Source: an uncultured Syntrophaceae bacterium (GTDB lineage: Bacteria > Desulfobacterota > Syntrophia > Syntrophales > UBA2185). Taken from it: 64,000 bases of DNA. The notes below the pieces were generated by a model that did no database searches, was not told the origin of the DNA, and saw only the letters and a list, made by a program, of their open reading frames with translations. Positions 1 through 64,000 of this stretch are shown here, one piece after another (positions within the stretch are counted from its first letter, which is position 1; every line of letters starts with the position of its first letter). The DNA is taken from positions 33,143 to 97,142 of the forward strand of contig CAZMBE010000001.1 of NCBI GenBank assembly GCA_964564625.1, in the 5' to 3' direction. The position numbers were made by a program, and so were the translations under genes.

Positions 1-1490
1 TTACGGATCTGAGAAATGAATTGCACAACCACATCCAGCGGCAGTCTCTCTCCTTCTTCTCCAATAATCCGACTGGGGTGCTCATGTCACGCATCACAAG
101 CGATGTAAGCCTTATTCAAGGAGCCGTATCAGAGGCCGTAACGAGCCTTTTAAAAGATTCTTTTACCATTTTAGGCCTTGTTTTTCTGATCTTCTATCGT
201 GACTGGAAACTCGCGGTGATTGCGATGTTTGTCTTTCCGCTGACGATATATCCCATCGCAAAATTCGGAAGAATGATGAGAAATGTGGCAACCCGGACAC
301 AGGTAACCATGGGAAGCCTTACGAGCCTTCTTCAGGAAACCATATCGGGAACAAGAATTGTCAAGGCTTTCGGAATGGAAGAGTACGAGGGGAAAAGATT
401 TGCGAAAGAAAGCGAGGATCTTTTCAAATTATACATGAAATCCGTATCGATAAAGGCTATTTCCCACCCTTTAATGGAATTTCTCGGCGGTATCGCCATC
501 GCGGCTATCGTATTATACGGCGGACTCGAAGTCTTGAAAGGAAATTCGACCCCGGGAAACTTTTTCTCTTTCCTCGCCGCCCTCATCATGCTCTACGAGC
601 CGGTAAAAAGGCTGACCAATGTGAACAACACCATCCAGCAGGGAATCGCCGGCGCGCAGCGTGTCTTCAGCATTATTGACATAGTGCCTGACATCAGAAA
701 CCGAGCAAACGCCATAACTCTGCCGAATATTTCCAAGAGCATTGACATCCAGAACGTCACCTTTTCCTATGACAAAACGCCCGTCCTCAAAAACATCAAC
801 CTTACCATCAAGGCAGGAGAAGTCGTTGCGTTTGTGGGCATGAGCGGAGGAGGAAAGACGACCATGGTCAATTTGATCCCTCGCTTTTACGATGTCGCCG
901 AGGGAAGAATAGTGATAGACGGCCACGATATCCGTGATGTCACAATCGAATCCCTGCGCGGTCAGATCGGCATTGTTACCCAGCAGACTATCCTCTTTAA
1001 CGATACGGTGAGGAACAACATTGCCTACGGCAACATCGAAAATACCGAAGAAAAAATAATCGAAGCCGCGAAAGCCGCCAACGCCCATGATTTCATCACA
1101 AACCTGCCGAACGGATACGATACGCTTATCGGCGAACAGGGGGCAAAGCTCTCCGGCGGAGAGAGACAGCGGATTTCTATCGCCCGGGCATTGCTGAAGG
1201 ACGCCCCCATTCTCATCCTCGACGAAGCGACATCTTCTCTCGACACGGAAGCGGAAATCGAGGTTCAGGATGCCCTGGAAAAGCTCATGCAGGGAAGAAC
1301 AACATTAATAATCGCCCACCGGCTCTCTACTATCCGCAACGCCCATCGTATTATAGTACTGGCAAATGGTGAGATTGTGGAAGAAGGAACCCACGAATCT
1401 CTTATGGGAAAAAAGGGCGAGTACTTCAAATACTACACCATGCAGTTTAAAGATGAAAACAAGAACAGCATTGAAAAGACTGACCAGTAA
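1..1490 (+). CDS. msbA: Lipid A / lipid exporter ABC transporter (permease+ATPase), MsbA-like; 5' end lies outside the window
   Basis: The frame is open to the window edge. The TMD is followed by an NBD with Walker A GMSGGGKTT, ABC signature LSGGERQR and Walker B ILILDEATS. The gene is directly followed by, and overlaps, lpxK, as in the classical msbA-lpxK arrangement. Confidence 0.85.
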   Translation, partial: TDLRNELHNHIQRQSLSFFSNNPTGVLMSRITSDVSLIQGAVSEAVTSLLKDSFTILGLVFLIFYRDWKLAVIAMFVFPLTIYPIAKFGRMMRNVATRTQVTMGSLTSLLQETISGTRIVKAFGMEEYEGKRFAKESEDLFKLYMKSVSIKAISHPLMEFLGGIAIAAIVLYGGLEVLKGNSTPGNFFSFLAALIMLYEPVKRLTNVNNTIQQGIAGAQRVFSIIDIVPDIRNRANAITLPNISKSIDIQNVTFSYDKTPVLKNINLTIKAGEVVAFVGMSGGGKTTMVNLIPRFYDVAEGRIVIDGHDIRDVTIESLRGQIGIVTQQTILFNDTVRNNIAYGNIENTEEKIIEAAKAANAHDFITNLPNGYDTLIGEQGAKLSGGERQRISIARALLKDAPILILDEATSSLDTEAEIEVQDALEKLMQGRTTLIIAHRLSTIRNAHRIIVLANGEIVEEGTHESLMGKKGEYFKYYTMQFKDENKNSIEKTDQ

Positions 1491-2568
1491 ATTGAGAAAA
1501 ATCTGGTATGCTGAGGCAGACGTCTCCTTCATAAACCCCGTGAACCTGATTTTATTCCTGTCATCCTGGATCTATCGTGCAGTGGTCAGCGTGAGAAACA
1601 GGATGTACGATCACGGTATTTTCAGGCAGAATAAATTACCCTGTAAAGTGATCAGTATCGGCAATATAACCGTGGGCGGAACAGGGAAGACGCCTATGGT
1701 GATAATGTTAGCAAAATTGCTGAAACAAAAAGCATACAAACCGGCCATACTGAGCAGGGGATATGGCGGGAACGCAAAATCTCCCATTACTATCGTGTCG
1801 GACGGTCTCAAAATCAGGGTGGGACACGCCGAAGCAGGAGACGAGCCGATTCTTATCGCTCAATCCGTTGAAGGGATACCGGTGATTACGGGTCCCGAAA
1901 GAACCCGCACGGGTGATTATGCTGTGAAAAATCTTGGTGCCGATATTCTGATTCTGGATGACGCCTTTCAGCACAGAAGCATTTTCCGGGATATCGATAT
2001 TGTCCTTCTAAATCGGGAGAAGCCCTTTGGAAACGGATACCTGCTGCCCATGGGACCTCTCCGTGAACCCCCGGACGCGCTGAATCGGGCTCATTTCCAG
2101 ATCTGGAAAGACGCTGCCGTTGACGGTCGCTTCCCGAAATACTGCGAGCAGGGCATAGGCACGTTTTTTCCGGTGCTGTCCGGATACCTGAGACCCAAAG
2201 ATATTCTCCAGGGAAGCACGGGAACTTTCCTTCCAACAGAACACATTCGCGGAAAGAAAATCTGCGCCTTTGCGGGGGTCGGTTCACCGGAAAACTTCGA
2301 AGAAACCATCGCGTCGCTCGGCGGAACACTTGTCAGTTTTTTACCCTTCCCTGACCACCACCGCTACACACAGGACGACATCGCCGAGATACGCAGAGAG
2401 ATGTCGGCATCAGGCGCTGAATGCATCCTGACGACGGAAAAAGATGGTATACGCCTGAACGACTTCCCGGACTTTCTGAAAGACGTTCTCATTTTAAGGG
2501 TAGAAATGGATATGCTTCCTTCCCAGGAGAAATTTGCGGCACTAATCATTGATAGATTAAAGAAATGA
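1453..2568 (+). CDS. lpxK: Tetraacyldisaccharide 4'-kinase
   Basis: The N-terminal membrane helix is followed by the LpxK-type P-loop GNITVGGTGKTP. The ATG at 1453 (MKTRT...) is preferred over the longer tracked ORF start at 1366, which lies deep inside msbA. The stop overlaps the next gene (ATGA at 2565). Confidence 0.85.
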   Translation: MKTRTALKRLTSKLRKIWYAEADVSFINPVNLILFLSSWIYRAVVSVRNRMYDHGIFRQNKLPCKVISIGNITVGGTGKTPMVIMLAKLLKQKAYKPAILSRGYGGNAKSPITIVSDGLKIRVGHAEAGDEPILIAQSVEGIPVITGPERTRTGDYAVKNLGADILILDDAFQHRSIFRDIDIVLLNREKPFGNGYLLPMGPLREPPDALNRAHFQIWKDAAVDGRFPKYCEQGIGTFFPVLSGYLRPKDILQGSTGTFLPTEHIRGKKICAFAGVGSPENFEETIASLGGTLVSFLPFPDHHRYTQDDIAEIRREMSASGAECILTTEKDGIRLNDFPDFLKDVLILRVEMDMLPSQEKFAALIIDRLKK

Positions 2569-3431
2569 AGAAAACGGTAACGACAGACATTATATTGAAA
2601 TGCGTTGGCGCCGTTCCCCGCACACTGAGAAGAGGCTTTTTTGTCGGCATGTTTCGCCTTTTTTACTATCTTTCCCCGAAACGGAGATTGATTACGCTAC
2701 ACAACCTCAGATGCGCCTTCCCGGAAAAAAGCATGACGGAAATCAAAAAGATCGCCAAGGGCGCATACATTACCCTGGGCATATCATCGGCGGACTTCTT
2801 TGAAATCCCCTCTTTAACAAAGGACAACATCGGCGATTTCGTGGATGTTGAAGGACTCGAACACTGCACAAAGGCCCTGGAAAAGAACAGGGGAATGCTG
2901 ATGCTTGGCGCCCACTTCGGCAACTGGGAACTTGCTGCGGCAGCGTTTTCACTGGTGTTTAAACCCGCCGTTATTACCTATCGTCCTCTGGACAGTCCCA
3001 CTCTCGATAATCTGGTATTATGGGTAAGATCATCCAGTGGTAACATCCTTATAGACAAGAAACGCGCAATGAGAAAAATGCTCAGGAGTCTTGCACATAA
3101 CGAGATTGTTGCAACCATGATTGATCAGAACATGTCCCGGCGGGAGGGGGTGTTTGTCGATTTTTTTGGCCGGCCCGCCTGTACCACCACCGGCCTCGCG
3201 CTTATTTCCCTGCATACGGAAACACCGGTGATCCCAGCGTATATAGTAAGACTGGAAAATGGAAGGTACAAGCTGATTATCAGAGAGGCGATACAAATCG
3301 TCCACACTGGCAATGAAGATAAAGACGTGCATGTCAATACCCAGAATTTTACACGGGTCGTCGAAGACATAGTCAGAGAATACCCGGAGCAGTGGTTCTG
3401 GCTGCATCAAAGATGGAAGACAAAACCCTGA
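2565..3431 (+). CDS. Lipid A late (lauroyl/myristoyl-type) acyltransferase, LpxL/HtrB family
   Basis: 288 aa with an N-terminal hydrophobic anchor and the HFGNWE acyltransferase motif. The gene sits between lpxK and waaF. Confidence 0.75.
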   Translation: MKKTVTTDIILKCVGAVPRTLRRGFFVGMFRLFYYLSPKRRLITLHNLRCAFPEKSMTEIKKIAKGAYITLGISSADFFEIPSLTKDNIGDFVDVEGLEHCTKALEKNRGMLMLGAHFGNWELAAAAFSLVFKPAVITYRPLDSPTLDNLVLWVRSSSGNILIDKKRAMRKMLRSLAHNEIVATMIDQNMSRREGVFVDFFGRPACTTTGLALISLHTETPVIPAYIVRLENGRYKLIIREAIQIVHTGNEDKDVHVNTQNFTRVVEDIVREYPEQWFWLHQRWKTKP

Positions 3432-3470
3432 CAGACTCAAGGGCGCTTAACGAAACAGGCTTATGAACTC

Positions 3471-4526
3471 ATGAAAGTAAGGATCTCCACGCGCCGGAAT
3501 TTCACCGGGGCGAAGAATATACTCATTCGCGGAACAAACTGGATCGGCGACGCCGTCATGACCATCCCCGCTGTCAACGCCGTCAGGAATACCTTCCCGC
3601 AAGCCAGAATTTGCATACTTGCCAAACCCTGGCTTGCCGAAGTGTACCGGCTTTGTCCCTCCCTGGACGAGATTATCCTTTTTCACGATCCAGGTTTTCA
3701 TTCAGGCATCACGGGAAAAATCAAACTGGGCAATGAACTGAGAAAATTAAAATTCGACGCAGCAATCCTGCTGCAAAACGCCATCGAGGCGGCTATCATC
3801 ACATGGTGGGCGGGAATCCCCATCAGGGCGGGATACAATTCCGACGGAAGGGGGCTGTTATTGACCCACTCCGTCCAAAGGACGACAGCAATCAGAAAAG
3901 TACACCAGACCAAATATTATCTGGAAATGGTCAAAGCGTTAGGATGTCAATCGGCAGAAACGAACGTCCATCTTAAGCCGGGGAAGGAATATGAAACTTT
4001 ATCGGAAACGTTATTTGATGAGCACGGAATCGGAAGAGATACCTTTTTCATTGGTATAGCCCCCGGGGCTGCGTATGGCCCGGCAAAGAGATGGTTCCCG
4101 GAAAGTTTTGCTGCCGTAGCCGACAGATTGATGGATGATTTTTCCGCACAGGCACTTCTCTTCGGAAGTTCCGCGGACAGGAAAAGCACCGACGCGGTGC
4201 AGCGCAATGCCACTCACCCGTTGATCAATCTGGCAGGGAAAACGAATCTGAAGGAAACCATTGCCATGATTGCGAGGTGTAACCTTTTCATCTCCAACGA
4301 CTCCGGTTTAATGCATGTCGCCGGCGCCTTACATATTCCCACGGTGGCTATTTTTGGTTCAACAAATCCCATTACCACCTCCCCTGCGGGAGATAAAAGC
4401 GTGGTTGTCTATAAAGGAGCTTCATGCAGTCCATGCCTCAAGGAGACATGCCCGACGGATTTCCGATGCATGGAAATGGTTACTGTAGAGGAAGTGTATG
4501 AAACAGCCAAGAGGCTATTGAGTTAA
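3471..4526 (+). CDS. waaF: ADP-heptose:LPS heptosyltransferase II (GT9)
   Basis: The N-terminus ILIRGTNWIGDAVMTIPA is typical of the WaaF/RfaF branch of GT9. The C-terminus carries SNDSGLMHVA...FGSTNP. Neighbours are LPS core genes. Confidence 0.8.
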   Translation: MKVRISTRRNFTGAKNILIRGTNWIGDAVMTIPAVNAVRNTFPQARICILAKPWLAEVYRLCPSLDEIILFHDPGFHSGITGKIKLGNELRKLKFDAAILLQNAIEAAIITWWAGIPIRAGYNSDGRGLLLTHSVQRTTAIRKVHQTKYYLEMVKALGCQSAETNVHLKPGKEYETLSETLFDEHGIGRDTFFIGIAPGAAYGPAKRWFPESFAAVADRLMDDFSAQALLFGSSADRKSTDAVQRNATHPLINLAGKTNLKETIAMIARCNLFISNDSGLMHVAGALHIPTVAIFGSTNPITTSPAGDKSVVVYKGASCSPCLKETCPTDFRCMEMVTVEEVYETAKRLLS

Positions 4527-4560
4527 TAACCCTGTTGCGAGGGAACGAACATTGTGGCCC

Positions 4561-4598
4561 GTCATTGCGAGGAAGCCGAAGGCTGACGTGGCAATCTC
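4561..4598 (+). repeat. Hairpin repeat copy 1 (gtcattgcgag-N19-gcaatctc), left arm of the GIY-YIG element
   Basis: Read directly from the sequence. The internal ATTGC/GCAAT can pair. A partial extra copy (gttgcgagggaacgaac) lies just upstream at about 4534-4550. Confidence 0.8.
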
Positions 4599-4605
4599 AA
4601 AGATA

Positions 4606-4797
4606 ATGAAAAAGGAATATTACGTTTACATCATGACCAACAAGGATAACAATGTTTTATACACTGGTGTAACCTATAATCTGAAAAAAAGAGTTTACGA
4701 ACATAAAGAAAAATTGGGTGCTGGGTCAAGACAGAAGAAAATTAATTTGGTTAACAGTATAAATAGAAAATGGATAGACCTGTATGAAGAATTATGA
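4606..4797 (+). CDS. GIY-YIG nuclease-domain protein (UPF0213-like), apparently internally deleted and degenerate
   Basis: From the ATG at 4606 the protein reads MKKEYYVYIMTNKDNNVLYTGVTYNLKKRVYEHKEK... This gives the GIY (YVY), YIG (LYTGVT) and R..YEH motifs, and the family-typical tail ...RKWIDLYEEL. At only 63 aa, the central segment that normally carries the conserved Glu appears to be missing. The tracked N-terminal extension from 4552 is merely a translation of the repeat arm. Confidence 0.6.
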   Translation: MKKEYYVYIMTNKDNNVLYTGVTYNLKKRVYEHKEKLGAGSRQKKINLVNSINRKWIDLYEEL

Positions 4798-5422
4798 GAG
4801 ATTGCTTCGCTCTGCTCGCAATGACTCTTTGAAAAAAAATACGGCGGTTTTTCTCGACAGGGATGGGACAATAAACGAAGAGGTAGGGTACTTAGACAGT
4901 ATGGACAAACTGAACCTGTTTGCCAACACCGCCGAAGCCATCAAGTTGATCAACAAAAGCGGTATGAAAGCCGTGGTGATTACCAATCAGTCCGGAGTCG
5001 CAAGGGGATACTTCACAGAGGAATTCGTCAGGACGGTTCATGCATGCATTCAGAAGACCCTTCAAGAGAAAGGCGCATTCATTGATGCCTTCTATTACTG
5101 CCCCCATCACCAGACGGAAGGCGTCGGGGTGTATCTCCAGTACTGCACGTGCAGAAAACCTGAGGCAGGAATGCTCTTCGCAGCATCGGCGGATATGGAC
5201 ATCGACCTTGCACGCTCTTACACAGTAGGGGATATGCTCAAGGACATTCAGGCGGCATATAAGGTCAAAGCAAAAGGCGTGCTGGTAAAAACAGGCTATG
5301 GTGTGAACACTATCGAGAAAGAATTACCACCGGAATCAGCGGGAATCATCCGGCCCCACTACATCGCCGAAGATATATTGGATGCGGTGACGTGGATTAT
5401 GGAAGACAGGTTGAGAGTGTGA
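4784..5422 (+). CDS. gmhB: D-glycero-D-manno-heptose 1,7-bisphosphate 7-phosphatase (HAD-IIIA)
   Basis: HAD motif I is FLDRDGTIN. The Zn-binding insertion CPHH...CTCRKP and the motif GD..D are present. The start is uncertain. The ATG at 4784 makes codons 5-14 (ERLLRSARND) a translation of the repeat arm, while the in-frame TTG at 4829 (LKKNTAVFLDRDGT) lies just past the repeat. Confidence 0.85.
   Translation: MKNYERLLRSARNDSLKKNTAVFLDRDGTINEEVGYLDSMDKLNLFANTAEAIKLINKSGMKAVVITNQSGVARGYFTEEFVRTVHACIQKTLQEKGAFIDAFYYCPHHQTEGVGVYLQYCTCRKPEAGMLFAASADMDIDLARSYTVGDMLKDIQAAYKVKAKGVLVKTGYGVNTIEKELPPESAGIIRPHYIAEDILDAVTWIMEDRLRV
4798..4825 (-). repeat. Hairpin repeat copy 2 (inverted orientation), right arm of the GIY-YIG element
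   Basis: gagattgcttcgctctgctcgcaatgac; its reverse complement is gtcattgcgagcagagcgaagcaatctc. Confidence 0.8.
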
Positions 5423-6474
5423 ACATCCTTATCGTAAAATTAAGCGCTATAGGAGATGTTGTCCACACACTTCCTTCCTTAGCCGCGCTCAGAAAGCTCT
5501 ACCCCGATGCGCATATCACGTGGGTCATTGAAGAGGCATCATCAGACCTTATTCAGGACCACCCGTATCTGGACAGGGTTATTGTTTCTCGTCGAAAAAG
5601 ATGGGTGGATGAGTTGAAACAGGGACGGATCGATACACCTCTGCGTGAAATGAAATCCTTCATCCACGATCTTAAAGGGCGTCCCTACGATCTGGTGATT
5701 GATTTCCACGGGCTCTTCAAAAGCGCCATGATTGTTTTCCTCAGTTCCGGGAAAAGAAAGCTTGGCTACGACAGCATGCAGGAATTGAGCGGTTTGTTTC
5801 TCAATGAAAAAATTCCAGAGGATATGGGGAAACATGCCGTTGACCGGTACCTCGATTTCCCCCGTTATTTAGGCGCCCATGTGAACGAACCGGAATTTTT
5901 GATTCCCATAGGAGAAGAACACAGAACTAGAGTGGAAAGACTTTTATTGATTAACGGTATTAGCAAACAAGACAGGTTTGTGACAGTAAGCCCCGTAGCG
6001 TTATGGGACACAAAACTATGGGAAGATAAAAAATTCGCTCTGTTGTGTAACCGGATCACGGAAGAGTTAAATGTCCGGGTGGTTTTTACCGGTAGCGACC
6101 GCGGAAAGCTGGAACATGTTCAATCCATGATGAGTGTTTCTTCCATCAACCTGGGAGGTAAAACAACGCTGAGAGACCTGGCCTATGTATATCGCTTGGC
6201 TTCTCTCATGATCACAACTGACTCCGGTCCGATGCACATCGCGGCGGCGGCTGGAACTCCCGTCGTCGCTATTTTCGGTCCTACCGATCCGATGCGAACG
6301 GGACCTTACGGGAAAGGGCATAAAGTCATACGTAAAGAGTTCTCATGCAGTCCCTGCTTCCTGAAAAAGTGCGACACAAAGAAATGCATGCGGGATATTA
6401 TCGTAGAAGAGGTTTTCAACGTGGTAAAAGAAAAATTAGCGGAGATTAATAAAGAAAAGGAAAAGGAGGAATAG
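5419..6474 (+). CDS. waaC: LPS heptosyltransferase, GT9 (WaaC/RfaC-like heptosyltransferase I family)
   Basis: The N-terminus ILIVKLSAIGDVVHTLP and the segment TTDSGPMHIAAA...FGPTDP are typical of this family. The GTG at 5419 overlaps the gmhB stop (GTGA). The alternative start is the tracked 5392. Confidence 0.7.
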   Translation: MNILIVKLSAIGDVVHTLPSLAALRKLYPDAHITWVIEEASSDLIQDHPYLDRVIVSRRKRWVDELKQGRIDTPLREMKSFIHDLKGRPYDLVIDFHGLFKSAMIVFLSSGKRKLGYDSMQELSGLFLNEKIPEDMGKHAVDRYLDFPRYLGAHVNEPEFLIPIGEEHRTRVERLLLINGISKQDRFVTVSPVALWDTKLWEDKKFALLCNRITEELNVRVVFTGSDRGKLEHVQSMMSVSSINLGGKTTLRDLAYVYRLASLMITTDSGPMHIAAAAGTPVVAIFGPTDPMRTGPYGKGHKVIRKEFSCSPCFLKKCDTKKCMRDIIVEEVFNVVKEKLAEINKEKEKEE

Positions 6475-6476
6475 AA

Positions 6477-6647
6477 GTGGGGATCAGTAAAAAACTCCTG
6501 GCTATTTTAGCATGCCCCAAGTGCAAGGGGGACATTTACCTGAACCAGGGAGAGGACGGGTTGATCTGTGAGAAATGCAAGCTTCTCTATGAGATTAAAG
6601 ACGATATCCCGATCATGCTGATTGACGAAGCAAAACAACTTTCATAA
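6477..6647 (+). CDS. Trm112/YcaR (UPF0434) family zinc-ribbon protein, 56 aa
   Basis: This ORF is too short for the ORF track. A GTG start follows the SD aggagga. The translation is VGISKKLLAILACPKCKGDIYLNQGEDGLICEKCKLLYEIKDDIPIMLIDEAKQLS, with CPxC...CxxC and a DIP(I/V)ML tail. In E. coli, ycaR lies downstream of msbA-lpxK. Confidence 0.75.
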   Translation: MGISKKLLAILACPKCKGDIYLNQGEDGLICEKCKLLYEIKDDIPIMLIDEAKQLS

Positions 6648-6810
6648 TAGCCTTTCACTACCAATGTGAGAAACCTTTGAAAAATGTCCGGTAGTGTGAT
6701 CATGAATGATCATGCATACAAGAGGTCCTTCCCATCTTTTTCTTGACAAATATCTTCAAAACCATGGTAGTCTGAATGCCGGAATAAATTTTCAAGTGTA
6801 TGTAAGAGTC

Positions 6811-7989
6811 ATGCCAAAAATTATCAACCGTTACATTCTGAGAGAAATTTCTTATCCGTTCCTCATGATCGTTTTTGTTTTGACCTTTGTCCTGCTTATG
6901 GGGAAAATTCTCCAGTTAATGGATCTGATGGTTAATAAGGGCGTGAGTTTCATCGATATATCGAAACTATTTCTCTTGTTAACACCATCCTTTTTGATAT
7001 TAACCATTCCCATATCGCTGCTGATATCGATACTGATCGGCTTAGGCAGGTTATCAGGTGACAATGAAATAACAATTTTAAAGGCATCCGGCATAAGTTT
7101 ATACAAACTCATCCCTCCTGTTGCCTTCGCAACATTCATCGCCTTTATATTGACAGCCGTGATGAGCATCTTCTTCGTTCCCCATAGTCAATACGCAACG
7201 AAGAATCTGCTTTTTACCATCGCTAAGAAAAAGGCCAGCGTAGGTATAAAAGAAAAAGTATTCAATGATGATTTTAAGGGTATTCTCCTTTATGCGGACA
7301 ATATCCCCGTGCACGGTAATTACATGGAGGGCGTCATCATCTCAGAAGAAAGCATTACCAAAGAACCAAGCACCATTATCGCGAAGAGAGCGTATCTTGT
7401 ATCAGATCCTACAATGATGACGGTAACCCTGAGACTCGAAAACGGCAGTACGCACAGCGTCGATATGAAACAGAAGAATTATCGGAAAATGGATTTCAGC
7501 GTGTATGACATTAATCTCGATTTAGAATCCTCGCTTGGAGAAGAAAAGAAAGTCATAACAAAGAAGGTCTCCGAGATGACTATGTGGGAAATTGCTGAAA
7601 ATCTAAAAAAGGCCGGCGTAGAAGAAAAATTTTTCAGGGAGCTGTCCATTGAATTGAATAAGACAATCGCTACCCCCATTGCATGCATTGTCTTTGGTAT
7701 TCTGGGAATTCCCTTAGGCATAAGATCGCACAGAGCTGTAAAATCGAGGGGATTCACTGTGGGGATCTTTACAGTGTTTATCTATTACATCCTTCGTCTC
7801 GGCGGAGAGGCCCTTGCGTCAACCGGCAGGCTTTCGCCTTTTATTGGAACATGGGCTCCAAATATTATTTTCTGTATGGCTGGAACCTATCTTTTGATTA
7901 AGGCGGCGCAAGATAGACCTCTCAACATTCAGGCAATAGGCACCTTTGCAAAGAAGCTCATCGGCAAAAAAAAGGCCATTGATTCATGA
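6811..7989 (+). CDS. lptF: LPS export ABC permease LptF (YjgP/YjgQ family)
   Basis: From the ATG at 6811 the family-typical N-terminus reads MPKIINRYILREISYPF. The protein has 6 TM helices with a large periplasmic insert. It overlaps lptG (ATGA at 7986). Confidence 0.8.
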   Translation: MPKIINRYILREISYPFLMIVFVLTFVLLMGKILQLMDLMVNKGVSFIDISKLFLLLTPSFLILTIPISLLISILIGLGRLSGDNEITILKASGISLYKLIPPVAFATFIAFILTAVMSIFFVPHSQYATKNLLFTIAKKKASVGIKEKVFNDDFKGILLYADNIPVHGNYMEGVIISEESITKEPSTIIAKRAYLVSDPTMMTVTLRLENGSTHSVDMKQKNYRKMDFSVYDINLDLESSLGEEKKVITKKVSEMTMWEIAENLKKAGVEEKFFRELSIELNKTIATPIACIVFGILGIPLGIRSHRAVKSRGFTVGIFTVFIYYILRLGGEALASTGRLSPFIGTWAPNIIFCMAGTYLLIKAAQDRPLNIQAIGTFAKKLIGKKKAIDS

Positions 7990-9068
7990 CTATTTTAGAT
8001 CGCTATGTAACAAAAGAATTCATCGGTATATTTTTTCTCGTTCTCCTTTTGTTCACATCACTGTTCATGATCGTTGAATTTTTTGAAAGAATTAGAATGT
8101 TTTTGAGCCATAAAGCCTCTCTGTACCAGATCGTATCGTATCTTTTTTTCAGAATCCCGATGATTGTTTCACTGGTTATTCCGGCTTCAGTATTGCTCGC
8201 CTCTCTCATAGCCTTCAGCTCTCTCTCGAAAAACTGTGAAATTGTTGCCATGAAAGCGAACGGGATGAGTCTTTACAGAACATCACTGCCCGTGATTATC
8301 ACGTCTGTGTTGATTTGTGTCCTCGCCTTTCTTAACAGCGAATTCATTGCGCCATACAGTAACCAGAAGGCAGAACACATCAAATCAGTGGAAATACAAA
8401 AGAGGGAGCCTATGGGAACGTTCAAACAGAACCAGCTCTGGTACAGGGGCAAAGACGGCATTTACAATTTCAAGATGTTCGATCCACAAACGAATACACT
8501 ACAAGGAATTACGATAAACTATTTAGACAAGGACTTTACTTTGAAGATGCGGATTGACGCTGAAAAAGCCGAGTGGAAAGATGGGCAATGGGTCTTTTAC
8601 AACCTGTTGACCACTCGGTTCACGCAAGGTGACTTCCCCTCCCTCGAACATATTTCTACAAAAGTGATTGACCTCCCGGAAAAACCATCGGATTTCAATA
8701 TTATTCAAAAAAAAACCGATACTATGGGGTATGAAGAGCTTAGAAAGTACGTCAAAAAGATTCAATCCGAAGGATATGATGCCACACGTTATATTGTTGA
8801 TATGCATGGAAAGATAGCCTTTGCGCTCGTCAGCATCATTCTTGTCATTATTGGCATTTCATTTTCTCTCATGAAAACGGAACGGAGCGGCGGTATCATG
8901 CAGAGTATCGGGGTCGGCATTGTCATCGGATTTTCTTATTGGATTGTCCATGCCTTCGCCCTGTCTGTGGGCCGTTCCGGCACCATACCTCCTATGGTGT
9001 CAGCATGGTTTGCAAACGTTGTATTGGGCATCGCCTCCACGATCATGTTCCTCCGCGTCAAAACCTGA
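7986..9068 (+). CDS. lptG: LPS export ABC permease LptG (YjgP/YjgQ family)
   Basis: The N-terminus is MTILDRYVTKEFIG. The architecture parallels LptF, to which it is translationally coupled. Confidence 0.8.
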   Translation: MTILDRYVTKEFIGIFFLVLLLFTSLFMIVEFFERIRMFLSHKASLYQIVSYLFFRIPMIVSLVIPASVLLASLIAFSSLSKNCEIVAMKANGMSLYRTSLPVIITSVLICVLAFLNSEFIAPYSNQKAEHIKSVEIQKREPMGTFKQNQLWYRGKDGIYNFKMFDPQTNTLQGITINYLDKDFTLKMRIDAEKAEWKDGQWVFYNLLTTRFTQGDFPSLEHISTKVIDLPEKPSDFNIIQKKTDTMGYEELRKYVKKIQSEGYDATRYIVDMHGKIAFALVSIILVIIGISFSLMKTERSGGIMQSIGVGIVIGFSYWIVHAFALSVGRSGTIPPMVSAWFANVVLGIASTIMFLRVKT

Positions 9069-9330
9069 TCCCCTGATTTAGTCAACCCGGACTCCACGGC
9101 GGGAATAGAAATTCTATTGTCTATGATTGCGTTTTCAGTAGTGATGAAGAAAATGGATGAGTCGGTAAGCCTTTCTTATGGGGGTGAGGATGGAATTTCA
9201 GATTGGATTTAGGACAAGGATATCGCAGGGCGGGATGATATTGATGAAAAAGATGCCGGAACGAACCGGGGGTGATTATTTTTTTTAAATTTACATGATG
9301 TTGATGGCTGACCATCATGGAAAAAAATCG

Positions 9331-11271
9331 TTACTTTTGAAGGACACTTTCCGCTTTGTGGGGAACATACTCAGGAACAATCTCATGCAGTTTTTTCTTT
9401 ATTGCCTGTGAATCGTGACGATGCGCCGCATCGCACAAGAGCTCCAGTTCAGCGTTTAGCCATGCCTGCAACTCTGCGGAACCCTTTAACCCGTGTGAGA
9501 ATCCATTGGAGCGAAGCACCATAATCTTCTCGTGATCCGTCGGCACAATACCTTCTCCCAAAGTGATTAGCTCTTCATTCAGTTTTTCCCCGTCGCGAAG
9601 ACCCGTAAAAACAATTTTGATGTCTTTATCGGGCTCCTTGCCGGAAAGCCGGATCAGGTCTCTCGCCATGTCCACAATCTTCACAGGCGTCCCCATTCTC
9701 AAGATGAAAATCTCACCACCCTCTCCCATCGCCCCCGCTTGGATGATCATCTGAGCTGCCTCGGGTATGGTCATAAAAAAGCGATTCACCTCGGGATGCG
9801 TTACGGTAACCGGTCCCCCCTGCTCTATCTGCCGGCGGAAAAGGGGAATGACAGATCCAGAAGAACCAACGACATTGCCAAACCGCACTGCCACAAATTT
9901 TGTACCATTTCCCTGAAAGGCATGGAGGAGAAGTTCGGCCACTCGTTTGCTTGCCCCCATGACATTGGTCGGTTTCACCGCCTTATCGGTCGAAACCAAC
10001 ACAAAACGATCCACTCCGTGCTCAACGGCCAATTCCATCATTACCCGGCTTCCCTGGATATTATTGGTAACCGCCTCCCACGGGTTAATCTCCAGGATCG
10101 GCACATGTTTATAGGCTGCAGCATGGAATACCACCTCCGGATGGAATTGCTGAAAAACGGACCACATGAGCGCAACGTCCTGAACGTGCCCAAGGACACA
10201 TTTGAACTTGTGATAATAGAGCTCTTGCTGAAGCTCCATCTGAATATGAAAAAGATTGGCCTCGCTGGCATCGACTAAAATGAGGAAACGCGGCTGATAT
10301 TTCACTACCTGCCGGCACAGCTCAGACCCGATGGAACCTCCGCAGCCTGTAATGAGAATAGTTCGTCCATCTATACAGTTTCTGATGCCCGTTTCATCTA
10401 AATGCACCGGAGGCCGCCCCAGCAAATCTTCATATTTCACATCCCGCAAAGATTTGATACTTACACGACCGTCAATAATCTCACCTATGCCCGGCAATGT
10501 CTTGTAAAAGACATTACAATCCTTGCAGACATCAACAATATGACGCAGTTGTTCCCCGCTGGCCGAGGGGATGGCTATGAGGACTTCTTCAATTTCTTCT
10601 CTTTTGACGATCCCGAGTAAATCCTCAACGGAACCTATTACTGATACTCCATGAATCGATCGTCCCAATTTTTGGGGATCATCATCGATAAAACCTACCA
10701 CATCATAGTGAAGCTGATAGTTATCAAAGATCTCCCGCAATATTTTTTCACCGGCACCCCCGGCGCCAATAATAAGCACCTTCTTGCGGTGCCTTGGATG
10801 ATAAGCATAGAACAGACCTGCCTGCATACGTTCCCGCCGTGAGTAATAAAAGCGGATAACCATCCGGAGCCCCCCCGCCAGAAGAAATGTGAATCCTCCA
10901 TCAAGCACGAACACGGCCCGGGAAAATCCCATGAACCTGTACACGACAAGAATTATGGCCATGGCGAAGAGCGTCGATACGATGCACGCCTGGGAGAGCT
11001 TCCAGAAATCCCTGATACTGGTATACCGCCACATGCCCCGGTAGAGACCGAAGATAAAGAACATACCAAGCTTCAACGGGACGACCCACAAGAGCAAGGC
11101 AAATAACTGACGCGTTTCATAGGGCGTGAGATTAAATTCAAACCGGAAAAAATACGCAGCTGTAAGAGAAAGGGCAACTATAACCGCGTCGAAAAAGATC
11201 ATAATATAAAAATTTAGATTTTTTAACTGTCGATACATATTGCTAATGCCGAACCCCTTCTGCCTTGACAA
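9331..11271 (-). CDS. Membrane-anchored UDP-HexNAc 4,6-dehydratase, CapD/WbpM/PglF family
   Basis: 646 aa with about 4 N-terminal TM helices and two Rossmann motifs (LIIGAGGAGE and LITGCGGSIGSEL). It is the last gene of the polysaccharide cluster. Confidence 0.85.
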   Translation of the reverse strand: MSRQKGFGISNMYRQLKNLNFYIMIFFDAVIVALSLTAAYFFRFEFNLTPYETRQLFALLLWVVPLKLGMFFIFGLYRGMWRYTSIRDFWKLSQACIVSTLFAMAIILVVYRFMGFSRAVFVLDGGFTFLLAGGLRMVIRFYYSRRERMQAGLFYAYHPRHRKKVLIIGAGGAGEKILREIFDNYQLHYDVVGFIDDDPQKLGRSIHGVSVIGSVEDLLGIVKREEIEEVLIAIPSASGEQLRHIVDVCKDCNVFYKTLPGIGEIIDGRVSIKSLRDVKYEDLLGRPPVHLDETGIRNCIDGRTILITGCGGSIGSELCRQVVKYQPRFLILVDASEANLFHIQMELQQELYYHKFKCVLGHVQDVALMWSVFQQFHPEVVFHAAAYKHVPILEINPWEAVTNNIQGSRVMMELAVEHGVDRFVLVSTDKAVKPTNVMGASKRVAELLLHAFQGNGTKFVAVRFGNVVGSSGSVIPLFRRQIEQGGPVTVTHPEVNRFFMTIPEAAQMIIQAGAMGEGGEIFILRMGTPVKIVDMARDLIRLSGKEPDKDIKIVFTGLRDGEKLNEELITLGEGIVPTDHEKIMVLRSNGFSHGLKGSAELQAWLNAELELLCDAAHRHDSQAIKKKLHEIVPEYVPHKAESVLQK

Positions 11272-11851
11272 CTTTTACCACTGTCATATACAAGATCTTT
11301 ACGTCAAACACAAATGAACTGTTGTGAAAATAGTATTCATCATATTCGACTTTTTGCGGAATGGGCAAGTCATCCCGACCGTTGACCTGCGCCCATCCGG
11401 TGATGCCGGGAATAATTTGATGGATCCCCTTCGATGTCCTCAACTCGATCAAATCATCCTGATTGTACAACGCCGGTCTCGGGCCGACAAAACTCATATC
11501 GCCTTTCAAGATGCTCCACAGCTGTGGTAATTCATCGAGGCTGAGTCTTCGCAAATAATACCCGAAAGTCGTCAGATACGCACTGGGATTTTTCAGGAGG
11601 TGTGTCGCCACAGCGGGAGTGTCCGTACGCATGGTACGAAATTTCGGCATCCTGAATATTTCATTGTTGATGCCCACCCTGTCGGACCAGTACAAAACAG
11701 GCCCCCTGGAATTAAGCTTGACAATCAAAGCAATGATCAGCATGGGTATGCATAACACACCAGTCAGCACTACAGCCATTGCTATATCGAAAACGCGCTT
11801 GATATTCACAACTCTCCTGTTCGACGCATTTCCTGAACCGTTTCTCTCCAC
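11243..11851 (-). CDS. Undecaprenyl-phosphate sugar-1-phosphate transferase (small PglC/CapM/WbaP-C type initiating enzyme)
   Basis: A single N-terminal TM helix is present, with the bacterial sugar transferase motifs PKFRTM, DELPQ and PGITGWAQVNGR. Confidence 0.85.
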   Translation of the reverse strand: MERNGSGNASNRRVVNIKRVFDIAMAVVLTGVLCIPMLIIALIVKLNSRGPVLYWSDRVGINNEIFRMPKFRTMRTDTPAVATHLLKNPSAYLTTFGYYLRRLSLDELPQLWSILKGDMSFVGPRPALYNQDDLIELRTSKGIHQIIPGITGWAQVNGRDDLPIPQKVEYDEYYFHNSSFVFDVKILYMTVVKVVKAEGVRH

Positions 11852-12810
11852 CCTGCCGCCAGATCATAGAGCGGATCGAAACCCAGCTCATTTTGAATGC
11901 GCCGGCTGTCCACGGCGATATCTTCCGTGTATTTATCGATGGTGGCACGCACAATTGGCGGTGAAAAACCCGTGAGCCGTGCCGCATCCTCCACAATGCC
12001 GGCAGCACACCGAACCGGGCCTATCGGTAGCGATACGCGGGGGAGCTTCCTGTCAAGGGCCTGACATATGGTTGAAATGACATCATTTAAGGTGTGAAAT
12101 GTACCATCTGAAACATTGAAGACTTTGCCGGCGGCTTCCGGATGCGTTAAGGCCAATAAGGCCGCCCGGGCCACATCCTTGTCATAGACGAGGGTACGAC
12201 GGTTCTCCCCGCGACCGATGGGCAGAAAGCGGCTGCGCGCAAGGGCATGAAGAAGCCGCTGATAATTGCCCTTGATCCGGGCCCCATAGACAGCGCCCAG
12301 CCGCAACACCGACCCCAGGGGCGTCCCATCCTTCTGTTTCGCTGCAAGGACGATCCTCTCCGCATCGAGCTTGGTGTGCGCGTAAAACGAATCGGGACGG
12401 GTGGGAGATTCTTCTGTCAGGACGCTCCCGGCGGAAGTGCCATAGACGGCAATCGTACTGAAAAATACCAGGCGTTTGACACCTGCCTGTCGGGCCTCCT
12501 GGACAACAGTCGCCGTTCCTTCGACATTGATCCGCTCATATTTTCCCTGAAGTTCCGGAGGCGGGTTGACAATATGAAGAAGAGCAGCCATATGAATGAC
12601 GCCGTGCACACCCTGCATAGCCGACTGAACAGCTGTTGGATCGGTTATATCACCAATTCGTGTTTCTATCCCTTTCGGCCATACGTCATCCGGCGGCGAA
12701 TCAATAGACAACGTTCGTATCCGGAAGCCCGCCTCATGCAACGATGCCACAACATATGGCCCCACAGCGCCGGTGGCACCGGTGACAAGGATGGTGGGGG
12801 AATAGTTCAT
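11806..12810 (-). CDS. NAD-dependent epimerase/dehydratase-family reductase (CapN/WbpV/WbpK-like)
   Basis: Rossmann motif VTGATGAVGPYV and YxxxK motif (YAHTK). Its position beside CapM-like and CapD-like genes mirrors the CapD/CapN/CapM D-FucNAc (or D-QuiNAc) initiation module. Confidence 0.7.
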   Translation of the reverse strand: MNYSPTILVTGATGAVGPYVVASLHEAGFRIRTLSIDSPPDDVWPKGIETRIGDITDPTAVQSAMQGVHGVIHMAALLHIVNPPPELQGKYERINVEGTATVVQEARQAGVKRLVFFSTIAVYGTSAGSVLTEESPTRPDSFYAHTKLDAERIVLAAKQKDGTPLGSVLRLGAVYGARIKGNYQRLLHALARSRFLPIGRGENRRTLVYDKDVARAALLALTHPEAAGKVFNVSDGTFHTLNDVISTICQALDRKLPRVSLPIGPVRCAAGIVEDAARLTGFSPPIVRATIDKYTEDIAVDSRRIQNELGFDPLYDLAAGWRETVQEMRRTGEL

Positions 12811-12811
12811 G

Positions 12812-14008
12812 CTAATTCACACGATTGAAATGAGAAAGGATTTGCTTGGCGGCTTTTGACACCGAGAAGGTACTCTCCAGAAGAGCCCGGGCATTCTTCC
12901 CTAAAAGACGGCGATACTCCTCGTCCCTCACCAATCGCCTGGCATGGGCGGCAAACAGGTCATCATCCCCATTCATGCACACCAACCCAGCCTGCCGGCC
13001 TTCCAGAATTTCTTTCAAATCATTGCCGGGATTAATGCTCGCCAGAATGGGTATTGAATGATACATGTAGCCAAGCATCTTACCTGGAAAATTCTGAGTT
13101 TTCAGACCACGATCGAGGGAGATTAAACCGACATCAAATTCGGAAAGCATGGACAAGTATTCTCTCTGTCCCACGGCGTCGTGTATGGCTATATTCATCA
13201 AACCCTTTGATGCAATGGCCGCCCTTAATCGCGGCACTTCACTTCCATCGCCAACCAAGAGAAAAAAAGCGGATTGCTCGTTACGAAGTGTGTCTGCAAG
13301 ACGAATAATATTATCCATGTCCTGGGCCACACCTATATTGCCACCGTAAAGAAAGACGACTTTTCCCTGTAATCCCAATCGTTTTCGATGCAAACCTTGC
13401 TGAATATTTTCTTCCCGCAACGAAGCCCAGTTATAAAACACCTCTAAATGATATTGTTTATCGAGACCATTTTCTTTGAAATAGTGCAGGTTCGCTGGCG
13501 ACTGAACTCCGATAATGTCTGCGGCTTCATAGTTTTGTCGTTCTTTAAATTTGAAATAATTATAAATTATACCTCGTGTCAAAAGACCGGCGTCCATTGC
13601 CCATTGCGGGAAAATATCTCTGAGAATCAAATACGATGGGCAAGAAAAAAGTTTCTTCAACCTTTTAACGACTGTCCCAAAGAAAATAGTGGGTGAATAG
13701 TAAATTATTAAATCACAGGGATTATGTTCAAAGAAACTTCTCCCTTTCTTCCAAATTATTTCTGAAAGTCTGGCTTCGTTGATACCTCTTATAATCCTGG
13801 ATGCTGTCTTTATTTTACCAGTGCGGACCCTCAAAACTTTGACACTGTTTTCACAGGATATTTCAGTATCTGTAAGAATATTTTCGTCAGGGGCGACAAC
13901 CACAGGTTCATGACCGAGGTGATGGAATTCTACAGCAAGATCATGAATAAGCTTGGCGCTTGCAATGGTACTGGGCAGATAATAAACGACAAGGAGCAAT
14001 ATACGCAT
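12812..14008 (-). CDS. Glycosyltransferase family 4, WbuB/WcaI-like (6-deoxy-L-HexNAc transferase candidate)
   Basis: GT-B fold with the N-terminus MRILLLVVYYLP. It lies immediately downstream of the FnlA/reductase/FnlC set, as WbuB typically does. Confidence 0.75.
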   Translation of the reverse strand: MRILLLVVYYLPSTIASAKLIHDLAVEFHHLGHEPVVVAPDENILTDTEISCENSVKVLRVRTGKIKTASRIIRGINEARLSEIIWKKGRSFFEHNPCDLIIYYSPTIFFGTVVKRLKKLFSCPSYLILRDIFPQWAMDAGLLTRGIIYNYFKFKERQNYEAADIIGVQSPANLHYFKENGLDKQYHLEVFYNWASLREENIQQGLHRKRLGLQGKVVFLYGGNIGVAQDMDNIIRLADTLRNEQSAFFLLVGDGSEVPRLRAAIASKGLMNIAIHDAVGQREYLSMLSEFDVGLISLDRGLKTQNFPGKMLGYMYHSIPILASINPGNDLKEILEGRQAGLVCMNGDDDLFAAHARRLVRDEEYRRLLGKNARALLESTFSVSKAAKQILSHFNRVN

Positions 14009-14058
14009 GTTTGTACTTGATATGAAATTGAATTAATATAGAACTATATGGTGGTTGG

Positions 14059-15186
14059 CTACTTATACCAAACCGTCCGATTTACATAATCGGTATAGCT
14101 CATGATGATACGTAAAACTTTCTGAGAAACATTGTTTGTATCGTAGTCAGATACTATTTTGAACGGCCTGGGTATATCGGCGTAGTGGGCAGTTACAATA
14201 TCAATCGAATTGAGGATCCTTTCCGACGTAAGACCGCACATGATCAGGGTTCCTTCATCCATTCCTTCCGGTCTTTCATGCATCAGGCGTATTGTCACGG
14301 CAGGGAAGCTCAAAATGGAAGATTCTTCAGTAATGGTACCGCTGTCGGAAATAACGCAATGGGCATGCATCTGCAATTTCACATAATCTAGAAAACCAAG
14401 GGGTTTTAAAAAGCGAATTCGATGATCCAATTCGTTCAAGCCAAGATTTTCCATGCGATTTCTGGTTCGTGGATGGGTAGATACGATTATAGGTAAATTG
14501 TATTTCTCTGCTAAGACCTTCATAGAATCGATAATATTAGAAAAATTGACATCGCTGTCTATATTCTCTTCCCTATGAGCACTGACCACAAAGTAACGCC
14601 CCGGTTCCAGTTGTAAACGATTCAATATATCCGACGCATCAATCTTTTGTCTGTAATAGGTAATGACCTCTTTCATTGGAGAACCGGTTTTGATGATCGT
14701 TTCCGGCCTCAAACCTTCCGCGAGGAGGTAGCGTCGCGCATGCTCTGTATAAGTCAGATTTATATCACTGATATGGTCGATTATTTTACGATTGATTTCT
14801 TCCGGTACCCGCTGATCAAAACAGCGATTACCGGCTTCCATGTGAAAGATGGGAATTTTACGCCGCTTGGCGGCGATGGCGGCGAGGCAACTGTTTGTAT
14901 CGCCCAGCAAAAGAAATGCGTCCGGACATGCTTTTACCAATACATCATCCATTAGGGAAATGACGTTGCCGATGGTATGAGCTGGGTTTTCGCCTACGGC
15001 ATTCAGGAAATAATCAGGCTTCCTAATGGACAACTGCTGGAAAAAAATCTCGTTCAGCTCATAATCGTAATTTTGACCTGAATGTACAAAAGTGTGCTCC
15101 GTATGCATATCGAGCTGATGAATTACTCTGCTTAATTTAATTATTTCTGGTCGGGTTCCAACAATTGTTAGTACTTTGAGGGCCAT
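14059..15186 (-). CDS. UDP-HexNAc 2-epimerase, non-hydrolysing (FnlC/CapG/WbvD type)
   Basis: The N-terminus is KVLTIVGTRPEIIKL. The motifs HMEAGNR and SDSG are present. The C-terminal extension ...VSQKVLRIIMSYTDYVNRTVW is typical of the CapG/FnlC subgroup. Confidence 0.85.
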   Translation of the reverse strand: MALKVLTIVGTRPEIIKLSRVIHQLDMHTEHTFVHSGQNYDYELNEIFFQQLSIRKPDYFLNAVGENPAHTIGNVISLMDDVLVKACPDAFLLLGDTNSCLAAIAAKRRKIPIFHMEAGNRCFDQRVPEEINRKIIDHISDINLTYTEHARRYLLAEGLRPETIIKTGSPMKEVITYYRQKIDASDILNRLQLEPGRYFVVSAHREENIDSDVNFSNIIDSMKVLAEKYNLPIIVSTHPRTRNRMENLGLNELDHRIRFLKPLGFLDYVKLQMHAHCVISDSGTITEESSILSFPAVTIRLMHERPEGMDEGTLIMCGLTSERILNSIDIVTAHYADIPRPFKIVSDYDTNNVSQKVLRIIMSYTDYVNRTVWYK

Positions 15187-15214
15187 AATCAGTCAACTTT
15201 CTTTTTTCAAAAGT

Positions 15215-16114
15215 TCATGCAATGTAAAAACTACGGTGAGCCAGGAAATCGTTGTGCATCATTTCAATCATTGTATCCCATGCAGGTGGTTGATAACCTG
15301 TCATTTCACGAAAAATGGTGGAATCCAGGGAGCGGTCCTGCACAAAGTCATCGTAAGGTTCGATCTCAATATCCTTGCCATACCGTTCCGCGACCAAACG
15401 GAGCAGATCATATTTGGAGACCGGTTCTGATGAAACGTGATAGATACCGCTTAATTCATGATTTGGCAAAACATGTACGCGAATAATCCTAGCAAGTTCT
15501 ATCGTAGGAAAGCCTGAGTATATGGCTTTGCGGAAACCGTGTATCTTTTTATTCTGGGCAAGAAACCATTCAATTAGCCCGTATCTACCTTTTAGTTCAT
15601 GTCCGATGATGGATGTCCTCAGGGTCACACAGTGGGGATAGGCGACCTCTCCAAGAAATTTCGTCCTGCCATAAATATCCTCGGCATTGGATTGATCATT
15701 TTCTGCATACATGCCCTTTTTCCCGTCAAAAACACAATCCGTGCTGATATGGATGAGACGAGCTCCGACAGTTTGGCTGATAAGAGAAATGCGATGTGGA
15801 AGTAGCGCGTTAACAGTAATCGCAGTAAGTGGATCTTCAGCAAGAGGGAGTTGTTTAATAATGCCAATGCAGTTGATCACAATATCCGGCTGGATAGACG
15901 CTAATGCACGAATAATGCTTTCTAAATAATTAGCATCAACACTATTTGGTAGAAATCGGACAAGCATATCTGCCGGAAAGTGCTTTTTCATACCCGTCAG
16001 GCTTCGCGCAGTGGTTGTCACATTATATTCCGGAAATGCGGAAAGATACCGTAAAAGTAAGTGACCTAACATGCCAGTGCCGCCGAGAATCAAAATCTTT
16101 TGCTGTCTACTCAT
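15215..16114 (-). CDS. RmlD-like SDR 4-reductase (single-domain; WbvR/FnlB-function candidate)
   Basis: 299 aa with Rossmann motif ILILGGTGMLG and YxxxK motif (YGRTK). No extra C-terminal domain is present. It sits between the FnlA-type and FnlC-type genes. Confidence 0.7.
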   Translation of the reverse strand: MSRQQKILILGGTGMLGHLLLRYLSAFPEYNVTTTARSLTGMKKHFPADMLVRFLPNSVDANYLESIIRALASIQPDIVINCIGIIKQLPLAEDPLTAITVNALLPHRISLISQTVGARLIHISTDCVFDGKKGMYAENDQSNAEDIYGRTKFLGEVAYPHCVTLRTSIIGHELKGRYGLIEWFLAQNKKIHGFRKAIYSGFPTIELARIIRVHVLPNHELSGIYHVSSEPVSKYDLLRLVAERYGKDIEIEPYDDFVQDRSLDSTIFREMTGYQPPAWDTMIEMMHNDFLAHRSFYIA

Positions 16115-16142
16115 ATAGCAGTCATCCTGAAAAAAACGTCCG

Positions 16143-17129
16143 TCAAATTTCCTTTTTCGTGACTTCAGATGCAGCCCACGCCATGTATTCCTGTAAGCCT
16201 TCCTCCATCAATATGGAAGGTTTAAAACCAAAGGAATGACGTGCCTCAGATATATCCGCCAAGCTGTGCCGCACATCTCCGGACCGCGGTGGTCCGTACA
16301 CCACTTGCGGTTCAATTCCCGAAACCACCCACAACAGTTGCACAAGCTTGTTAATCGTAATCCTGCCACCACTGCCGATATTGAATGCGCCAGACAAACC
16401 ATTCGCCATTGCAGCCTTAATATTGGCCTGAACCACATCTTTAACATTGATGAAATCACGGGTTTGCTCGCCGTCGCCGAAAATGGTCAGTTTTTCGCCA
16501 CGAAGCATCTGGAAGGCGAAAATCGGTATTACATTGCCGTAAGCATCGAACCGTTGATTAGGGCCGTAGACATTGAAATAACGTAGGCAGACTGCTTCTA
16601 AATCATAGAGTTTTGAATACGTTAGGCATTCCTTTTCCATACAAAGCTTCGAGCTACCATAAGGTGTATCTGGATCAACTGGATGATCTTCTTTAATGGG
16701 AATTGTTTTCAGTTCACCAAAAATCCCCGCTGATGAGGACGCTACAATCTTTCTGACACCTGCATGGCGCGCAGCTTCTAAAACTTTTAGCGTGCCCATG
16801 ACATTGATGTCGGCGTCAATAATAGGGTGATCTATAGAACGCTTGTTGCCCACAGAAGCCGCCAGATGAAACACCACTTCAACGCCCTTGATCGATTCAG
16901 CAACAATGACTTCATCGCGGATGTCTCCTTCAATAAAACGAATTTGCGGGAACGGATTAAGGTTTGAACGATAACCGGACAGGAGGTTATCGAGCACTGT
17001 TACCTCATGGCCGTCATCAACAAGTTGCCGAACTAAATTTGAGCCAATAAAACCAGCGCCGCCGGTTACGAGAAACTTCAATGGGAAGCCTTTCTTAGAG
17101 AAGTTTATTCTGGTGTCATTATTGCGCAA
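16143..17129 (-). CDS. NAD-dependent sugar-nucleotide epimerase/dehydratase (extended SDR)
   Basis: Rossmann motif VTGGAGFIGSNL and YxxxK motif (YGSSK). The tracked start at 17129 is a TTG. The alternative TTG at 17091 (LKFLVTGG) is equally plausible. Confidence 0.75.
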   Translation of the reverse strand: MRNNDTRINFSKKGFPLKFLVTGGAGFIGSNLVRQLVDDGHEVTVLDNLLSGYRSNLNPFPQIRFIEGDIRDEVIVAESIKGVEVVFHLAASVGNKRSIDHPIIDADINVMGTLKVLEAARHAGVRKIVASSSAGIFGELKTIPIKEDHPVDPDTPYGSSKLCMEKECLTYSKLYDLEAVCLRYFNVYGPNQRFDAYGNVIPIFAFQMLRGEKLTIFGDGEQTRDFINVKDVVQANIKAAMANGLSGAFNIGSGGRITINKLVQLLWVVSGIEPQVVYGPPRSGDVRHSLADISEARHSFGFKPSILMEEGLQEYMAWAASEVTKKEI

Positions 17130-17173
17130 ACGGGAGTCGGGAATTTTAAACTACTTATAGAATTCCACTTTCA

Positions 17174-18199
17174 CTATAAAACAATACTGCCCATTTCCAA
17201 AGATTCCTTTACCAAGTCGAGTTTCAACAGCAAATCAATCAGGCCATTCTCATCCAATTGCTGTGCATTGTGAGAATGGTAATCCTCATGGTCTGAAACT
17301 CCCGTTTCACCCTCAGTAAAATAGCAAGCGTAGTTGAGATCGCGGATGTCTGCAGGTATCCGGTAATAATCGCCCATATCTTCCGCACGGGACATTTCTT
17401 CCCGTGTCAGCAGCGTTTCATAAAGTTTTTCGCCATGACGTGTGCCAATGATGCGGATATCGTTGTCAGCGTTGAACAGTTTCTTCAACGTGCGGGCCAG
17501 TGTTTCAATGGTCGCTGCAGGCGCCTTCTGAACAAAAACATCACCCGGATGTCCGTTCTCAAATGCATACACAACAAGATTTACCGCGTCATTAATGGAC
17601 ATCATGAACCGGGTCATGTTCGGATCTGTAATTGTCAGTGGCTTCCCCGTCATAATCTGGCTGATAAAAAGAGGAATAACGGATCCCCTGGAGCCCATGA
17701 CGTTGCCATAGCGGGTGCCGCAAAAGATGGTCCCTGAATCACCGTGGGTCCGCGCTTTGGCGATCATCAGCTTCTCCATTAGCGCCTTAGACATCCCCAT
17801 GGCATTGATGGGATATACAGCCTTATCAGTGCTGAGCGTGATCATGTTCTTGATGTTGCAAGCTAATGCCGCTTTCATTGCGTTATCCGCGCCGATGGCG
17901 TTCGTCCGGATGGCCTCCAGGGGGAAGAATTCGCAGGACGGCACCTGCTTGAGTGCTGCTGCATGAAATACCATGTCCGCGCCCTGCATGGCAGGAAGAA
18001 GACTATCATAATCCCGGACATTCCCCAAATAAAACTTCACTTTCGGATTCCTCAGGGCATTGCGCATATCGTCCTGTTTTTTCTCGTCGCGCGAAAAAAT
18101 ACGGATTTCTTTGATATCAGTATCCAGAAAGCGGTTCAATACAGCATTTCCAAAGGTGCCCGTACCGCCAGTGATTAGCAGGACTCTGTCTTTAAACAT
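17174..18199 (-). CDS. UDP-GlcNAc 4,6-dehydratase/5-(3-)epimerase, FnlA/CapE/WbvB type
   Basis: The N-terminus is MFKDRVLLITGGTGTFGNAV...IRIFSRDEKKQ. The atypical MxxxK (MGMSK) replaces YxxxK, as in the CapE/FnlA subgroup. Confidence 0.85.
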   Translation of the reverse strand: MFKDRVLLITGGTGTFGNAVLNRFLDTDIKEIRIFSRDEKKQDDMRNALRNPKVKFYLGNVRDYDSLLPAMQGADMVFHAAALKQVPSCEFFPLEAIRTNAIGADNAMKAALACNIKNMITLSTDKAVYPINAMGMSKALMEKLMIAKARTHGDSGTIFCGTRYGNVMGSRGSVIPLFISQIMTGKPLTITDPNMTRFMMSINDAVNLVVYAFENGHPGDVFVQKAPAATIETLARTLKKLFNADNDIRIIGTRHGEKLYETLLTREEMSRAEDMGDYYRIPADIRDLNYACYFTEGETGVSDHEDYHSHNAQQLDENGLIDLLLKLDLVKESLEMGSIVL

Positions 18200-18564
18200 G
18201 ATTAAACCTCACTATTATAAAATCTTCATCTTTTTAATGTTCGATTCGCTGATGTTTGTGTGATGACGGTTAAAACAACTACAAGTTATGGATTACTATC
18301 GAAAGTAAACATCGTAACATATGTTATGTCGGACCCTGAATCGCGTTCAAGGCAGGCGCTGATAATCCTGCTTCGCATCCTTCCTCCGTGAGGACAGGCT
18401 TGATAAGGGTCACTGAGTCTTCTCAATAGAACCCGGCCCCTGCCCCGGACACCGATCTCGGATTTGCCAGGGTAATAATTCATATGTTCGTAGCGGCTTC
18501 TTGTTGCATTTGGTTAAAATGTACCAGCAAATTTAATATCAGCGGCGATACATAGATAAATTAG

Positions 18565-19347
18565 TTAAGATGTGCGGTAATTCTCATCAATGAGTGCGTC
18601 TTTTTCTCTTCTGTTTGGATAATTTATAAGTACGGCCCTGTAAATGCCTTTGAATACAAATAAGCTACCGGCGGCAGCACCAATAATCCCATACTGACTA
18701 ATTAATTGTCCAATATCCTTAAGCGACCCAGCGCCACCAAGTACAGTCATCGGAATGGTTATCTTTTTTCGGATTTTCTCAACTATCGAAAGATCATAAC
18801 CTTCCATAATACCGTCATTATCTATGGAATTAACTATTACCTCACCAACACCGAACTTTTCCAGTTGTATCGCAAACTTTATTGGACATTTTCCTGTTTT
18901 CTTTTTCCCATTATGTGTCCAGACCTCATAATTTCCATCTATTATTTTTTTCTTAATATCAATAACCACACATACACTCTGACTGCCAATTTGTTCTGCT
19001 ATTTCTGAAACCAGATTAGGGCTTTCTACCGCAGCAGAACTTATTGCCACTTTCTCAACGCCCAACCCAATTATTCTTTGTGCCTGTCTAACAGTCTTTA
19101 CACCACCACCGTAGCAGAGGGGCATTCGACATTCAGCAGCTAAATTTTCAATCATTCTAAAGTCCGGTTCTACGTTATGAGAAGTAGCATCAATGTCAAG
19201 GACCATCAATTCGTCAACTTCCTTTTCATTAAAGATCCGCACTGCATTAATAGGATCACCAATATATTTTGGTGCTCTAAAATTGACAGTCTTTATTAGT
19301 CCCTTGTTATGAACTAACAAACAAGGTATTATCCGTGGACGTAGCAT
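18565..19347 (-). CDS. HisF-like imidazole-glycerol-phosphate-synthase cyclase subunit paralog (WbuZ type)
   Basis: TIM-barrel HisF signature (RIIPCLLV..., DELMVLDI, GGG). It sits in a polysaccharide cluster beside HisH-like and WbuX-like genes, not in a his operon. Confidence 0.85.
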   Translation of the reverse strand: MLRPRIIPCLLVHNKGLIKTVNFRAPKYIGDPINAVRIFNEKEVDELMVLDIDATSHNVEPDFRMIENLAAECRMPLCYGGGVKTVRQAQRIIGLGVEKVAISSAAVESPNLVSEIAEQIGSQSVCVVIDIKKKIIDGNYEVWTHNGKKKTGKCPIKFAIQLEKFGVGEVIVNSIDNDGIMEGYDLSIVEKIRKKITIPMTVLGGAGSLKDIGQLISQYGIIGAAAGSLFVFKGIYRAVLINYPNRREKDALIDENYRTS

Positions 19348-19350
19348 TGA

Positions 19351-19965
19351 TTAAAGGTCGGCAAAGTTTTTAAGAAGTTGAACGCCACATTGATGACTTT
19401 TCTCTGGGTGAAACTGGACGCCAAAAATATTTCCTGAGCACACAGCGGATGCGAAATGACTGCCATAATGCGTTATTGCGAGCACATCTTCTTTTTTATT
19501 GCAGTGAAAATAATATGAGTGCAAAAAATAAAAGCGGGAGTCAAGATTAAATCCTCGGAATAAACTAGTTTTTGTAACAGGTTGCACATCGTTCCAACCC
19601 ATGTGAGGAAGATGTGTGCTGTGAGTCAATCTTGAATGGTCAATTTTTTTAACTACCCCGTCAATCCACCCAAGACCTGGTAAAGCTCCTTCTTCACTGG
19701 AACGGGCAAGTATTTGCATACCTACACATATACCAATTACTGGCACATTATCCTTTAATACAAGCTCGTCAAGTGTCTGCCGCATACCAGATTTCTCAAG
19801 TTGCTCCATTGCATTGTCAAAAGCCCCGACCCCAGGCAGAATGACTTTTGTGGCTGTTTTCAAATCATCGCTTTGTGTAGCAATATTGATGGGGATATTT
19901 AATTGATTATAGACATTTACAAATGCCCTAATATTTCCTAACCCGTAATTAACTATTGTTATCAT
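19351..19965 (-). CDS. HisH-like glutamine amidotransferase subunit paralog (WbuY type)
   Basis: Class-I GATase with the nucleophile elbow GICVGMQ and the C-terminal motif FHPEKS. It overlaps the upstream gene (ATGA at 19962). Confidence 0.85.
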   Translation of the reverse strand: MITIVNYGLGNIRAFVNVYNQLNIPINIATQSDDLKTATKVILPGVGAFDNAMEQLEKSGMRQTLDELVLKDNVPVIGICVGMQILARSSEEGALPGLGWIDGVVKKIDHSRLTHSTHLPHMGWNDVQPVTKTSLFRGFNLDSRFYFLHSYYFHCNKKEDVLAITHYGSHFASAVCSGNIFGVQFHPEKSHQCGVQLLKNFADL

Positions 19966-21104
19966 CTGATAACTCTTTTTTCTATTCCTAATAATTGCAT
20001 TACTTTTGTTCCCAAGGTTATTAAAGCCATGTTGTTTTTGTAATCACGGTAAGTCTTGTTCTCTCCTTCAAATAGTTCCTGAAACTCAGATACAGTTAAA
20101 TCTAATTTTTTTGCAACATACTCGAAGTCTTGCAACATTGTTTGCTCGTCTATTTCTGGTTTTGCTATTCGCTCAAGAGCCTCTTGACGGGTCATCTGGT
20201 TGGTTAAAATTAAACTTGAGAGGTGAGCTTTTCGCCTTTCATAGCCGAATTTTTTGGGAAGCCAAAAACACTCGACAAATCTTGTAAACCGAGATTCATG
20301 ATGCTTTTGGGCATAGCTCTGCCAACCAAAGCGATCAGTCAATTCCTGTATAGCAATTTTTTTTATATAAGGTACATAATTTAATGGTCTTACAACCCGA
20401 ATACCTTTTATGTAACCATAATATAACTTATATTTGAAAATATCCGCAGTTGGAAATGTTTTCAAAGGACGCTTTCCAAAGCGACGATGAATATCTCTCA
20501 CAAAACGCATGTCTGTTGGATAATAAGCCCCCCACTCATTTGGCTCACGAACACATTCCGTTGAATAGTTTGCCCCTGTTAAAATATATTTGAAGTTATT
20601 TTTTACGGCGAAGTTATAAAGAGATGAAAAAAAAGATAAATCCTGGGGAATATCAATATTAGCTAGTTGTGCTTTAAAGAATGCTAATTGCAAATCCTTC
20701 ATCTCTGACCAATCTATAACATCCGTATAAAGATCAAGCCCGAGTCCATCTACCAACCTTTGAATATTATTTGCAGATACCTGTGAATTCCAACCAGCAT
20801 CGACATGGAACAGAAGGGGCTTCAATCCTAATTTTTCCTTTGCTATATAAGCAACGTACGAACTATCGACGCCACCGCTAATGCCAATCAAACAATCGTG
20901 ATCGCGTCCTTGCCCATCTTTCTTAATCTTTTCAGTTACTTTTGCTAATTCCTTCTCTCCCTGATCATTTGGATGCCAGTTTGGCTTGATATTTTCATAG
21001 AAATTGCGGCAATAATCGCACCAACCTCTCTGATCAAAAGTGATATCGGGATCAGTGGTGTCCATTATACAGTTAGAACATATTTGAAATTTTTCAGTAC
21101 TCAT
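19962..21104 (-). CDS. N-acetyl-sugar amidotransferase (PP-loop ATPase; WbuX/LfnA/PseA family)
   Basis: An N-terminal Cys-rich zinc ribbon (CSNC...CDYC) is followed by the PP-loop GISGGVDSSY. The triad with HisH and HisF paralogs is the known acetamidino-sugar module. Confidence 0.8.
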   Translation of the reverse strand: MSTEKFQICSNCIMDTTDPDITFDQRGWCDYCRNFYENIKPNWHPNDQGEKELAKVTEKIKKDGQGRDHDCLIGISGGVDSSYVAYIAKEKLGLKPLLFHVDAGWNSQVSANNIQRLVDGLGLDLYTDVIDWSEMKDLQLAFFKAQLANIDIPQDLSFFSSLYNFAVKNNFKYILTGANYSTECVREPNEWGAYYPTDMRFVRDIHRRFGKRPLKTFPTADIFKYKLYYGYIKGIRVVRPLNYVPYIKKIAIQELTDRFGWQSYAQKHHESRFTRFVECFWLPKKFGYERRKAHLSSLILTNQMTRQEALERIAKPEIDEQTMLQDFEYVAKKLDLTVSEFQELFEGENKTYRDYKNNMALITLGTKVMQLLGIEKRVIR

Positions 21105-21125
21105 GATTTTCTCCTTATTATAACA

Positions 21126-22064
21126 TCAAGAACTCGCACTATTCGCCTCCCATGATACTATTTCTGATATTGCTGAACGCAATGTGGTCACTTTCCTGTA
21201 TCCCAACGAGGATATTTTTGAGTATGAATAAACACGATTTGGAGGAGAAAGGCGGGGCAGTAGTTTGAATAAAAGATAGAGAGAAGATTTAGGCAGGCCA
21301 ATATCAAAAAAGTATTCATGTTTATAGTTAAGACTTGCATTAATAATTTTTTCTACTGCTGCGTAATTATTGTCAGCATCATCGTCGTCGGAAACATTAT
21401 AAATATCACCCATTTGCACAATTGGTGATGATGCCAACAATATCAACGCAGCAACAACGTTGTATACACTGACATAGTTGAAATGTCGGGATTTTAGAAT
21501 GCAATGATATATAAATTTTTTGAATGGACTTTCATTGTGAAGCCTTTTAATCATTGTATGGAGTCCCTGCCCGCCTGGTCCTATAATTTCAGTTGGCCGT
21601 AAAATAGCAAGCTCAACACTTGGCTGCAATTCGGCACGCAGTGTCTCTTCAATTCGGTACTTTGTCAGTTGATATTCACCTTTAGGCGCAGGCATTGTTT
21701 CTTCTGTAACAACGCCTTTTGCATGGAACCCAATAACCACGGCAGTGCTGCAATGAACTACCCGTCTCACACCTGATTGCTTTACAGCTTTTATAAGATT
21801 TAGAACTGCTTCAATGTTTGCATTCCCAGCATTATTCATATAGGCCAAGTGAATCAACGTGGTATCTGGCTGCAAAAAATCCGTTAAACTTTCTGGTTTC
21901 AGTAAATCGCCCTCACAGATAGTAACCTTATCGCTTAATAAATGCTCTAATGCATTATAATTGCGCATCAGTAATCTCAGTCTAAAACGATCCTGCAATA
22001 TGCATTCAGAAACCAGATGTCGCCCCAAAAAACCAGTTGCCCCAGTAATTGCTAATGTGTGCAT
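21126..22064 (-). CDS. NAD-dependent epimerase/dehydratase family protein
   Basis: Rossmann motif ITGATGFLGRHL and YxxxK motif (YQLTK). The substrate cannot be told from the sequence. Confidence 0.65.
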   Translation of the reverse strand: MHTLAITGATGFLGRHLVSECILQDRFRLRLLMRNYNALEHLLSDKVTICEGDLLKPESLTDFLQPDTTLIHLAYMNNAGNANIEAVLNLIKAVKQSGVRRVVHCSTAVVIGFHAKGVVTEETMPAPKGEYQLTKYRIEETLRAELQPSVELAILRPTEIIGPGGQGLHTMIKRLHNESPFKKFIYHCILKSRHFNYVSVYNVVAALILLASSPIVQMGDIYNVSDDDDADNNYAAVEKIINASLNYKHEYFFDIGLPKSSLYLLFKLLPRLSPPNRVYSYSKISSLGYRKVTTLRSAISEIVSWEANSASS

Positions 22065-22068
22065 TGTA

Positions 22069-23235
22069 TCAATGCCTCCTAAATAGCTGGCGGTTTGTCT
22101 CCAGCACTGCAGGGTCTAACAAGCGATTTATAACATTAGCTTTTATTATAGCCCGCTTTTTCAAACGCTCGTCATCGCTCAATAAGGTAAGATTCTCAAT
22201 TATTTCAGCGTAATGATCCATCTTCGCCAAATCCACATCCCAACCTAAGCCATCAGCCTGTAGATTTCGCCACGGTGTTTCTGTACTAATTAACACTGGA
22301 GTTCCCGCAATTAAACACTCAGCAATCACATGACCATAGGCCTCGCCACCAGTTGGGAATAAAAACAGATCATAACGGCTAAAGACATGTACTACCTGAT
22401 TCGCGGTAACACTACCTAGATAATTCACTTTCACATTAACCGGCAACTGGTCTATCAACTCTTGGCATTCTTTCCAATAAGTTTGATTTTCTGCGGGACC
22501 ATAAATGTCGAATACCACCCTGGCATTCACTTTTTTTAAAACCCTCAAGGCATAATCCAAATTTTTCTCACGTGAGATTCGGGATAAAAACACAATTCTT
22601 AAGCCTTCGCGACCCTCTGATGTCTCAAAAGTTAAATCAGGAGCGACATCTGGAATATTTTTAATAGGAAAGTCTCCCGTGATATGAATAGCATTGGCTT
22701 TTATTTTCATGACCCTAATAATATCCATCTTTTCGAACTCGCTGGATGCCCGCCAGATCACATTCTTATAAAGCCCGACAAGCCTGGCTACTTGAATAAA
22801 AACGAACTTTTTGGGGTATTTTTGCTTTAATGAAGCCCATGCAAACTCACCCCACGGTGCGACAATCACAGGCTTAAAGGTTGCCCTACGAAGCTTTCTG
22901 TTCAATAACGCCTTTATAGTAAAAAGATCAAAAAAGCTATTTAGATAAAGTACATCATGAGGCGTACCGACTATCAAACTTAATATGCCTTTTATCGTAC
23001 TTGACGTAGGTGGCAAATAATAAACCATGGCATTGCCAACTTGTTGCCATTGATTAATCTTTATATCAGGGTAAGGTTTATTGTCCCCTACATCCCGATC
23101 CCTCGTCACTATCCTAAACTCAAACTCATCACACATATGATCAACTGTATTGACGGTAGTACGCAAAATACCACCTGCTTTATAGCCGGGAAGGTAATTA
23201 CCGATAAAGGTAAGGATCACTGGTTTCAGCGCCAT
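22069..23235 (-). CDS. Glycosyltransferase, GT-B (group 1)
   Basis: The C-terminal domain carries the EX7E motif (EAYGHVIAE) and GTPVL. Confidence 0.7.
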   Translation of the reverse strand: MALKPVILTFIGNYLPGYKAGGILRTTVNTVDHMCDEFEFRIVTRDRDVGDNKPYPDIKINQWQQVGNAMVYYLPPTSSTIKGILSLIVGTPHDVLYLNSFFDLFTIKALLNRKLRRATFKPVIVAPWGEFAWASLKQKYPKKFVFIQVARLVGLYKNVIWRASSEFEKMDIIRVMKIKANAIHITGDFPIKNIPDVAPDLTFETSEGREGLRIVFLSRISREKNLDYALRVLKKVNARVVFDIYGPAENQTYWKECQELIDQLPVNVKVNYLGSVTANQVVHVFSRYDLFLFPTGGEAYGHVIAECLIAGTPVLISTETPWRNLQADGLGWDVDLAKMDHYAEIIENLTLLSDDERLKKRAIIKANVINRLLDPAVLETNRQLFRRH

Positions 23236-23267
23236 GACTTCCTGTAGATTAAATTAATATCATGCCA

Positions 23268-24512
23268 TTAATTCTGGTGAAAGCTTTTGCCTCTTGCGGC
23301 ATGACGAAGCACTTCCTCATATCGTTTGGTACAGACGGTGCGAGAAAAGTTCTGTCCAGCGAACAGCCTGGCTTTTTCTCCCATCTCTTTCCGCAACCCT
23401 TCGTCTTCGTGTAATCTTAATACAGCTCGAGAGAATGCTTCGACATCACCCGGATTTACACAAAAACCACAACCAGCCCGTTTAATTATGCTTGCTGCAT
23501 CCCCTTGCTGATTTACTACTGCTATTATAGGCCTACCGCAGGCCATTATATCAGCAATCTTGCCTGGGACAGTCTGTAACGGGATATCTGAACTCAATGT
23601 AACCAAACATGCATCGGATGCATAAAGGAACTGTATGTACCGGTCTTTTGGCATCACAGGACGCAACAAAACATTACTAACTTTCCTCTCGTCTATCAAG
23701 CTTTGCAGAGCAGGCTTTGAAGAACCTTCACCGGCCAGAAGGAATATGATATCCTTGTATTCCTTAAGCACCTCTGCTGTCTCTATCACTACCTCAAGGC
23801 CTTGAGCCTGCTGCATGGTGCCTGCATAGGAGACAACAAACTTATCACCGATGAGTTTTTCGTTGCGAATTGAATTCATGCTGTCTGCTGACCCCATCGC
23901 AGTAGTGTCAACCCAATTTGGAATGATAAACACCTCCTTGTTAACTCCTTTTGCAAGGAGATAGTCTCTATTTCCAGATGAGTAGACTATAAAAGAACAG
24001 GCTTTTCTGTAACAAATTTCTTCCATCCCGGATAATATCCTCTTAATGAGCTTGTTCTTTATGACTCCCGAATCAAACAGCACTTTTGGATGGATATCCT
24101 GCATGTTAAAAACAAATCTTGCCTTTTTAAACTTCGAAATAATATAACCGGAAATACCCATATATAGGGGGGGAGAATAAACAAGAATTACATCTGGCTG
24201 TTTTGAACATAGACCTCGGCATGTAAATAAAAGGCAAGAAAGAAAAAATCTCAAAGGTTTTCCACCGGGAATTTTTGGCATAAAGAATAGGGGAGAAACC
24301 CTGTGTACAGATACGCCATTCAAAACTATTTTGGATGACATATTCCCATAAAAGTCATGGCCTTTGTCAATAGGATCATCATTGTCAGGCAGTTCAGTAA
24401 CAACAGATACACTATGTCCCATATTTATGAGACTTTCTGAAAGCTCTGAGTAAAGCCGAGCAGCGGAGTCTAGTATCGGCGGATAACTCGCAACCAAAAT
24501 CATTACATTCAT
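23268..24512 (-). CDS. Glycosyltransferase family 4 (WbuB/WcaI-like)
   Basis: GT-B fold. The N-terminus MNVMILVASYPP is similar in style to the 12812-14008 protein. Confidence 0.75.
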   Translation of the reverse strand: MNVMILVASYPPILDSAARLYSELSESLINMGHSVSVVTELPDNDDPIDKGHDFYGNMSSKIVLNGVSVHRVSPLFFMPKIPGGKPLRFFLSCLLFTCRGLCSKQPDVILVYSPPLYMGISGYIISKFKKARFVFNMQDIHPKVLFDSGVIKNKLIKRILSGMEEICYRKACSFIVYSSGNRDYLLAKGVNKEVFIIPNWVDTTAMGSADSMNSIRNEKLIGDKFVVSYAGTMQQAQGLEVVIETAEVLKEYKDIIFLLAGEGSSKPALQSLIDERKVSNVLLRPVMPKDRYIQFLYASDACLVTLSSDIPLQTVPGKIADIMACGRPIIAVVNQQGDAASIIKRAGCGFCVNPGDVEAFSRAVLRLHEDEGLRKEMGEKARLFAGQNFSRTVCTKRYEEVLRHAARGKSFHQN

Positions 24513-24739
24513 ATAGAGGATGATATCTCAGATGTTAGATTATCACTAATTTGCTTATACGAGAAGCACTTTGCACAATCCAAAACATTTGATAGTTAGA
24601 TGACGGGTAATTCATAAAAAAGGGGAAAGAGTGGATCTGATGATAAATATTACAGAGAACAATGCAAAAATACACTTCTTTCTTCTTTTCCTGGAAAGTG
24701 ATGATAATTTTACTGTGGGAAGATGCCATTATACCACCA

Positions 24740-26023
24740 TCACGTTCTAAGCAATCTCGACATCAGAAGAGCACTAACAATAAAATAAACCATTGTACAA
24801 TTGCTCAAAGAATCTCCATATGAATAGAAAAAGATGCCATAATACGGAATGCTAAAAATAAATGTATATATAAGTATTGCAGGCAAACCCCAGAAACGGT
24901 TCTTGTTACGCAAAAACGTTAGTAAAACAAGAAAGTATATAACACATATAATTAGTGTACCCCACAATCCATAATCGATACTGAGTTCTTTGAGAAGCGT
25001 ATTAAAAGTACCTGGTTGCAATCCATATTCGAAATGAAATGATAATACTTCACTCGATATCGTTTGATGCCAATAATTGGGTAGAATACCAACAATCATT
25101 AAGATCCAGCAGAACAGAGGAGATGTAAATTGACCAAGAAATATTTTGTGATCAAGCCAGTTATTCGTATAATATTCTGAGAAGTTGCCGTACATTTGAC
25201 CCAAGTATTCAACGATTGATAAAAAAGGATCAACAACATCACCAAAGCTATAATCTCCAATTGATAATGATAGAAATCTCTCTCCCGTAATAAGTGAGAA
25301 AATAGATATCTGTAGAACAAGAACTATAAATAACAAACAATTGATTACCTTTAAAGGTGATAGATAGCCGGATAGTGATTTTGCGCTATCCTTTAAGTAA
25401 GGCCGAAATAATATAAAATTAAATAAAAACAACATAATCCATTGAACAAGCCCAGAACGGCCTACATGGGCTATCCCATATACTACACCAAACAGCGAAC
25501 ACAATAAAAACATCAGCGGGTAAAATAATTTTTCTCGGTATGCGGCAGTATAGAAAAACATCGTGAGTGAGATCGGCCATGAGGCGCCAATCAATGCAAA
25601 TATCAGGTCCGTCTTTCCACGATCTTTGTATAAGCCTAAGTTCACAAGGAATCTATTATACTCGATATCTCCCATAATGGTATCTACTGCATCAGGCAAA
25701 TAAAATAAAATTGAAGCTAATTGTATAATGAAATATACAATACAGAACGTCCTGATGAGAGGGGTTAATTCTATAATTCTTAGTTTTATAGAGGCTTCAT
25801 TAAAATAAACGTGTGGTAATATAAGCAACGATAAACACACATGATAGTAAAAGGCTGCAAAAATATTGATGTCGTATTCTAAAAGGTTCGAAATTATTAA
25901 AAAACATAAACCGCTTAGCGCGTAAGTTCCCAAAAGAAGGTTAGAAACGGTCATAATATTCTTTTTATGAACGCTATTTAGAATGAATAAAATTGAAAAA
26001 TATATGAACGGAAGTGCTTTCAT
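24740..26023 (-). CDS. Polytopic membrane protein, O-antigen polymerase (Wzy) candidate
   Basis: 427 aa with at least 10 hydrophobic helices and very AT-rich coding sequence. It is the only unassigned polytopic protein in a cluster that also has wzx and wzz. No diagnostic motif was recognised. Confidence 0.55.
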   Translation of the reverse strand: MKALPFIYFSILFILNSVHKKNIMTVSNLLLGTYALSGLCFLIISNLLEYDINIFAAFYYHVCLSLLILPHVYFNEASIKLRIIELTPLIRTFCIVYFIIQLASILFYLPDAVDTIMGDIEYNRFLVNLGLYKDRGKTDLIFALIGASWPISLTMFFYTAAYREKLFYPLMFLLCSLFGVVYGIAHVGRSGLVQWIMLFLFNFILFRPYLKDSAKSLSGYLSPLKVINCLLFIVLVLQISIFSLITGERFLSLSIGDYSFGDVVDPFLSIVEYLGQMYGNFSEYYTNNWLDHKIFLGQFTSPLFCWILMIVGILPNYWHQTISSEVLSFHFEYGLQPGTFNTLLKELSIDYGLWGTLIICVIYFLVLLTFLRNKNRFWGLPAILIYTFIFSIPYYGIFFYSYGDSLSNCTMVYFIVSALLMSRLLRT

Positions 26024-26082
26024 TTATCCTAAATCGGGTCGTAGCTGTACAGCAAACGTTCTAATTTGAAAGCTAATTGCCA

Positions 26083-27501
26083 TTATGTATTTGCCGAGAT
26101 GGCCTTTATGATATAATTTGTATATGCATCAACATTTTCTTTGTCTTGCGGGGTGCAAAGAACTCCTTCAGAGTTGAAAACAGGCACAATATGCCCAGGA
26201 AAGCTCCCTGAAAGCCAGGTGCGCCAATAATTCAAATCCAACGTGTATTCTTTCTGCTGAAGTTTTTCAAAAAGATCCACTAATGAAAGCTGCGAGCTGA
26301 TGTCGCCTGCAAAAAGCATCTTCAAGCCCGGTGGGCGGCCCAACGCAATCGAAGGTTTTCCCAACACGGCGGCTTCATTAGAGGCTGTTCCGGCAAGCGT
26401 TACGGTAACCCTGGCGGCCAAGACAAGATTTGTAGAATCAACATCTGGTGATACAAGAACAATGTTTGGAATAGCCTTGAGCCTCCGGTAATAGTCAATG
26501 GGCCGCATGCCCTTCATTTTGGGGTTTTCCTTTACCAGAAGTTGCCATCCTGCCGGTAATGCCTGACTGACTATCCGACACATTTCAATTTGATCACGCA
26601 ACCAAGGGCTATACATCAAGATAGTAGCTTCCGGCTCCATATGCAAAGGTATGTAACATGAAGATGCTTTCAACGTTTTTAATGCATCGGTTGTTAGAAT
26701 ATCATATTTCGGTTCTGGATGTTTAAACCACCTTTGTGGCAACCTGTTTTTAATTGTTTGCAATGAAATGATTTTTGAAACTGGAAAATAACTGCCTGCC
26801 TTACGGTCCTGCTTATCACACGATAGTTCGTGATAGCGGCTACCCAGCCGCGTCCACAAAGGAGGAATGGCTTGTGGTTTCATGTATTCAATGCGTTTTT
26901 CAGCAGGAGTGTGAAGAAGCCGCCGGCATTCTTCAAGAAGCGCTTCCGCATTTCCTTCAAGGGGTACACTCCATGTTTCCCACGGTGTTTTGAGCGCAAT
27001 CACCCTGCCGGGTGGTAAACCGCAACCTACAAAAGAAAAATGAGCGCCGCCTCGGCTGTTTGCGAGCGCCCCAGCAAGCCAGTAAAAGAAATGATCATAC
27101 ATGGAACTGATAGACAACGTTCCTTCAGAAACGAGATGGTCAAGAACGACAAGATGTTTTCGTCCAAAAAGAACCGCATCCAAGCCATCTTCCGGCAAGA
27201 ATCTTTCGCTTTGAAGCATTAAATTAAAATTTGCACCTTGTTTCTCATATAGGAGGCGATCTATTTCAGAAAATCTTTCACCAGTAATTTCATACCCGCT
27301 AACTTTACCCAACTCTTCCGGCATGTAAATACATTCATAACCAGCCTGTTCGGCCCTCTCTATTGCCCACGAGAAAAACGTTACAAATCTAACGGGAATG
27401 TCACCAAGTTTTTCCTTAAGACTTTTTGCCAATTCAACATGAAAAAGGACTTGCCAGGGGCGGGTAAGGAACAAAATTTGCCTTACGGATTGGCTAGTCA
27501 C
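26083..27501 (-). CDS. Uncharacterised soluble transferase-like protein (possible GT-B / capsule-biosynthesis-like fold); NulO-transferase candidate
   Basis: The GTG at 27501 overlaps the stop of the wzx 3' fragment (GTGA), giving about 472 aa. The tracked start at 27555 lies inside wzx. The C-terminal half (YIPLHMEPE...VKENPKM...TLAGTASNEAAVLGKP) resembles nucleotide-sugar-binding halves of GT-B or capsule-synthesis enzymes. I cannot place it in a named family. Confidence 0.4.
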   Translation of the reverse strand: MTSQSVRQILFLTRPWQVLFHVELAKSLKEKLGDIPVRFVTFFSWAIERAEQAGYECIYMPEELGKVSGYEITGERFSEIDRLLYEKQGANFNLMLQSERFLPEDGLDAVLFGRKHLVVLDHLVSEGTLSISSMYDHFFYWLAGALANSRGGAHFSFVGCGLPPGRVIALKTPWETWSVPLEGNAEALLEECRRLLHTPAEKRIEYMKPQAIPPLWTRLGSRYHELSCDKQDRKAGSYFPVSKIISLQTIKNRLPQRWFKHPEPKYDILTTDALKTLKASSCYIPLHMEPEATILMYSPWLRDQIEMCRIVSQALPAGWQLLVKENPKMKGMRPIDYYRRLKAIPNIVLVSPDVDSTNLVLAARVTVTLAGTASNEAAVLGKPSIALGRPPGLKMLFAGDISSQLSLVDLFEKLQQKEYTLDLNYWRTWLSGSFPGHIVPVFNSEGVLCTPQDKENVDAYTNYIIKAISANT

Positions 27502-28783
27502 GTTTTTATATCCAGTGTTGTCAAATAATAAGAATAGGCCAAGGCAAATACACACAGAAATGCGCTCGCAATAAATCTAGCCCATGCAACTCCTTCAATT
27601 CCGAAACCTTTTTGAACAAGAATCAAACCTAATATCCATAACACAAGAATCGCAACAGCATATCCGATCATGAGCGGAATATTTCTTCTTACAACTGGGA
27701 TGATTACGCTGACACCAAAATAGACCAGGAATATACTGCCCAATGAGTAAATTTTTGCTGCCTCAATTCCATCTCTATAGTTGGGTAAAAAATTTTCAGT
27801 CATTGGGCCAATCAGAAAATAGCTTATGAGACATAATGGGACTACGGTAAGTATGTTAATAATTAAGCTGAAAAAAAAAACCCTTTTAAACCTAACGATG
27901 TCTTCGATGAACCGTAAATATATGATGCCCTCGGATAGAGCAGCGCTCCCATACTCACAGGCAGGATCTGAATGGCTGTAACAATCAGACCTGATAATGC
28001 CAATTGCCCAACAGCCTCCGGCCCCAACATAAAGGCTACAATGGTCCTGTCTGCTGCTGTAAAAAAAATATACAACACACCCGTTGCAAGCATGGGAAAA
28101 CCAACACGAGTTAAATCTGATATCTCGTCAATCCTTCCCATTGATCTATGCTTAACGGGGCTTTTGCGATACAACAAAAGAAAGTTAACCATAGGAAGCA
28201 CTGCGCTTCGAAAGATCAAACCGAAAGCGCCGAATACGATGGGAAGAAAACCAAGAACAAAATTTACTCCGTTAGCGATGTTAAGAAAGATCCCCAGAGA
28301 CATAAAGGCGCGGCAACCTCGGTATATTGTTTCGTAATGAGTACATATTGGTGAGAATATTAAAATTCCAAAAAGGATAGCAACAGAATATAAATATAAA
28401 TTTGCATAGCCATACATAAAGAAATAGATTAACGCGATGGAGGATATCACTATCCCAATAAGTGAGTTAATAATGGCGGTTAACCAACTCGCATCAACCA
28501 TGTCCTGTATCTTGACCTTGTTTTGTTGAGCATCATAAAAAGCTATATTTCGATTCAGACCATTAAACACGCCAAAATGAAAGAATGAGCAATAGACAGA
28601 TATAAGCATCACAGTTTGAATGACTCCCAATTCATAAGGGAGAAGGTATTTGGCTGCGATGATGCTTGTCAGAAAGCCGACCAGTGGTGTGCTGATCTGC
28701 GAAGCCAGGTAAACCAGATCGCCGTATCTCTGCCGGTTTAAAACATATAGATAGAAATATTTTTTTGCCGTACTAATACACAA
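27498..28783 (-). pseudogene. wzx: O-unit flippase Wzx (MOP superfamily), interrupted by a frameshift in a homopolymer
   Basis: Two consecutive polytopic ORFs (306 aa and 101 aa) lie in different frames. Adding one T to the T10 run (coding strand) gives the continuous hydrophobic read-through ...GFFFFSLIINILTVVPLCLISYFLIGPMTENF... The total is about 430 aa, the usual Wzx size. Confidence 0.7.
27871..27880. repeat. A10:T10 homopolymeric tract at the wzx frameshift site
   Basis: Read directly: ...aagctg aaaaaaaaaa cccttt... Confidence 0.95.
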
Positions 28784-28951
28784 GGAAGGTGTGCCTCTGT
28801 TGATTTGCTGTTCCTAATATTGATAATATAGTCACAACGAAATGTGTGAAAGCTTACATGGAGGGGAAAAGTATGACCAACCCTTCCGCTAACATAGCTG
28901 CACCTAAAGAGCTGCCTGTACTGGTTACCAGCACGGGTTTCCCTTGCCGAT

Positions 28952-30040
28952 TCATGACTTCAGATTCTCTCTCTGATTTATATCATTTTGAGCCTTTTCA
29001 TAGTCTACATGTTGGCCAATATCCACCCAGTATTCAATAATAGGGAAACTTATCACATTACGCCCCGCATCTAAAAGGCACTGGATTAAATCTGTCATGT
29101 TGAAATGCTCACCGTTAGGAATAAACTTGTAAACTGCTGGCTCTAATAGATAGATTCCTGCGTTGACAAGAAAACTTTTTTGCGGTTTTTCATTTAAAGC
29201 ACATACACGCGGCCCATCGCATTCTACCACGCCATAGGGTACTTGCATACTATATTGTCTGACTGCTACAGTCATGTCTGCAAGATGGTCCTGGTGGTAG
29301 GACAGCATGCCTCTGAAATCAACCTGCGTTATAATATCGCCATTGATCACCAATACGGGTTCGGTAGGCTTGGACATAAGCCCCAGTGCGCCGGCCGTGC
29401 CGAGCGGCCGATCTTCGTTGACATAACACAACTCAACCCCAAAATCTTTCCCGTCTCCAAAATGCTCGGTTATCTTTTCAGATTTATAGAGCGTGGTTAC
29501 ATGAACGCGTGTAATTCCGGCTTGCCGCAATTGCTCAATCGTCCTTTCCATCAGCGGTTTACCGCCTACCGGAAGCATCGGTTTCGGCAGATCATCAGTA
29601 AGAGGGCGCAGGCGATTACCGAGACCGCCTGCCATAATAACCGCCGACATTGAAGCAGGCTCTTCAGATATGAGGTCTCCTCGAAGCAATAGTGCGACAA
29701 CTTTTTTTTCATCATCCACAAGCGGGAGATGGTTGATCTTGAAAGGACGAGTTTGATTCATGATATGCAAAGCTTCTTCACGCGAAATATTGTGACCTGC
29801 AATGACTGGATTCATGTTTGCTATGGTAATGCATGGATCTGTGAAGGGAATATTGCGGATTATCGCACGGCGGATATCACCATCTGTGATAATTCCAACT
29901 ACTTTTCTATCCTTCTTGCATAAAATTAACGCACCAACACCAGAACGGTCAAGTATGGGAATGACGTTGGATATGGATAAAGTTGACGATATGATTGCTT
30001 TTTCTAATCGATTCCTCGCCGCTTCTATTGATATTGCCAT
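28952..30040 (-). CDS. CBS-pair + sugar-phosphate nucleotidyltransferase (PtmE-like)
   Basis: N-terminal CBS motifs (VVGIITDGDIRR; HLPLVDD) are followed by the NTP-transferase motif VIMAGGLGNRLRPLT. It sits in a NulO module. Confidence 0.75.
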   Translation of the reverse strand: MAISIEAARNRLEKAIISSTLSISNVIPILDRSGVGALILCKKDRKVVGIITDGDIRRAIIRNIPFTDPCITIANMNPVIAGHNISREEALHIMNQTRPFKINHLPLVDDEKKVVALLLRGDLISEEPASMSAVIMAGGLGNRLRPLTDDLPKPMLPVGGKPLMERTIEQLRQAGITRVHVTTLYKSEKITEHFGDGKDFGVELCYVNEDRPLGTAGALGLMSKPTEPVLVINGDIITQVDFRGMLSYHQDHLADMTVAVRQYSMQVPYGVVECDGPRVCALNEKPQKSFLVNAGIYLLEPAVYKFIPNGEHFNMTDLIQCLLDAGRNVISFPIIEYWVDIGQHVDYEKAQNDINQRENLKS

Positions 30041-30093
30041 TATGGTGACTGCCTATAATTTTGTATATTGAGAAGATTGCATAAACTTTAAGA

Positions 30094-30741
30094 TCACTTC
30101 ATTTGCTTTGCGGGAACGCCCACAACCGTTACACCCGGTGGCACATTTTTTGTGACAACCGCACCTGCACCGACAGTGGCGCCATGGCCTATTGTTACAT
30201 ACTGCAATATTGTGGCGCCAGTACCAATTAAACATTGATCGCCAATCCGGACACCCCCGGATATATTTAACCCCGGATTAAAAACGCAGAAGTCACCAAT
30301 AACTATATCGTGGCTGTACGTTGAGTTACGATTGAATTGATTAAAAGAGCCGATTTGTATGTCCGTCGTAAAAATGTTACCCGCACAGACAATATTCCCT
30401 TTCCCAAATAAAACACGCTCTTCATCCATGATGGTCTTAGGATGAAAGAGGTTTGGAAACACGACATTATTATTAAAACAGAACCTGCTGCAGATGTTAA
30501 CCATCGTTTTAGGATTTCCTATGCCTAATGCCAAGGCTATTGTGTCAGCAAATGATAATATGTAATGCTCAGAGCCAACGATTTTGTACTTTCCATTAAA
30601 GGCCCCCTCATGATCTTCACTTCGATCAATATATCCCAATATGTTCCATTGCGGTGAGATAGAAGCTCTGTTTATCTCTTCGATTAAAAAAGCCACTTCC
30701 TTGGCATGCCCACCCGCACCAATGATAAAAATATCATTCAT
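30094..30741 (-). CDS. Left-handed beta-helix N-acetyltransferase, NeuD/PglD/LegH family
   Basis: The N-terminal motif is [12 protein letters not shown]-terminal hexapeptide repeats are present ([31 protein letters not shown]). Confidence 0.8.
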
Positions 30742-30744
30742 CTT

Positions 30745-31797
30745 TTAAACCAAATCATCCCATTCTATTTCTTCATCTGCCTGAACCTCGCGGTTTAGGG
30801 CTCGACCTATCACATAAAAATATTCATCCGGATGGATGCCCATTCCCGGCCTTTTAAAATCAATATCTTCTAATTTTAATTTGTGCCCTTTTGGAAAAGC
30901 CTTTGTTGTAACTAAACGTCGTCTGAATTTCCCCCTTTTTTCTATTTCAGCTGCATATAAATTACGAACAAAACCGCCTAAAGACAAAAATACCCTGCGA
31001 CCCTCTGTGGCAATAATGCTTAGTTCAGTAGGATCCGCTGAAATGGCATGATCCCAACCTTCCATATTTTTATCAAGAGTGAAATGTTTCTCAATTATGC
31101 AAGCACCTAAAGCAATAGCTGCTAATGGAATAGAAGTGCCAAGAGAATGATCGCTGAAGCCGACAGGCACATTAAAAATCTTTTGTAGTGAAATTATGTT
31201 GCGTAAATTGATTTCTTCATACGAAGGAGGATAAACGGCAATGCAATGTAGAAGTACAATATTTTGTGTTCCATTCTTTTTCAATATATCAGTAGCTTTT
31301 TCAATTTCTCCTAATGTGGCCATGCCTGTTGAAAGGATAACAGGTCTTTTTTTCTTGGCAACATATTCAAGAAGTAATAAATGGTTAATATCCATAGATG
31401 CAATTTTATACGCGGCCACCTTCAATTCATCCAACAAATCAACTTCTTGTCGAGTGAAGCAGCTTGAAAGAAATGTGATACCTCGCTTCCTACAATAATC
31501 TGCTACCTCGAAATGCTGTTCCCGTGTTAACTGATATTTTTCCACCATTTCTTCAAGAGAGCCGAAATGCTTCTTCTTATCGTCATAAGATGTGTTACGT
31601 TTATACTCAGCGGCTGATATAATGGATGTTTTTGACCATGACTGAAATTTCACCGCATCGGCTCCGGAGATTAATGCAGCATCTATTAAACGTTTGCATA
31701 AATCCATATCACCATTGTGGTTGGATCCAATTTCTGCGATAATGTATGGTGGTTCACCTGCACCGATTCTTCGTCCGGCAAGATTCAGCGTCTCCAT
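30745..31797 (-). CDS. Nonulosonic acid synthase, NeuB family (LegI/NeuB/PseI type) with a C-terminal SAF domain
   Basis: The ATG at 31797 is preceded by the SD ggagg. The motif PYIIAEIGSNHNGD is present. The C-terminus has a SAF-like domain. The tracked GTG at 31833 is less likely. Confidence 0.85.
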   Translation of the reverse strand: METLNLAGRRIGAGEPPYIIAEIGSNHNGDMDLCKRLIDAALISGADAVKFQSWSKTSIISAAEYKRNTSYDDKKKHFGSLEEMVEKYQLTREQHFEVADYCRKRGITFLSSCFTRQEVDLLDELKVAAYKIASMDINHLLLLEYVAKKKRPVILSTGMATLGEIEKATDILKKNGTQNIVLLHCIAVYPPSYEEINLRNIISLQKIFNVPVGFSDHSLGTSIPLAAIALGACIIEKHFTLDKNMEGWDHAISADPTELSIIATEGRRVFLSLGGFVRNLYAAEIEKRGKFRRRLVTTKAFPKGHKLKLEDIDFKRPGMGIHPDEYFYVIGRALNREVQADEEIEWDDLV

Positions 31798-32693
31798 AAT
31801 GCCTCCAGTTTGGGATGGGCAACGATATCCCACCAGATATGTGGTTCCATTATTTCATTTAAAGCCTGTAAATACTTACATAAAGTTTCTTTCGAGTTTT
31901 TGATGGAATAAAAAAATTCACTAACAATCATTCTGTTTTCATCAACCTTTAATAAATGTTGTGACTTGAGATCGTTAATATATGGTAGCAGTAAATTAAA
32001 ATGTTGGAAAACCATCTTTGTTGCATTTAATATATACTCTTCGGTGAATGGAGGTAGAATACGGGCTACATTAGCGGTATACTGGCGATAGTGCATTCGA
32101 CATTCAGGATCAAAATACATTTTGGCATCTTTTGACCACGCATTTATAGCTAAAAACCAATCAACAATCACGCACTGATCTGGTATTGGTAAACAGCGCT
32201 TCAGTATTTCTGATCGATAGGCTGTATTGGATAAACCAAAAACATTATGTTTCGGTAATATATCACATGTCTTCATATTAGCGGGTATCCCAAATAAACT
32301 GTCTAAATTGTTTCCATACTCATCAACAAGATTCATGGCACACCCGTAGACGTCATACGCTACCAAAGCATCCCTCGCGGCCTCCACCCTCGAAGGATAT
32401 AGAATATCATCGCTATCAACAAAAATAATACCGTCATAATTATTAATCATTTCCAAAATAATACGTTGGCGAATTTGTGCAGGCGTTTCTCTCCGTTTAG
32501 AAAATCTCATCGTAGCATATGGTGTGGCACCAATAGCATCGATAATGTGTTCAATATCCAGGCTATCGATACCTATCCAAAGATCAAAATTCCGATCTTT
32601 TTGTTTTAATACTGAGTCATACCAAGATGTAAGAAATTTTTCTACACCAGGATAAATAGTTGTATACAAAGCTAATCGTGCAGTTGATCTCAT
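31785..32693 (-). CDS. Uncharacterised GT-A-like (GT2-like) protein with a DSDD motif
   Basis: The N-terminus LALYTTIYPGVEKFL...DLWIGIDSLD and the segment IIFVDSDDILYP resemble the nucleotide-binding and DxD region of GT-A enzymes. The C-terminal ~130 aa is unassigned. It sits between the CMP-synthetase and NulO-synthase genes. Confidence 0.4.
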   Translation of the reverse strand: MRSTARLALYTTIYPGVEKFLTSWYDSVLKQKDRNFDLWIGIDSLDIEHIIDAIGATPYATMRFSKRRETPAQIRQRIILEMINNYDGIIFVDSDDILYPSRVEAARDALVAYDVYGCAMNLVDEYGNNLDSLFGIPANMKTCDILPKHNVFGLSNTAYRSEILKRCLPIPDQCVIVDWFLAINAWSKDAKMYFDPECRMHYRQYTANVARILPPFTEEYILNATKMVFQHFNLLLPYINDLKSQHLLKVDENRMIVSEFFYSIKNSKETLCKYLQALNEIMEPHIWWDIVAHPKLEALWRR

Positions 32694-33403
32694 ATCAAAT
32701 GCATACCCTTTAGCATAAGAATTTCAGCCAGTTTCCAATCATCCTCTGTATCAATATCAATAGCCCGATACCAAGGCATTTCCCACCCTGTATGATTAGT
32801 CGTGTAAAACGTCTTTTCCTGTCTTAGCACGTCTGCTTTGACCCACCAGATAGCACCAGTGGGGCAAAAAATCTCCGGCAAATCCTGGCTGCGCTTGGTC
32901 GTCTGCTCTTGGAAAATAGGGGTAAGCTTGTTATGATTATCCATTGCCATAGCCCACCATGGATTTTGCCATCCATATCTGGCAATGGAAATTTGTGACT
33001 CAGTATCTGTCTCAAGGAACTTACAGTAACTGTTTAATATGTCCTTTACAGATCTCAAAGGACAGTTTGCCATAAACTGCGCTATATATTCATATTGACC
33101 TCCATCGGGATCAACCCGTTCCAAGGCATCCAGTGTCACTAAGGAAACCGGTGTGTAATCGTCAGCAATCGATTCCAAGCGTATGAATGGCACCTGGGCT
33201 CCATATCTGCAAGCTATTTTCGCTATCGCCTGATCATCCGTTGAAACTAATACACTTTCAAAAACACCGCTTTCAATAGCTGCCTCTATGGTATATGCAA
33301 TGATCGGTTTTCCCAAAAAGTCACGAATATTTTTGTATGGAATCCTCTTAGATCTACCACGTGCAGGTATGACAGCCAAATTTTTATGCTTTTTAAGATT
33401 CAT
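32690..33403 (-). CDS. Acylneuraminate-type cytidylyltransferase (CMP-NulO synthetase, NeuA/LegF family)
   Basis: The N-terminus is AVIPARGRSKRIPYKNI. The protein is 237 aa. Confidence 0.8.
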   Translation of the reverse strand: MNLKKHKNLAVIPARGRSKRIPYKNIRDFLGKPIIAYTIEAAIESGVFESVLVSTDDQAIAKIACRYGAQVPFIRLESIADDYTPVSLVTLDALERVDPDGGQYEYIAQFMANCPLRSVKDILNSYCKFLETDTESQISIARYGWQNPWWAMAMDNHNKLTPIFQEQTTKRSQDLPEIFCPTGAIWWVKADVLRQEKTFYTTNHTGWEMPWYRAIDIDTEDDWKLAEILMLKGMHLI

Positions 33404-33486
33404 GTATCTTATTTTTCGGTCTTTCAGCTGCGCTAAAAGACCTTGTAAAACCTTTGCATAATGTTGGTTTAAATTTTCCCCTTATT

Positions 33487-34780
33487 GTCGGGGCCATTTT
33501 CCCGCGTCGTTGTTATTTTTTAGGTTTTATTGCTCTTTGACAACCTTGATTTCTCCCCGGATACCCCCGGAAAGGGGGCTCAGGGGATGCTCCCCCTATG
33601 TTGCAGCAATCATCTCCCGTTTTCTGAGATTCAGGACAACACGTTTAATGTTGAAGGCCATGGCTCCACAGAGATGATCCCAGTTCTCCTTGACGATGGT
33701 TGTGAACCGCGCCTTCCCGGCTCCATGATATGTATGCGTGATCCCAAAGTACTGCTCAATCTTATACCTGATCTTTGAGATTCTCTTGTTCCTCTGGATT
33801 TCAGCCTCCGTCAGAGAGGCATTGATCTGATTCTTCCTCATGATGCCGTCACGTATCCCGTTCATGTGTAAAAAGTCCCGGTTCGGTTCACCACAGTATC
33901 CCTTGTCGGCATACACCACAGGCGGCAGCGCTTTCCCGTGAATGCCTTTCGTTACGGTATAAGAAAAATACTTTGTATCATGCTCCGATGCCCTCGACAT
34001 ACAGGTGGACAATACAAGGCCACTCCCCACATCGATGGACACATGCTCCTTCATCCCGAAGACGGGTTTGTTGTGTTTCACCGTCCAGTCCGAATCAATG
34101 TCCCGCTGGAACCGCATGGCCTTCTGAGTCTTCTTTCTCATCTGCGCCCTGATCTTCCGCTTCTCTCGGAGTTCTCTGAGCTTCCTGTCACTGATGGGGC
34201 GGCTGGCCGATCTCACGACACGGGCATCCGCGGCCATGCCGGATTCAATGGAAAACCCCAGAGCATCACACTGATTCAGGAGCTCGTGATGAACCTTCTC
34301 CAGGGTCTCTTTCCTCGTGCGCTCACGAAAACGGCAGATGATTGAATGGTCCGGGGATGGCTCGCTGAAGGGTAATCCGATGAAGGCCTTGAAGGAGAAA
34401 CGATCATTGATCTGCCTCTCCAGATCAGGATCAGACTTTATCCCAAACCATTTCTGCATGAGGATCGCTTTCAGCAACATCAAGGGAGGATATGCCTTAT
34501 TCCCAAAGTCAGACTGCCCCACAGGATAGTTTTCCTGGACAATCTTCTCGATGGGATCCCAGTTAATGATGGCATCGATTTCTGAGAGGACTTGCCGGTT
34601 GCTGGAGTGGGTGACGGCTCGTTGTATTTCCATATCCAGGAATGTCGGTTTTGTATCGTATTCCTTGAATGCCATGGCGGTCTCCTTCAGCAAGAATGTT
34701 ACCGGAAGGCTACCATAAAATAATGTTATTGTCAAGTAATATCAATATGTTAAATGAATTTTAATCTAAATTCCCCCGAC
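33487..34780 (-). mobile_element. IS5-family insertion sequence (boundaries approximate)
   Basis: It contains the transposase gene. Its base composition differs from the flanks. The right limit is constrained by the end of the NeuC/LegG-like stub homology (about 34781). The only candidate terminal inverted repeat is gtcggggNNattt at 33487 and 34780, which is too short to be statistically convincing. No target-site duplication was seen. Confidence 0.6.
33596..34675 (-). CDS. IS5-family DDE transposase (InsH-like N-terminal domain + DDE_Tnp_1)
   Basis: The ATG at 34675 is preceded by the SD gaaggag. The translation reads MAFKEYDTKPTFLDM...PPLMLLKAILMQKWFGIKSDPDLERQINDRFSFKAFIG...ADKGY... with a ...YHGAGKARF... 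C-terminus typical of the IS5 group. Confidence 0.85.
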   Translation of the reverse strand: MAFKEYDTKPTFLDMEIQRAVTHSSNRQVLSEIDAIINWDPIEKIVQENYPVGQSDFGNKAYPPLMLLKAILMQKWFGIKSDPDLERQINDRFSFKAFIGLPFSEPSPDHSIICRFRERTRKETLEKVHHELLNQCDALGFSIESGMAADARVVRSASRPISDRKLRELREKRKIRAQMRKKTQKAMRFQRDIDSDWTVKHNKPVFGMKEHVSIDVGSGLVLSTCMSRASEHDTKYFSYTVTKGIHGKALPPVVYADKGYCGEPNRDFLHMNGIRDGIMRKNQINASLTEAEIQRNKRISKIRYKIEQYFGITHTYHGAGKARFTTIVKENWDHLCGAMAFNIKRVVLNLRKREMIAAT

Positions 34781-34914
34781 TCTGCCAGCGGGACTTGTGC
34801 AAAGATTTCAATCTGGCCCTTCAGATCGGAATTATTCAGAATATCCTTTATAACCCACTAGAGGCGGCCGTATTCGGCGCGTGTTCCTGGAACAAAACAG
34901 ATTTTTTCAGACAT
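34781..34914 (-). pseudogene. 5' stub of a NeuC/LegG-type hydrolysing UDP/GDP-HexNAc 2-epimerase gene, with an in-frame TAG, truncated at the IS
   Basis: Hand translation gives MSEKICFVPGTRAEYGRL*WVIKDILNNSDLKGQIEIFAQVPLAE. The KIxFVxGTRAEYG opening is the hallmark N-terminus of NeuC/LegG enzymes. The start overlaps the legC stop (ATGTCTGA). The TAG is at 34860-34858. The remaining ~330 codons are absent. Confidence 0.7.
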
Positions 34915-36088
34915 TCTCGTCTACCAGAAACGAGCTACTGGGTATATTTATGAGTCGTTTTGCTAGGTTTTCAGCACAGCCAAGCTCCATTGCCGGGCAT
35001 TTTTTGAACATGGATAATGTATGCATCAGCGTCCAGGCAGGGCGCACCATGATCCCGCTGTCGTTAGTTTTTTCAAGAATTAAGTCGCGCTTATCGCAAA
35101 GGTTCGTGTCCAGAAGAATCGTATTGAGCCAGTAATTACTCTTGGCAAAGGGGGGCTCTTTAAAGAATGTAATGCCTTTTATCTTCTGAAAAGCATTTTG
35201 ATAGCATTCTGCAAGACGCCTTTTTTGTTCCAGAAATTTTGGGAGCTGCTCCATCTGGGCGCACCCCAAGGCGGCATTGATGTTGGGAAGTCGATAGTTA
35301 TATCCGACATGATCGTGTCTATATTCCCACCGGTGGGGAATTTTTGCAGTTGATGTCAAATGCTTGGCCAGTTTGCCCAGTGCCTCATCATTGGTGATTA
35401 TCGCCCCCCCCCCTCCCGTCGTGATCGTTTTGTTTCCGTTAAAACTCAGACTGGACAATTTTCCCTGGTTTCCCGTGTGTCTTCCCTTATAGTATGAACC
35501 AAGGGATTCCGCGGCGTCTTCAATCACTTCGATTTTATATATCTTGCAGGTCTCAATGAGGGGATCGAGATCGACGGGATGCCCGAAGGTGTGCACCGGG
35601 ATGACTGCTTTGATCCTCCTTCCGGTAAATATGTTGGTGCAGCCGTTCGAATTTATCCGGGCGATGTTTTTGAGATGATCCTGAAGTTTAATAGGGTCGA
35701 GTCCCAGGGTTCTTTCTTCACTGTCCACAAAATGAGGAACGGCACCGCAATAGGTGACGGCGTTGGTAGTCGCTACAAAAGTTAACGCCGGAACCAGAAC
35801 CTCATCCCCGGTTTTAACCCCGGACAATATCAGGGCGATATGGAGGGCTGCAGTACCGTTAACCATGGCCACCGCTTTTTTAGAGCCCGTGAAGTCCGCA
35901 AGCATAGCCTCGAATTTATCCACATATTGCCCGATGTAGGAAACATAGGTAGAATCAAGACAATCCTTGAGATAAATCCATTCATTCCCGCACAAACACG
36001 GCTCATGCAGAGCGACGTGGCCTTTTTTGTCAGAAATGGCGCTTTTAATGGCGGTTATGATGGCGTTGATATCCAGTTGTGCTGTCAT
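34907..36088 (-). CDS. legC: PLP-dependent sugar aminotransferase, DegT/DnrJ/EryC1 family (LegC type)
   Basis: The PLP-lysine context is SFNGNKTITTGGGGAI. The protein is 393 aa and overlaps the upstream dehydratase gene (ATGA at 36085). Confidence 0.8.
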   Translation of the reverse strand: MTAQLDINAIITAIKSAISDKKGHVALHEPCLCGNEWIYLKDCLDSTYVSYIGQYVDKFEAMLADFTGSKKAVAMVNGTAALHIALILSGVKTGDEVLVPALTFVATTNAVTYCGAVPHFVDSEERTLGLDPIKLQDHLKNIARINSNGCTNIFTGRRIKAVIPVHTFGHPVDLDPLIETCKIYKIEVIEDAAESLGSYYKGRHTGNQGKLSSLSFNGNKTITTGGGGAIITNDEALGKLAKHLTSTAKIPHRWEYRHDHVGYNYRLPNINAALGCAQMEQLPKFLEQKRRLAECYQNAFQKIKGITFFKEPPFAKSNYWLNTILLDTNLCDKRDLILEKTNDSGIMVRPAWTLMHTLSMFKKCPAMELGCAENLAKRLINIPSSSFLVDENV

Positions 36089-37095
36089 ATATTATATTCA
36101 CCCCACTTGTATTGCCGTAAGCAATCGGGATTTGTAAACCATGTTACGGTTTCCTGCAACCCTCTTTTTAATCCTTCGACGCCGTCGTAGGCAGGTGACC
36201 ATCCCGTCAATTCTTTTACTTTCCTGTTGTCTGCCCAGAGTCGTTCCACTTCGCTATTCTCGGGTCTGACTCTTTGTAAATCACTTTCAATTGCTATATT
36301 TTCCTTCATGATCTCGGCAATGATTCTTACTGTTTCTCCGATTGATATTTCAAAATTGCTTCCGATATTTATTACTTCCCCTATGACCTGATCTGATGCT
36401 GCAACGGCAAGGAAACCATTCACCGTATCTTTCACAAAATTAAAATCCCTTGTCGGATGCAATGAGCCTAATTTTATTTTTCTGACACTGTTGGCAATCT
36501 GTATAATGACACTGGGGATAACCGCTCGAGCCGATTGTCTAGGCCCGTAGGTATTAAAAGGACGAACAATACTTACTGGCATATTGAAAGCATGGTAAAA
36601 AGACATTGCAATCTGATCCGCCCCAATTTTGCTCGCAGAATAGGGAGATTGTCCCTTTAATGGATGCTCTTCTGTAATTGGCACAAATCTGGCCGTCCCA
36701 TATACTTCACTTGTGGATGTGTGAATGACCTTGGATATTCCGAGTTCTCGTGCAGCCTGTACAATATTAAGAGTTCCTTTTACATTTGTATCGATGTAGG
36801 TATCCGGCGAATGATATGAGTAAGGGATAGAAATCAAAGCAGCAAGGTGGAAAACTACATCACACCCTTTCATGGCATGCCTGACACCATGGGGATCACG
36901 CACATCCCCTGCAATAATTTCAATACTCTTTTTAATATCCGGATCCGAATGATCAAGCCATCCCCAGGAATTAAATGAATTATACATAACAAACGCACGA
37001 ACATTGTACCCGCGTTTGACCGATTCCTCCGTCAAATGAGATCCTATAAATCCATCGGCACCAGTGATAAAAATCTTTTTATTTTTCAGGTTCAT
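36085..37095 (-). CDS. legB: NAD-dependent HexNAc 4,6-dehydratase (LegB type)
   Basis: Rossmann motif IFITGADGFIGSHL, the segment ...MYNSFNSWGWLD, and YxxxK motif (YSASK). It is the first biosynthetic gene after wzz. Confidence 0.75.
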   Translation of the reverse strand: MNLKNKKIFITGADGFIGSHLTEESVKRGYNVRAFVMYNSFNSWGWLDHSDPDIKKSIEIIAGDVRDPHGVRHAMKGCDVVFHLAALISIPYSYHSPDTYIDTNVKGTLNIVQAARELGISKVIHTSTSEVYGTARFVPITEEHPLKGQSPYSASKIGADQIAMSFYHAFNMPVSIVRPFNTYGPRQSARAVIPSVIIQIANSVRKIKLGSLHPTRDFNFVKDTVNGFLAVAASDQVIGEVINIGSNFEISIGETVRIIAEIMKENIAIESDLQRVRPENSEVERLWADNRKVKELTGWSPAYDGVEGLKRGLQETVTWFTNPDCLRQYKWGEYNI

Positions 37096-37231
37096 TAAGA
37101 CGTCTTTTCTTTCTTAGTGCTAATTCAGAACACTAATTATGAATTTGCTTTTGTTCATACTAAGCTTTTACGCATAAATAAATTAGAGCCTTTGCACAAA
37201 ATCTGACAGTTTTATATGATTTTTTTAACTA

Positions 37232-38083
37232 CTAATACTTTATTTTCACTCTCTTTCTTTCAAATTTTTCCATGATAAAAACTATAAATATTCCAAATAT
37301 GAAACCACAAAGACCTGCAATTGTAATAATAAAAGCCTTTTTAGGTTTTATAGGGTATTGTGAAATAAAGGGATCTTCCAAAGGTCGAACCATCTTATAA
37401 TTTTGACGCTCTTGTTTAAGGAGAAATTTTTCCATTTTCAAATCTATTGATTTAATATTAATTTCTATTGGATTGAATCCCACCGGAAGTAATTTGGCAT
37501 TACTAAGTCTCTTTTCAATTTCTCTGATTTGAAAATCATTTTTCTTAACTGCTTCTTTTACATTTTTTATTCTTTCATCAAATTCTAATATGATTTTCTC
37601 ATAATTACTTTTCATCTCCCGTATGTTTTCAATATACCTTATCATTTCCTGCATAGCTACTGGTAAAATCTCACGATTACTCGATTCGATTGTTATTTTT
37701 AATTTATCGGTTGCTCCTCTTATATCATTGATTTTTACATTCGTTATCACATCAGCATATTTTGTAAATATAATTGCCTTTTTTTCAGGATCAATCTTTC
37801 CGATTATTAATGATATATCTTTCGCTGTGAGCGGATCTTTTCCTTTATGCATAAGTTCTTTAGGCATAAACAATTTCGCAAGTGTTTCTATTTGATAAAT
37901 TTCAGGAGCAGTAAAACAATAAATTGTAGCGACAAGAAGAGATATCAGGAAAATTCCAATGATGATTATTTTTCTCTTTATTATAACCTTCCATAAATCA
38001 TACAGATTTATTTTATCATATTCGTTTGTTTCGAAATTACCAGACTGAGAATCAACCATGGTTTTTTCTTCTTTATTAGTCAT
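37232..38083 (-). CDS. wzz: O-antigen chain-length determinant (Wzz, PCP-1 type)
   Basis: The N-terminal Wzz-domain context is INLYDLWKVIIKRKIIIIGIFLISLL...APEIYQ. A long coiled-coil periplasmic region follows. The second TM helix is preceded by PIKPKK. Confidence 0.75.
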   Translation of the reverse strand: MTNKEEKTMVDSQSGNFETNEYDKINLYDLWKVIIKRKIIIIGIFLISLLVATIYCFTAPEIYQIETLAKLFMPKELMHKGKDPLTAKDISLIIGKIDPEKKAIIFTKYADVITNVKINDIRGATDKLKITIESSNREILPVAMQEMIRYIENIREMKSNYEKIILEFDERIKNVKEAVKKNDFQIREIEKRLSNAKLLPVGFNPIEINIKSIDLKMEKFLLKQERQNYKMVRPLEDPFISQYPIKPKKAFIITIAGLCGFIFGIFIVFIMEKFERKRVKIKY

Positions 38084-38343
38084 ATAACAAACCTTTCGTT
38101 ATAAACAGAGATCTTTGAAAATCTATTCTTCGTGTCTTTGTGAAGACCACGCGGTACAACAACAATCTATTGAGACATTTGAAACACTACACTTCCTGTC
38201 CTGTAATACCCGTCCCCGCTAATACATTCGAGAGTAGGCTCCGGATAGAATCCAGAAATAATATAATAATCATAGATTCCTGCTTCCGCAGGAGTGAAAA
38301 GATGGTTGGTTTTAGGCAATTTTTCAAGAGTCCCCGCTTATTA

Positions 38344-38378
38344 GCTACAGCTCCGCCCTCTGGCTTCCACCAGCAGTG
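38344..38378 (-). promoter_or_regulatory. JUMPstart/ops-like element in the leader of the polysaccharide operon
   Basis: The minus strand reads cactgctggtggaagccagagggcggagctgtagc. It shares CAnTGC..TGGT, AAGCCAG(a)GGGCGG and AGC blocks with the enterobacterial JUMPstart (recalled as ...CTGGTAGCTGTAAAGCCAGGGGCGGTAGCGTG). The ops core is imperfect (GGCGGAGC versus GGCGGTAG). It lies about 260 nt upstream of wzz. Confidence 0.35.
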
Positions 38379-38479
38379 AATTTTCATTCGTGAATCGCTT
38401 TTTGACAATGTTCTGAAACCGTTAATAATCTGAAAAATCCGGAATTGCATCTATTCTGTCTGCAAAAAAGTGCAGTCCC

Positions 38480-38842
38480 TCATTTTTCCCCTTGTACCGC
38501 TGTTTCGCCCACTTCCTGTTTAAGACGTTTGATTTCCTGTTCCAGGTCTTCGTATTCCTTAATCTTTCTTTTAAGAAATCGGTAGGTAATCCTCGCCTTT
38601 TCCTCCATTCCTTTGGGGGTAAGATAATACAAATACGCTGCTTTGTTGTTTGATTTTTTGAAGTTGTCGACCTTCACATGGCCTTTATCGATCAACACTT
38701 TGAGCAGAAAATTAATTTTCCCGAGGCTGATGCCCAAGATTGAGGACAATTCCCGCTGGGTCATTTCCGGACGTTTTTTGATTTCATCAAGCAGCCGGAG
38801 AACTTCTTTGCTTTCGAGGTTCGCTTTTTGGTGGTTCGCCAT
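38480..38842 (-). CDS. MarR-family winged-helix regulator, EPS-associated subtype
   Basis: 120 aa. The HTH reads [28 protein letters not shown], followed by the wing and a C-terminal coiled coil. It lies immediately upstream of, and co-oriented with, the polysaccharide cluster. Confidence 0.8.
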
Positions 38843-38852
38843 ACATTATCCT

Positions 38853-38873
38853 TGTGTTCATCACATGAACACA
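38853..38873. promoter_or_regulatory. Perfect 9-3-9 palindrome TGTGTTCAT-cac-ATGAACACA; candidate MarR operator
   Basis: Read directly. It lies 11-31 nt upstream of the MarR ATG, abutting its SD (aagga), in the divergent marR/waaL control region. Confidence 0.5.
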
Positions 38874-39218
38874 GGAAACATACATAATGATGTGTCCGGG
38901 GAATGTCAAGAAAAATTTTGTTGCCGGACAGGGGAAGAGAATAAAAAGATCAAAGTGATTGACGCTTGACCTGAAGGGCTTCTTATGCGAATAGATGATA
39001 CCGTATGATAGAGAGGCCCTTGGCTATACAAATCATCCTGGAGATCATCAGGACAGACGATCGCGCATCAGACGAAGTGGAAAATACCCAGAGGTGTTCA
39101 ACAATCATTAAGCCATGGTCAGAAGATATCCAGGCCAGTGGTCCCGGGTTCACCAGCACTGAAAGACCCGCCCCTGTCAGGTTACAAAAGAACAGACCCG
39201 GGTGATGGCATTTTTACC

Positions 39219-40472
39219 ATGAAAGAGAAAATCTCCCAACTTACCGAATGGTTGCTCGTTGCCTTTGCTTTTGCAATTCCCGTATCGACGGCTTTGGATA
39301 GCATCCTGCTGCTAATGCTTCTGTTATTGTGGGTTCTGGGGGGAGATTACCACGTAAAAATCTCTACAATACGCAGCAACCCTGTTGCCATGGCATCCTT
39401 GATTATGCTCGGAATCATGATGGTGGGATTGACCTATGGTGTCTGGGATAAACATGCTCTTTCCAACACTGCCCGTTTTCTTGTTCTTCCTCCCCTTCTG
39501 TCCCTGTTTACCCATCATACAAACAGGAACGCCGTCCTGGGGGGCTTTCTGGCCGCCATGGTTTTGGCATTGGTTCTGTCTTATTTCGTGTGGTCAGGAA
39601 TCGTTCCATCCGATCCAATGTTAAGACAAATAGGAACTCCTGATAATCCCTTTGTGTTTCACAGGCATATCGTGTACAGCATTTTTATGGCGTACGCTGC
39701 TTTTTGTTTCGGTGTTCTTGGAAAATTTGAAGAAAAACCGTTTCGCAAAAGTCTTTTCTTTGTGTTGTCGCTCCTGATGATGGGCAATGTTCTTATACTT
39801 GTGGATGGTAAGACAGGGCACGTCATTCTTCTGATTCTATTAGCCTATGTATCATGGGCCTTCTTCCGCTGGAGAGGTGTTATCATTGGAACTCTGATGA
39901 TAGCCGTTCTTGTCTTTGCAGCGTACTCCATCTTTCCAAAGGCTGCTTTTATACAATGGATCAACCCGGTGGCACGTGCACTATCCCAGTGGCAGCCATC
40001 GGCACGCCAGGAGATTCCAATATCCCCTCATCCTCCAACCGTCGGAATAGTTCGTCACAATGTATCTACAGGGTTACGGTTGGAATTTTATTACAACAGC
40101 AGCCAGATTTTTTTGCAGAACCCCATCTTCGGTGTTGGGACAGGAAGGTTTCCTGAAACTTATGCAAAACAAGTCAGCGGTACAGGGCAAGTCGCGACCA
40201 ATAACCCCCACAATCAATATTTGTTGGTCGGTGTTGAAACGGGCATCATCGGGATTCTGGCCTTGCTGTATCTTTTTTTCACACAATGGCGGAATTCGCG
40301 GGTGTTATGTGACAAGGAAAGGATACTTGCTCAGGGCATGCTTTTGACCATCATGACTGCCTGTACCTTTAATTCATCCCTTGCCGACCATCCGGAGTCG
40401 ACATTTTACCTGTTGATGAGCGCCTTGTTCTTCTCACAGGCAGGAGCTCCAATAGACAAGAAATATTATTGA
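39219..40472 (+). CDS. waaL: O-antigen ligase (WaaL; Wzy_C domain)
   Basis: The ATG at 39219 (MKEKISQLTEWLL...) is preferred. The protein has at least 10 TM helices. A periplasmic loop with ...NNPHNQYLLVGVETGIIG is typical of the Wzy_C/ligase family. Confidence 0.75.
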   Translation: MKEKISQLTEWLLVAFAFAIPVSTALDSILLLMLLLLWVLGGDYHVKISTIRSNPVAMASLIMLGIMMVGLTYGVWDKHALSNTARFLVLPPLLSLFTHHTNRNAVLGGFLAAMVLALVLSYFVWSGIVPSDPMLRQIGTPDNPFVFHRHIVYSIFMAYAAFCFGVLGKFEEKPFRKSLFFVLSLLMMGNVLILVDGKTGHVILLILLAYVSWAFFRWRGVIIGTLMIAVLVFAAYSIFPKAAFIQWINPVARALSQWQPSARQEIPISPHPPTVGIVRHNVSTGLRLEFYYNSSQIFLQNPIFGVGTGRFPETYAKQVSGTGQVATNNPHNQYLLVGVETGIIGILALLYLFFTQWRNSRVLCDKERILAQGMLLTIMTACTFNSSLADHPESTFYLLMSALFFSQAGAPIDKKYY

Positions 40473-40586
40473 AATCTTAAACGGTTATTGTCGCGCAGTC
40501 GTATAAATGCCGGCTGCCTGATACGGTTAAAAGATTCACCCGTATAAATCTATCCAAACCTATAAGGAGAGATGTAATTTCCGAAA

Positions 40587-41243
40587 ATGCCTCTCAAAAA
40601 TATCGTCCAATCGACTGATCAACTGTCCTCAATTCCTCCCAGAGAAGAACTTGATATCTATTCGGATGGTCATCATGTCATGGCGTTTTCCAAGGCGGAG
40701 TGGAATTACGTCGTGAAAATTTTAAAGGAGGAGAATGATCCTCTGCTTCTTAGGCGTCATGAAGAGGCATTGGATCATCTGAAGGGATTGGTTGCTGATT
40801 TTCAGATTTTGAAAGACCATGGAAAGGCCTTGGTTATTCAGGAAAAGATCCATTGCCTGTTAGATGAAAAATTAAGGCAAAAGGTATCAGAAGGAAATCT
40901 GATAGAGGCCAAGAAGTTGGTTGAGGATTACATCGATCTTAATACAAGACTCTGGAGCAGGGGCTACTTCGACTGGCATTTTAGAATTAACCATTGCGGT
41001 GTGGACTCGGAGGGAAGACTTCTTCTTTTTGATATAGGAGGGATAAGGGGTAATCCAACCTTCAGGGAAAGAATCAAATGGATATTCGGGTACTTCGGAA
41101 GGAGGCATAAGAAAAACAAAGAAATCTTGCAGGACATTCATCCTGAGCTTTCTGTTCTTTATAATCGGTTAGCAGACAAGAAATTAACCCGGAATTCAGC
41201 AGAGGAAACACTGTTCAATTATTACCGCAACAAAAAATTATAA
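40587..41243 (+). CDS. Hypothetical protein (218 aa), possible atypical kinase-like C-terminal half
   Basis: No family was recognised. The segment WHFRINHCGVDSEGRLLLFDIGG loosely resembles the catalytic-loop and DxG region of small LPS or PhoP-network kinase-like proteins. It sits between waaL and the core operon. Confidence 0.45.
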   Translation: MPLKNIVQSTDQLSSIPPREELDIYSDGHHVMAFSKAEWNYVVKILKEENDPLLLRRHEEALDHLKGLVADFQILKDHGKALVIQEKIHCLLDEKLRQKVSEGNLIEAKKLVEDYIDLNTRLWSRGYFDWHFRINHCGVDSEGRLLLFDIGGIRGNPTFRERIKWIFGYFGRRHKKNKEILQDIHPELSVLYNRLADKKLTRNSAEETLFNYYRNKKL

Positions 41244-41275
41244 TGTAACGTCAAGAAGATCCTTGGCATATGCAT

Positions 41276-42091
41276 TTACAGATGCTGTCGGACGCCGAAA
41301 CGTGCGCAGATTTCCCCCGATTGCAGGCGCTCCTCCAGGCGGCGGCGGTTTTCGGCCAGACTCGACCGGTCGTTCTCTTTGTGCCACAGATGAAGGACAG
41401 GCGTTGCGAACCGGGCACTTTTGCGTTTGAGACCCGATTGAATCAACCGGATAACCAGGTCGGAATCTTCCAGCCCCCACCCCGAATAGATCTCATCAAA
41501 ACCGTTCACGAACAGGAGGTCTTCCCGCCATGCGGACAGGTTGCAGGTCATGGCGCCTTCCCAGCGCTGATTTCTCCATTTACGGAGGGAGGACGCAACC
41601 GGCAGAGGCAGTAAAGGCAGCCAGCGGTTGGCATGTCCATGCAATCTGGCCTGCAGCCATTGCCAAACGCTCCAGGCATGGACGGGCACATGATCCGAAA
41701 GAACGCGTTTCGTAAACGTCTCGCTCAGCAGAATGCGGTTTCCCACAACGAACCAGCCTTTTTCCGCCAGTTGACGATGACGAGCAACGAAATCGGGAAA
41801 GGGGATGCAATCTCCATCACTGAAAAGGATGTAATCCGCTCCCGTTCTCATCAGGGCCCGGTTGCGAATCGCCGCGGCACGGAACCCCTGATCTTCCTGC
41901 CATACATGCGTCACGGGAAATGCCGCCCGCCTTCCATAGGTGAGCACAACCTCTTTCGTATCTTCCTTTGATCCGTCATCAGCAATGATCAGATCAAATT
42001 GACGGTCCGACTGCGCCAGATATCCTTCAAGGACAGCGGCAAGGGCATCCGGGCGGTTGTAGGTGGTGATGATTACGGAAATACGCATCAT
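41276..42091 (-). CDS. Glycosyltransferase family 2 with a galactosyltransferase-like C-terminal region
   Basis: The ATG at 42091 gives MMRISVIITTYNRPDAL. The motifs ADDGS and SDGD are present. The C-terminus is ...GWGLEDSDLVIRL. Confidence 0.8.
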   Translation of the reverse strand: MMRISVIITTYNRPDALAAVLEGYLAQSDRQFDLIIADDGSKEDTKEVVLTYGRRAAFPVTHVWQEDQGFRAAAIRNRALMRTGADYILFSDGDCIPFPDFVARHRQLAEKGWFVVGNRILLSETFTKRVLSDHVPVHAWSVWQWLQARLHGHANRWLPLLPLPVASSLRKWRNQRWEGAMTCNLSAWREDLLFVNGFDEIYSGWGLEDSDLVIRLIQSGLKRKSARFATPVLHLWHKENDRSSLAENRRRLEERLQSGEICARFGVRQHL

Positions 42092-42193
42092 TTTTCCATG
42101 GCGATCGCTGTGAACGTGACTGTGAATAGTGCACATTCATGAAGTTCGTGAAAATGCTTTTCTCAATAACGGTATTTTTTTGATCATTACTGA

Positions 42194-42886
42194 TCATCTA
42201 TGAGAACTAAAATTTTTTCGGACTGCGTGCCTAAAGTTTTCATGAGGAATCGATGTATCAAAATAAGCCGTAATCGCAATCATAATCATGATAGGAATAC
42301 CAAGCTCAATAACTTCCTCTACCACCGTTGTTATCACGGATACGTCTCTCGTAAAGGTATATCCTAAATTGGCAGCTTTTCGTTCAAAACCGTCCAATCC
42401 TAAAGAAATGCTTATGAACAGAAAAGAGAAAAACAGCCCGATCGCATAAGGCTCCATACGCTTAAGCGCCGTAAAGCAATCCATAAAGTATTTTTTTGAA
42501 AGGTACATAACGCAGTAAAAAAGTACCATGATGATTGCAACGCCAATCACCTTTTCAAAGATCGGGACATCGGGACTTACATAAAACTTTATTTTAGTCA
42601 TTGCCATGGTAGTGAACCTGGCATGGAAATCCAACTCCCGCAGCCCAAGACCAAGTATGACAAATGCAATGAGGAAACGGCTTTGGGGATCCGCGACTTT
42701 GTGACGGAAGAGCGGGATCAGGCAAACAAAATAACAGATCGCAGTGAGTAATTCAATGGGCCCGTTTTCCTCAACAAGCGCAGTCCTTATATTCGCATCG
42801 AGGACGAGCAAAGTGACAATCAGGCAACCCAATACCAACACTACAAATCCATAGAACACATAGTAATGAGCTTTTTTAAACAACAT
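42194..42886 (-). CDS. Hypothetical polytopic membrane protein (230 aa)
   Basis: About 6 hydrophobic helices, with an ENGPIE motif after TM1. No family was recognised. It sits inside the core GT/kinase operon. Confidence 0.5.
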   Translation of the reverse strand: MLFKKAHYYVFYGFVVLVLGCLIVTLLVLDANIRTALVEENGPIELLTAICYFVCLIPLFRHKVADPQSRFLIAFVILGLGLRELDFHARFTTMAMTKIKFYVSPDVPIFEKVIGVAIIMVLFYCVMYLSKKYFMDCFTALKRMEPYAIGLFFSFLFISISLGLDGFERKAANLGYTFTRDVSVITTVVEEVIELGIPIMIMIAITAYFDTSIPHENFRHAVRKNFSSHR

Positions 42887-42915
42887 ACGCTCTCTTCGTT
42901 TTTGGAAAAACGGAC

Positions 42916-43674
42916 CTAATTACCTTGATCTAAAATCATTCTTGCCATGCTACGGACATCGGGATTAATTTTATCAAGATGCCTTAAAAAATTTTCCACA
43001 TCCTTACGATAATTGTGTCGAAACCAAACACTATTATATTTGTGAATCCGCATGTAATCTAAATCCAGTAAAAAGGGAATGTTATTCACAATGATTATAT
43101 TTTTAAGCTGAAAATCGTCATGCGTGATTCGCGCTGCATACAGCTTTTTCAACAACTCGGCAACGTTCTCAAATATTTTTTTGCACGCAGCATCCGGCTT
43201 GGTATTTTCTGCAAAAAAATTTAGACCTTGCACACCGTCAACATATTCAGTAATAAAATACGTCTTGCCGCGTATTGGCCCAAAGTGTTTGATGATTACG
43301 GCAACTGGTTTTGGGGTAGAAATGTGATGCTGATCCAAATAGTGGCTGTTATTCCATGAACGTAACGCACGATTTGGGCGGAATGCCTTCCTCAAGCCAT
43401 GCCAGAAACCCCTTACATTATAGCGTTTCACCACATATTTTTTATTATCTACTATTACAACACCAACAGTCGAAGTGTCACCAGGAATATTTTTAAAAAT
43501 AGGGCCAGGGGTTGTATCAAGATACTCGTCCGGATTGGTCAATAACCGTTGCATTGCAGGCGTATTATATGCGCGTTTGCACATTAAAAATAGGCGTGAG
43601 TTTTTTTGGATTTTTGTTTCTGATGTATTTTTATAACCCATTGATGCCGTATCCTCGGAGAAAAGCTCTCTCAC
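42916..43674 (-). CDS. Lipopolysaccharide kinase (Kdo/WaaP/InaA) family protein
   Basis: The motifs VVKRY (VAIK-like Lys), HDDFQLKNII (HxDxxxxN) and LDLDY are present. The GTG start overlaps the upstream GT2 stop (GTGA at 43671-43674). Confidence 0.75.
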   Translation of the reverse strand: MRELFSEDTASMGYKNTSETKIQKNSRLFLMCKRAYNTPAMQRLLTNPDEYLDTTPGPIFKNIPGDTSTVGVVIVDNKKYVVKRYNVRGFWHGLRKAFRPNRALRSWNNSHYLDQHHISTPKPVAVIIKHFGPIRGKTYFITEYVDGVQGLNFFAENTKPDAACKKIFENVAELLKKLYAARITHDDFQLKNIIIVNNIPFLLDLDYMRIHKYNSVWFRHNYRKDVENFLRHLDKINPDVRSMARMILDQGN

Positions 43675-44432
43675 CGTCGGTGAGGCTCCCCTTTTTTTTC
43701 AAGTAACATCAGTTTAACGTATTTGTAATAGGTCCCCTCGGCGTTGGACACGGCAAGCATGAATCCTTCACGGCCGTCAAGAAATCCTGCGCGAATGACA
43801 TAGGTATGGAGAAAGCTCCACAAGCCATGGGATATGGCGGTCCATAATGAGGCTCTCTGTCCGTTCATGAACATCTGATGGGCAACGCCTGTCGAATACC
43901 GGTTGACCTTCCCAAGAACTTCTTCCATGTCTGTGAAGGACTCGTGCATCAGATGATTTTTCAACCGCCCTGTCACACCCCTGACAATGAGATGTTGGTG
44001 GATCAGGTCGTCGCTGAAACGGGCATACCCCCGTTTGAAGAGGCGGACAACGCGATCGGGCCACCATCCGCTGTGGCGCATGTACCGACCGCAGTAGCTC
44101 GACAGTCTTGGCATTTCGAAGGCGACGTTGTCCCCCGGATCAGATAGTACGGCCTGTATCTCCGCCTTCAGCTCCGGGGTAACCCATTCATCCGCGTCTA
44201 TGGCAAAGATCCATTCTCCCGCTGCCATATCGATGGCTCGGTTCCTCTGAGCTCCGGGCCCGGGCCAATCGGTTATGAGAATCTTGCCCGTAAATTCACG
44301 GCAGATTTCTACCGTCCTGTCCGTGCTGCCCGAATCGATGACGATGAGCTCGTCGGCCCAGGCAACCGACTCCAGACAGGTACGCACACAATGCTCTTCA
44401 TTCATGGTAATCAAGACGACCGACAGCATCAT
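43671..44432 (-). CDS. Glycosyltransferase family 2, WaaE/KdtX-like LPS core glycosyltransferase
   Basis: MMLSVVLITMNEE...ADELIVIDSGSTDRT...WPGPGAQRN...IDADE matches the KdtX/WaaE-type pattern. The ATG at 44432 or 44429 is preferred over the tracked GTG at 44456. Confidence 0.8.
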   Translation of the reverse strand: MMLSVVLITMNEEHCVRTCLESVAWADELIVIDSGSTDRTVEICREFTGKILITDWPGPGAQRNRAIDMAAGEWIFAIDADEWVTPELKAEIQAVLSDPGDNVAFEMPRLSSYCGRYMRHSGWWPDRVVRLFKRGYARFSDDLIHQHLIVRGVTGRLKNHLMHESFTDMEEVLGKVNRYSTGVAHQMFMNGQRASLWTAISHGLWSFLHTYVIRAGFLDGREGFMLAVSNAEGTYYKYVKLMLLEKKGEPHRR

Positions 44433-44732
44433 TCTTCGGCACTTTCCCTCGAACACATTGCGTTATGTGAACTTGCAGACTGCGTAACACTTAACGAGAA
44501 GAAAAACATCCCCTCTAAATAATCCTTCAAAATAGAATTGAACAGGTAGCCGGCAGACTGTCTGATTTACCTTTATTCTCAATTACTTTCTCTAACTAAA
44601 TAAAACCCCATAGCATGTCAACAACAATCTTTCAATACCACTATTGATGGATTTGTACCAACCGTAACTAAGATCCCTTGATCAAATCACGATTTCACTA
44701 TATACACAGGCGATGTTAAAACATGCGGGAAA

Positions 44733-45677
44733 GTGAAAATGAACGTGAGCATGGACAGGATGAAACTTGAGGAAGGCCTGAAAGCAGGTCTTCGAAAGGG
44801 GTTTGACGGGTTTATCTGGATCATGAAGATTCTCATCCCTGTCTCTTTCCTCACGGCATGCATTGCATGGAGCGGTTTTCTCAGCAGAGCCGACTTTCTC
44901 CTCCAGCCGTTGATGAGCCTGCTTAGCCTCCCGGCGATGGCCGCCCTGCCTCTTCTCATTGGTATGCTTACAAACATCTACGCCGGTATTGCCGCCATGG
45001 CGGTGCTCCCTTTTTCCCGGGACCAGATGACCCTCATGGCCATCTTCCTCCTCATTGCCCACAACCTCATTCAGGAGGGGGTAGTTCAGGCGAAGTCGGG
45101 AATTCATCCGACAAAAGCCACGCTTTTCCGTCTTGCCGCCGCCGTCCTCACCGTTATGGCTGTAGCGCCTTTTTTTGACATCACGACACCCGTATTGAAG
45201 ACCGCAGATATCACCACGAGTACCTCCCGTCCCTTTATAGAAACGGTGCATGAATGGGCTTTTACCACCTTAAGCTTGAGTATTAAAATATTTATTATTA
45301 TCATGTGTATTCTTACCATATTAGAAATCCTGAAGATCTTTGACTTGATCAACCCAATGGTCAGGCTGCTGAACCCCCTGCTGAAAATTATGGGACTCAA
45401 CCAAAAGGTAGGATTCCTCTGGCTTACCGCTGTTGTGTTTGGGGTGGCGTACGGAGGGGCGGTAATTGTAGAAGAAGTGAAGGCAGGACACCTGTCAAAA
45501 AAAGAACTGGAGGAGCTTCACCTTTCCATCGGGATCAATCATGCCCTGGTTGAAGACCCCAGCCTTTTTCTTTCTTTAGGACTTAGCCCCTTCTGGCTAT
45601 GGGTGCCGAGGTTGATTGTCGCCGTAATTGCGGAGAGGCTGCTTCAATTATGGCGTGTTTTTCGGAAAGAAAACTAA
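44733..45677 (+). CDS. Nucleoside-recognition (Gate) domain membrane protein
   Basis: A polytopic protein with two Gate-like halves, similar to FeoB-C/SpmA-like proteins. The exact start is uncertain because several in-frame Met codons occur in the first 10 codons. Confidence 0.55.
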   Translation: MKMNVSMDRMKLEEGLKAGLRKGFDGFIWIMKILIPVSFLTACIAWSGFLSRADFLLQPLMSLLSLPAMAALPLLIGMLTNIYAGIAAMAVLPFSRDQMTLMAIFLLIAHNLIQEGVVQAKSGIHPTKATLFRLAAAVLTVMAVAPFFDITTPVLKTADITTSTSRPFIETVHEWAFTTLSLSIKIFIIIMCILTILEILKIFDLINPMVRLLNPLLKIMGLNQKVGFLWLTAVVFGVAYGGAVIVEEVKAGHLSKKELEELHLSIGINHALVEDPSLFLSLGLSPFWLWVPRLIVAVIAERLLQLWRVFRKEN

Positions 45678-45707
45678 TGCAATGATTTCATCACAAGAGG
45701 TTTTTTT

Positions 45708-46505
45708 ATGGGAGAGATAATTATTCAGGTTGACGCCTTCACGAGCCAACCTTTTACGGGAAATCCAGCGGCCGTGTGCATCCTCTCACGCCATCGTAAT
45801 GATGAATGGATGCAAAATGTCGCCCGGGAAATGAATCTTTCCGAGACGGCGTTTCTGGAGCGGTACAAGGATGGGTTCAATCTGCGCTGGTTTACACCGG
45901 CCATCGAAGTGGATCTCTGCGGGCATGCTACCCTGGCAAGCGCTCATGCCCTGTGGGAATCAGGGTATCTTGCGAAGGATGCGAAGGCGGCCTTCTTTAC
46001 CAGAAGCGGACTGATCACGGCGGAACGCAAGCACGGCTGGATAGAAATGAATTTCCCCGCAGAGCCTGAAACCACTGCTTCAGCCCCTCCGGATCTCTCC
46101 AAAGCGCTGGGTGTTGAGTTCAATTACGTGGGGAAAAACCGTTTCGACTACCTGGTCGAAGTCGATGCCGAAGAAACTGTTCGCCGTATTGATCCCGATT
46201 TCACGCTCCTTAAGAGAATTCCCATGCGGGGCGTTATCGTCACGAGTCCCTCTGCGTCGCAGGAATACGACTTCGTTTCCCGGTTCTTTGCCCCTCAAGT
46301 AGGAGTGAATGAAGACCCTGTCACAGGTTCCGCACATTGTTGCCTCGGTCCATACTGGGCAGGACGGCTCGGTAAAAAAGAGATGTCTGGCTTTCAAGCC
46401 TCAACAAGAGGCGGTGTTGTAAGGGTGCGCATGCTGAATGACCGCGTCTATATTGGCGGACAGGCGGTAACTATCATGCATGGTGAGCTTTCCGATCATT
46501 GTTAA
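45708..46505 (+). CDS. PhzF-family isomerase-like protein
   Basis: IIIQVDAFTSQPFTGNPAAV...SETAF...FTPAIEVDLCGHATLA is the classic PhzF/YddE pattern. Confidence 0.85.
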   Translation: MGEIIIQVDAFTSQPFTGNPAAVCILSRHRNDEWMQNVAREMNLSETAFLERYKDGFNLRWFTPAIEVDLCGHATLASAHALWESGYLAKDAKAAFFTRSGLITAERKHGWIEMNFPAEPETTASAPPDLSKALGVEFNYVGKNRFDYLVEVDAEETVRRIDPDFTLLKRIPMRGVIVTSPSASQEYDFVSRFFAPQVGVNEDPVTGSAHCCLGPYWAGRLGKKEMSGFQASTRGGVVRVRMLNDRVYIGGQAVTIMHGELSDHC

Positions 46506-46521
46506 AGCAGACAGGAAATTT

Positions 46522-46557
46522 GAGATTGCCATGGCTCATAAAAGACCTTGCAATGAA
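46522..46557 (-). repeat. Hairpin repeat copy 3 (gagattgcc...ccttgcaatga)
   Basis: It has the same outer blocks (gagattgc / gcaatga) as the GIY-YIG element arms. It lies in the convergent phzF-like/cysS spacer. Confidence 0.55.
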
Positions 46558-46626
46558 TTACATCAACCGGCATCGGCTGATGCCGAATGCTTGAGGGTTT
46601 CTCTTCCCATCGAAAAGTAGGAATAC

Positions 46627-48108
46627 TTATTCTATTTTCCAGGTCGTCCCTGCAGGTCCGTCCTTGAGGATGATCTTTTTTTCCGCAAGAGCATGCCTAA
46701 TCTCATCTGCCTTCTTCCAGTCCTTGGCCAACCTGGCAGCCCGCCTTTCTTCAATCATACGCTCAATTTCTTTCACATCCAGTCCCCGTTTCCCGGCTTC
46801 TCTGTCCCGATCCTGATGGAAATACTCAGCAGGAGAGTCAAAAAATACCCCCAAGACCCTTCCTGTCTCCAAGATTGTTTTTCCTGCGTGATACAGAACA
46901 AAACATGTCTCGGGAGAAATACGGGATTTTTTATCTGCCATGTAACCGTTAACAACCCGCACGGCATCGAAAATATATCCGATTGCCCTTGGCGTGTTGA
47001 AATCGTCATCCATAGCTTGTTTGAATCTGTCTGGAAGTGATGCAAGCTTCCCACATACATCACTATCCCCCGCCGAAAGAGTTTCCCTGGTGATGCCGGA
47101 AAAATCCTCGCAACCAGATAATGCCTCATTAATTGCGTTCAGGGTAGTGTAGAATCGCTCCATGCCCATCCTCGCGTCGGCAAGTGACTCATCTGAAAAG
47201 TCAACAGGACTCTTGTAGTGACTCTGGAGCATGAAGAGCCTCAGCACTTCAGGATGGTAATTTTTTAATATATCTTTTATAGTAATAAAATTACCAAGAG
47301 ACTTTGACATCTTTTCGCCGTTGACCGTGACAAAGCCGTTGTAGACCCAGTAGTTGGCCAAGGGTTTCCCCGTGACACCTTCCGATTGCGCAATCTCATT
47401 TTCATGATGCGGGAAAATCAGATCTTCACCGCCACCGTGAATGTCAAACGTCTCCCCCAGAAAATGCTGGCTCATCACTGAACACTCGATATGCCAACCA
47501 GGCCTCCCTCTACCCCAGGGACTTTCCCACCACGGTTCCCCTTCCTTGCTGGCCTTCCATAATGCAAAATCGAGGGGATTCTTTTTCTTTTCACTCACAT
47601 CAACCCGCGCTCCGGCCATCATATCTTCCAAGGTCCTGCCCGAAAGCTTTCCGTATCCTGAAAATTTTTCCACCGCGTAATAGACATCGCCTTCAATCTC
47701 ATATGCCAATCCTTTATTACACAGAACCTTGATAAGATTTATCATGCCGCCAATGTGCTCTGTCGCTTTAGGTGCATATGTCGGCCTGGCAATCCTGAGT
47801 ATATCCATATCTTCATCATGCTCTCTGATGTATCTCTCGGAGATATCGAATATGGTTTCCCCATCTGCATTGGCCTTTACAATGATCTTATCATCTATGT
47901 CGGTGAAATTTTTCACATACGTCACGTCATAGCATTGATATCGGAAATACCGGGTAATGACATCAAACACCACCGCCGAACGGGCATGGCCTATATGGCA
48001 AACATCATAGGCCGTGATGCCGCACACATAGATGCGAACCCTCCCTTCACTGAGGGGCTTGAATGTCTCTTTCTGCTTGGTAAGGGTATTGTAGAGCTTT
48101 ATGGACAT
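46627..48108 (-). CDS. cysS: Cysteine--tRNA ligase
   Basis: Class-I HIGH (CHIGHARS) and KMSKS motifs are present. The ATG at 48108 is preceded by the SD aggtga. Confidence 0.9.
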   Translation of the reverse strand: MSIKLYNTLTKQKETFKPLSEGRVRIYVCGITAYDVCHIGHARSAVVFDVITRYFRYQCYDVTYVKNFTDIDDKIIVKANADGETIFDISERYIREHDEDMDILRIARPTYAPKATEHIGGMINLIKVLCNKGLAYEIEGDVYYAVEKFSGYGKLSGRTLEDMMAGARVDVSEKKKNPLDFALWKASKEGEPWWESPWGRGRPGWHIECSVMSQHFLGETFDIHGGGEDLIFPHHENEIAQSEGVTGKPLANYWVYNGFVTVNGEKMSKSLGNFITIKDILKNYHPEVLRLFMLQSHYKSPVDFSDESLADARMGMERFYTTLNAINEALSGCEDFSGITRETLSAGDSDVCGKLASLPDRFKQAMDDDFNTPRAIGYIFDAVRVVNGYMADKKSRISPETCFVLYHAGKTILETGRVLGVFFDSPAEYFHQDRDREAGKRGLDVKEIERMIEERRAARLAKDWKKADEIRHALAEKKIILKDGPAGTTWKIE

Positions 48109-48139
48109 CAATCTCACCTGCTGTAAACAACACCGTTTT

Positions 48140-49186
48140 TTACGGGAATAACGACATTATATTCAATCCGGTGTCTTCGCTGATGCCACACATCAGATTC
48201 ATGTTCTGTATGGCCTGACCGGCTGCACCTTTCATAAGATTATCGATGGCAGATACAATGATAACTCTGTTTGTTCTCCCATCAATAGTCAACCCGATAT
48301 CACAATAATTAGAACCTCGAATAGAGGAAATATTGGGGAGTGTTCCTTCTTTGTATATCCTGATAAACTTCTTACCCCTATAAAATTGCCGATAGAGATC
48401 AACCAGCGCTGACGTGGTCACATCTTTCTGCACTGACGCATAGATTGTGCTGAGAATCCCCCTGCTTAAAGGCAAAAGATGGGGTGTAAAAGAAATTTTA
48501 ACATCATGTCCGGCAAGTACACCTATCTCCTGTTCCATCTCCGGTGTGTGCCGATGCTGACCGATCTTGTAGGCCTTGAAGCCCTCATCAATCTCGCAAA
48601 AAAGTGTCCCCACCTGCGGCTCTCTTCCCGCACCGCTGACGCCGGATTTGGAATCGACGATGATGGAAGCATCATCTATGCAATGCGCCTTCAGCAGCGG
48701 GGCAAGACCAAGGATCACACTGGTTGGATAACAACCTGGATTGGCGACTAGTTTGGCAGAAACGATGGCATCCCCGTACAGCTCTGGTATGCCGTAAACC
48801 GATTCTTTAATATGCTCGGGGGCAGTGTGCCTGCGGTACCAATGTTCGTATGTAGCGACGTTCCGCAGCCTAAAATCCGCGCTAAGATCGATTACCTTTT
48901 TCCCGGCACGTAAAAAAATAGGCGCCACATCCATGGATATACCGTGGGGCAAGGCTAAAAATACAATATCCGCAAGAGCCGCCATCTCTTCGGGAGAGGC
49001 ATCAATGAAAGCCAGATCCGTGAGACCGAGGAATACAGGGTATATATCAGAAACGGGGAGTCCTGCATATCGCCTTGATGTCAATGCAACAACATTGGAT
49101 TGCGGATGTCCGAGCAGGAGTCGAAGAAGTTCCTGACCTGTGTATCCGCTCGCGCCATATATACCGATGTTCAGCATATGCGTCAC
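48140..49186 (-). CDS. argC: N-acetyl-gamma-glutamyl-phosphate reductase
   Basis: IGIYGASGYTGQEL... with the active-site context NPGCYPTS. Confidence 0.9.
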   Translation of the reverse strand: MTHMLNIGIYGASGYTGQELLRLLLGHPQSNVVALTSRRYAGLPVSDIYPVFLGLTDLAFIDASPEEMAALADIVFLALPHGISMDVAPIFLRAGKKVIDLSADFRLRNVATYEHWYRRHTAPEHIKESVYGIPELYGDAIVSAKLVANPGCYPTSVILGLAPLLKAHCIDDASIIVDSKSGVSGAGREPQVGTLFCEIDEGFKAYKIGQHRHTPEMEQEIGVLAGHDVKISFTPHLLPLSRGILSTIYASVQKDVTTSALVDLYRQFYRGKKFIRIYKEGTLPNISSIRGSNYCDIGLTIDGRTNRVIIVSAIDNLMKGAAGQAIQNMNLMCGISEDTGLNIMSLFP

Positions 49187-49384
49187 CTGTGAAAAATTTA
49201 TCTACAATAGTGCCGTTGTTGTATCAAAGCCTATAAACATTCCCAAGCTTGTCATTTCGCCCTGAGGTGTTCACGCAGGGTAAACTCCCGGAGAAATCTT
49301 ATACACCGTTGGTCAATCATGAGATTGCCGCGGGCTTCGCCCTCGCAAAGACAATGGGAGTGCAGTTTATAGAGCTTCTTATCC

Positions 49385-49410
49385 AAAAAAAAGGAGGCCA
49401 AGAAGCCCCC
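49385..49410 (-). terminator. Rho-independent terminator downstream of rpsI
   Basis: On the minus strand, GGGGGC-uucuug-GCCUCC is followed by U8, starting about 10 nt after the rpsI stop. Confidence 0.7.
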
Positions 49411-49420
49411 TTCAGTCATG

Positions 49421-49810
49421 TTATCTTTTAGAAAACTGGAAGCGCTTCCTTGCTCCCGGCTGGCCGTATTTCTTTCTTTCCTTGATGCGTGAATCCCTAG
49501 TAAGAAATCCCGCTTTTTTAAGAATTGACCGCCATTCCAAGTCATACTCTATAAGCGTTTTCGCGATGCCATGTTTTATCGCCCCTGCCTGTCCGGCTAT
49601 TCCACCTCCCGATACATTCACAAAAAAATCAAACTTATTTCTTGCGCCTACCATCTCGAGGGGCTGCATGATGATCATTTTGAGACTATCTCTCGTGAAA
49701 TAGTCATCAAAATTTCTTTTATTCACGACCAGACTCCCGCTTCCCTCTTTCATATACACTCTGGCGATAGCGTACTTCTTTTTTCCCGTGGCATAAAAAC
49801 GTTTATCCAT
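49421..49810 (-). CDS. rpsI: 30S ribosomal protein S9
   Basis: ...[19 protein letters not shown]...[13 protein letters not shown]-terminus. Confidence 0.95.
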
Positions 49811-49991
49811 TAAATTCTCCCGATCAAAATTTATTATGAGAACTTTGCATATTATTAAAAACTTGCTCGTAAATAATTACTTCCTATAAAATCTCCCCCG
49901 TTCCCCCCCTTTTCAAAGGGGAAACCCATTCACTCCTCACTGTGTGAAAGAGAGGCCGGATGGGATTTTCAAAGATCTCGAGATTCACGAT

Positions 49992-50420
49992 TTATACCTT
50001 AATTACCCGGGGGCACTGGGCCTCGTGAGGATGATCATTACCGGTATAGATCTTGAGTTTCTTCAGCATCTTCCGCCCCAAAGAGTTTTTCGGCAGCATC
50101 CCTCTCACGGCAAAAAGCAATACTTTCTCCGGGTGATCCTTTAACATTTTTCCGGCATTTGTCATTTTCAAACCACCAGGGTAACCGGAATGATGATAGT
50201 AAACCTTGTCGGACATTTTATTCCCTGTAAGGGAAACCTTTCCGGCATTTACAACAATGACAAAATCCCCTGTATCCACATACGGCGTGTAAATAGGTTT
50301 ATGTTTGCCCCGCAGGCGCTTCGCGATCTCACTGGCAAGTCTGCCGAGAATCTGTCCTTCTGCATCAATGAGATACCAGTCCTTAACGATGTCCTCATGT
50401 CTTGCATTATATGTTTTCAT
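49992..50420 (-). CDS. rplM: 50S ribosomal protein L13
   Basis: From the ATG at 50420: [30 protein letters not shown]... Confidence 0.95.
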
Positions 50421-50508
50421 AAATTCACCCAAGTAGTAAATGTAAAAAAGGAGGCTACGAAATTTCAAAATATTTGTCAAGAAAAAAACCCCAACAAATT
50501 AAATTACC

Positions 50509-52806
50509 TTATTTCCCTCCTACCTTTCCAAGTCCATAGAGCGTCAAGGCTACTATATACCTTTTATCATCATGAGTTTCCGTATATCTTACGTCAATAG
50601 TCCAGCACTGTTTACTATAGATGAGGCCGTATGTCTTCTCTATAGTTTGATTATCTAATTCATTTATCCTGTACACATGGATCAGAGAAAGGTTTTTTGT
50701 CAGCACAGCTTTTAATGAAAGGTTAATTTCTTCGAGAGGAACCTGGGTATATTGATTATACGGGGCAAAAGGCGCGCTGGAGCCGGAAGGCATAATTTCA
50801 TTTGTAACAGATTTGATGTTCCGATATCCGAGAGTCACTGAATCACCACGCCAGTCGCTGATATGCACATCATAGCTGGATTTTTTCCATTCACCCGATT
50901 CTACATCATATTTGTTTCGTGCCAGGAAAGAAAGATATTGAAATGGTTTCACATCAAGCTCAATATCGATATCACTGAAAGGCTTTTTGTCTGCGGGGGG
51001 TAGGGTATCTCCACTTTTTGCCTCTTTGAAATCATAGGTCTGTGAAAGTTTAAAACGTAAAAACTCCCGATAACTTTTCCCTCCTCCCTTCTCATTCAAC
51101 CTTGCCAACAGTGCATTGGTCAATGAGTATGTCAGAGTGCTTTGTTCAGGTATGCGGGTTACAAAATCAGGGGCGTCATCCTGGTAGGCATGGGAAACAT
51201 AGGTGTATGTTACTTCCGGCGTGATGCCATGTCGAATTTTATCAATTACCTCGCCCCCAATTTCGAATATCCTGTGAATCTCGGTTTTTGCAGTTGCCCC
51301 CGCCGTGTACATGTGCCGATCGCCATTTTTACTATGGACAGCATTGACTGTATCAAAACTATCATCCCGGTTCCAGAATGTACTCTTTACACCTGCCTGT
51401 GGAGTTACCTGAAGATAATCAGCCCAGCGTAACGGCAGGGAGAAAACCGGTTGCAGATCATAAAGATGCCCCTTCGCGCCTTCATTTCTGTAATAATAAT
51501 CGTACGCCGCATCAAATTCTAAATAGAGGGGAGTGCCCCAGAGGGGTTGTTTTATCCCTCTGAAGGAAATTTCGGGATATTTCTGCAATGTTGCATCATT
51601 TGTGGCAGTTGAAAAATCATCTGTATAACGAACAAGGGCCGTCAGGCTGTATAGCTGCCAGTTTTTGACCAGACGGACCGTTGAATCGAGTGAGCCGAGT
51701 GCTTCATCACCCACAAATGATATTTTTTTAAACCTGTTCGTTTCCTTCTTCGAATAATTTTCGAGATAGTAGTTATGCGAGGAAAAGTCTTTAAAGTACC
51801 AGTTGTCAGAAACTTTCCTGATATCGGCCCTTAAGAAAAAAGACGGGCTGAATGTAGTCTCATGATGCAGGTAGTATGACCATCTCTTGTGATCGGAGTG
51901 CCAGTTCCTACTTATTCCTCCTTGTGTATCGACAACCCGGCCGGTATCATTCATAAAGTCGCCATAAAAGGTGCCGAATGAATTGTTATTGATGAAGTAC
52001 CTGAATTCAACTCCTTCTTTAAATCCCCTCTTGCTCATATAGCGCTGATAAAATGTAGCATCCGTATTTTCTGAAATCGCCCAGTAAAAAGGAATCTCCA
52101 CATCAGCGCCTAACTTGTCCCGGGAATAGGAAAGATGGGGGAGGAGGAACCCCGACTGACGGGTCGTCTTCGCAGGGAACAAAAAATACGGAATGTAGAA
52201 AACGGGAATATCTTTAGCCAGCAATTTGCTGTTTTTCAACGTGCCATACCCGTCGATGGTTACATTCAGTTCACTCCCCGTCAATCGCCAATCGGGAGAA
52301 ATTCCGTCACACGTGGTCGCCGTGGCATCATTGATGCGGTATGTCGCCTCCCCTGTTTTTTCTATTGTTGACCCCGAGAGATAAAAATGATTTTTTGCGA
52401 GAAACATTTTGCCTTCATACGCAATCCCGGTTTCTGTTTCTATATTGAATGTAACTTTGTCCCCCTCGAGGATATCATTGTTACTTATGAGCATTACGTC
52501 CCCTTCTGCGAGTGCCTCATTGGATGTCCTGTTAAGGGTTGCAGATTCCGCCAAGAGCAAACCACCAGAAAAGACTATGAGAACATCTCCTTTTGCGTCA
52601 TAGGTATCCTTTGCCTTGTCATAGGAGATGCTGTGTGCTTCGATTGTGACCGGTCCCTTGGAAGGATCAACCTTAGCTGCACCAAAACTGTGAACAGGAA
52701 AGAAAGAAAGCAGAAAGATTACACAAATAATTGCCAAGGATTCTCGCAATGACATGGGGGGCAGCTTTGCAATGGTCACATTGTAAGTGTTCGATATCTT
52801 TCTCAT
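50509..52806 (-). CDS. lptD: LPS-assembly outer-membrane protein LptD (OstA)
   Basis: A signal peptide (…SLRESLAIICVIFLLSFFPVHSFG/AAK) is followed by an OstA-N beta-jellyroll and a large C-terminal barrel. The start is either the ATG at 52806 (5 nt after the folC stop) or the ATG at 52755. The latter lies inside repeat copy 4. Confidence 0.85.
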   Translation of the reverse strand: MRKISNTYNVTIAKLPPMSLRESLAIICVIFLLSFFPVHSFGAAKVDPSKGPVTIEAHSISYDKAKDTYDAKGDVLIVFSGGLLLAESATLNRTSNEALAEGDVMLISNNDILEGDKVTFNIETETGIAYEGKMFLAKNHFYLSGSTIEKTGEATYRINDATATTCDGISPDWRLTGSELNVTIDGYGTLKNSKLLAKDIPVFYIPYFLFPAKTTRQSGFLLPHLSYSRDKLGADVEIPFYWAISENTDATFYQRYMSKRGFKEGVEFRYFINNNSFGTFYGDFMNDTGRVVDTQGGISRNWHSDHKRWSYYLHHETTFSPSFFLRADIRKVSDNWYFKDFSSHNYYLENYSKKETNRFKKISFVGDEALGSLDSTVRLVKNWQLYSLTALVRYTDDFSTATNDATLQKYPEISFRGIKQPLWGTPLYLEFDAAYDYYYRNEGAKGHLYDLQPVFSLPLRWADYLQVTPQAGVKSTFWNRDDSFDTVNAVHSKNGDRHMYTAGATAKTEIHRIFEIGGEVIDKIRHGITPEVTYTYVSHAYQDDAPDFVTRIPEQSTLTYSLTNALLARLNEKGGGKSYREFLRFKLSQTYDFKEAKSGDTLPPADKKPFSDIDIELDVKPFQYLSFLARNKYDVESGEWKKSSYDVHISDWRGDSVTLGYRNIKSVTNEIMPSGSSAPFAPYNQYTQVPLEEINLSLKAVLTKNLSLIHVYRINELDNQTIEKTYGLIYSKQCWTIDVRYTETHDDKRYIVALTLYGLGKVGGK
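52729..52753 (-). repeat. Hairpin repeat copy 4 (gtcattgcgag-aatccttg-gcaatt), embedded in the lptD 5' end
   Basis: The exact 11-mer gtcattgcgag (minus strand) is followed by gcaat. It is translated as (M)SLRESLAI, the start of the LptD signal peptide. Confidence 0.7.
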
Positions 52807-52810
52807 GACT

Positions 52811-54073
52811 TCATGATATCTCTGAAAATACCCTTTTAATCTCACCAACGAGATAGAGAGAGCCCGTTACACAGATAAGATCATCTGAATCGGCTATGGA
52901 TAACGCCCACCTTAAAGCCTCACTGGAGTTCTCCACGACCTCGATTCGATCATTGTTCTTCCATTTTTGTGCGACTGCCATAATTTCCTCCACGGGCATC
53001 GCTCTTTCTGTAACTGGTTTAGTGATAATCAGTCGATCCGATAGGGGAACCAGTTTTTTTAACATGATCCTGTAACGCTTATCTTTGAGAACACCAAAGA
53101 TGAGTATTAAGTTTTTGTATGAAAATTCATTTTTTAGTGCTTTGGAAAGGGCAGACACACCAGCTGTATTATGGGCTCCGTCCACAAGAAGCATCGGAGC
53201 ATGTCGAAGGACTTCTAAACGCCCCTCCCACCGCACATCACGAATGCCATCAAAGACCGCATCATCATTGACTGCAAACCCCTTCATTGCGATAGCTTCA
53301 ATAACACCAAGGGCGACAGCGGCGTTTTCAATCTGATGCGCTCCTTTCAAAGGACACATGAGACGTTCATGCTTCTTTCTTATTCCCCTGTATGTGAAAA
53401 ATCCATTACCGAGCTTTTTGATCTTTATTTCCCTACCAATTCTAAGTAACTCTGCTCCTTTTTTTCTGCAGATATCTTCCAGAACATCAATGACGCTCTT
53501 TTGCTTAACTGCAGTGATACATATCCCTTTATCTTTAATGATGCCACCTTTTTCCTGGGAAATGTTTCGCAGGTCCCCACCTAGATATTCTTCGTGATCA
53601 AATGAAATATTGGATATGACAGAGACAAGTGGTGTAACCACATTAGTCGCATCAAGCCTTCCCCCCATCCCCACTTCCAACACGGCGATATCAACATCTT
53701 TTCTACAAAAATAAAGGAAGGCAACAGTAGTGAGAAATTCAAAATAGGTGATATTTTCTGTCACACTTTCTTTCACTTCCCTTATTAATTCGTGCATTTC
53801 TTCTAATGAAATCATGTTGTTATTAACTTTTATCCGCTCTCGAATATCGATCAAGTGAGGAGATGTATACAGGCCAACACGAAAACCACCGCGGTTCAGG
53901 ACTGATGCCACCATAGCTGCAATGGAGCCTTTGCCATTGGTTCCGCCAATGACAATGGTCCTGTACGAATTGTAAGGATTATTTAAACGATTAAGAAGTC
54001 GTGAGATAGGGCCAAGACATAGACGGATATCTACACTTTTTAATCCACAGAGGCGTTCAAGGGGATCCTGCAT
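52811..54073 (-). CDS. folC: Bifunctional folylpolyglutamate synthase / dihydrofolate synthase
   Basis: Mur-ligase P-loop GGTNGKGS. The size and motifs are those of FolC. Confidence 0.85.
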   Translation of the reverse strand: MQDPLERLCGLKSVDIRLCLGPISRLLNRLNNPYNSYRTIVIGGTNGKGSIAAMVASVLNRGGFRVGLYTSPHLIDIRERIKVNNNMISLEEMHELIREVKESVTENITYFEFLTTVAFLYFCRKDVDIAVLEVGMGGRLDATNVVTPLVSVISNISFDHEEYLGGDLRNISQEKGGIIKDKGICITAVKQKSVIDVLEDICRKKGAELLRIGREIKIKKLGNGFFTYRGIRKKHERLMCPLKGAHQIENAAVALGVIEAIAMKGFAVNDDAVFDGIRDVRWEGRLEVLRHAPMLLVDGAHNTAGVSALSKALKNEFSYKNLILIFGVLKDKRYRIMLKKLVPLSDRLIITKPVTERAMPVEEIMAVAQKWKNNDRIEVVENSSEALRWALSIADSDDLICVTGSLYLVGEIKRVFSEIS

Positions 54074-54142
54074 TTGTCGTCAGAATTTAAGTTCGATCAG
54101 ACTAGGCCTTTCTAAAGGCAATACCGCAGAAGAAGGATTTGG

Positions 54143-54910
54143 TCAAATGTGAATGACCTCACCATCCTGAAGAATACGTATATTTCTATCTTTGATCATA
54201 GCAATCTCATTCTGAATAGATTCATGATATTGGAACTTCATGTGATAAAGGTATATCTGGGGATTGTGGGTGTTCAGTTTTTTCAACTCTTCTTCCAGAC
54301 CTGAAGCTGTCAGGTGGCCGGTCATGTTTGCGACGTCTCGCATATCATTGGGAAGAGACGTTTCAACAAACACCGCCTTTAAGTTGCTTATGCTGTTTGC
54401 AACCTTCCACACATCTTCTGTAGGACCTGTATCCCCAATTATAACTATGGATCCTTCTTGAGATTCAATGGCATAACTGACAGTCTCAATGACGTGATTC
54501 ACAAGGACAGCCGTCACATTAATAGAATCGAGGACAACTTGTTCCCCGGGTTTGATAATCTTAAATTGCAGGACGGGGTTTTCCGGGTTGGGGAGTGAGG
54601 AAAAATCCGGCCAGATGATATTATTGAAAAGATAGGTTTTAAGTGTATCAATAATGGTATGGGTAGCGACAACAACCAGAGGATGGTCTTGCTGGAGATA
54701 GCACATATTATCCGCAAGGAACATGATATCCCTTACATGATCAAGGTGCGCATGAGTGATAAGAACATAATTAATCTTAACCTGTTCTTCAATAGACAGC
54801 AAAGATGTAATTGTTCCTGCATCTACCAGAATATTCTCGTTCAATAAAAAACTCGTCGTATTACATCCGGGCGTATGCGATCCATGGCAACCTAATACCC
54901 TGATTTGCAT
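54143..54910 (-). CDS. MBL-fold hydrolase, class-II 3',5'-cyclic-nucleotide phosphodiesterase-like
   Basis: The N-terminus is MQIRVLGCHGS. The THAHLDHVRD motif resembles the class-II PDE signature HxHLDH. Confidence 0.6.
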   Translation of the reverse strand: MQIRVLGCHGSHTPGCNTTSFLLNENILVDAGTITSLLSIEEQVKINYVLITHAHLDHVRDIMFLADNMCYLQQDHPLVVVATHTIIDTLKTYLFNNIIWPDFSSLPNPENPVLQFKIIKPGEQVVLDSINVTAVLVNHVIETVSYAIESQEGSIVIIGDTGPTEDVWKVANSISNLKAVFVETSLPNDMRDVANMTGHLTASGLEEELKKLNTHNPQIYLYHMKFQYHESIQNEIAMIKDRNIRILQDGEVIHI

Positions 54911-55157
54911 TTCTTACCATCCCCTCAATGAGAGCCAATACATAAAAAAGAATGAGCCGCAGATAAAAATTCTACTTTATCGTCTGTTAACGGCGGATAA
55001 TGAATTCTGCCAAGATTGATTGTGTAAGCTTCGCACGTGATAGAACAGCTTTGCATGCGGGCTGAACGTTAGCACAGCTCTGTTAATGAGGCAATAACTT
55101 TATCAGCAGGGATGACTTCTTCCCAAGAGCCCATCAACAGCTTTTCGGGTCAGCAGA

Positions 55158-55418
55158 CTATTCAGGTACAACTCTGTAAACTTCATCCCCGGGACGCACA
55201 CGATCAGAAACCCTGACACCGATAAAGTCTCCTGCTACTGCTTTCATAATCTTTTGATTGTTGGTCTCCATCGATTCAATCACACTTGTCATATCAGTAG
55301 TATGACCGGTAATTTTAATTGTATCGCCTATCTTTAACTCGCCATCTGTAATCTTTATTGCCGCAACAGAGGGCTTGGAAAAAAACTTTACGACTTCACC
55401 TATTTTTTCTTCCGCCAT
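55158..55418 (-). CDS. Small beta-barrel protein resembling translation-factor domain 2 (EF-Tu D2-like)
   Basis: 86 aa. IGEVVKFFSKPSVAAIKITDGELKIGDTIKI...GDFIGVRV...RPGDEVY is the typical EFTU_D2-style barrel pattern. Confidence 0.5.
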   Translation of the reverse strand: MAEEKIGEVVKFFSKPSVAAIKITDGELKIGDTIKITGHTTDMTSVIESMETNNQKIMKAVAGDFIGVRVSDRVRPGDEVYRVVPE

Positions 55419-55544
55419 AACTAATTCTCCTTCCTTTGCTGCTAAGTGGTTGAGATAGAATGAAAAGCCTCACCAGTAAGAACTTATCAGAAAGACTGGT
55501 CATCAGCAAAACCGACAACCCGTGATGAAGTATATTTTTTCTGA

Positions 55545-55600
55545 TAAAAAAACAAGAAAAAAAAGAAAAGCAGGGTAAGAGCGCAATCCCTGCTTTTATT
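55545..55600 (-). terminator. Rho-independent (bidirectional-looking) terminator downstream of rplQ
   Basis: The stem aaaaGCAGGG...CCCTGCtttt (55566-55597) is followed on the minus strand by a long U-rich tract (uuuucuuuuuuuucuuguuuuuu). Confidence 0.7.
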
Positions 55601-55722
55601 GAATTACTATTTTTTAAAGATTGTAGTTTTATATTAATGCTGAATTTATTTCATTCGCGCGTACTACAAACAAACGGAACTCCTGTCAGACCATTCATTC
55701 AAGGTCGGTGTTTCTCCCGTTA

Positions 55723-56121
55723 TTACTTTTGCGAAAGAACCTTCTTCTTTGTTTGCTCCTGATCTGCTTCCCGGATAAATTCAATTATTGACATTGGCGC
55801 ATTGTCCCCTATGCGACTACCCATTTTCATGATCCTTGTATACCCGCCTGTATAATCACGATATCGTGTCGAAAGCTCGTCAAAAAGCTTCGCCACAATT
55901 TCTTTATCTCTTACAAACGAAAGTGCTTGCCTCCGCGCGTGAAGATCTCCCCTCTTGCCAAGGGTAACCATTTTTTCCGCAACCTTTCTTAACTCCTTGG
56001 CTTTGGCATCCGTTGTGGTAATCTTTTCATATTTCAAAAGGGAAGTAACCATATTTCGCAACATAGCCTCCCTGTGACTTGAAGTTCTGCCCAGTTTCCT
56101 GCCTGTGTTCCTATGACGCAT
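55723..56121 (-). CDS. rplQ: 50S ribosomal protein L17
   Basis: [24 protein letters not shown]... Confidence 0.95.
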
Positions 56122-56141
56122 TTAAATACATCTCCCTTCTC

Positions 56142-56162
56142 AAATCCATTGTTAATGGATTT
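56142..56162. repeat. Intercistronic hairpin aaatccat-tgtta-atggattt (rpoA-rplQ spacer)
   Basis: An 8-bp perfect stem. The same stem sequence recurs at 59467-59487. Confidence 0.7.
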
Positions 56163-56245
56163 ATCCCCAGCCGACAGAGAAAGATAATATTGACTTCAAT
56201 CATTCCCCTTGGGGTGCCTGAGGAGTTTACCCCTCAGAGATATTA

Positions 56246-57262
56246 TCATTTCGTGACTGTGCTCTCACTTTCTTTATTTTCATCTTTAGTCCAGGGAGGA
56301 AAATCTAACTTCATACCGAAGCTAAGCCCCATTTCTGCAAGAATTTCCTTTATTTCGTTCAGAGACTTCCTTCCAAAATTTTTGGTCTTAAGCATTTCTG
56401 CCTCTGTCTTTTGAACCAGCTCCCCGATCAAGTTAATACCAGCATTTTTTAAGCAGTTAGCCGATCTTACGGAAAGTTCCAGATCATCAACATGTCTTAA
56501 GAGGTTTTCATTTACTGTTTCTTCTTCTTTAACTACTTCCTGCTGCTCTTCCTCATCAACCTCATCAAAGTTGATAAATATATCCAATTGGCCTTTGAGT
56601 ATCTTTGCTGCATACGCAAGAGCATCTTCAGGCAAAACACTTCCGTCCGTCCAAACTTCCACGATAAGTCGGTCATAATCGGCGATTTGTCCTACCCTCG
56701 CATGAGTAACCGTATAATTGACTTTTTTAATCGGCGAAAAGGCTGCATCAATATTGATCGTCCCTTCCGGTTGATCGGCAGTTCTTTCACTTCGTGCAGG
56801 CACATACCCCTTACCTGTCTTCACAACAAGTTCCGCCTTAAATTTTTCGCCGCTGGAGAGGGTCGCAATGTGGTGATCAGGATTAAGAATCTCTAGTGAC
56901 CCGTCAGTAATAATATCTGCTGCAGTTATCGCCCCCTCCCGAGAGGTATCAATATACACCATTTTAGGCCCATCCTCATGCAGCTTTACGCGGACACCCT
57001 TCATGTTTAATATAATGTCAGCTACATCTTCTTTAACCCCAGGAATTGTTGAATATTCATGGAGAACCCCATCAATTTTCAATGAGATAATAGCAGCTCC
57101 CTGAATAGACGACAAAAGCACTCTTCTGAGAGCATTTCCGAGAGTAATACCAAATCCTCTTTCTAAAGGCTGACAAGAAAATTCGCCATAAAAGCGCGAA
57201 TGGGTGCTTTCATCAATTTCAATTCGTTTGGGTCGTATTAAACTGCGCCAGCACTTTTGCAT
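56246..57262 (-). CDS. rpoA: DNA-directed RNA polymerase subunit alpha
   Basis: N-terminal domain ...[16 protein letters not shown]... and the C-terminal domain with [11 protein letters not shown]. Confidence 0.95.
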
Positions 57263-57309
57263 ATTTTTTATTCCCTACCCTTCGGGTAATTATTTAGAAC
57301 AACACAGTA

Positions 57310-57936
57310 TTACTTAGAATAAAGTTCAACTACTAACTGCTCCTGAACTGGCATAACTAATTCTTCACGGGATGGAAGAGTTTTCACCACACCTTTAAAG
57401 TTATCCTTGTCCAGTTCCAACCATTGTGGTATACCCCGCCTGGCAACTATTTCCATTGCCTCAAGTATTTTTCCAACCTTCCTGCTCTTCTCCTTTACCT
57501 GGATTTCACTTCCCACACCAACCAGATATGATGGTACATTTACCGGCTTCCCATTAACTAAAAAATGATTATGCCTTACCAACTGTCTTGCCTCGTTCCT
57601 CGAATTGGCAAAACCTATTCGAAAGACCATATTATCGAGGCGCCTTTCTAAGAAAAGCAAGAGATTTGTACCTGTTATCCCTTTCTGTCTATCAGCTTTT
57701 TCAAAATACCCCCTGAATTGCCTTTCCAGAAGGCCATACATCCTTTTAAGTTTTTGTTTTTCCCTTAACTGTACACCATAATCAGAATATTTTCTGCGAA
57801 TCTGGCCATGATCACCCGGGGCATAATTCCTTCTTTCGAAGGCACACTTATCACTATAACACCTGTCGCCTTTGAGAAAAAGTTTCAACCCTTCTCTGCG
57901 ACACAACCTACACACGGATTCTTTATACCTTGCCAA
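57310..57936 (-). CDS. rpsD: 30S ribosomal protein S4
   Basis: [16 protein letters not shown]... Confidence 0.95.
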
Positions 57937-58118
57937 AAAAACCTCCCATTATTCGAAATTCGAAATCCTAATAATTGATTACTAACCTCATTCAAATTAA
58001 AAAATGTGAAACGTACACATAGGAAACTACGGACCCTTAGGCTCATTTCCAAGCTAAAGGTCGCTTCGACTAAGTCAATTCTCTGCGGCTTTTCCTGAAA
58101 AAGCCAGTTCTTATTGAA

Positions 58119-58511
58119 CTATACTCTCCTTCTTTTCGGAGGACGGCACCCATTATGAGGAATAGGTGTGACATCTCTGATAAGGCTGATATTCAGCCCA
58201 GCTACCTGTAAAGATCTTAATGCTGATTCCCTACCTGACCCAGGTCCTTTCACATACACTTGAACCTTCCTCATTCCCTGTTCCTTCGCCTTTTTAACTG
58301 CATCCTCGGCTGCCACTTGCGCTGCGAAAGGGGTGCTTTTTCTTGAACCTTTAAATCCTTGTGTCCCAGAAGACGACCAGGCGATCACATTGCCGCTGGG
58401 ATCTGTGATTGTTATAATTGTATTGTTAAAGGTAGATTGAATGTGTACTACCCCCTCGGGTATATTCTTTTTTTCCTTTTTTTTCCCTGTTCTTCTCGAT
58501 TGTTTTGCCAT
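58119..58511 (-). CDS. rpsK: 30S ribosomal protein S11
   Basis: ...[20 protein letters not shown]...[14 protein letters not shown]... Confidence 0.95.
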
Positions 58512-58533
58512 CTCTCCTCCGGATCAGCACGTG

Positions 58534-58902
58534 CTATTTCTTTTTACCGGCAATTGACCGTCGCGGTCCCTTCCGAGTACGTGAATTCGTACTTGTTCTT
58601 TGACCCCTGACTGGAAGTCCTTTCCTATGTCTCAATCCACGATATGCTCCAAGGTCCATTAACCGCTTGACTGACATCGATATTTCCCGTCGCAAATCGC
58701 CTTCAACCTTGAGATCCTTATCGATAATATTTCTTATAGAGGTAATTTCTGAATCAGCAAGATCATCTGTTTTTTTATCATAATGTACATTTGCCTTCTC
58801 AAGAATATCTCGCGCTTTACTTCTTCCTATTCCATATATATACGTTAACGCGATTTCCATTCTCTTGTTTTTGGGTAAATCCACTCCTGCAATTCTTGCC
58901 AC
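58534..58902 (-). CDS. rpsM: 30S ribosomal protein S13
   Basis: [26 protein letters not shown]... Confidence 0.95.
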
Positions 58903-58938
58903 CTGATAACCTCCTGATAATGAAGAACTATTCCCTAT

Positions 58939-59052
58939 CTATCCTTGTCTCTGCTTGTGCTTGGGATTCTCACAAATAACCCTCAAAACACCACGTCTTT
59001 TGATAATCTTACATTTATCACAAATCTTTTTCACAGAAGATCTAACTTTCAC
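58939..59052 (-). CDS. rpmJ: 50S ribosomal protein L36 (37 aa)
   Basis: Not in the ORF track. A GTG start follows the SD gaggag. The translation is (M)[36 protein letters not shown]. Confidence 0.9.
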
Positions 59053-59115
59053 AACATTCACTCCTCACGTAGATTGCTCAATGGATATTGCCACGCGCAC
59101 TCTACTTATTCCGGT

Positions 59116-59334
59116 TTATTTTGTTCTGTAAATAATCCTACCACGCGTCAAATCGTAGGGAGAAAGCTCAACAGTCACTTTATCACCAGGCAATATCTTG
59201 ATAAAATGCATCCGCATTTTACCTGAAATATGGGCGAGCACTCGGTGGCCATTTTCCAGCTCAACTCGGAACATTGCATTTGGTAAAGTTTCCACTACCT
59301 TACCTTCTACTTCGATTGGTTCTTCTTTCGCCAT
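59116..59334 (-). CDS. infA: Translation initiation factor IF-1
   Basis: [30 protein letters not shown]... Confidence 0.95.
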
Positions 59335-59466
59335 AAAAAACCTATCTCAATCAGAGACTTTATAAGGTCTCACTTTGAAGGGGCATCCCTAAAACTCCTC
59401 CCCGTATCGAGCATGGGAGACTCTGCAATTTCACTTTTTTATCATCTCCTATTACAGGTGGGCATT

Positions 59467-59487
59467 AAATCCATCCGTAATGGATTT
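59467..59487. repeat. Intercistronic hairpin aaatccat-ccgta-atggattt (map-infA spacer)
   Basis: The same 8-bp stem as at 56142-56162, with a different 5-nt loop. Confidence 0.7.
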
Positions 59488-59536
59488 ATAAGAATTTGAA
59501 AACTGAATTCCTGATTTGCAATAGGTGAAGCAAATA

Positions 59537-60286
59537 TCAGTTCAACATGCTCAGGATGTCTGGACCGTCCTCAGTAATAGCGACAGAATGTTCGAAGTGA
59601 GCTGATAATTTTCCATCTTCTGTTATAACCGTCCAGCCATTATCAATCACTTTGACCTTGTATGTACCCTCATTCACCATCGGCTCAATGGCCAAAACCA
59701 TTCCAGCCTTTAGTTGTATTCCCCTCCCTTTTATTCCGTAATTAGGAACTTGTGGTTCTTCGTGAAGTTTTTTCCCGATTCCGTGGCCTACAAAGTCTCT
59801 CACAACGGAAAAACCCGCTGTTTCAACGCAACGTTGAACAGCAGCTGATATATCACCAAGGCGGTTGCCGGCTCTCGCCTCGCTGATGCCCTTGTAAAGC
59901 CCTTGTTCAGTAATTCGTATTAACCTTGTCGCCTCTTCAGAAACCTCGCCAACAGGGACCGTTATGGCAGCATCCCCATAGTAACCCTTATAATATGCCC
60001 CAAAATCAAGACTTACAATATCCCCCTCAACTAAAACCCTGTTTGAGGGAAATCCATGAACGACTTCTGAATTCACCGATATACACAGGGAATAAGGATA
60101 ACCCATGTAGCCTTTAAATGCCGGTTGTGCTCCCTTTTTTCGCACAAGTTCTTCTGAATAGTAATCCAGCTCACCTGTGGTTATACCAGGTGTCACCTTT
60201 TCCTTTAATGAATTTAAGATCTCAGCGACGATATAATTGCTCGCCCTCATTTTTTCAATTTCTTCTGGCAGCTTCAGGATGATCAT
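59537..60286 (-). CDS. map: Methionine aminopeptidase, type I
   Basis: The metal ligands lie in the contexts ...DIVSLDFGAYYKGYYGD..., HGIG and EPM. Confidence 0.9.
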   Translation of the reverse strand: MIILKLPEEIEKMRASNYIVAEILNSLKEKVTPGITTGELDYYSEELVRKKGAQPAFKGYMGYPYSLCISVNSEVVHGFPSNRVLVEGDIVSLDFGAYYKGYYGDAAITVPVGEVSEEATRLIRITEQGLYKGISEARAGNRLGDISAAVQRCVETAGFSVVRDFVGHGIGKKLHEEPQVPNYGIKGRGIQLKAGMVLAIEPMVNEGTYKVKVIDNGWTVITEDGKLSAHFEHSVAITEDGPDILSMLN

Positions 60287-60291
60287 TACCC

Positions 60292-61608
60292 TTAACGCCT
60301 TTTTGCAATGCGTCCTTTCTTCATGAAGCCCTCATATTGTCTCGTCAACAAATGTGTCTCTATCTGGCCTGCCGTATCCAGGGCAACACCAACCACAATC
60401 AGGAGCGCCGTTCCGCCGAAATAAAAGGGCACATTGAAATAGCTTATTAATATGCTGGGAAGGACACATACCGCTGACACATATATAGCTCCACTAAAAG
60501 TCAGTTTCGACAATACGTCATCAATATATTCTGCCGTTTTTTTTCCTGGCCTGATCCCCGGTACATATCCACCATATTTCTTCATGTTATCTGAAACGTC
60601 AGTAGGATTAAAAACTACCGCTGTATAAAAATAACAGAAAAATACAATGAAGGCGACATAGAGCGATTCATATATCCACCTACCCGGAATTAAAGCATCG
60701 GAAACTGCCTTCATCCACGGATGATCGATGAAGTTCGCAATTGTTGCCGGAAACATGATAATTGAAGACGCGAATATTGGAGGAATAACTCCCGAGGTGT
60801 TGACCTTCAGTGGAAGGTGTGTTGTCTGTCCACCATACATTTTTCGGCCCACAACCCTTTTTGCATACTGTACGGGTATTCTTCTTTGGCCGCTTTCCAT
60901 AAATACGATGATCCCAACAACGGCTAACATCATGACAATAAGGATGATGATGAAAAAAATACCCATCTCACCAGCTGAAAGCAAACTGAATGTCTCGTAA
61001 ATTGCTGCAGGTCCCCGACACACAATACCGGCAAAGATGATTAATGATATTCCATTGCCGATACCCTTTTCTGTAATCTGTTCCCCCAACCACATTATGA
61101 ACGCTGTACCTGCCGTCAAAGTGATGACGGTCATTAAACGAAAGTTCCATCCGGGCTCCATCACGATGGAAGCCCCCGTAGGTCCTGCCATATTTTCCAG
61201 TCCAACGGCAATACCGAATCCCTGGATGAGACTTAAAATCACCGTACCATACCGGGTGTACTGAGTAATTTTTCTCCTTCCAGCCTCACCCTCTTTGGAG
61301 AGTCTTTCTAAATGAGGAATAGCAATGGTTAAAAGCTGAAGAATAATGGACGCACTGATATAGGGCATGATACCGAGAGCAAAGACGGAAAGATTAGAAA
61401 GAGCCCCGCCCGCAAACATATCAAAAAATCCGAGCAATGAACCTTTCGCCTGTTCGAAATACGCAGCCAGAGCTGCTGTATCAATACCAGGCGTGGGGAC
61501 GTGTGCACCTATTCGATACACAGCCAAAAGGAGACATGAATAAAGAATTCTCCTTTGCAGCTCAGGAATCTTTCCTATATTTTTTAAACCGTCTAACAAA
61601 TCAGGCAA
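60292..61608 (-). CDS. secY: Preprotein translocase subunit SecY
   Basis: 10-TM SecY pattern (...LGIMPYISASII...). Confidence 0.95.
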   Translation of the reverse strand: MPDLLDGLKNIGKIPELQRRILYSCLLLAVYRIGAHVPTPGIDTAALAAYFEQAKGSLLGFFDMFAGGALSNLSVFALGIMPYISASIILQLLTIAIPHLERLSKEGEAGRRKITQYTRYGTVILSLIQGFGIAVGLENMAGPTGASIVMEPGWNFRLMTVITLTAGTAFIMWLGEQITEKGIGNGISLIIFAGIVCRGPAAIYETFSLLSAGEMGIFFIIILIVMMLAVVGIIVFMESGQRRIPVQYAKRVVGRKMYGGQTTHLPLKVNTSGVIPPIFASSIIMFPATIANFIDHPWMKAVSDALIPGRWIYESLYVAFIVFFCYFYTAVVFNPTDVSDNMKKYGGYVPGIRPGKKTAEYIDDVLSKLTFSGAIYVSAVCVLPSILISYFNVPFYFGGTALLIVVGVALDTAGQIETHLLTRQYEGFMKKGRIAKRR

Positions 61609-61657
61609 CCTCTATAATCGGCAGCTTCATCCTTCTTTTCATTTGATTCGAGATTTT

Positions 61658-62101
61658 TTACGAGTTTAAAATAATCGAACCGCCGGCAGCCTCTATCTTC
61701 TGCCTCGCCCCTTGACTGACCATGTCAACCTTAAGTGACACAGGATACTCTATGTTTCCTTTGCCTAAAACCTTTATGCCATCCCCTTTTCTTTTCATCA
61801 GCCCCGCATTGACAAGAAGATCCTTGTCGATGACGGACCCCTGGGGAAATTTTTTCAACTGTTCTAAATTTAAGGTAATAATCTTCTTCCGGAAAGGGTT
61901 GCGAAATCCTCTTTTCGGTAATCGTCGGGAAAGGGGCATCTGCCCACCTTCAAAACCTGGTCTTACTCCCCCACCTGATCTTGCATTCTGACCTTTATGT
62001 CCTTTGCACGATGTCCCGCCATGCCCTGATCCGTCACCACGGCCAACCCTCTTTCTCTTTTTCCTCGAACCCTGTGGTGGTTTTAATGAACTCAAATTCA
62101 T
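61658..62101 (-). CDS. rplO: 50S ribosomal protein L15
   Basis: ...[28 protein letters not shown]... Confidence 0.95.
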
Positions 62102-62295
62102 ACCTTGTTCCCCTCAAGCTCCTCCATAGACACAAGATGGCTGACTTTTCTGATCATTCCCCGAATCTCAGGTGTATCTTTAAGCACAACGCTCCTGTTC
62201 AATTTGCCCAGTCCCATCCCGCGAAGGACCCGCCGCTGCTTCTGTGGCCTGGTTATACAACTTTTTACAAGCGTTATTTTAAGCCTTTTCTCCAC
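62098..62295 (-). CDS. rpmD: 50S ribosomal protein L30
   Basis: [29 protein letters not shown]... Confidence 0.9.
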
Positions 62296-62386
62296 GATTA
62301 CCCCTCTACAACCAAAAGCTAATTATTTCAAATGCTATGACAAATTTTAAAACTTTTAACACAGGCAGTGAATTCTTGTAAAATAA

Positions 62387-62878
62387 CTAATTTTCAGAGC
62401 CACTCTTCCCTCTTATTGCTAAAATTTCCGTTGGATCCTTCAATTGGCATAGACCATCGATGGTGGCTTTCACCAGATTATGTGGATTATGAGAACCTAA
62501 ACATTTCGTCAATATGTTATGGATTCCTGCAACTTCAAGAACCGCTCTAACAGCTCCTCCCGCAATGAGACCAGTTCCCTCAGAAGCAGGCTTCAGGAGA
62601 ACTCTACCTGCTCCATATTTCCCAATAACCTCATAGGGTACAGTTCTATTCGTAATAGCAACCTTCATCATGCTCTTCTTTGCCTTTTCCATTCCCTTTC
62701 TGATTGCCTCCGGAACTTCATGGGCCTTACCCAAACCGGCACCTACAGAGCCTTTTCCGTCGCCAACAACGACCACTGCACTGAACCTGAATCTCCGACC
62801 ACCTTTCACGACTTTCGCAGTTCTATTAATCGCTATTACCCTGTCCAGAAGTTCTAATTCTTCCATATCCTCACTCAA
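62387..62878 (-). CDS. rpsE: 30S ribosomal protein S5
   Basis: ...[27 protein letters not shown]... Confidence 0.95.
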
Positions 62879-62915
62879 TAGCCCTCGTTCCTTTTATAAG
62901 TTATGTAGACCCAAA

Positions 62916-63281
62916 TTAAAACTCTAATCCTGCTTCCCTGGCTGCATTCGCCAGTGCCCCAACGCGCCCGTGGTAAAGGTAACTTCCTCTATCAAAAACA
63001 ACGTGCTTGATACCTATGGCCTTCAATTTTTCTGACACAAGCTTACCCACTTTCTTCGCTGCATCAATCTTCTTTAAACCATTAAGTGTTCCATTCATCT
63101 CCTTATTCAGAGTTGATGCCTCAGCCAAAGTTCTCCCGACATCATCAGCAATAGCCTGAACATAGATATGTTTCGCACTTCTGAATACAGAAAGACGTGG
63201 TCTTGCCTCGGTACCAAATATTTTTCCCCTTACTCTCGCTTTGCGTTTAACCCGTATCTTTTCTACTTTTTTCGTTGCCAA
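62916..63281 (-). CDS. rplR: 50S ribosomal protein L18
   Basis: ...[18 protein letters not shown]... Confidence 0.95.
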
Positions 63282-63301
63282 TGTTATACCCCTTGCTTAG
63301 A

Positions 63302-63841
63302 TTAGGCTCCAACGGATTTGCCTACTTTCCTCCGTACCTTTTCACCAGCATACCTTATCCCTTTTCCTTTATAAGGTTCAGGTTTTTTCAATTCTCGTAT
63401 CTCGGCGGCGACCCTCCCCACGAGTTGCTTATCAATGCCACTTATTGCGATGCTTATCTGCTTATCAACCTTCACATCTATTCCCTGAGGTATCTTGTAC
63501 TCTAACGGAGTGGAATATCCCAACACCAATCTGAGGATGTTTTCATTCCTCTCCGCACGGTATCCAATACCTGACAGTTCAAGATTCTTCTGAAAGCCGA
63601 CACTCACACCAGTTACCATATTTGCCACAAGCGTTCGCACCAGACCATGATATGATCTCGCTTTTCTACTTTCAGAAAGCGTCTTAACCTCTATAGCCCC
63701 ACTAATAACGGCAACCTCGATGCCCTGAGGTACTTCCATAGATAGAGTTCCTTTTGGACCATCAACCTTGATGGTCGATTTATCCTGACTGATCTTCACC
63801 CGTTCAGGCATTGCAATAGGTTTTTTCCCGATTCTTGACAT
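63302..63841 (-). CDS. rplF: 50S ribosomal protein L6
   Basis: MSRIGKKPIAMPERVKI... Confidence 0.95.
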   Translation of the reverse strand: MSRIGKKPIAMPERVKISQDKSTIKVDGPKGTLSMEVPQGIEVAVISGAIEVKTLSESRKARSYHGLVRTLVANMVTGVSVGFQKNLELSGIGYRAERNENILRLVLGYSTPLEYKIPQGIDVKVDKQISIAISGIDKQLVGRVAAEIRELKKPEPYKGKGIRYAGEKVRRKVGKSVGA

Positions 63842-64000
63842 TGATAAATCTCCAGAGACTAATTAACCGCTTCACACTGATGGACTTTGTCCCTCAGGCT
63901 TCCTACATTCAACTGAGGTTCCAAACAGGCAGAGCCCCTTTGTATATAAGAAAACTGCCAAGCTATTTACCTCCGCCAACAGGCGGTAGTATTTTCACAT

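Follow-up and report, generated by a model that had tools for sequence, protein, structure and literature searches.

The question raised by this locus is whether a gene for a predicted polysaccharide flippase, which changes reading frame within a run of ten T residues, is broken or is expressed across the break. In the window (the whole 64-kb stretch of DNA analysed) the gene occupies positions 27498..28783 of the minus strand. Its zero frame forms an ORF of 306 codons with a TAA stop at 27865..27863 (27863..28783, minus strand), the TTG start of which aligns with the Met of homologues, and a second, ATG-started ORF of 101 codons (27803..27498, minus strand) encodes the C-terminal part. The initial annotation had taken the two ORFs as one gene interrupted inside a homopolymer, A10 at 27871..27880 on the plus strand, and the tract is as it described: the minus strand reads ...AAA GGG TTT TTT TTT TCA GCT TAA, and standard decoding passes two more codons after the final complete Phe codon before it meets a stop (TCA GCT TAA). 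No other A/T homopolymer in the window is as long as T10, and a single one reaches 9. Addition of one T gives an unbroken protein of 428 aa, and the hand translation previously given for 11 T, ...KGFFFFSLIINILTVVPLCLISYFLIGPMTENF..., was reproduced exactly. The 'immediate stop' predicted for 9 T is near rather than immediate, as a stop does follow but lies five codons past the tract (FFFQLNY, then stop). The 101-aa ORF lies within a longer −1-frame continuation, encoding predicted helices TM9-12, that begins at the tract's third T and has 126 sense codons before a TGA stop at 27500..27498 (27498..27878, minus strand). Also intact, as had been reported, is the GTGA in which the flippase stop and the start of the following gene overlap (27501..27498); that gene encodes 472 aa from a GTG start (26083..27501, minus strand).

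That the two ORFs together make up a single Wzx-like flippase gene of the MOP family was borne out by homology. The repaired protein scored 29.1 bits against Pfam PF01943 (Polysacc_synt) over residues 23-287, just above the cut-off of 28.2, and full-length homologues of 422-461 aa (63-78% identity) aligned with it colinearly from end to end; most of these homologues carry a precomputed PF01943 or PF13440 annotation. The sequence is nevertheless very divergent, with 13-19% identity to solved flippases, and the flippase found no family match in NCBIfam and no match at E≤1 in a sequence-profile search of the PDB. A fold model was made with AF2 for P0001, which stands in for the window protein; this homologue also has 428 aa and aligns with it gaplessly at 78% identity. 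It can be seen that the model (pLDDT 91.6) contains 12 long helices, and the top three Foldseek matches were MATE 6fhz, MurJ 6nc6 and WzxE 9g9p, with TM-scores of 0.69-0.71 that are normalised to the query and alignments that span 424-446 columns, i.e. the full length. The tract falls at residues 302-305, the start of the modelled helix 296-332 (TM9), and this helix is built from residues on both sides of the tract. Going by these helix boundaries, the product of standard decoding would consist of TM helices 1-8 only. On the sequence matches and the P0001 model we conclude that the gene is a Wzx-like MOP-superfamily flippase with the 12-TM, two-lobe MOP fold also seen in WzxE and MurJ (TM-scores about 0.7), and that its role in oligosaccharide transport is a predicted one.

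We found exactly T10, followed by the same −1 frame change, in 12 of 12 distinct lineages and in all 21 independent assemblies that represent them (the window lineage, L077, L078, which is the same as L013, L079, L080, L081, L082-84, L085, L086, L087, L088 and L012); likewise, six additional assemblies from the window lineage all had T10. The carriers share 61-82% amino-acid identity with each other and their synonymous sites are mostly saturated. The recurrence of an identical tract and frame change in 12 lineages as diverged as these is far beyond chance. Tract-length variants (T8, T9, T11 or T12) were absent from the 21 assemblies and 12 lineages, although all of this DNA comes from consensus metagenome assemblies, in which minority T11 subpopulations would not show. 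By comparison, among homologues encoded in a single frame, the tract was interrupted or missing in all five lineages (six loci) for which the DNA was read: the sites were TTT TTC TTT TTT, TTT TTC TTT TTG, TTT TTT TGG TTT, GTT CTT ATT CTA and ATT CTC ATT ATC, with loci L008 and L009 identical at the site. In a neighbour-joining tree, which is crude, the T10 lineages were interleaved with the in-frame ones, and the clade's most basal member has T10. The wobble positions of the Phe codons in the tract were T in 36 of 36 cases (P about 8e-7, assuming independence), whereas ten other invariant Phe columns were 68% TTT and none of them was all TTT. Third-position entropy showed its sole deep minimum at the tract and returned to background within about 6 codons.

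The reading frame beyond the tract was conserved as well. None of 13 sequences had a stop in the −1 frame past the tract, while the zero frame there contained 9-18 stops. The −1 frame remained open for 127-130 codons in all 11 sequences whose contigs reach the C-terminus, and the C-terminus was conserved in every lineage whose contig extends that far; for L078 and L013, where the contigs end early, 104 codons were recovered, again with no −1-frame stop. The pN/pS ratio was 0.25 upstream of the tract, 0.22 for the bridge of 22 codons directly past it and 0.24 for the remainder downstream. Between T10 carriers dS ranged from about 0.3 to saturated, and dN/dS was about 0.1-0.2 both upstream and downstream. 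The substitution pattern indicates that the −1 frame evolves as protein-coding sequence, under purifying selection from the tract onward. The zero-frame tail past the tract, on the other hand, is short and differs among lineages (SA, SV, an immediate stop or a tail of 18 codons).

The three readings offered by the initial annotation (sequencing error, fresh pseudogene and slipped-strand ON/OFF switch) did not include programmed recoding, which is the best fit to the data. We consider it likely that the break is a conserved programmed recoding site and that the gene is functional. From the conserved tract, frame change and trans-frame coding sequence we infer the molecular step (RNA polymerase or ribosome), its efficiency and its regulatory purpose as follows. 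Standard expression would end just past the tract and give the truncated TM1-8 product, and some expression events would change to the −1 frame on U10 and give the full 12-TM flippase of 428 aa (...KGFFFFSL...). The tract would act as a fixed throttle and not as a heritable switch, keeping the ratio of full-length flippase low. Since the flippase stop and the GTG start of the 472-aa gene overlap, translation of this gene is probably coupled to that of the frameshifted frame; an ATGA or GTGA overlap of this kind was kept in most T10 and in-frame lineages, and through it slippage probably gates translation of the next gene too.

For the main route of recoding we lean towards transcriptional slippage, in which RNA polymerase would realign on the 10-nt homopolymer and insert one untemplated U. 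Bacterial RNA polymerase slips efficiently on 9-nt runs of A or T and has an RNA:DNA hybrid of 9-10 bp (PMC5009743), a length that the 10-nt run would match; T10 also lies within the range expected of a slippage site (an uninterrupted A or T stretch on the coding strand, about 9 nt or longer). Baranov et al. (2005, PMC1088944) regard slippage as functional where the same ORF organisation is found in two or more homologues that are not identical, and here both the run and the two-ORF organisation are kept across 12 lineages. Against this route, the same authors note that some AT-rich bacteria appear to suppress slippage.

A potential alternative that would give the same protein from a faithful U10 mRNA, and so a sub-variant of recoding, is −1 programmed ribosomal frameshifting. 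The zero frame reads the tract as UUU UUU UUU U, within which U_UUU_UUU (T3-T9) forms a perfect X_XXY_YYZ heptamer in 12 of 12 lineages; the tRNA-Phe molecules in the P and A sites would slip back by one base and continue with UUC AGC UUA. The shift that is needed is indeed −1, and the conserved wobble T residues fit this route as they fit polymerase slippage, the two being inseparable by sequence because either needs every T of the tract. However, no downstream hairpin or pseudoknot is conserved: RNAalifold over −60/+80 nt in the 12 lineages returned −1.6 kcal/mol with trivial purine/U pairing and no compensatory pairs, and there was no terminator-like hairpin adjoining the U run. Nor was there a conserved Shine-Dalgarno-like element 10-14 nt upstream. 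An upstream AAGACATC motif, considered as a T10-specific signal, was rejected since in-frame relatives have it too, which marks it as a coding signal. The missing stimulatory structure, together with synonymous constraint that is confined to the tract, fits slippage by RNA polymerase, for which no stimulator is needed and a 10-nt homopolymer is already sufficient. We therefore regard ribosomal frameshifting as somewhat unlikely to be the main route, though slippage of two tRNA-Phe may contribute.

Slipped-strand phase variation, the switch proposed by the initial annotation, would treat T10 as a heritable OFF state from which replication slippage to T11 (or T8) restores ON. A 10-nt homopolymer inside an ORF is mutable at the DNA level, surface-polysaccharide genes are a classic class of contingency locus (PMC3711429), and purifying selection downstream of the tract would also be expected if ON cells were regularly selected; a second long homopolymer, G10, lies in-frame in a neighbouring aminotransferase gene. 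In the contingency loci of Campylobacter, Neisseria and Haemophilus an intragenic homopolymer likewise sets the frame of a surface-glycan gene, but those tracts are mostly poly-G/C and vary in length between and within strains, whereas the flippase tract was an invariant 10, with an ON length in none of the 21 assemblies or 12 lineages and no change of length despite saturated synonymous divergence. A search of 5.8 billion proteins also did not contain the 428-aa T11 version of any T10 lineage, and the in-frame lineages have destroyed the tract instead of carrying T11. On general grounds a flippase is, moreover, a poor step at which to place a clean OFF switch: a block at Wzx while the upstream transferases are active traps undecaprenyl-phosphate intermediates and is harmful. 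Part of the proposal stands, in that the tract is of a mutable kind, but a heritable switch now appears improbable.

It is also highly improbable that the locus is a split gene in which the 306-aa N-terminal part and a separately initiated C-terminal fragment assemble into a transporter. The ATG-started 101-aa ORF of the window would suit such an arrangement, and in several lineages gene callers predict an ORF of 60-127 aa for the C-terminal part; however, they give none downstream in L080, L081 and L085, and the stretch from the tract to the C-terminal ORF has no conserved start codon, with ATGs at 12-70 codons depending on the lineage (the first at codon 70 in L086, 58 in L082 and 13 in L088). 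The 22 codons from the tract to the ATG of the window, which form part of TM9, are themselves under purifying selection in the −1 frame. Finally, an assembly or sequencing error (a true T11) or a recently inactivated pseudogene is effectively refuted, for although homopolymers are error-prone and one genome could not have excluded error, assemblies from different projects and unrelated samples (MEGAHIT, SPAdes-style, JGI and Logan) gave the same T10, and the frameshift is older than divergences with dS>1 and is followed by a frame that has no stops and has stayed under selection.

Programmed recoding at a homopolymer has well-characterised counterparts. In Shigella flexneri mxiE, one untemplated nucleotide at a T run fuses two overlapping ORFs, function resides in the longer trans-frame product and the adjoining downstream gene is affected (PMC1088944; PMC5009743), as we propose here. 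MxiE is, however, a soluble transcription activator encoded on a virulence plasmid, whereas the flippase is a polytopic membrane protein whose gene lies in a polysaccharide locus on the chromosome of uncultured anaerobes; the flippase run is T10 and is conserved over much deeper divergence, with slippage in this case inferred from sequence. The tssM gene (A11) of Citrobacter rodentium and Yersinia pseudotuberculosis is comparable in that a membrane-protein gene is interrupted right past a homopolymer, slippage yields full-length beside truncated protein and the arrangement is kept in a second species (PMC4256274). It differs in having poly-A rather than poly-T, and both TssM length variants were shown to be needed, whereas the zero-frame tail of the truncated TM1-8 flippase is not conserved. 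The dnaX gene, like that of the flippase, is cellular and non-mobile and has a homopolymer recoding site that is deeply conserved; the same outcome can be reached there via the ribosome (−1 frameshifting at A_AAA_AAG in E. coli) or the polymerase (A-run slippage in Thermus and Chlorobi-type dnaX). The recoded dnaX product is shorter and that of the flippase longer, and E. coli dnaX has strong stimulators (a Shine-Dalgarno-like element and a hairpin), whereas the flippase gene has no conserved one.

Deeply conserved programmed frameshifts in ordinary bacterial genes, neither mobile nor of phage origin, are few: dnaX, prfB, mxiE/spa, tssM and a handful more. The flippase would be a new example of this known type of recoding and, if confirmed, would bring into the list a polytopic membrane transporter that serves surface-glycan export; all carriers of the site that were found are uncultured anaerobes, a part of which are Syntrophaceae-like or Desulfobacterales-like, and the conservation signal (12 lineages, saturated dS, invariant T10) is unusually clean. 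No earlier report of recoding in a flippase gene was found in the literature: a search on flippase or wzx with transcriptional slippage or homopolymer frameshift gave nothing relevant, and neither the main text nor the supplements consulted of the GeneTack cluster paper mention flippase or polysaccharide, these supplements also having no entry for O-antigen, Polysacc_synt or PF01943. In annotation pipelines such genes end up either as pseudogenes or as two entries, a truncated flippase and an orphan ORF, which is why protein databases contain many 306-aa 'flippases'; metabolic or serotype inference based on MAGs would mistake the locus for a defective one.

As to why the frameshift has been kept, it could be maintained by constraint as a tolerated 'rescued indel' rather than as an adaptive regulator, since the in-frame relatives show that a flippase works without recoding. 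We think it rather unlikely that U10 is an adaptive rheostat that sets expression of the full-length flippase and of the downstream genes, and/or that the truncated TM1-8 half-transporter is functional itself. If there were such a rheostat, the frequency of slippage might follow the UTP level or the elongation rate, and coupling through ATGA/GTGA, possibly with polarity over the untranslated 370 nt, might tune the downstream putative glycosyltransferase/polymerase/glycosyltransferase genes, so that export of a nonulosonic-acid glycan would be tied to nucleotide supply. A role of its own for the half-transporter would parallel the two TssM length variants. Whatever its purpose, the tract is a compact natural cassette in which polymerase and ribosomal slippage on a U run can be compared, and through it one can ask why a cell should throttle the dosage of its flippase.

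The surroundings of the gene are consistent with its assignment. It is flanked by predicted genes for NeuB, a PglD-like acetyltransferase, a CBS-NTP-transferase, CTP_transf_3 and two GT4 glycosyltransferases, and a Wzy-like polymerase call in the locus was weak (TIGR04370, 24.1 bits, under the cut-off of 40). By this predicted gene content the flippase gene lies in a Wzx/Wzy-type polysaccharide locus, among genes for nonulosonic-acid synthesis, glycosyltransferases and a Wzy-like polymerase. The 472-aa downstream gene had no Pfam or NCBIfam match at E≤0.001, the faint one to PF05159 (Capsule_synth) having E=0.18. Rfam at gathering thresholds found nothing in the whole window, and complete E. 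coli genomes had no megablast match to the region. By exact-sequence look-up, FolC, Map and an MBL hydrolase fell into clusters at ≥90% that bear the name 'Syntrophaceae bacterium', an indirect pointer to the source organism. A scan of genome contigs for homologues returned one locus only, an in-frame homologue in a Desulfobacterales MAG with 63% identity.

A run of ten T residues (T10) lies on the minus strand of the window at 27880..27871, in the context ...TTA AAA GGG TTT TTT TTT TCA GCT TAA..., and separates two minus-strand ORFs in different frames: one of 306 codons (28783..27863), ending two codons past the last full Phe codon, and an ATG-started one of 101 codons (27803..27498). In conceptual translation, inserting one T gave an uninterrupted 428-aa protein with the junction ...KGFFFFSLIINILTVV..., and removing one T gave FFFQLNY*. 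The initial annotation had therefore described accurately a flippase gene split at T10 and restored by 11 T, as well as the GTGA overlap (27501..27498, minus strand) between the flippase stop and the GTG start of the next, 472-aa gene. Alignment of the repaired protein to a flippase profile bore out its family assignment narrowly, at 29.1 bits against a Pfam Polysacc_synt threshold of 28.2.

The structure was modelled on P0001, a 428-aa homologue that is 78% identical to the repaired protein in a gapless alignment. AlphaFold2 gave twelve long helices with a pLDDT of 91.6, and the top Foldseek matches in the PDB were MATE (6fhz), MurJ (6nc6) and the lipid III flippase WzxE (9g9p), with query-normalised TM-scores of 0.69-0.71 over the whole length. 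The tract corresponds to residues 302-305 in this model, at the start of helix 296-332 (TM9), so that standard decoding is predicted to yield TM1-8 only, without the four C-lobe helices. The zero-frame tail past the tract (in the frame of the upstream ORF) is short and not conserved among lineages, making a dedicated role for it less likely.

When 5.8 billion proteins were searched with this repaired protein as query, the hits were full-length homologues of 422-461 aa (63-78% identity) and about ten proteins of some 306 aa (61-82% identity). Nearly all of the latter end in ...FFFSV or ...FFFSA, the exceptions being P0026 (...RRFFF) and P0023 (14 residues more). DNA was obtained for the truncated homologues and for related JGI contigs. 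At the corresponding site all truncated homologues carry a tract of exactly T10, between flanks that differ at many positions. The tract, compared among relatives as initially proposed, is thus T10 in 12 of 12 truncated lineages (the window and the relatives' loci or contigs L077, L078=L013, L079, L080, L081, L082-84, L085, L086, L087, L088 and L012). It is interrupted or absent in the in-frame relatives with readable DNA: TTT TTC TTT TTT AGT in L008/L009, TTT TTC TTT TTG AGT in L089, TTT TTT TGG TTT in L001, GTT CTT ATT CTA in L010 and ATT CTC ATT ATC in L011. T10 and in-frame lineages are interleaved in a crude neighbour-joining tree in which the most basal clade member, L088, is T10; this suggests an ancient T10 state with several losses, repeated gains being less likely.

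Wobble positions within the tract are T in 36 of 36 cases across the 12 lineages. At ten other invariant Phe columns of these lineages TTT accounts for 68% of codons and no column is all-TTT (wobble-T excess, P ~8e-7 with lineages treated as independent). Third-position entropy along the gene has one deep minimum, at the tract, and is back to background within about six codons. Judged by this codon usage, selection acts on the T10 tract itself.

With respect to the upstream frame, the downstream one lies at −1, equivalent to one extra mRNA nucleotide, and two known processes lead to the same protein, ...FFFFSL.... RNA polymerase would slip on the U10 run and add one U or, alternatively, the ribosome would slip −1 on U_UUU_UUU. 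Polymerase slippage is favoured, because neither a conserved RNA structure nor a Shine-Dalgarno-like stimulator was found around the tract, nor a hairpin adjoining the U run; sequence alone cannot decide between polymerase and ribosome. Precedents for slippage are mxiE, in which an additional nucleotide at a run of U's joins two ORFs, tssM (at A11) and Thermus dnaX. Bacterial RNA polymerase slippage is efficient at runs of 9 A or T, with an RNA:DNA hybrid of 9-10 bp (PMC5009743). The same ORF organisation in non-identical homologues, used as a slippage criterion in PMC1088944, recurs twelve-fold.

Slipped-strand phase variation, the ON/OFF switch of the initial annotation, is possible in principle, as a T10 run is mutable and minority lengths would be hidden in consensus assemblies. 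However, none of the 12 lineages has a length polymorphism or an ON-length allele in such assemblies, the in-frame lineages have lost the tract instead of carrying T11, and T10 persists despite a presumably steady mutational supply of T11. A block of Wzx, moreover, traps undecaprenyl-linked intermediates and is harmful.

Eleven sequences lie on contigs that extend to the C-terminus, and in every one of them the −1 frame stays open from the tract for 127-130 codons and ends in a conserved ...YSYYLTTLDIK. The contigs of L078 and L013 end earlier, and no stop interrupts the −1 frame in the 104 codons available there; the zero frame contains 9-18 stops in this region. Among T10 lineages dS extends from ~0.3 to saturation and dN/dS is ~0.1-0.2 both before and after the tract, with a mean pN/pS of 0.25 upstream, 0.22 in the first 22 codons past it and 0.24 in the rest. 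No downstream ATG is conserved, the first lying at codon 12, 13, 17, 18, 22, 26, 58 or 70 depending on lineage, and in three lineages gene callers report no downstream ORF. These patterns indicate that the C-terminal part is read through from the tract with no start of its own, which makes a split gene with a separately initiated C-terminal part unlikely and excludes the fresh pseudogene considered initially. Sequencing or assembly error is excluded by the uniform T10 in 21 independent assemblies built from ENA, JGI and Logan data of unrelated projects (six being further assemblies of the window lineage), with no T9, T11 or T12 among these consensus sequences of the 12 lineages and no 428-aa T11 version of any T10 lineage in the protein search.

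The frameshift site would cap the amount of full-length flippase. Unshifted ribosomes would terminate ~370 nt before the overlapping start of the next gene, so expression of that gene may also depend on the shift. The site may serve adaptively as a throttle, or it may be a rescued indel kept by constraint. Programmed A/T-homopolymer slippage is already known; full-text literature searches that paired transcriptional slippage or homopolymer frameshifting with flippase or wzx gave nothing relevant, neither 'polysaccharide' nor 'flippase' occurs in the main text or accessible supplements of the GeneTack paper on recoding clusters, and we found no description for this flippase family or organism group. 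In the protein databases (P0007, P0015-P0023, P0026), many 302-338-aa 'Polysacc_synt' entries and orphan 60-127-aa ORFs are in fact halves of the recoded gene, a systematic gene-calling artefact across the family.

The window, with lptF, lptD, cysS, folC and secY, comes from the chromosome of a Gram-negative bacterium. Three of the housekeeping proteins belong to clusters at >=90% identity that carry the name 'Syntrophaceae bacterium' (MAGs), which suggests an uncultured anaerobe and not a pathogen associated with a host. The window's sole other A/T homopolymer of at least nine, an A9 run (8707-8715), is in frame within an intact plus-strand ORF (7986..9068) that comes after lptF and is probably lptG. 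The flippase gene belongs to a large locus for surface polysaccharide. On its upstream side NeuB, a PglD-like acetyltransferase, a CBS-nucleotidyltransferase and a cytidylyltransferase jointly indicate nonulosonic-acid synthesis; downstream are the conserved 472-aa protein (26083-27501, minus strand), a weak Wzy-like polymerase match and two GT4 glycosyltransferases. Homologues of ~470 aa are encoded in L004, L008, L010, L011, L079-L081, L085, L089 and L012, and the gene lies 3' of the flippase in nearly all related loci that reach far enough. An ATGA or GTGA overlap between the two genes is usual in both T10 and in-frame lineages and absent in L086 and L088. The ~470-aa protein matched no Pfam or NCBIfam family beyond a faint PF05159 Capsule_synth hit (E=0.18), and may be a glycosyltransferase for the nonulosonic acid. 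In the T10 lineage L087 its homologue (3843-4235) stops after 130 codons though the contig runs on, and may be a genuine pseudogene or contain a second frameshift.

An IS transposase ORF (DUF772 + DDE_Tnp_1; 33596-34735, minus strand) is inserted inside the locus, with the cytidylyltransferase gene on one side and aminotransferase and dehydratase genes on the other. A G10 run (35404-35413, minus/coding strand; ACG GGA GGG GGG GGG GCG, T-G-G-G-G-A) is in frame within an intact DegT-type aminotransferase ORF (34907..36088), also part of this locus; phase variation or slippage is classically associated with poly-G tracts as long as this. Sugar-modification genes form a further block (9331-21104, minus strand), upstream of the one that holds the flippase gene. 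It contains a PseB/FnlA-like dehydratase with a sugar-transferase-like N-terminus fused to it, together with HisH/HisF-like and amidotransferase-like ORFs as judged from translations, and the locus may thus be responsible for more than one unusual sugar.

Follow-up and report, generated by a model that had tools for sequence, protein, structure and literature searches.

Genes at the locus

We examined a 64,000-nucleotide stretch of DNA (the window; all coordinates are positions within it) from a metagenome-assembled genome (MAG) of 78 contigs that is 92.8% complete. The genes and remnants that bear on the analysis are the following.

24740–26023, minus strand: 427-aa polytopic membrane protein, probable Wzy polymerase (no Pfam match)
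26083–27501, minus strand: 472-aa GT-B protein, predicted CMP-nonulosonic acid transferase and divergent member of the KpsS1-like superfamily (the target)
27498–28783, minus strand: wzx flippase gene in two frames, 27863–28783 and 27498–27803 (Pfam Polysacc_synt, tblastn, DNA)
28952–30040, minus strand: CBS plus sugar-1-phosphate nucleotidyltransferase, PtmE-like, feeding the GDP-linked legionaminic acid route
30094–30741, minus strand: NeuD/PglD-type N-acetyltransferase, LegH-like
30745–31833, minus strand: NeuB-family nonulosonic acid (NulO) synthase, LegI-like (PF03102, 290 bits)
31785–32693: 302-aa GT2-like ORF, between the CMP synthetase and NeuB inside the NulO module
32690–33403, minus strand: CMP-nonulosonic acid synthetase (PF02348; TIGR03584, 216 bits, cut-off 205.7)
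33596–34735, minus strand: IS5-like transposase within the NulO module (DUF772 and DDE_Tnp_1), single copy in the assembly
34780–34905, minus strand: remnant (5' end) of a legG/neuC-type hydrolysing 2-epimerase gene (TIGR03568, 24 bits, model positions 2–43)
34907–36088, minus strand: legC (TIGR04181, 535 bits, cut-off 420)
36085–37095, minus strand: legB (TIGR04180, 535 bits, cut-off 475)

The genome carries one copy of the target family, one strong NeuB and no Maf; the other glycosyltransferases at the locus are of the GT4 or Bac_transf type. The 427-aa membrane protein is homologous to the corresponding neighbour in Desulfonema magnum (330 bits), a comparable membrane-protein gene follows the target homologue in most loci, and the equivalent position in an Acinetobacter baumannii K locus is occupied by an EpsG-type Wzy.

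The target reading frame is real and uninterrupted on the minus strand from 26083 to 27555. Its first GTG would yield 490 aa and the GTG at 27501 yields the 472-aa protein; the latter start is supported because the homologues are mostly 469–476 aa long and align from residue 1–2. The C-terminal strings quoted in the original prediction are found in this translation. That prediction had also described the gene as translationally coupled to wzx by an overlap of start and stop codons. The overlap is present in the DNA, where the GTG (27501–27499) and the TGA (27500–27498) of the upstream ORF 27498–27803 share the string GTGA; the wzx gene itself is not intact, being split into fragments of 306 aa and 101 aa with the change of frame at a run of ten T residues (27871–27880), and the overlap is therefore with the 3' fragment of a frameshifted wzx. 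The D. magnum Wzx gave no tblastn match to the window (21% identity, E 0.001, at a looser threshold) and was too divergent to show the frame, so an intact orthologue of 422 aa from another locus (L009) was used instead; its tblastn alignment is split between frames -1 and -3 in the window, which shows the frameshift.

The locus in this MAG looks damaged at a second site. The legG remnant, roughly 40 codons long, contains an in-frame TAG, and the rest of the gene is missing beside the IS element (tblastn with the LegG of locus L003 and frame translation). With legG truncated and wzx frameshifted, the strain may be unable to supply the enzyme with a donor or to export the product, and it is possible, if doubtful, that the target is here a still-intact passenger of a decaying locus, without a current role, the polysaccharide being no longer made. 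This must be set against the state of the target ORF, which is intact and keeps all 22 invariant residues of its family, and against other sources of the damage: in a 78-contig MAG the frameshift at the T run may have arisen in sequencing or in the consensus, or it may be a phase-variable switch, and a hydrolysing epimerase could sit in the unassembled part of the genome, roughly 7%.

Family membership and relation to KpsS1

The target had been without annotation, and its relatives are "hypothetical proteins" below the Pfam threshold. No Pfam or NCBIfam model scored above its cut-off with the protein; the best Pfam model was PF05159 (Capsule_synth) at 11.7 bits and E 0.18, short of the gathering threshold of 20 bits, although the sister groups and six closer members of the family do reach it. 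Searches of Pfam, NCBIfam and PDB with the single sequence were uninformative (E between 0.02 and 1). "Orphan" was nevertheless the one word of the original prediction that proved wrong, as about 97 clusters at 90% identity match the target at E≤1e-3, most of them over the full length, and they are spread over Desulfobacterota, Verrucomicrobiota, Bacteroidota, Planctomycetota and WOR-3. This family is a derived branch within a superfamily of about 9,400 clusters, and in a FastTree phylogeny of the C-domain (no support values shown) it nests inside the radiation of proteins that carry the motif H-x-x-P-E.

The characterised relative is KpsS1 of A. baumannii, a retaining transferase of pseudaminic acid (Pse5Ac7Ac) that belongs to GT118, is related to KpsC and WbbB, and has a Y-E motif in which Glu132 is the proposed general base (PMC12887879). 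KpsS1 was represented by a KpsS1-type protein, P0243, from an A. baumannii K locus (NZ_CP077849.1), which we infer to be KpsS1 itself from the locus content and from the Glu132 numbering of PMC12887879: the gene order is psaA-F, wzx, the P0243 gene, wzy, and the protein matches PF05159 at 53.5 bits and carries Y131-E132. By BLASTP the target is 32% identical to P0243 over 105 aa (E 2e-18), and the alignment of the target family matched P0243 by hhalign over 178 columns (E 1e-18). When the family was compared with 22 KpsS1-like proteins of about 480–500 aa the hhalign match extended over 422 columns (E 3e-50), and the N-domain alone gave E 3e-6 versus 0.46 for a reversed control. Similarity to KpsS1-like (GT118) proteins thus spans the catalytic module, as judged by P0243, the presumed KpsS1. 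It is to be noted, as a point against a nonulosonic acid transferase, that besides the low PF05159 score the pairwise likeness to KpsS1-type proteins and KpsC lies within about 105–180 C-terminal residues.

Conserved residues

Conservation was counted over 71 family sequences, and the codons of the principal motifs were located in the window.

26521–26532, minus strand: K324-E-N326-P327, at the site of the CMP-binding "HP" motif of KpsC (by alignment)
26629–26643, minus strand: H287-M-E289-P290-E291, the superfamily motif H-x-x-P-E (DNA read directly, and alignments)
27091–27096, minus strand: D136-H137 of the N-terminal domain, in the loop after strand 128–132, invariant in 71/71
27202–27207, minus strand: E99-R100, invariant, within the motif E-R-F-L, aligned to D-R-F-L of the KpsS1-type protein

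H287, P290 and E291 are invariant in all 71 sequences (E289 in 70) and align to H299, P302 and E303 of P0243; in KpsC (6mgd) the same stretch aligns to QxxxD, which holds the carboxylate-binding Gln and the nucleophilic Asp. K324 is likewise invariant, and position 326 is Asn in 65/71 and His in 6/71. K324-E-N326-P327 aligns to K-x-H-P of Escherichia coli KpsC and to H-H-P of KpsS, and its first three residues align to K-D-H of P0243, so that both C-domain motifs of KpsS1-like proteins, H-x-x-P-E and K-(D/E)-H, are found at their positions, with Asn for His in the 65 sequences. Whether a family member had N-P or H-P here showed no correlation with a Leg-type or Pse-type neighbouring module. 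The canonical QxxxD and HP are not literally present in the target, which has HxxxE and NP, and this is a further point against a nonulosonic acid transferase.

In the N-domain, hhalign places Y131-E132 of P0243 opposite S132-S133 of the target in a region of low identity, and the absence of an acidic residue opposite KpsS1 Glu132 (S133) also speaks against that reading. Three residues downstream in this low-identity region lies the invariant (Y)-D136-H137, and these two residues are candidates for the general base. E104-D105-G106 is not conserved, position 104 being variable in the family.

Predicted structure

The AlphaFold model of the target is a GT-B fold (pLDDT 92.9, pTM 0.91). In an all-against-all structural search the CMP-Kdo transferases made up four of the five best matches (KpsC 6mgd, Z 13.6; WbbB, 13.2; KrkA, 12.8; KpsC-N, 12.3) and were the only ones with an rmsd near 4–5 Å (4.0–5.0 Å; KpsC 6mgd 4.0 Å over 248 residues), whereas SpnG, at rank four, and other generic GT-B folds gave about 8–12 Å at Z of about 12 or less. 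The target thus falls with the fold group of GT99, GT107, GT118 and GT140, GT-B proteins nearest to KpsC, WbbB and KrkA. Foldseek against the PDB returned generic GT-B matches only (TM about 0.2–0.3), the low TM being due to domain orientation. Profile searches agreed with the structural ranking: the family profile matched KpsC at E 1e-7, and the C-domain superfamily profile matched KpsC at 2e-14 and WbbB at 5e-7. By ESM Atlas features the target lies at 0.98–0.99 to PF05159 clusters, of which two of the top three bear the name "LipB/KpsS family"; the fold is also matched, at TM 0.79, by a PF05159 cluster of 480 aa. The KpsS/KpsC-style GT-B likeness perceived in the original prediction was therefore borne out, fold and profile searches both placing the protein with CMP-ulosonic-acid transferases of this style; the outcome favours a transferase, and no non-transferase family was matched.

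The target does not, however, belong to GT107. The hallmarks of that family are QXXXD, with the nucleophilic Asp, and an HP motif (PMC12887879), where the target has H287...E291 and N326-P327, and similarity to KpsC is confined to 77–145 C-terminal residues instead of the catalytic module. Membership was rejected because E. coli KpsS aligned to the family profile over only 83 columns with an hhalign probability of 34%.

Neighbouring genes in other genomes and the choice of donor

We examined if the homologues also lie beside genes for nonulosonic acid synthesis. Among 14 loci from GTDB species genomes that hold a full-length family member, 13 have a NeuB-type synthase within 10 kb, and the remaining one is a 3.8-kb contig; in a set of metagenome or genome loci NeuB was present in five of six and CMP synthetase in six of six. 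The family genes are often directly adjacent to, or overlap, the NeuB or CMP-NulO synthetase genes, so these neighbours accompany homologues in essentially every locus with enough flank. Taken with the full-length grouping with KpsS1-type proteins, this linkage supports the transferase of nonulosonic acid that had been proposed from context, with a putative sugar and stereochemistry. An intact syntenic locus occurs in one cultured organism, D. magnum 4be13 (NZ_CP061800.1). Orthologues 41–69% identical to the target adjoin Pse-type, not Leg-type, modules, and donor specificity can therefore not be read from the family.

CMP-Kdo is present in any Gram-negative cell, so that gene context alone would be compatible with a Kdo donor. 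A β-Kdo (or other octulosonic acid) transferase that draws on housekeeping CMP-Kdo, and not on the product of the NulO module, would need no dedicated genes at the locus and would accord with the searches, in which CMP-Kdo transferases gave the best matches by structure and the only ones by sequence in the PDB. We nevertheless consider it improbable, as it leaves aside the tight linkage to NeuB and CMP-NulO synthetase in the 13 of 14 loci, the full-length homology (E 3e-50), which is to the KpsS1-like family while KpsC and KpsS align over only 77–140 residues, and the motif HxxPE, shared with the KpsS1-type protein in place of QxxxD. It is somewhat less probable still that another gene of the locus, such as the 302-aa GT2-like ORF, transfers the nonulosonic acid and that the target adds a different sugar or a non-sugar substituent. 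The ORF is flanked by the CMP synthetase and NeuB, the homologue in D. magnum has PF00535 (Glycos_transf_2), and several other sugar pathways are encoded at the locus, whose further sugars are of L-FucNAc/QuiNAc type; but homologues of the ORF occur in only three distinct family loci (the window, D. magnum and WOR-3), while NeuB accompanies the target family throughout, and GT2 enzymes use NDP-sugars while the relatives of the target all use CMP-ulosonic acids (PMC12887879). Most improbable is that the target is no transferase but stands in for the absent LegG/NeuC, a hydrolysing 2-epimerase that also has a GT-B-like fold: the window has no intact LegG and UDP-GlcNAc 2-epimerases are among the top Foldseek E-values, but their alignments are poor (rmsd about 8–11 Å in the all-against-all search and 16–20 Å by Foldseek, TM about 0.2, versus 4 Å for KpsC), the legG remnant shows that a LegG was formerly encoded here, and family members co-occur with bona fide LegG (loci L003/L012) or PseG-like genes (L005, L008 and L014–L019). 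The 302-aa ORF was also considered as a LegG replacement, an idea weakened by the same remnant found in the window.

Proposed function

We conclude that the target is likely to transfer a nonulosonic acid from its CMP-activated form, at this locus a legionaminic-acid-type sugar, and probably with retention; its distant kinship to KpsS1 makes an enzyme that adds such a sugar to a surface polysaccharide the most likely reading. It would be a soluble or peripheral GT-B glycosyltransferase supplied with CMP-activated nonulosonic acid by the neighbouring module, the donor being presumably the legionaminic-acid-type product of LegB, LegC, NeuB and the CMP synthetase. Transfer would take place at the cytoplasmic face onto a growing repeat unit linked to undecaprenyl diphosphate, which Wzx would flip and Wzy would then polymerise. 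CMP would be bound by the C-terminal Rossmann domain through K324-E-N326-P327, R333 and G371...E376. From their aligned positions, E291 would stand at the site of the nucleophilic Asp of KpsC and H287 at that of its carboxylate-binding Gln, and the examples of KpsC, WbbB, KrkA and KpsS1 make it probable that the enzyme acts with retention by double displacement, E291 carrying the glycosyl group in the intermediate. D136 or H137 of the N-domain would then activate the acceptor hydroxyl; a CMP-β-Leg donor would then give a β-linked legionaminic acid.

A bolder suggestion, which we regard as tentative and on balance unlikely, is that the clade is a natural retaining β-legionaminyltransferase. A double-displacement scaffold like that of the Kdo transferases would then act on a sugar of sialic acid configuration whose C5 substituent is equatorial. 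Such a combination has been argued to be hard to evolve (PMC12887879), and if it is true, the adaptation would include the changes of Q to H, D to E and H to N in the motifs for catalysis and CMP binding. Given the Pse-type modules beside the 41–69% identical orthologues, the clade may tolerate both Leg- and Pse-type donors, in which case it would be of use for making bacterial glycans with nonulosonic acids by chemoenzymatic means. Native legionaminic acid transferases are barely known; information on them "is very limited in general", according to a 2024 paper (PMC11356810).

The analysis proposes a function for "hypothetical proteins" below the Pfam threshold that are found among sulfate reducers and in environmental phyla such as Verrucomicrobiota and Bacteroidota, ties them over their full length to KpsS1 (GT118), the one biochemically characterised relative, and offers a testable residue-level hypothesis (H287/E291, N326, D136/H137); the intact D. 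magnum 4be13 locus makes the predicted function testable. The target is not a new enzyme class, since PF05159-type NulO transferases were reportedly predicted in 2015 and one proven in 2024; the result is a useful annotation of modest novelty.

Comparison with known systems

Transferases of GT38, GT42, GT52 and GT80, the Maf proteins and the TagB-like transferases of Tannerella forsythia use CMP-activated nonulosonic acid donors, and none gave a sequence match from the target. GT38, GT52 and GT80 are GT-B enzymes with an HP motif; of their signature (D/E-D/E-G and HP) the target has a variable E104-D105-G106, and HP is NP in most family members. The GT38 polysialyltransferase 5wc6 shows generic GT-B likeness only (Z 10.7, rmsd 10.9 Å). 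A Maf, MptE-like or MAF_flag10 domain (PF01973) is absent from the target and from the 92.8% complete genome.

KpsC (GT107) is the dual retaining β-Kdo transferase of group 2 capsules. Its C-terminal CMP-binding region is homologous to that of the target (profile E 1e-7 to 2e-14) with equivalent motif positions, Q-x-x-x-D and H-P in KpsC as against H-x-x-x-E and N-P; in contrast, the N-domains have no detectable sequence similarity, and KpsC uses CMP-Kdo and a lipid-linked Kdo acceptor in an ABC-transporter capsule system, not a Wzx/Wzy system as at the target locus. [quoted passage not shown] With KrkA, a covalent glycosyl-enzyme has reportedly been trapped on the D193C variant.

The nearest parallel is P0243, the KpsS1-type protein, which resembles the target in length (480 vs 472 aa), GT-B fold and gene order (NulO module, wzx, the gene, wzy) and shares with it H-x-x-P-E, K-(D/E)-(H/N), G..E-A and the N-domain motif (D/E)-R-F-L. 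The two differ in that overall identity is only about 18%, with pairwise similarity limited to about 105 C-domain residues, that P0243 passes PF05159 (53.5 bits) and the target does not (11.7 bits), and that the neighbouring module is Pse at the KpsS1 locus and Leg-type at the target locus. Gtr59 of A. baumannii KL12/KL63 and KpsS1/2 are likewise PF05159 proteins adjoining NulO modules; for Gtr59 (AIT56356, AHB32584), as for its relatives in E. coli O108, Photobacterium profundum and Bacteroides fragilis, the predicted role is the transfer of acinetaminic or legionaminic acid, and Gtr59(K63) has been assigned to a β-(2→6) legionaminic acid linkage (PMC4487303). Gtr59 resembles the target by description: both adjoin a NulO module, and the β-(2→6) linkage requires a retaining enzyme, which is the same prediction as that made here for the target.

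The target gene and its polysaccharide locus

The target lies in a minus-strand open frame (26083..27555), within which the GTG at 27501 was favoured as the start codon, giving 472 aa, because homologues are mostly 469-476 aa long and align from residue 1-2. This GTG overlaps, as GTGA, the TGA of an upstream ORF (27498..27803). No Pfam or NCBIfam model matched the protein above threshold; the best sub-threshold matches were to PF05159 Capsule_synth (11.7 bits, residues 313-390) and to LpxB-type models (E ~0.02-0.03), and the single sequence searched against PDB gave only KpsC (6mgd) at E ~1. The original prediction had thus described the ORF, its GTG/TGA overlap and its lack of a recognisable transferase motif accurately. 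Its label of "orphan" was mistaken, as a word-indexed search matched 97 clusters, nearly all named "hypothetical protein", with full-length identity down to 31%. The target ORF is intact in this MAG, sits within a long minus-strand Wzx/Wzy polysaccharide cluster and is the sole predicted transferase of the locus outside GT4 and Bac_transf.

Genes of the polysaccharide cluster, in order (all on the minus strand)
37232-38083 (-), Wzz-like gene
(-), LegB (TIGR04180, 535 bits vs cut-off 475)
(-), LegC (TIGR04181, 535 bits vs cut-off 420)
(-), IS5-like transposase
(-), CMP-NulO (nonulosonic acid) synthetase
31785-32693 (-), 302-aa ORF, no Pfam/NCBIfam match
(-), NeuB-type synthase
(-), NeuD/PglD acetyltransferase
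(-), CBS-nucleotidyltransferase
27498-28783 (-), wzx, in two frames
26083-27501 (-), target
(-), 427-aa polytopic protein (probable Wzy)
(-), two GT4 genes
(-), epimerase
18565-21104 (-), WbuXYZ-like amidotransfer set
(-), FnlA/WbvB-type 6-deoxy-L-HexNAc pathway
(-), third GT4
(-), Bac_transf initiating transferase
(-), PglF-like dehydratase

From this gene content, the NulO module is of the legionaminic acid (Leg; GDP-linked) type. Homologues of the 302-aa ORF, whose neighbours are the CMP synthetase and NeuB genes, were found only in the Leg-type loci of Desulfonema magnum 4be13 (there with a PF00535 GT2) and a WOR-3 MAG, and a recognisable LegG is absent from the NulO modules of both loci; the ORF may encode an additional transferase or an enzyme that processes NDP-sugars. 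The WbuX/WbuY/WbuZ-like trio adjoins the FnlA/WbvB-type dehydratase, an RmlD-like reductase and a 2-epimerase (14059-18199), which suggests that an acetamidino 6-deoxy-L-hexosamine is present in the same repeat unit. Just upstream of the cluster, the opposite strand carries a Wzy_C/O-antigen-ligase-family gene (39138-40472, +) beside a small MarR/wHTH regulator (38480-38842).

Translational coupling of the target to wzx had been proposed; the overlap stands, but its partner is a 101-aa fragment (27498-27803) of a two-frame wzx whose other part (27863-28783) encodes 306 aa. An intact 422-aa wzx orthologue from an uncultured Desulfobacterales locus (L009; ~62% identical) matches first frame -1 and then frame -3, with the switch at a G3T10 run (T10, 27871-27880). 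A sequencing or consensus error, recent pseudogene formation or slipped-strand switching could each account for the frame change. All that the NeuC/LegG model detected was an N-terminal remnant of 42 residues containing an in-frame TAG (34780-34905), directly between legC and the IS5-like ORF (DUF772 + DDE_Tnp_1; 33596-34735), an element that is single-copy in the assembly and sits inside the Leg module. The remainder of legG is absent beside the remnant and the IS5-like ORF, which makes the CMP-Leg pathway of this assembly look disrupted. Together, the legG remnant with its IS and the wzx frameshift suggest that the locus was damaged recently or is phase-variable, or that the MAG consensus contains artefacts.

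Fold and family

A confident AlphaFold2 model built on A1, an alignment of target-family sequences (71 of the 97 clusters), showed two Rossmann-like domains (mean pLDDT 92.9, pTM 0.91). Foldseek global scores for the model were poor. An exhaustive structural search placed KpsC 6mgd at the top (Z 13.6, rmsd 4.0 A), followed by WbbB GT99 (13.2) and KrkA GT140 (12.8), with KpsC-N (12.3) also among the top matches; all are retaining CMP-Kdo transferases. SpnG (rank 4) and lower-ranked ordinary GT-B enzymes gave rmsd ~8-12 A. In the ESM Atlas, a 480-aa PF05159 cluster matched with TM 0.79 across 436 residues, and feature similarity to PF05159 clusters was 0.98-0.99, two of the top three being named "LipB/KpsS family".

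A1 has 22 invariant positions, including E99, R100, H116, D136, H137 and Y140 in the N-terminal half and H287, P290, E291, Q304, K324, R333, G371 and E376 in the C-terminal half. Its profile matched 9,424 proteins at E<=1e-3 among 1.84 billion representatives: ~35 full length at better than E-100, a sister set at E-60 to E-84, and beyond these thousands of ~500-aa proteins matching mainly residues 270-440, of which those sampled score PF05159 above threshold. The superfamily-wide consensus is P-L-H-x-E-P-E ... V-K-E-H-P-x-M ... R ... G-T-A-G-x-E-A; in the target's own family, Asn replaces the His of "HP" in 65/71 sequences. In a C-domain tree (drawn without support values) the target family forms a derived clade inside the radiation, with the KpsS1-type protein near the base. 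One superfamily member (P0177, 724 aa) carries a C-terminal fusion to a HAD-type phosphatase (PF13419), reminiscent of the sugar-phosphate phosphatases of Kdo/Neu/Kdn pathways.

Homology to KpsC, WbbB and KpsS1-type proteins

The A1 profile reached KpsC at E 1e-7, and A2, a profile of the C-domain from 50 diverse members of the superfamily, reached KpsC at 2e-14 and WbbB at 5e-7. E. coli KpsS aligned with the target family over 83 columns only. A tblastn search of a plasmid collection matched two A. baumannii chromosomes and yielded P0243, a 480-aa protein with PF05159 at 53.5 bits. Although catalogued as plasmids, the two records (NZ_CP077849.1, L050, and NZ_CP104448.1; 3.66 and 4.09 Mb) are actually chromosomes and carry a capsule K locus; their gene tables are almost empty. 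The K locus of NZ_CP077849.1 reads PseB, PseC, PseF, PseG and PseI (each an NCBIfam equivalog above cut-off), wzx, the 480-aa PF05159 protein and an EpsG-type wzy. P0243 has Y131-E132 and 29% identity to E. coli KpsS across 98 residues, in agreement with the Glu132 within a YE motif and the 30% reported for KpsS1 (PMC12887879); on this sequence agreement it was treated as a probable KpsS1-type (GT118) protein.

Target and P0243 share 32% identity over 105 aa (BLASTP, E 2e-18), and hhalign of A1 against P0243 gave a probability of 99.1% (E 1e-18). With 21 near-full-length relatives aligned to P0243, the probability was 100% and E 3e-50 over 422 columns (residues 8-469 of A1 against 2-472), the C-domain share of this value being partly circular since the relatives were originally picked by the A1 profile. 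The P0243-only result is free of that circularity, as is that for the N-terminal halves alone (probability 88%, E 3e-6; reversed control, E 0.46).

Linkage to NulO synthesis genes

Homologues occurring mostly in loci lacking CMP-sugar synthesis genes had been set beforehand as the refutation test for the original prediction. Of 14 GTDB species-genome loci with full-length family members, 13 had NeuB inside the flank when searched with HMMs made from these loci's own NeuB and synthetase genes; the exception was a 3.8-kb contig. The 14 comprise Desulfobacterales, Desulfonema magnum, Pirellulales, Bacteroidetes, six Verrucomicrobiota (four Opitutales or Opitutaceae), one unclassified uncultured bacterium, Polaribacter, WOR-3 and an alphaproteobacterium. 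At six metagenome or genome places examined, a CMP synthetase was present in 6/6 and NeuB beside the homologue in 5/6. The own genome (3.05-Mb MAG, 78 contigs, 92.8% complete) holds one family copy and one strong NeuB, and no Maf domain was found in it.

More distant C-domain relatives had NeuB or synthetase nearby in 13/20. Flanks of three relatives with P-L-H-x-E-P-E (L028, Helicobacter pullorum NCTC 12824; L031; L032) were without NeuB or CMP synthetase within 10 kb each side for L028 and L032 and ~4-10 kb for L031; NulO linkage need not be universal across the superfamily.

Two kinds of module neighbour the family: the window, D. magnum, the Bacteroidetes locus and WOR-3 have the LegB/LegC/PtmE type, and Verrucomicrobiota and L009 have PseG-like + AKR + SDR genes. 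The closest genome orthologue (L009, 1-11428; 69% identical) lies beside a PseG-like fusion, an aldo-keto reductase and an SDR, a pseudaminic acid (Pse)-type module, whereas that of the window (26083-37095) is LegB/LegC/PtmE. Either the transferase accepts donors of both types, or it was conserved while the NulO modules beside it were exchanged. NP versus HP at the CMP motif showed no correspondence with the neighbouring module type.

Proposed mechanism and comparison with known transferases

Fold, KpsS1-type homology, motifs and NeuB linkage support the proposed NulO-transferase reading, with the target as a divergent, previously unannotated KpsS1/Gtr59-type (PF05159-related, GT118-like) enzyme. 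The surprise is moderate to low, the transferase type being already known; the practical value is that of a candidate legionaminyltransferase.

The fold, homology, motif conservation and gene context are established here; the mechanism is proposed by analogy with KpsC, WbbB, KrkA (PMC12887879) and the retaining KpsS1. The C-domain would bind CMP; nucleophilic attack by E291 on C2 would give a covalent glycosyl-enzyme; D136 or H137 of the N-domain would then serve as the base that activates the acceptor hydroxyl, and the net outcome would be retention, CMP-beta-Leg giving a beta-linked product.

In retaining Kdo transferases, QxxxD supplies a carboxylate-binding Gln and a nucleophilic Asp, and HP is a CMP-binding motif (PMC12887879). 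In the alignments to KpsC 6mgd, this Gln is paired with target H287, the Asp with E291 and HP with N326-P327; with Glu in place of Asp, His in place of Gln and Asn in place of His, the mechanism may also be a different one. An equatorial C5 substituent on the sugar has been argued to fit this scaffold poorly (PMC12887879), which counts against an easy analogy. Target and KpsS1-type proteins have in common H-x-x-P-E (KpsS1-type H299...E303), the K-(D/E)-(H/N) position, G..E-A and, in the N-domain, (D/E)-R-F-L; KpsS1 Y131-E132 aligns with target S132-S133, three residues ahead of the invariant D136-H137. A precedent for the predicted beta-linked Leg product comes from A. baumannii K63, whose beta-(2->6) legionaminic acid linkage was attributed to the PF05159 protein Gtr59(K63) (PMC4487303).

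Follow-up and report, generated by a model that had tools for sequence, protein, structure and literature searches.

An IS5-family element and a decayed legG remnant at the junction of a probably mosaic nonulosonic acid gene cluster in an uncultured Syntrophaceae bacterium

We analyzed a 64-kb stretch of DNA from an uncultured Syntrophaceae bacterium (64,000 nucleotides, hereafter the window) and find that an IS5-family insertion sequence (IS) in its nonulosonic acid (NulO) locus marks a junction, not a simple insertion site. We consider it likely (probability roughly 0.6) that the cluster is a mosaic, in which legB, legC and a remnant of legG from one type of NulO cluster (type A) were joined at the IS to a module of a second type (type B), and that it probably still works, with nucleotide-sugar hydrolysis performed by a putative enzyme, X302. 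This reading follows from two observations: all seven biosynthetic genes remaining around the IS and the legG stub are intact, and together they make up the gene set of natural clusters that lack legG. The features of the locus are listed in operon order:

36085-37095, minus strand: legB, NAD-dependent 4,6-dehydratase (TIGR04180 LegB, 535 bits; cut-off 475)
34907-36088, minus strand: legC, aminotransferase (TIGR04181 LegC family, 535 bits; cut-off 420)
34809-34914, minus strand: NeuC-type legG, of which a decayed 5' remnant of 35 codons plus 1 nt (106 nt) is left, called from TIGR03568 and LegG/legG similarity
33447-34808, minus strand: IS5-family insertion sequence, about 1,362 bp, each end placed to within about 3 bp from inverted repeats and related copies
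34795-34808 and 33448-33461: imperfect terminal inverted repeats of the IS, arms 86% complementary
33596-34675, minus strand: transposase reading frame, 359 aa, apparently intact (DUF772 and DDE_Tnp_1, NF033581)
33404-33446, minus strand: non-IS spacer of 43 nt between the IS and the neuA ATG, with an 11-bp-stem hairpin at 33418-33442
32690-33403, minus strand: CMP-nonulosonate synthetase of the neuA/pseF type (Pfam CTP_transf_3; TIGR03584 PseF, 216.5 bits; cut-off 205.7)
31785-32693, minus strand: X302, conserved uncharacterised protein of 302 aa with a predicted GT-A (GT2-like) fold
30745-31797, minus strand: neuB-type nonulosonate synthase, 350 aa (Pfam NeuB and SAF)
30094-30741, minus strand: NeuD/PglD-type N-acetyltransferase, in the legH role (Pfam PglD_N and Hexapep; TIGR03570, 175.9 bits; cut-off 160.8)
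28952-30040, minus strand: ptmE-like nucleotidyltransferase (CBS and NTP_transferase domains)

The ATG of the remnant at 34914 overlaps the legC stop codon as ATGTCTGA, and the minus-strand peptide reads MSEKICFVPGTRAEYGRL*WVIKDILNNSDLKGQI..., with a TAG in frame at 34860-34858, as the preliminary description of this DNA had reported. The TAG is codon 19 of the remnant, a position at which homologues carry tyrosine. The NeuC/LegG assignment made in that description is borne out by several comparisons. The TIGR03568 (NeuC_NnaA) profile matches stub residues 4-35 at profile positions 2-33 (E=1.8e-6), and tblastn with the LegG proteins of syntenic relatives against the window returns 59% identity across 32 aa (LegG residues 5-36). 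Compared as DNA with the start of legG in syntenic relatives, the stub is 71-78% identical, and homology to the legG 5' end of locus L008 reaches 34809, the last base before the IS. The stub has the N-terminal KIxxVTGTRAEYG nucleotide-binding motif together with family-level similarity to NeuC/LegG, and 35 codons are left of what would be a full-length, unbroken frame of about 390 aa. Its position behind legC and the start/stop overlap are those of legG in L007 and L008. One could argue that so short a stub, for which a Pfam search returns no match, is an intergenic region that resembles a NeuC N terminus by chance, but the location of the profile match, the protein and DNA identities to relatives and the shared arrangement with legC all speak against this, and the tblastn, TIGR03568 and DNA comparisons effectively refute it. 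On sequence grounds, the stub is a pseudogene remnant of a hydrolysing 2-epimerase of the NeuC/LegG type.

The remnant agrees with the consensus of 30 LegG sequences at 19/32 positions, and T9P, L17R, Y19stop, D28N and L33G hit near-invariant LegG positions. It is 53-59% identical to four LegG N termini that are 81-91% identical to one another; LegC is equally distant across the same comparisons. The decay thus appears to be of long standing, the flanking genes having stayed intact meanwhile. Neither tblastn with LegG nor a profile search detects other NeuC-type sequence in the 64-kb window. The sole other Epimerase_2 gene of the window (14059-15186) does not qualify as a LegG substitute: it scores as a wecB equivalog (231 bits; cut-off 210), lies inside an FnlA/B/C-like gene set and is of the non-hydrolysing WecB/FnlC type.

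The IS adjoining the stub carries a transposase with Pfam matches to PF05598 (DUF772, 1.3e-21) and PF01609 (DDE_Tnp_1, 4.6e-15) and a score of 169.6 bits against NF033581 (transpos_IS5_4, cut-off 140), which confirms the IS5-type transposase noted previously. Its close homologues are mostly 359 aa long too, the best being 89% identical. As in IS5 group elements generally, a single DDE transposase with DUF772 and DDE_Tnp_1 lies between short, imperfect terminal inverted repeats that bound an element of ∼1.36 kb, within the 1-1.5 kb range; the window IS differs in being identical to none of the copies retrieved. It lies on the same strand as the operon. A second copy was found neither by blastn nor by tblastn within the 64-kb window, and a search of a plasmid collection gave no match. 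The IS ends are the points at which similarity to related copies in three unrelated contexts (L002, L003, L004/L005) begins and ends. With the IS ending at 34808, the stub comprises 35 rather than the 45 codons first assigned to it, and the sequence AQVPL, previously read as a degenerate TGMHL region of the epimerase, belongs to the element: the last 10 residues of the longer stub (EIFAQVPLAE) are IS terminal repeat and align with related IS ends in unrelated contexts. At the other end, the non-IS spacer shrinks from about 85 nt to 43 nt (33404-33446).

No target-site duplication had been seen at the IS, and there is none at the refined ends under either end model (flanks ...CCAGATTG and ACAAGGTC...). 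Among related copies, L004/L005 are flanked by AATA/AATATA and L002 has no flanking repeat. An absent duplication is expected if the two flanks stem from different sites and is no argument against the identity of the IS. A single IS with unrelated flanks, no duplication and a truncated gene is what an adjacent deletion, or recombination between two copies, classically leaves behind. Of the IS-associated deletion proposed in the preliminary description, the truncated stub, the missing duplication and the conclusion that this is no simple insertion therefore stand; the size of the loss does not, and the far flank is a different NulO module. Searches of the two flanks find NeuC/LegG similarity on the stub side and none to legG at 33404-33446. 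A promoter and terminator scan of 33300-35000 gave counts not above those in shuffled sequence, and an Rfam scan of the window returned no matches.

Upstream of the junction, LegB and LegC both pass the NCBIfam equivalog cut-offs. Canonical (type A) loci run legB-legC-legG-neuB. LegB is 80-84% identical to its counterparts in the type A loci L008 and L010, and LegC is 72-78% identical to that of L006, L007, L008 and L010, in which legG comes directly next. We compared the window with 133 loci, 53 fetched through LegC (type A) and 80 metagenome loci fetched through NeuA (type B). LegG is present in 30 of the 53 type A loci and directly follows LegC in the closest relatives (L006, L007, L008, L010 and L018); it is absent from 79 of the 80 type B loci. 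The exception, L113, is a 2.1-kb contig on which the 3' end of LegG is followed by another cytidylyltransferase and this in turn by type B NeuA-X302; an ancestor that carried both legG and X302 is therefore possible. The order NeuA-X302-NeuB is seen in nearly all 80 type B loci, where the contig reaches that far.

The genes downstream of the junction belong with type B. The window NeuA is 54-67% identical to type B NeuA (67% for the nearest) and only 25-39% identical to type A NeuA. NeuB, which scores below both the NeuB and the PseI equivalog cut-offs, is 57-62% identical to type B proteins versus 26-55% (mostly 33-45%) for type A, and PtmE shows 50-62% identity to type B PtmE in full-length matches (37-62% across all matched segments) versus 28-54%, mostly 28-42%, for type A. 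The gene for the Wzx flippase of this locus has a frameshift at a T10 run, and the whole locus may be decaying.

Canonical CMP-legionaminic acid clusters, known from Campylobacter jejuni, Halorubrum sp. PV6 and Leptospira, encode LegB, LegC, LegH, LegG, LegI, LegF and PtmE (PMC6137143, PMC3438082). The window shares with them LegB, LegC, a NeuD-type acetyltransferase, a NeuB-type synthase, a cytidylyltransferase and a PtmE-like enzyme, and its legG remnant sits in the canonical position after legC. It differs in that LegG, the NeuC-type enzyme of these clusters, is cut to 35 decayed codons, and in that the synthase and cytidylyltransferase come from another lineage and have an extra GT-A-like gene between them. 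The same composition occurs naturally: L104 and L149 contain LegB, LegC, acetyltransferase, PtmE, NeuA, X302 and NeuB and no NeuC- or PseG-type gene, with LegB and LegC of L104 above the equivalog cut-offs and the genes of L149 in the order NeuA-X-NeuB-acetyltransferase-PtmE-LegB-LegC. Four Pfam-annotated neighborhoods of X302 homologues are likewise NulO clusters of 6-7 genes with no Epimerase_2/PseG-type gene within 10 kb, and this legG-less cluster type is found in Bacteria and in Methanospirillum. The remaining gene set of the window is that of these natural clusters, and the earlier statement that the hydrolysing 2-epimerase step has been deleted does not follow from the loss of legG. As the right flank is of the legG-less module type, the pathway may not be broken.

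The preliminary description had started from a contiguous legC-legG-neuA ancestor, in which an IS5 element inserted and a deletion next to it then took away about 1 kb of the epimerase gene, leaving the step lost and the pathway dead or dependent on a paralogue. Such a history accommodates the stub, the IS and the missing duplication. L113 is a case of LegG and type B NeuA-X302 occurring at one locus, the frameshifted flippase is a hint that the locus is decaying, and no hydrolysing Epimerase_2 gene lies elsewhere in the 64-kb window. However, a 1-kb loss requires the right flank to be the 3' end of legG, and no similarity supports this: the 43-nt spacer matches neither legG 3' ends, nor LegG C termini in any frame, nor any of the fetched loci, where it does not recur as a conserved neuA leader either. 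Moreover, legG lies directly upstream of a type B neuA in 0/133 loci (in L113 the other cytidylyltransferase intervenes), the seven neighboring genes are intact although the stub is heavily decayed, and the same gene set exists naturally without legG. We therefore regard descent from a contiguous ancestor as unlikely, if still the most serious competitor to a mosaic cluster.

Metagenome contigs often break or are mis-joined at IS copies, and a repeated IS could have linked a flank inside legG to a flank upstream of neuA that are not contiguous in the genome. The IS is where several Logan contigs of this population end, and L141 and L143 both start at 33985, which suggests that related IS sequences exist; GC and GC3 are heterogeneous across the junction, with a modest GC step. 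Against an artificial join, Logan contig L001 (SRR15734605) crosses flank, IS and flank from legC to neuA with 100% identity to the window, and Logan contigs of that run series show this junction unchanged. Logan assembly uses a short-k de Bruijn graph and does not resolve repeats, and an identical multi-copy IS should have broken L001. Together with the single IS copy in the window and the coherent operon strand and gene order across the junction, this makes a mis-assembly quite improbable. For the transposase and X302, look-ups of the exact protein led to no contigs other than Logan contigs from this population, all 100% identical to the window and with no empty site, and an exact look-up of LegC in the contig index gave no record. 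The searches found no relative with an empty site or an intermediate arrangement, the closest LegC being 80% and the closest NeuA 67% identical; at such distances the order of events and the amount of DNA lost can only be inferred.

If the cluster is a mosaic, nucleotide-sugar hydrolysis most plausibly falls to X302, whose gene in the legG-less module always has neuA on one side and neuB on the other. Searches of Pfam and NCBIfam place X302 in no family above threshold; PF00535 (Glycos_transf_2) reaches E=0.18 and 12.2 bits, below its cut-off of 23.3, and of 624 homologues found only some have a precomputed PF00535 match. A profile of X302 against PDB sequences finds the GT2 protein 5hea (E=1.5e-5), and an AlphaFold2 model (pLDDT 93.4) searched with Foldseek against the PDB matches 6p61, 5hea, TarS, TarP and SpsA at E values of 1e-13 to 1e-10. 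A DSDD motif at residues 93-96 is invariant across 32 homologues. The model and the motif thus point to a Rossmann-like GT-A fold with a DXD motif, which as a predicted structure would fit an ordinary glycosyltransferase equally well. The genomic context suggests another role. X302 and NeuC-type genes are near-exclusive in their occurrence among the loci compared, an X302 homologue lies between the acetyltransferase and NeuB in L038 and L040, where LegG would be expected, and in 6-gene clusters, for example that of Methanospirillum lacunae (L146), X302 is the only gene without an assignment. We tentatively propose that X302 could be the missing nucleotide-sugar hydrolase, acting with or without 2-epimerisation as a non-orthologous replacement of LegG/PseG. 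X302 would then define a widespread NulO type without NeuC and PseG, and the stub would be a record of the displacement; this proposal is possible rather than probable.

Hydrolysis of a nucleotide sugar by a protein with a glycosyltransferase fold, in place of a NeuC-type epimerase, has precedents in PseG of the pseudaminic acid pathway, which is a UDP-sugar hydrolase with a GT-B fold, and in SpsG of the 'original' legionaminic acid pathway of Bacillus subtilis (PMC7439481). X302 fills the corresponding slot in the gene order of L038 and L040, but differs in its predicted fold, which is GT-A (GT2-like) with a DXD motif and not GT-B. The literature we found covers the LegG-dependent canonical route and the SpsG variant of B. 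subtilis and describes no GT-A-type replacement of LegG, an absence that is no proof of novelty.

Taken together, our comparisons are consistent with the following history of a mosaic cluster. The remainder of legG, and further DNA with it, would have been lost in an event associated with the IS. This may have been a deletion adjacent to the element, or a recombination that involved two IS copies or the two cluster types; either route would leave one IS whose flanks are unrelated and lack a target-site duplication. The remnant would have decayed afterwards, acquiring a stop codon and exchanges at several invariant positions, while the seven flanking biosynthetic genes would have been kept intact. 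Should X302 be a hydrolase, legG would have become dispensable once the X302 module had joined legB and legC.

The IS and the remnant by themselves are an ordinary IS-associated pseudogene, a routine find among the surface-polysaccharide genes of an uncultured anaerobe, which its best matches relate to Syntrophaceae or Smithellaceae. Their context calls for caution, as NulO pathways scored as 'broken' for want of NeuC/LegG can be scored wrongly: there is a large class of clusters from which this enzyme is always missing. If X302 is indeed the hydrolase, an unassigned step would be filled in many environmental and archaeal nonulosonic acid pathways, and the annotation of such clusters would change.

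The window as a whole is one large surface-polysaccharide locus. Within it, a short open frame and an IS5-family element are flanked by seven biosynthetic genes for nonulosonic acid (NulO), all of them intact, in contrast to the heavily decayed stub:

37095-36085, minus strand, legB (TIGR04180, 535 bits; cut-off 475)
36088-34907, minus strand, legC (TIGR04181, 535 bits; cut-off 420)
ATG at 34914, minus strand, short open frame (legG stub), overlapping the legC stop as ATGTCTGA
34675-33596, minus strand, transposase gene (DUF772 and DDE_Tnp_1; NF033581, IS5 family, 169.6 bits; cut-off 140)
33403-32690, minus strand, cytidylyltransferase gene (neuA)
32693-31785, minus strand, 302-aa gene (X302), no passing Pfam or NCBIfam family
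31797-30745, minus strand, neuB
30741-30094, minus strand, NeuD/PglD-type acetyltransferase gene
30040-28952, minus strand, ptmE-like gene (CBS and nucleotidyltransferase)

Directly upstream of legB, a Wzz/GNVR chain-length-determinant gene (37232-38083, minus strand) has a GC content of 28% compared with 44% window-wide, a sign that part of the locus is of foreign origin. The Wzx-type flippase gene directly downstream of ptmE (27498-28783, minus strand) is split by a frameshift in a T10 run (27871-27880), and ~135 further codons continue in another frame. The same sequence is found in an independent Logan contig (L139); the frameshift may be a sequencing error in the homopolymer, or it may mark a phase-variable gene or another pseudogene.

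In the closest LegC relatives (metagenomic loci L006, L007, L008 and L010, also L018; LegC 72–79% identical to that of the window), legC is directly followed by a NeuC/LegG gene (∼390 aa), with the same kind of start/stop overlap as between legC and the stub. The stub can be matched position by position to residues 5–36 of these LegG proteins (59% identity) and hits TIGR03568 (NeuC_NnaA, E = 1.8e-6), and the DNA-level alignment with legG ends only where the IS begins. The preliminary description gave the peptide and the TAG at 34860-34858 correctly; the stop replaces a conserved Tyr, and T9P, L17R, D28N and L33G fall on positions nearly invariant among 30 LegG sequences. The four closest LegG N termini share 81–91% identity with each other, but the stub only 53–59% with them, whereas LegC shows no such excess divergence in the parallel comparison (72–78% versus 71–76%). 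Together, these features indicate long unconstrained evolution, and by sequence comparison the stub is an old legG remnant.

As no second IS copy is present in the window, we fetched related copies via transposase homologues (the best being 89% identical) and defined the IS boundaries from three independent insertion contexts (metagenomic loci L002, L003, and L004/L005). Their similarity to the window is confined to ∼34808 down to ∼33447, and the arms of an imperfect terminal inverted repeat (34795-34808 versus 33448-33461) fall at the same limits. The IS thus measures ∼1,362 bp, with an uncertainty of ∼3 bp per end. This shortens the remnant from the 45 codons first proposed to 35 (34914-34809) and the non-IS spacer before the cytidylyltransferase ATG from ∼85 nt to 43 nt (33404-33446); the segment “...EIFAQVPLAE”, previously taken for a degenerate TGMHL region, is IS end sequence. 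No direct repeat links the refined flanks, ...CCAGATTG and ACAAGGTC..., in agreement with the reported lack of a target-site duplication. Most of the spacer is taken up by a hairpin (33418-33442; 11-bp stem, 3-nt loop; GGTCTTTTAGC GCA GCTGAAAGACC on the minus strand). The IS copies in L002 (1-1313) and L004/L005 (30-1181), 79–85% identical at the nucleotide level, directly adjoin DegT aminotransferase or sugar epimerase genes on their contigs, which suggests that this IS lineage is recurrently associated with polysaccharide loci.

The genes on the two sides of the IS have different affinities. Loci found through LegC (type A) typically read LegB-LegC-LegG-NeuB-LegH-PtmE-NeuA, and their NeuB and NeuA proteins are mostly 33–45% and 25–39% identical to those of the window, respectively. 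The 80 metagenome loci found via the window's NeuA (type B) nearly all carry the order NeuA-X302-NeuB where the contig reaches that far (54–67, 38–53, and 57–62% identity), usually followed by an acetyl- or formyl-transferase and PtmE (50–62% over full-length matches). A conserved ∼480-aa protein without a Pfam family (N terminus ...VYIVHCIDTEGP...; 8392-9828 in L063, 7703-9157 in L104) is encoded between the acetyltransferase (or NeuB) and CBS/PtmE genes in 43 of the 80 loci, and is absent from the window and all type A loci. LegB, LegC and the legG remnant thus represent type A, and NeuA, X302, NeuB and PtmE type B, making the window a mosaic. The IS sits at the exact seam, across which GC content drops modestly, a difference that is not decisive.

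An IS-mediated adjacent deletion would leave one IS copy between unrelated flanks that lack a duplication. The same footprint is expected if two IS copies recombined homologously; these may have lain in different NulO clusters, or on DNA entering the cell. Both fit the junction equally, with a loss of indefinite size. The proposed deletion of about 1 kb is not established, since no reading frame of the spacer resembles the 3′ end of legG and a type B module lies beyond; nor does the spacer resemble any other fetched locus. NeuC-type matches are absent from 79 of the 80 type B loci. The exception, L113 (2,129-bp contig Ga0114129_10302910), is the only locus found with both a LegG 3′ end and type B NeuA-X302; between them lies a second cytidylyltransferase gene (31% identical to the window's NeuA). 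In L113, two NulO clusters may lie end to end, and the window's junction may have arisen from such an arrangement. We found no empty-site or intermediate relative (nearest LegC 80%, nearest NeuA 67% identical). Eight runs (SRR15734598-605) yielded Logan contigs that match the window at 100% identity in every overlap, and one of these (L001) covers legC, stub, IS and neuA. This makes an assembly chimera less likely, with the caveat that the MAG was probably built from the same reads.

LegG is required in canonical legionaminic acid pathways (PMC6137143, PMC3438082), and SpsG of B. subtilis provides a precedent for a non-NeuC hydrolase (PMC7439481). The window has just one further Epimerase_2 gene (14059-15186), a non-hydrolysing wecB equivalog within an FnlA/B/C-like L-FucNAc gene set; it was rejected as a LegG substitute. 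In the region 14059-21104 (minus strand) this set, made up of Polysacc_synt_2 (17174-18199), RmlD_sub_bind (15215-16114) and the wecB-type gene, lies beside HisF-like (18565-19347), HisH-like (19351-19965) and NAD-synthase-like (19962-21104) genes, a pattern familiar from the synthesis of L-FucNAc and acetamidino sugars.

The window's gene set also occurs in natural clusters that lack legG. L149 encodes NeuA, X302, NeuB, a PglD-type acetyltransferase, PtmE, LegB (430 bits, below the cut-off of 475) and LegC (468 bits, above 420); L104 encodes LegB and LegC, both passing, with LegH, NeuA, X302 and NeuB. Methanospirillum lacunae (L146) has a compact six-gene cluster of NeuA, X302, NeuB, acetyltransferase, aminotransferase and dehydratase. 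X302 has a GT-A/GT2 fold according to its high-confidence predicted structure (pLDDT 93.4) and a profile search, and an invariant DSDD motif. Its ∼300-aa family (624 homologues, from bacteria and Methanospirillum) has its gene between neuA and neuB in almost all cases (loci L062-L138 and L146-L149), in clusters without NeuC- and PseG-type genes; four Pfam-annotated neighbourhoods are all free, within 10 kb, of Epimerase_2 and PseG-type genes. In L038 and L040 a homologue lies between acetyltransferase and NeuB, the slot expected for LegG. Given this context, X302 is the most plausible candidate for the enzyme releasing free hexose from the nucleotide sugar. Together with the intact neighbours of the decayed stub, these findings favor a locus that stayed functional without legG. 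The preliminary description was therefore right that only a remnant of legG is left, next to an IS5-family element, and probably wrong that the step is lost. Taken by itself, the feature is an ordinary IS-associated pseudogene within a polysaccharide locus of mosaic make-up; of greater interest is a by-product of the analysis, the conserved GT-A-like family found with NulO clusters that lack NeuC.
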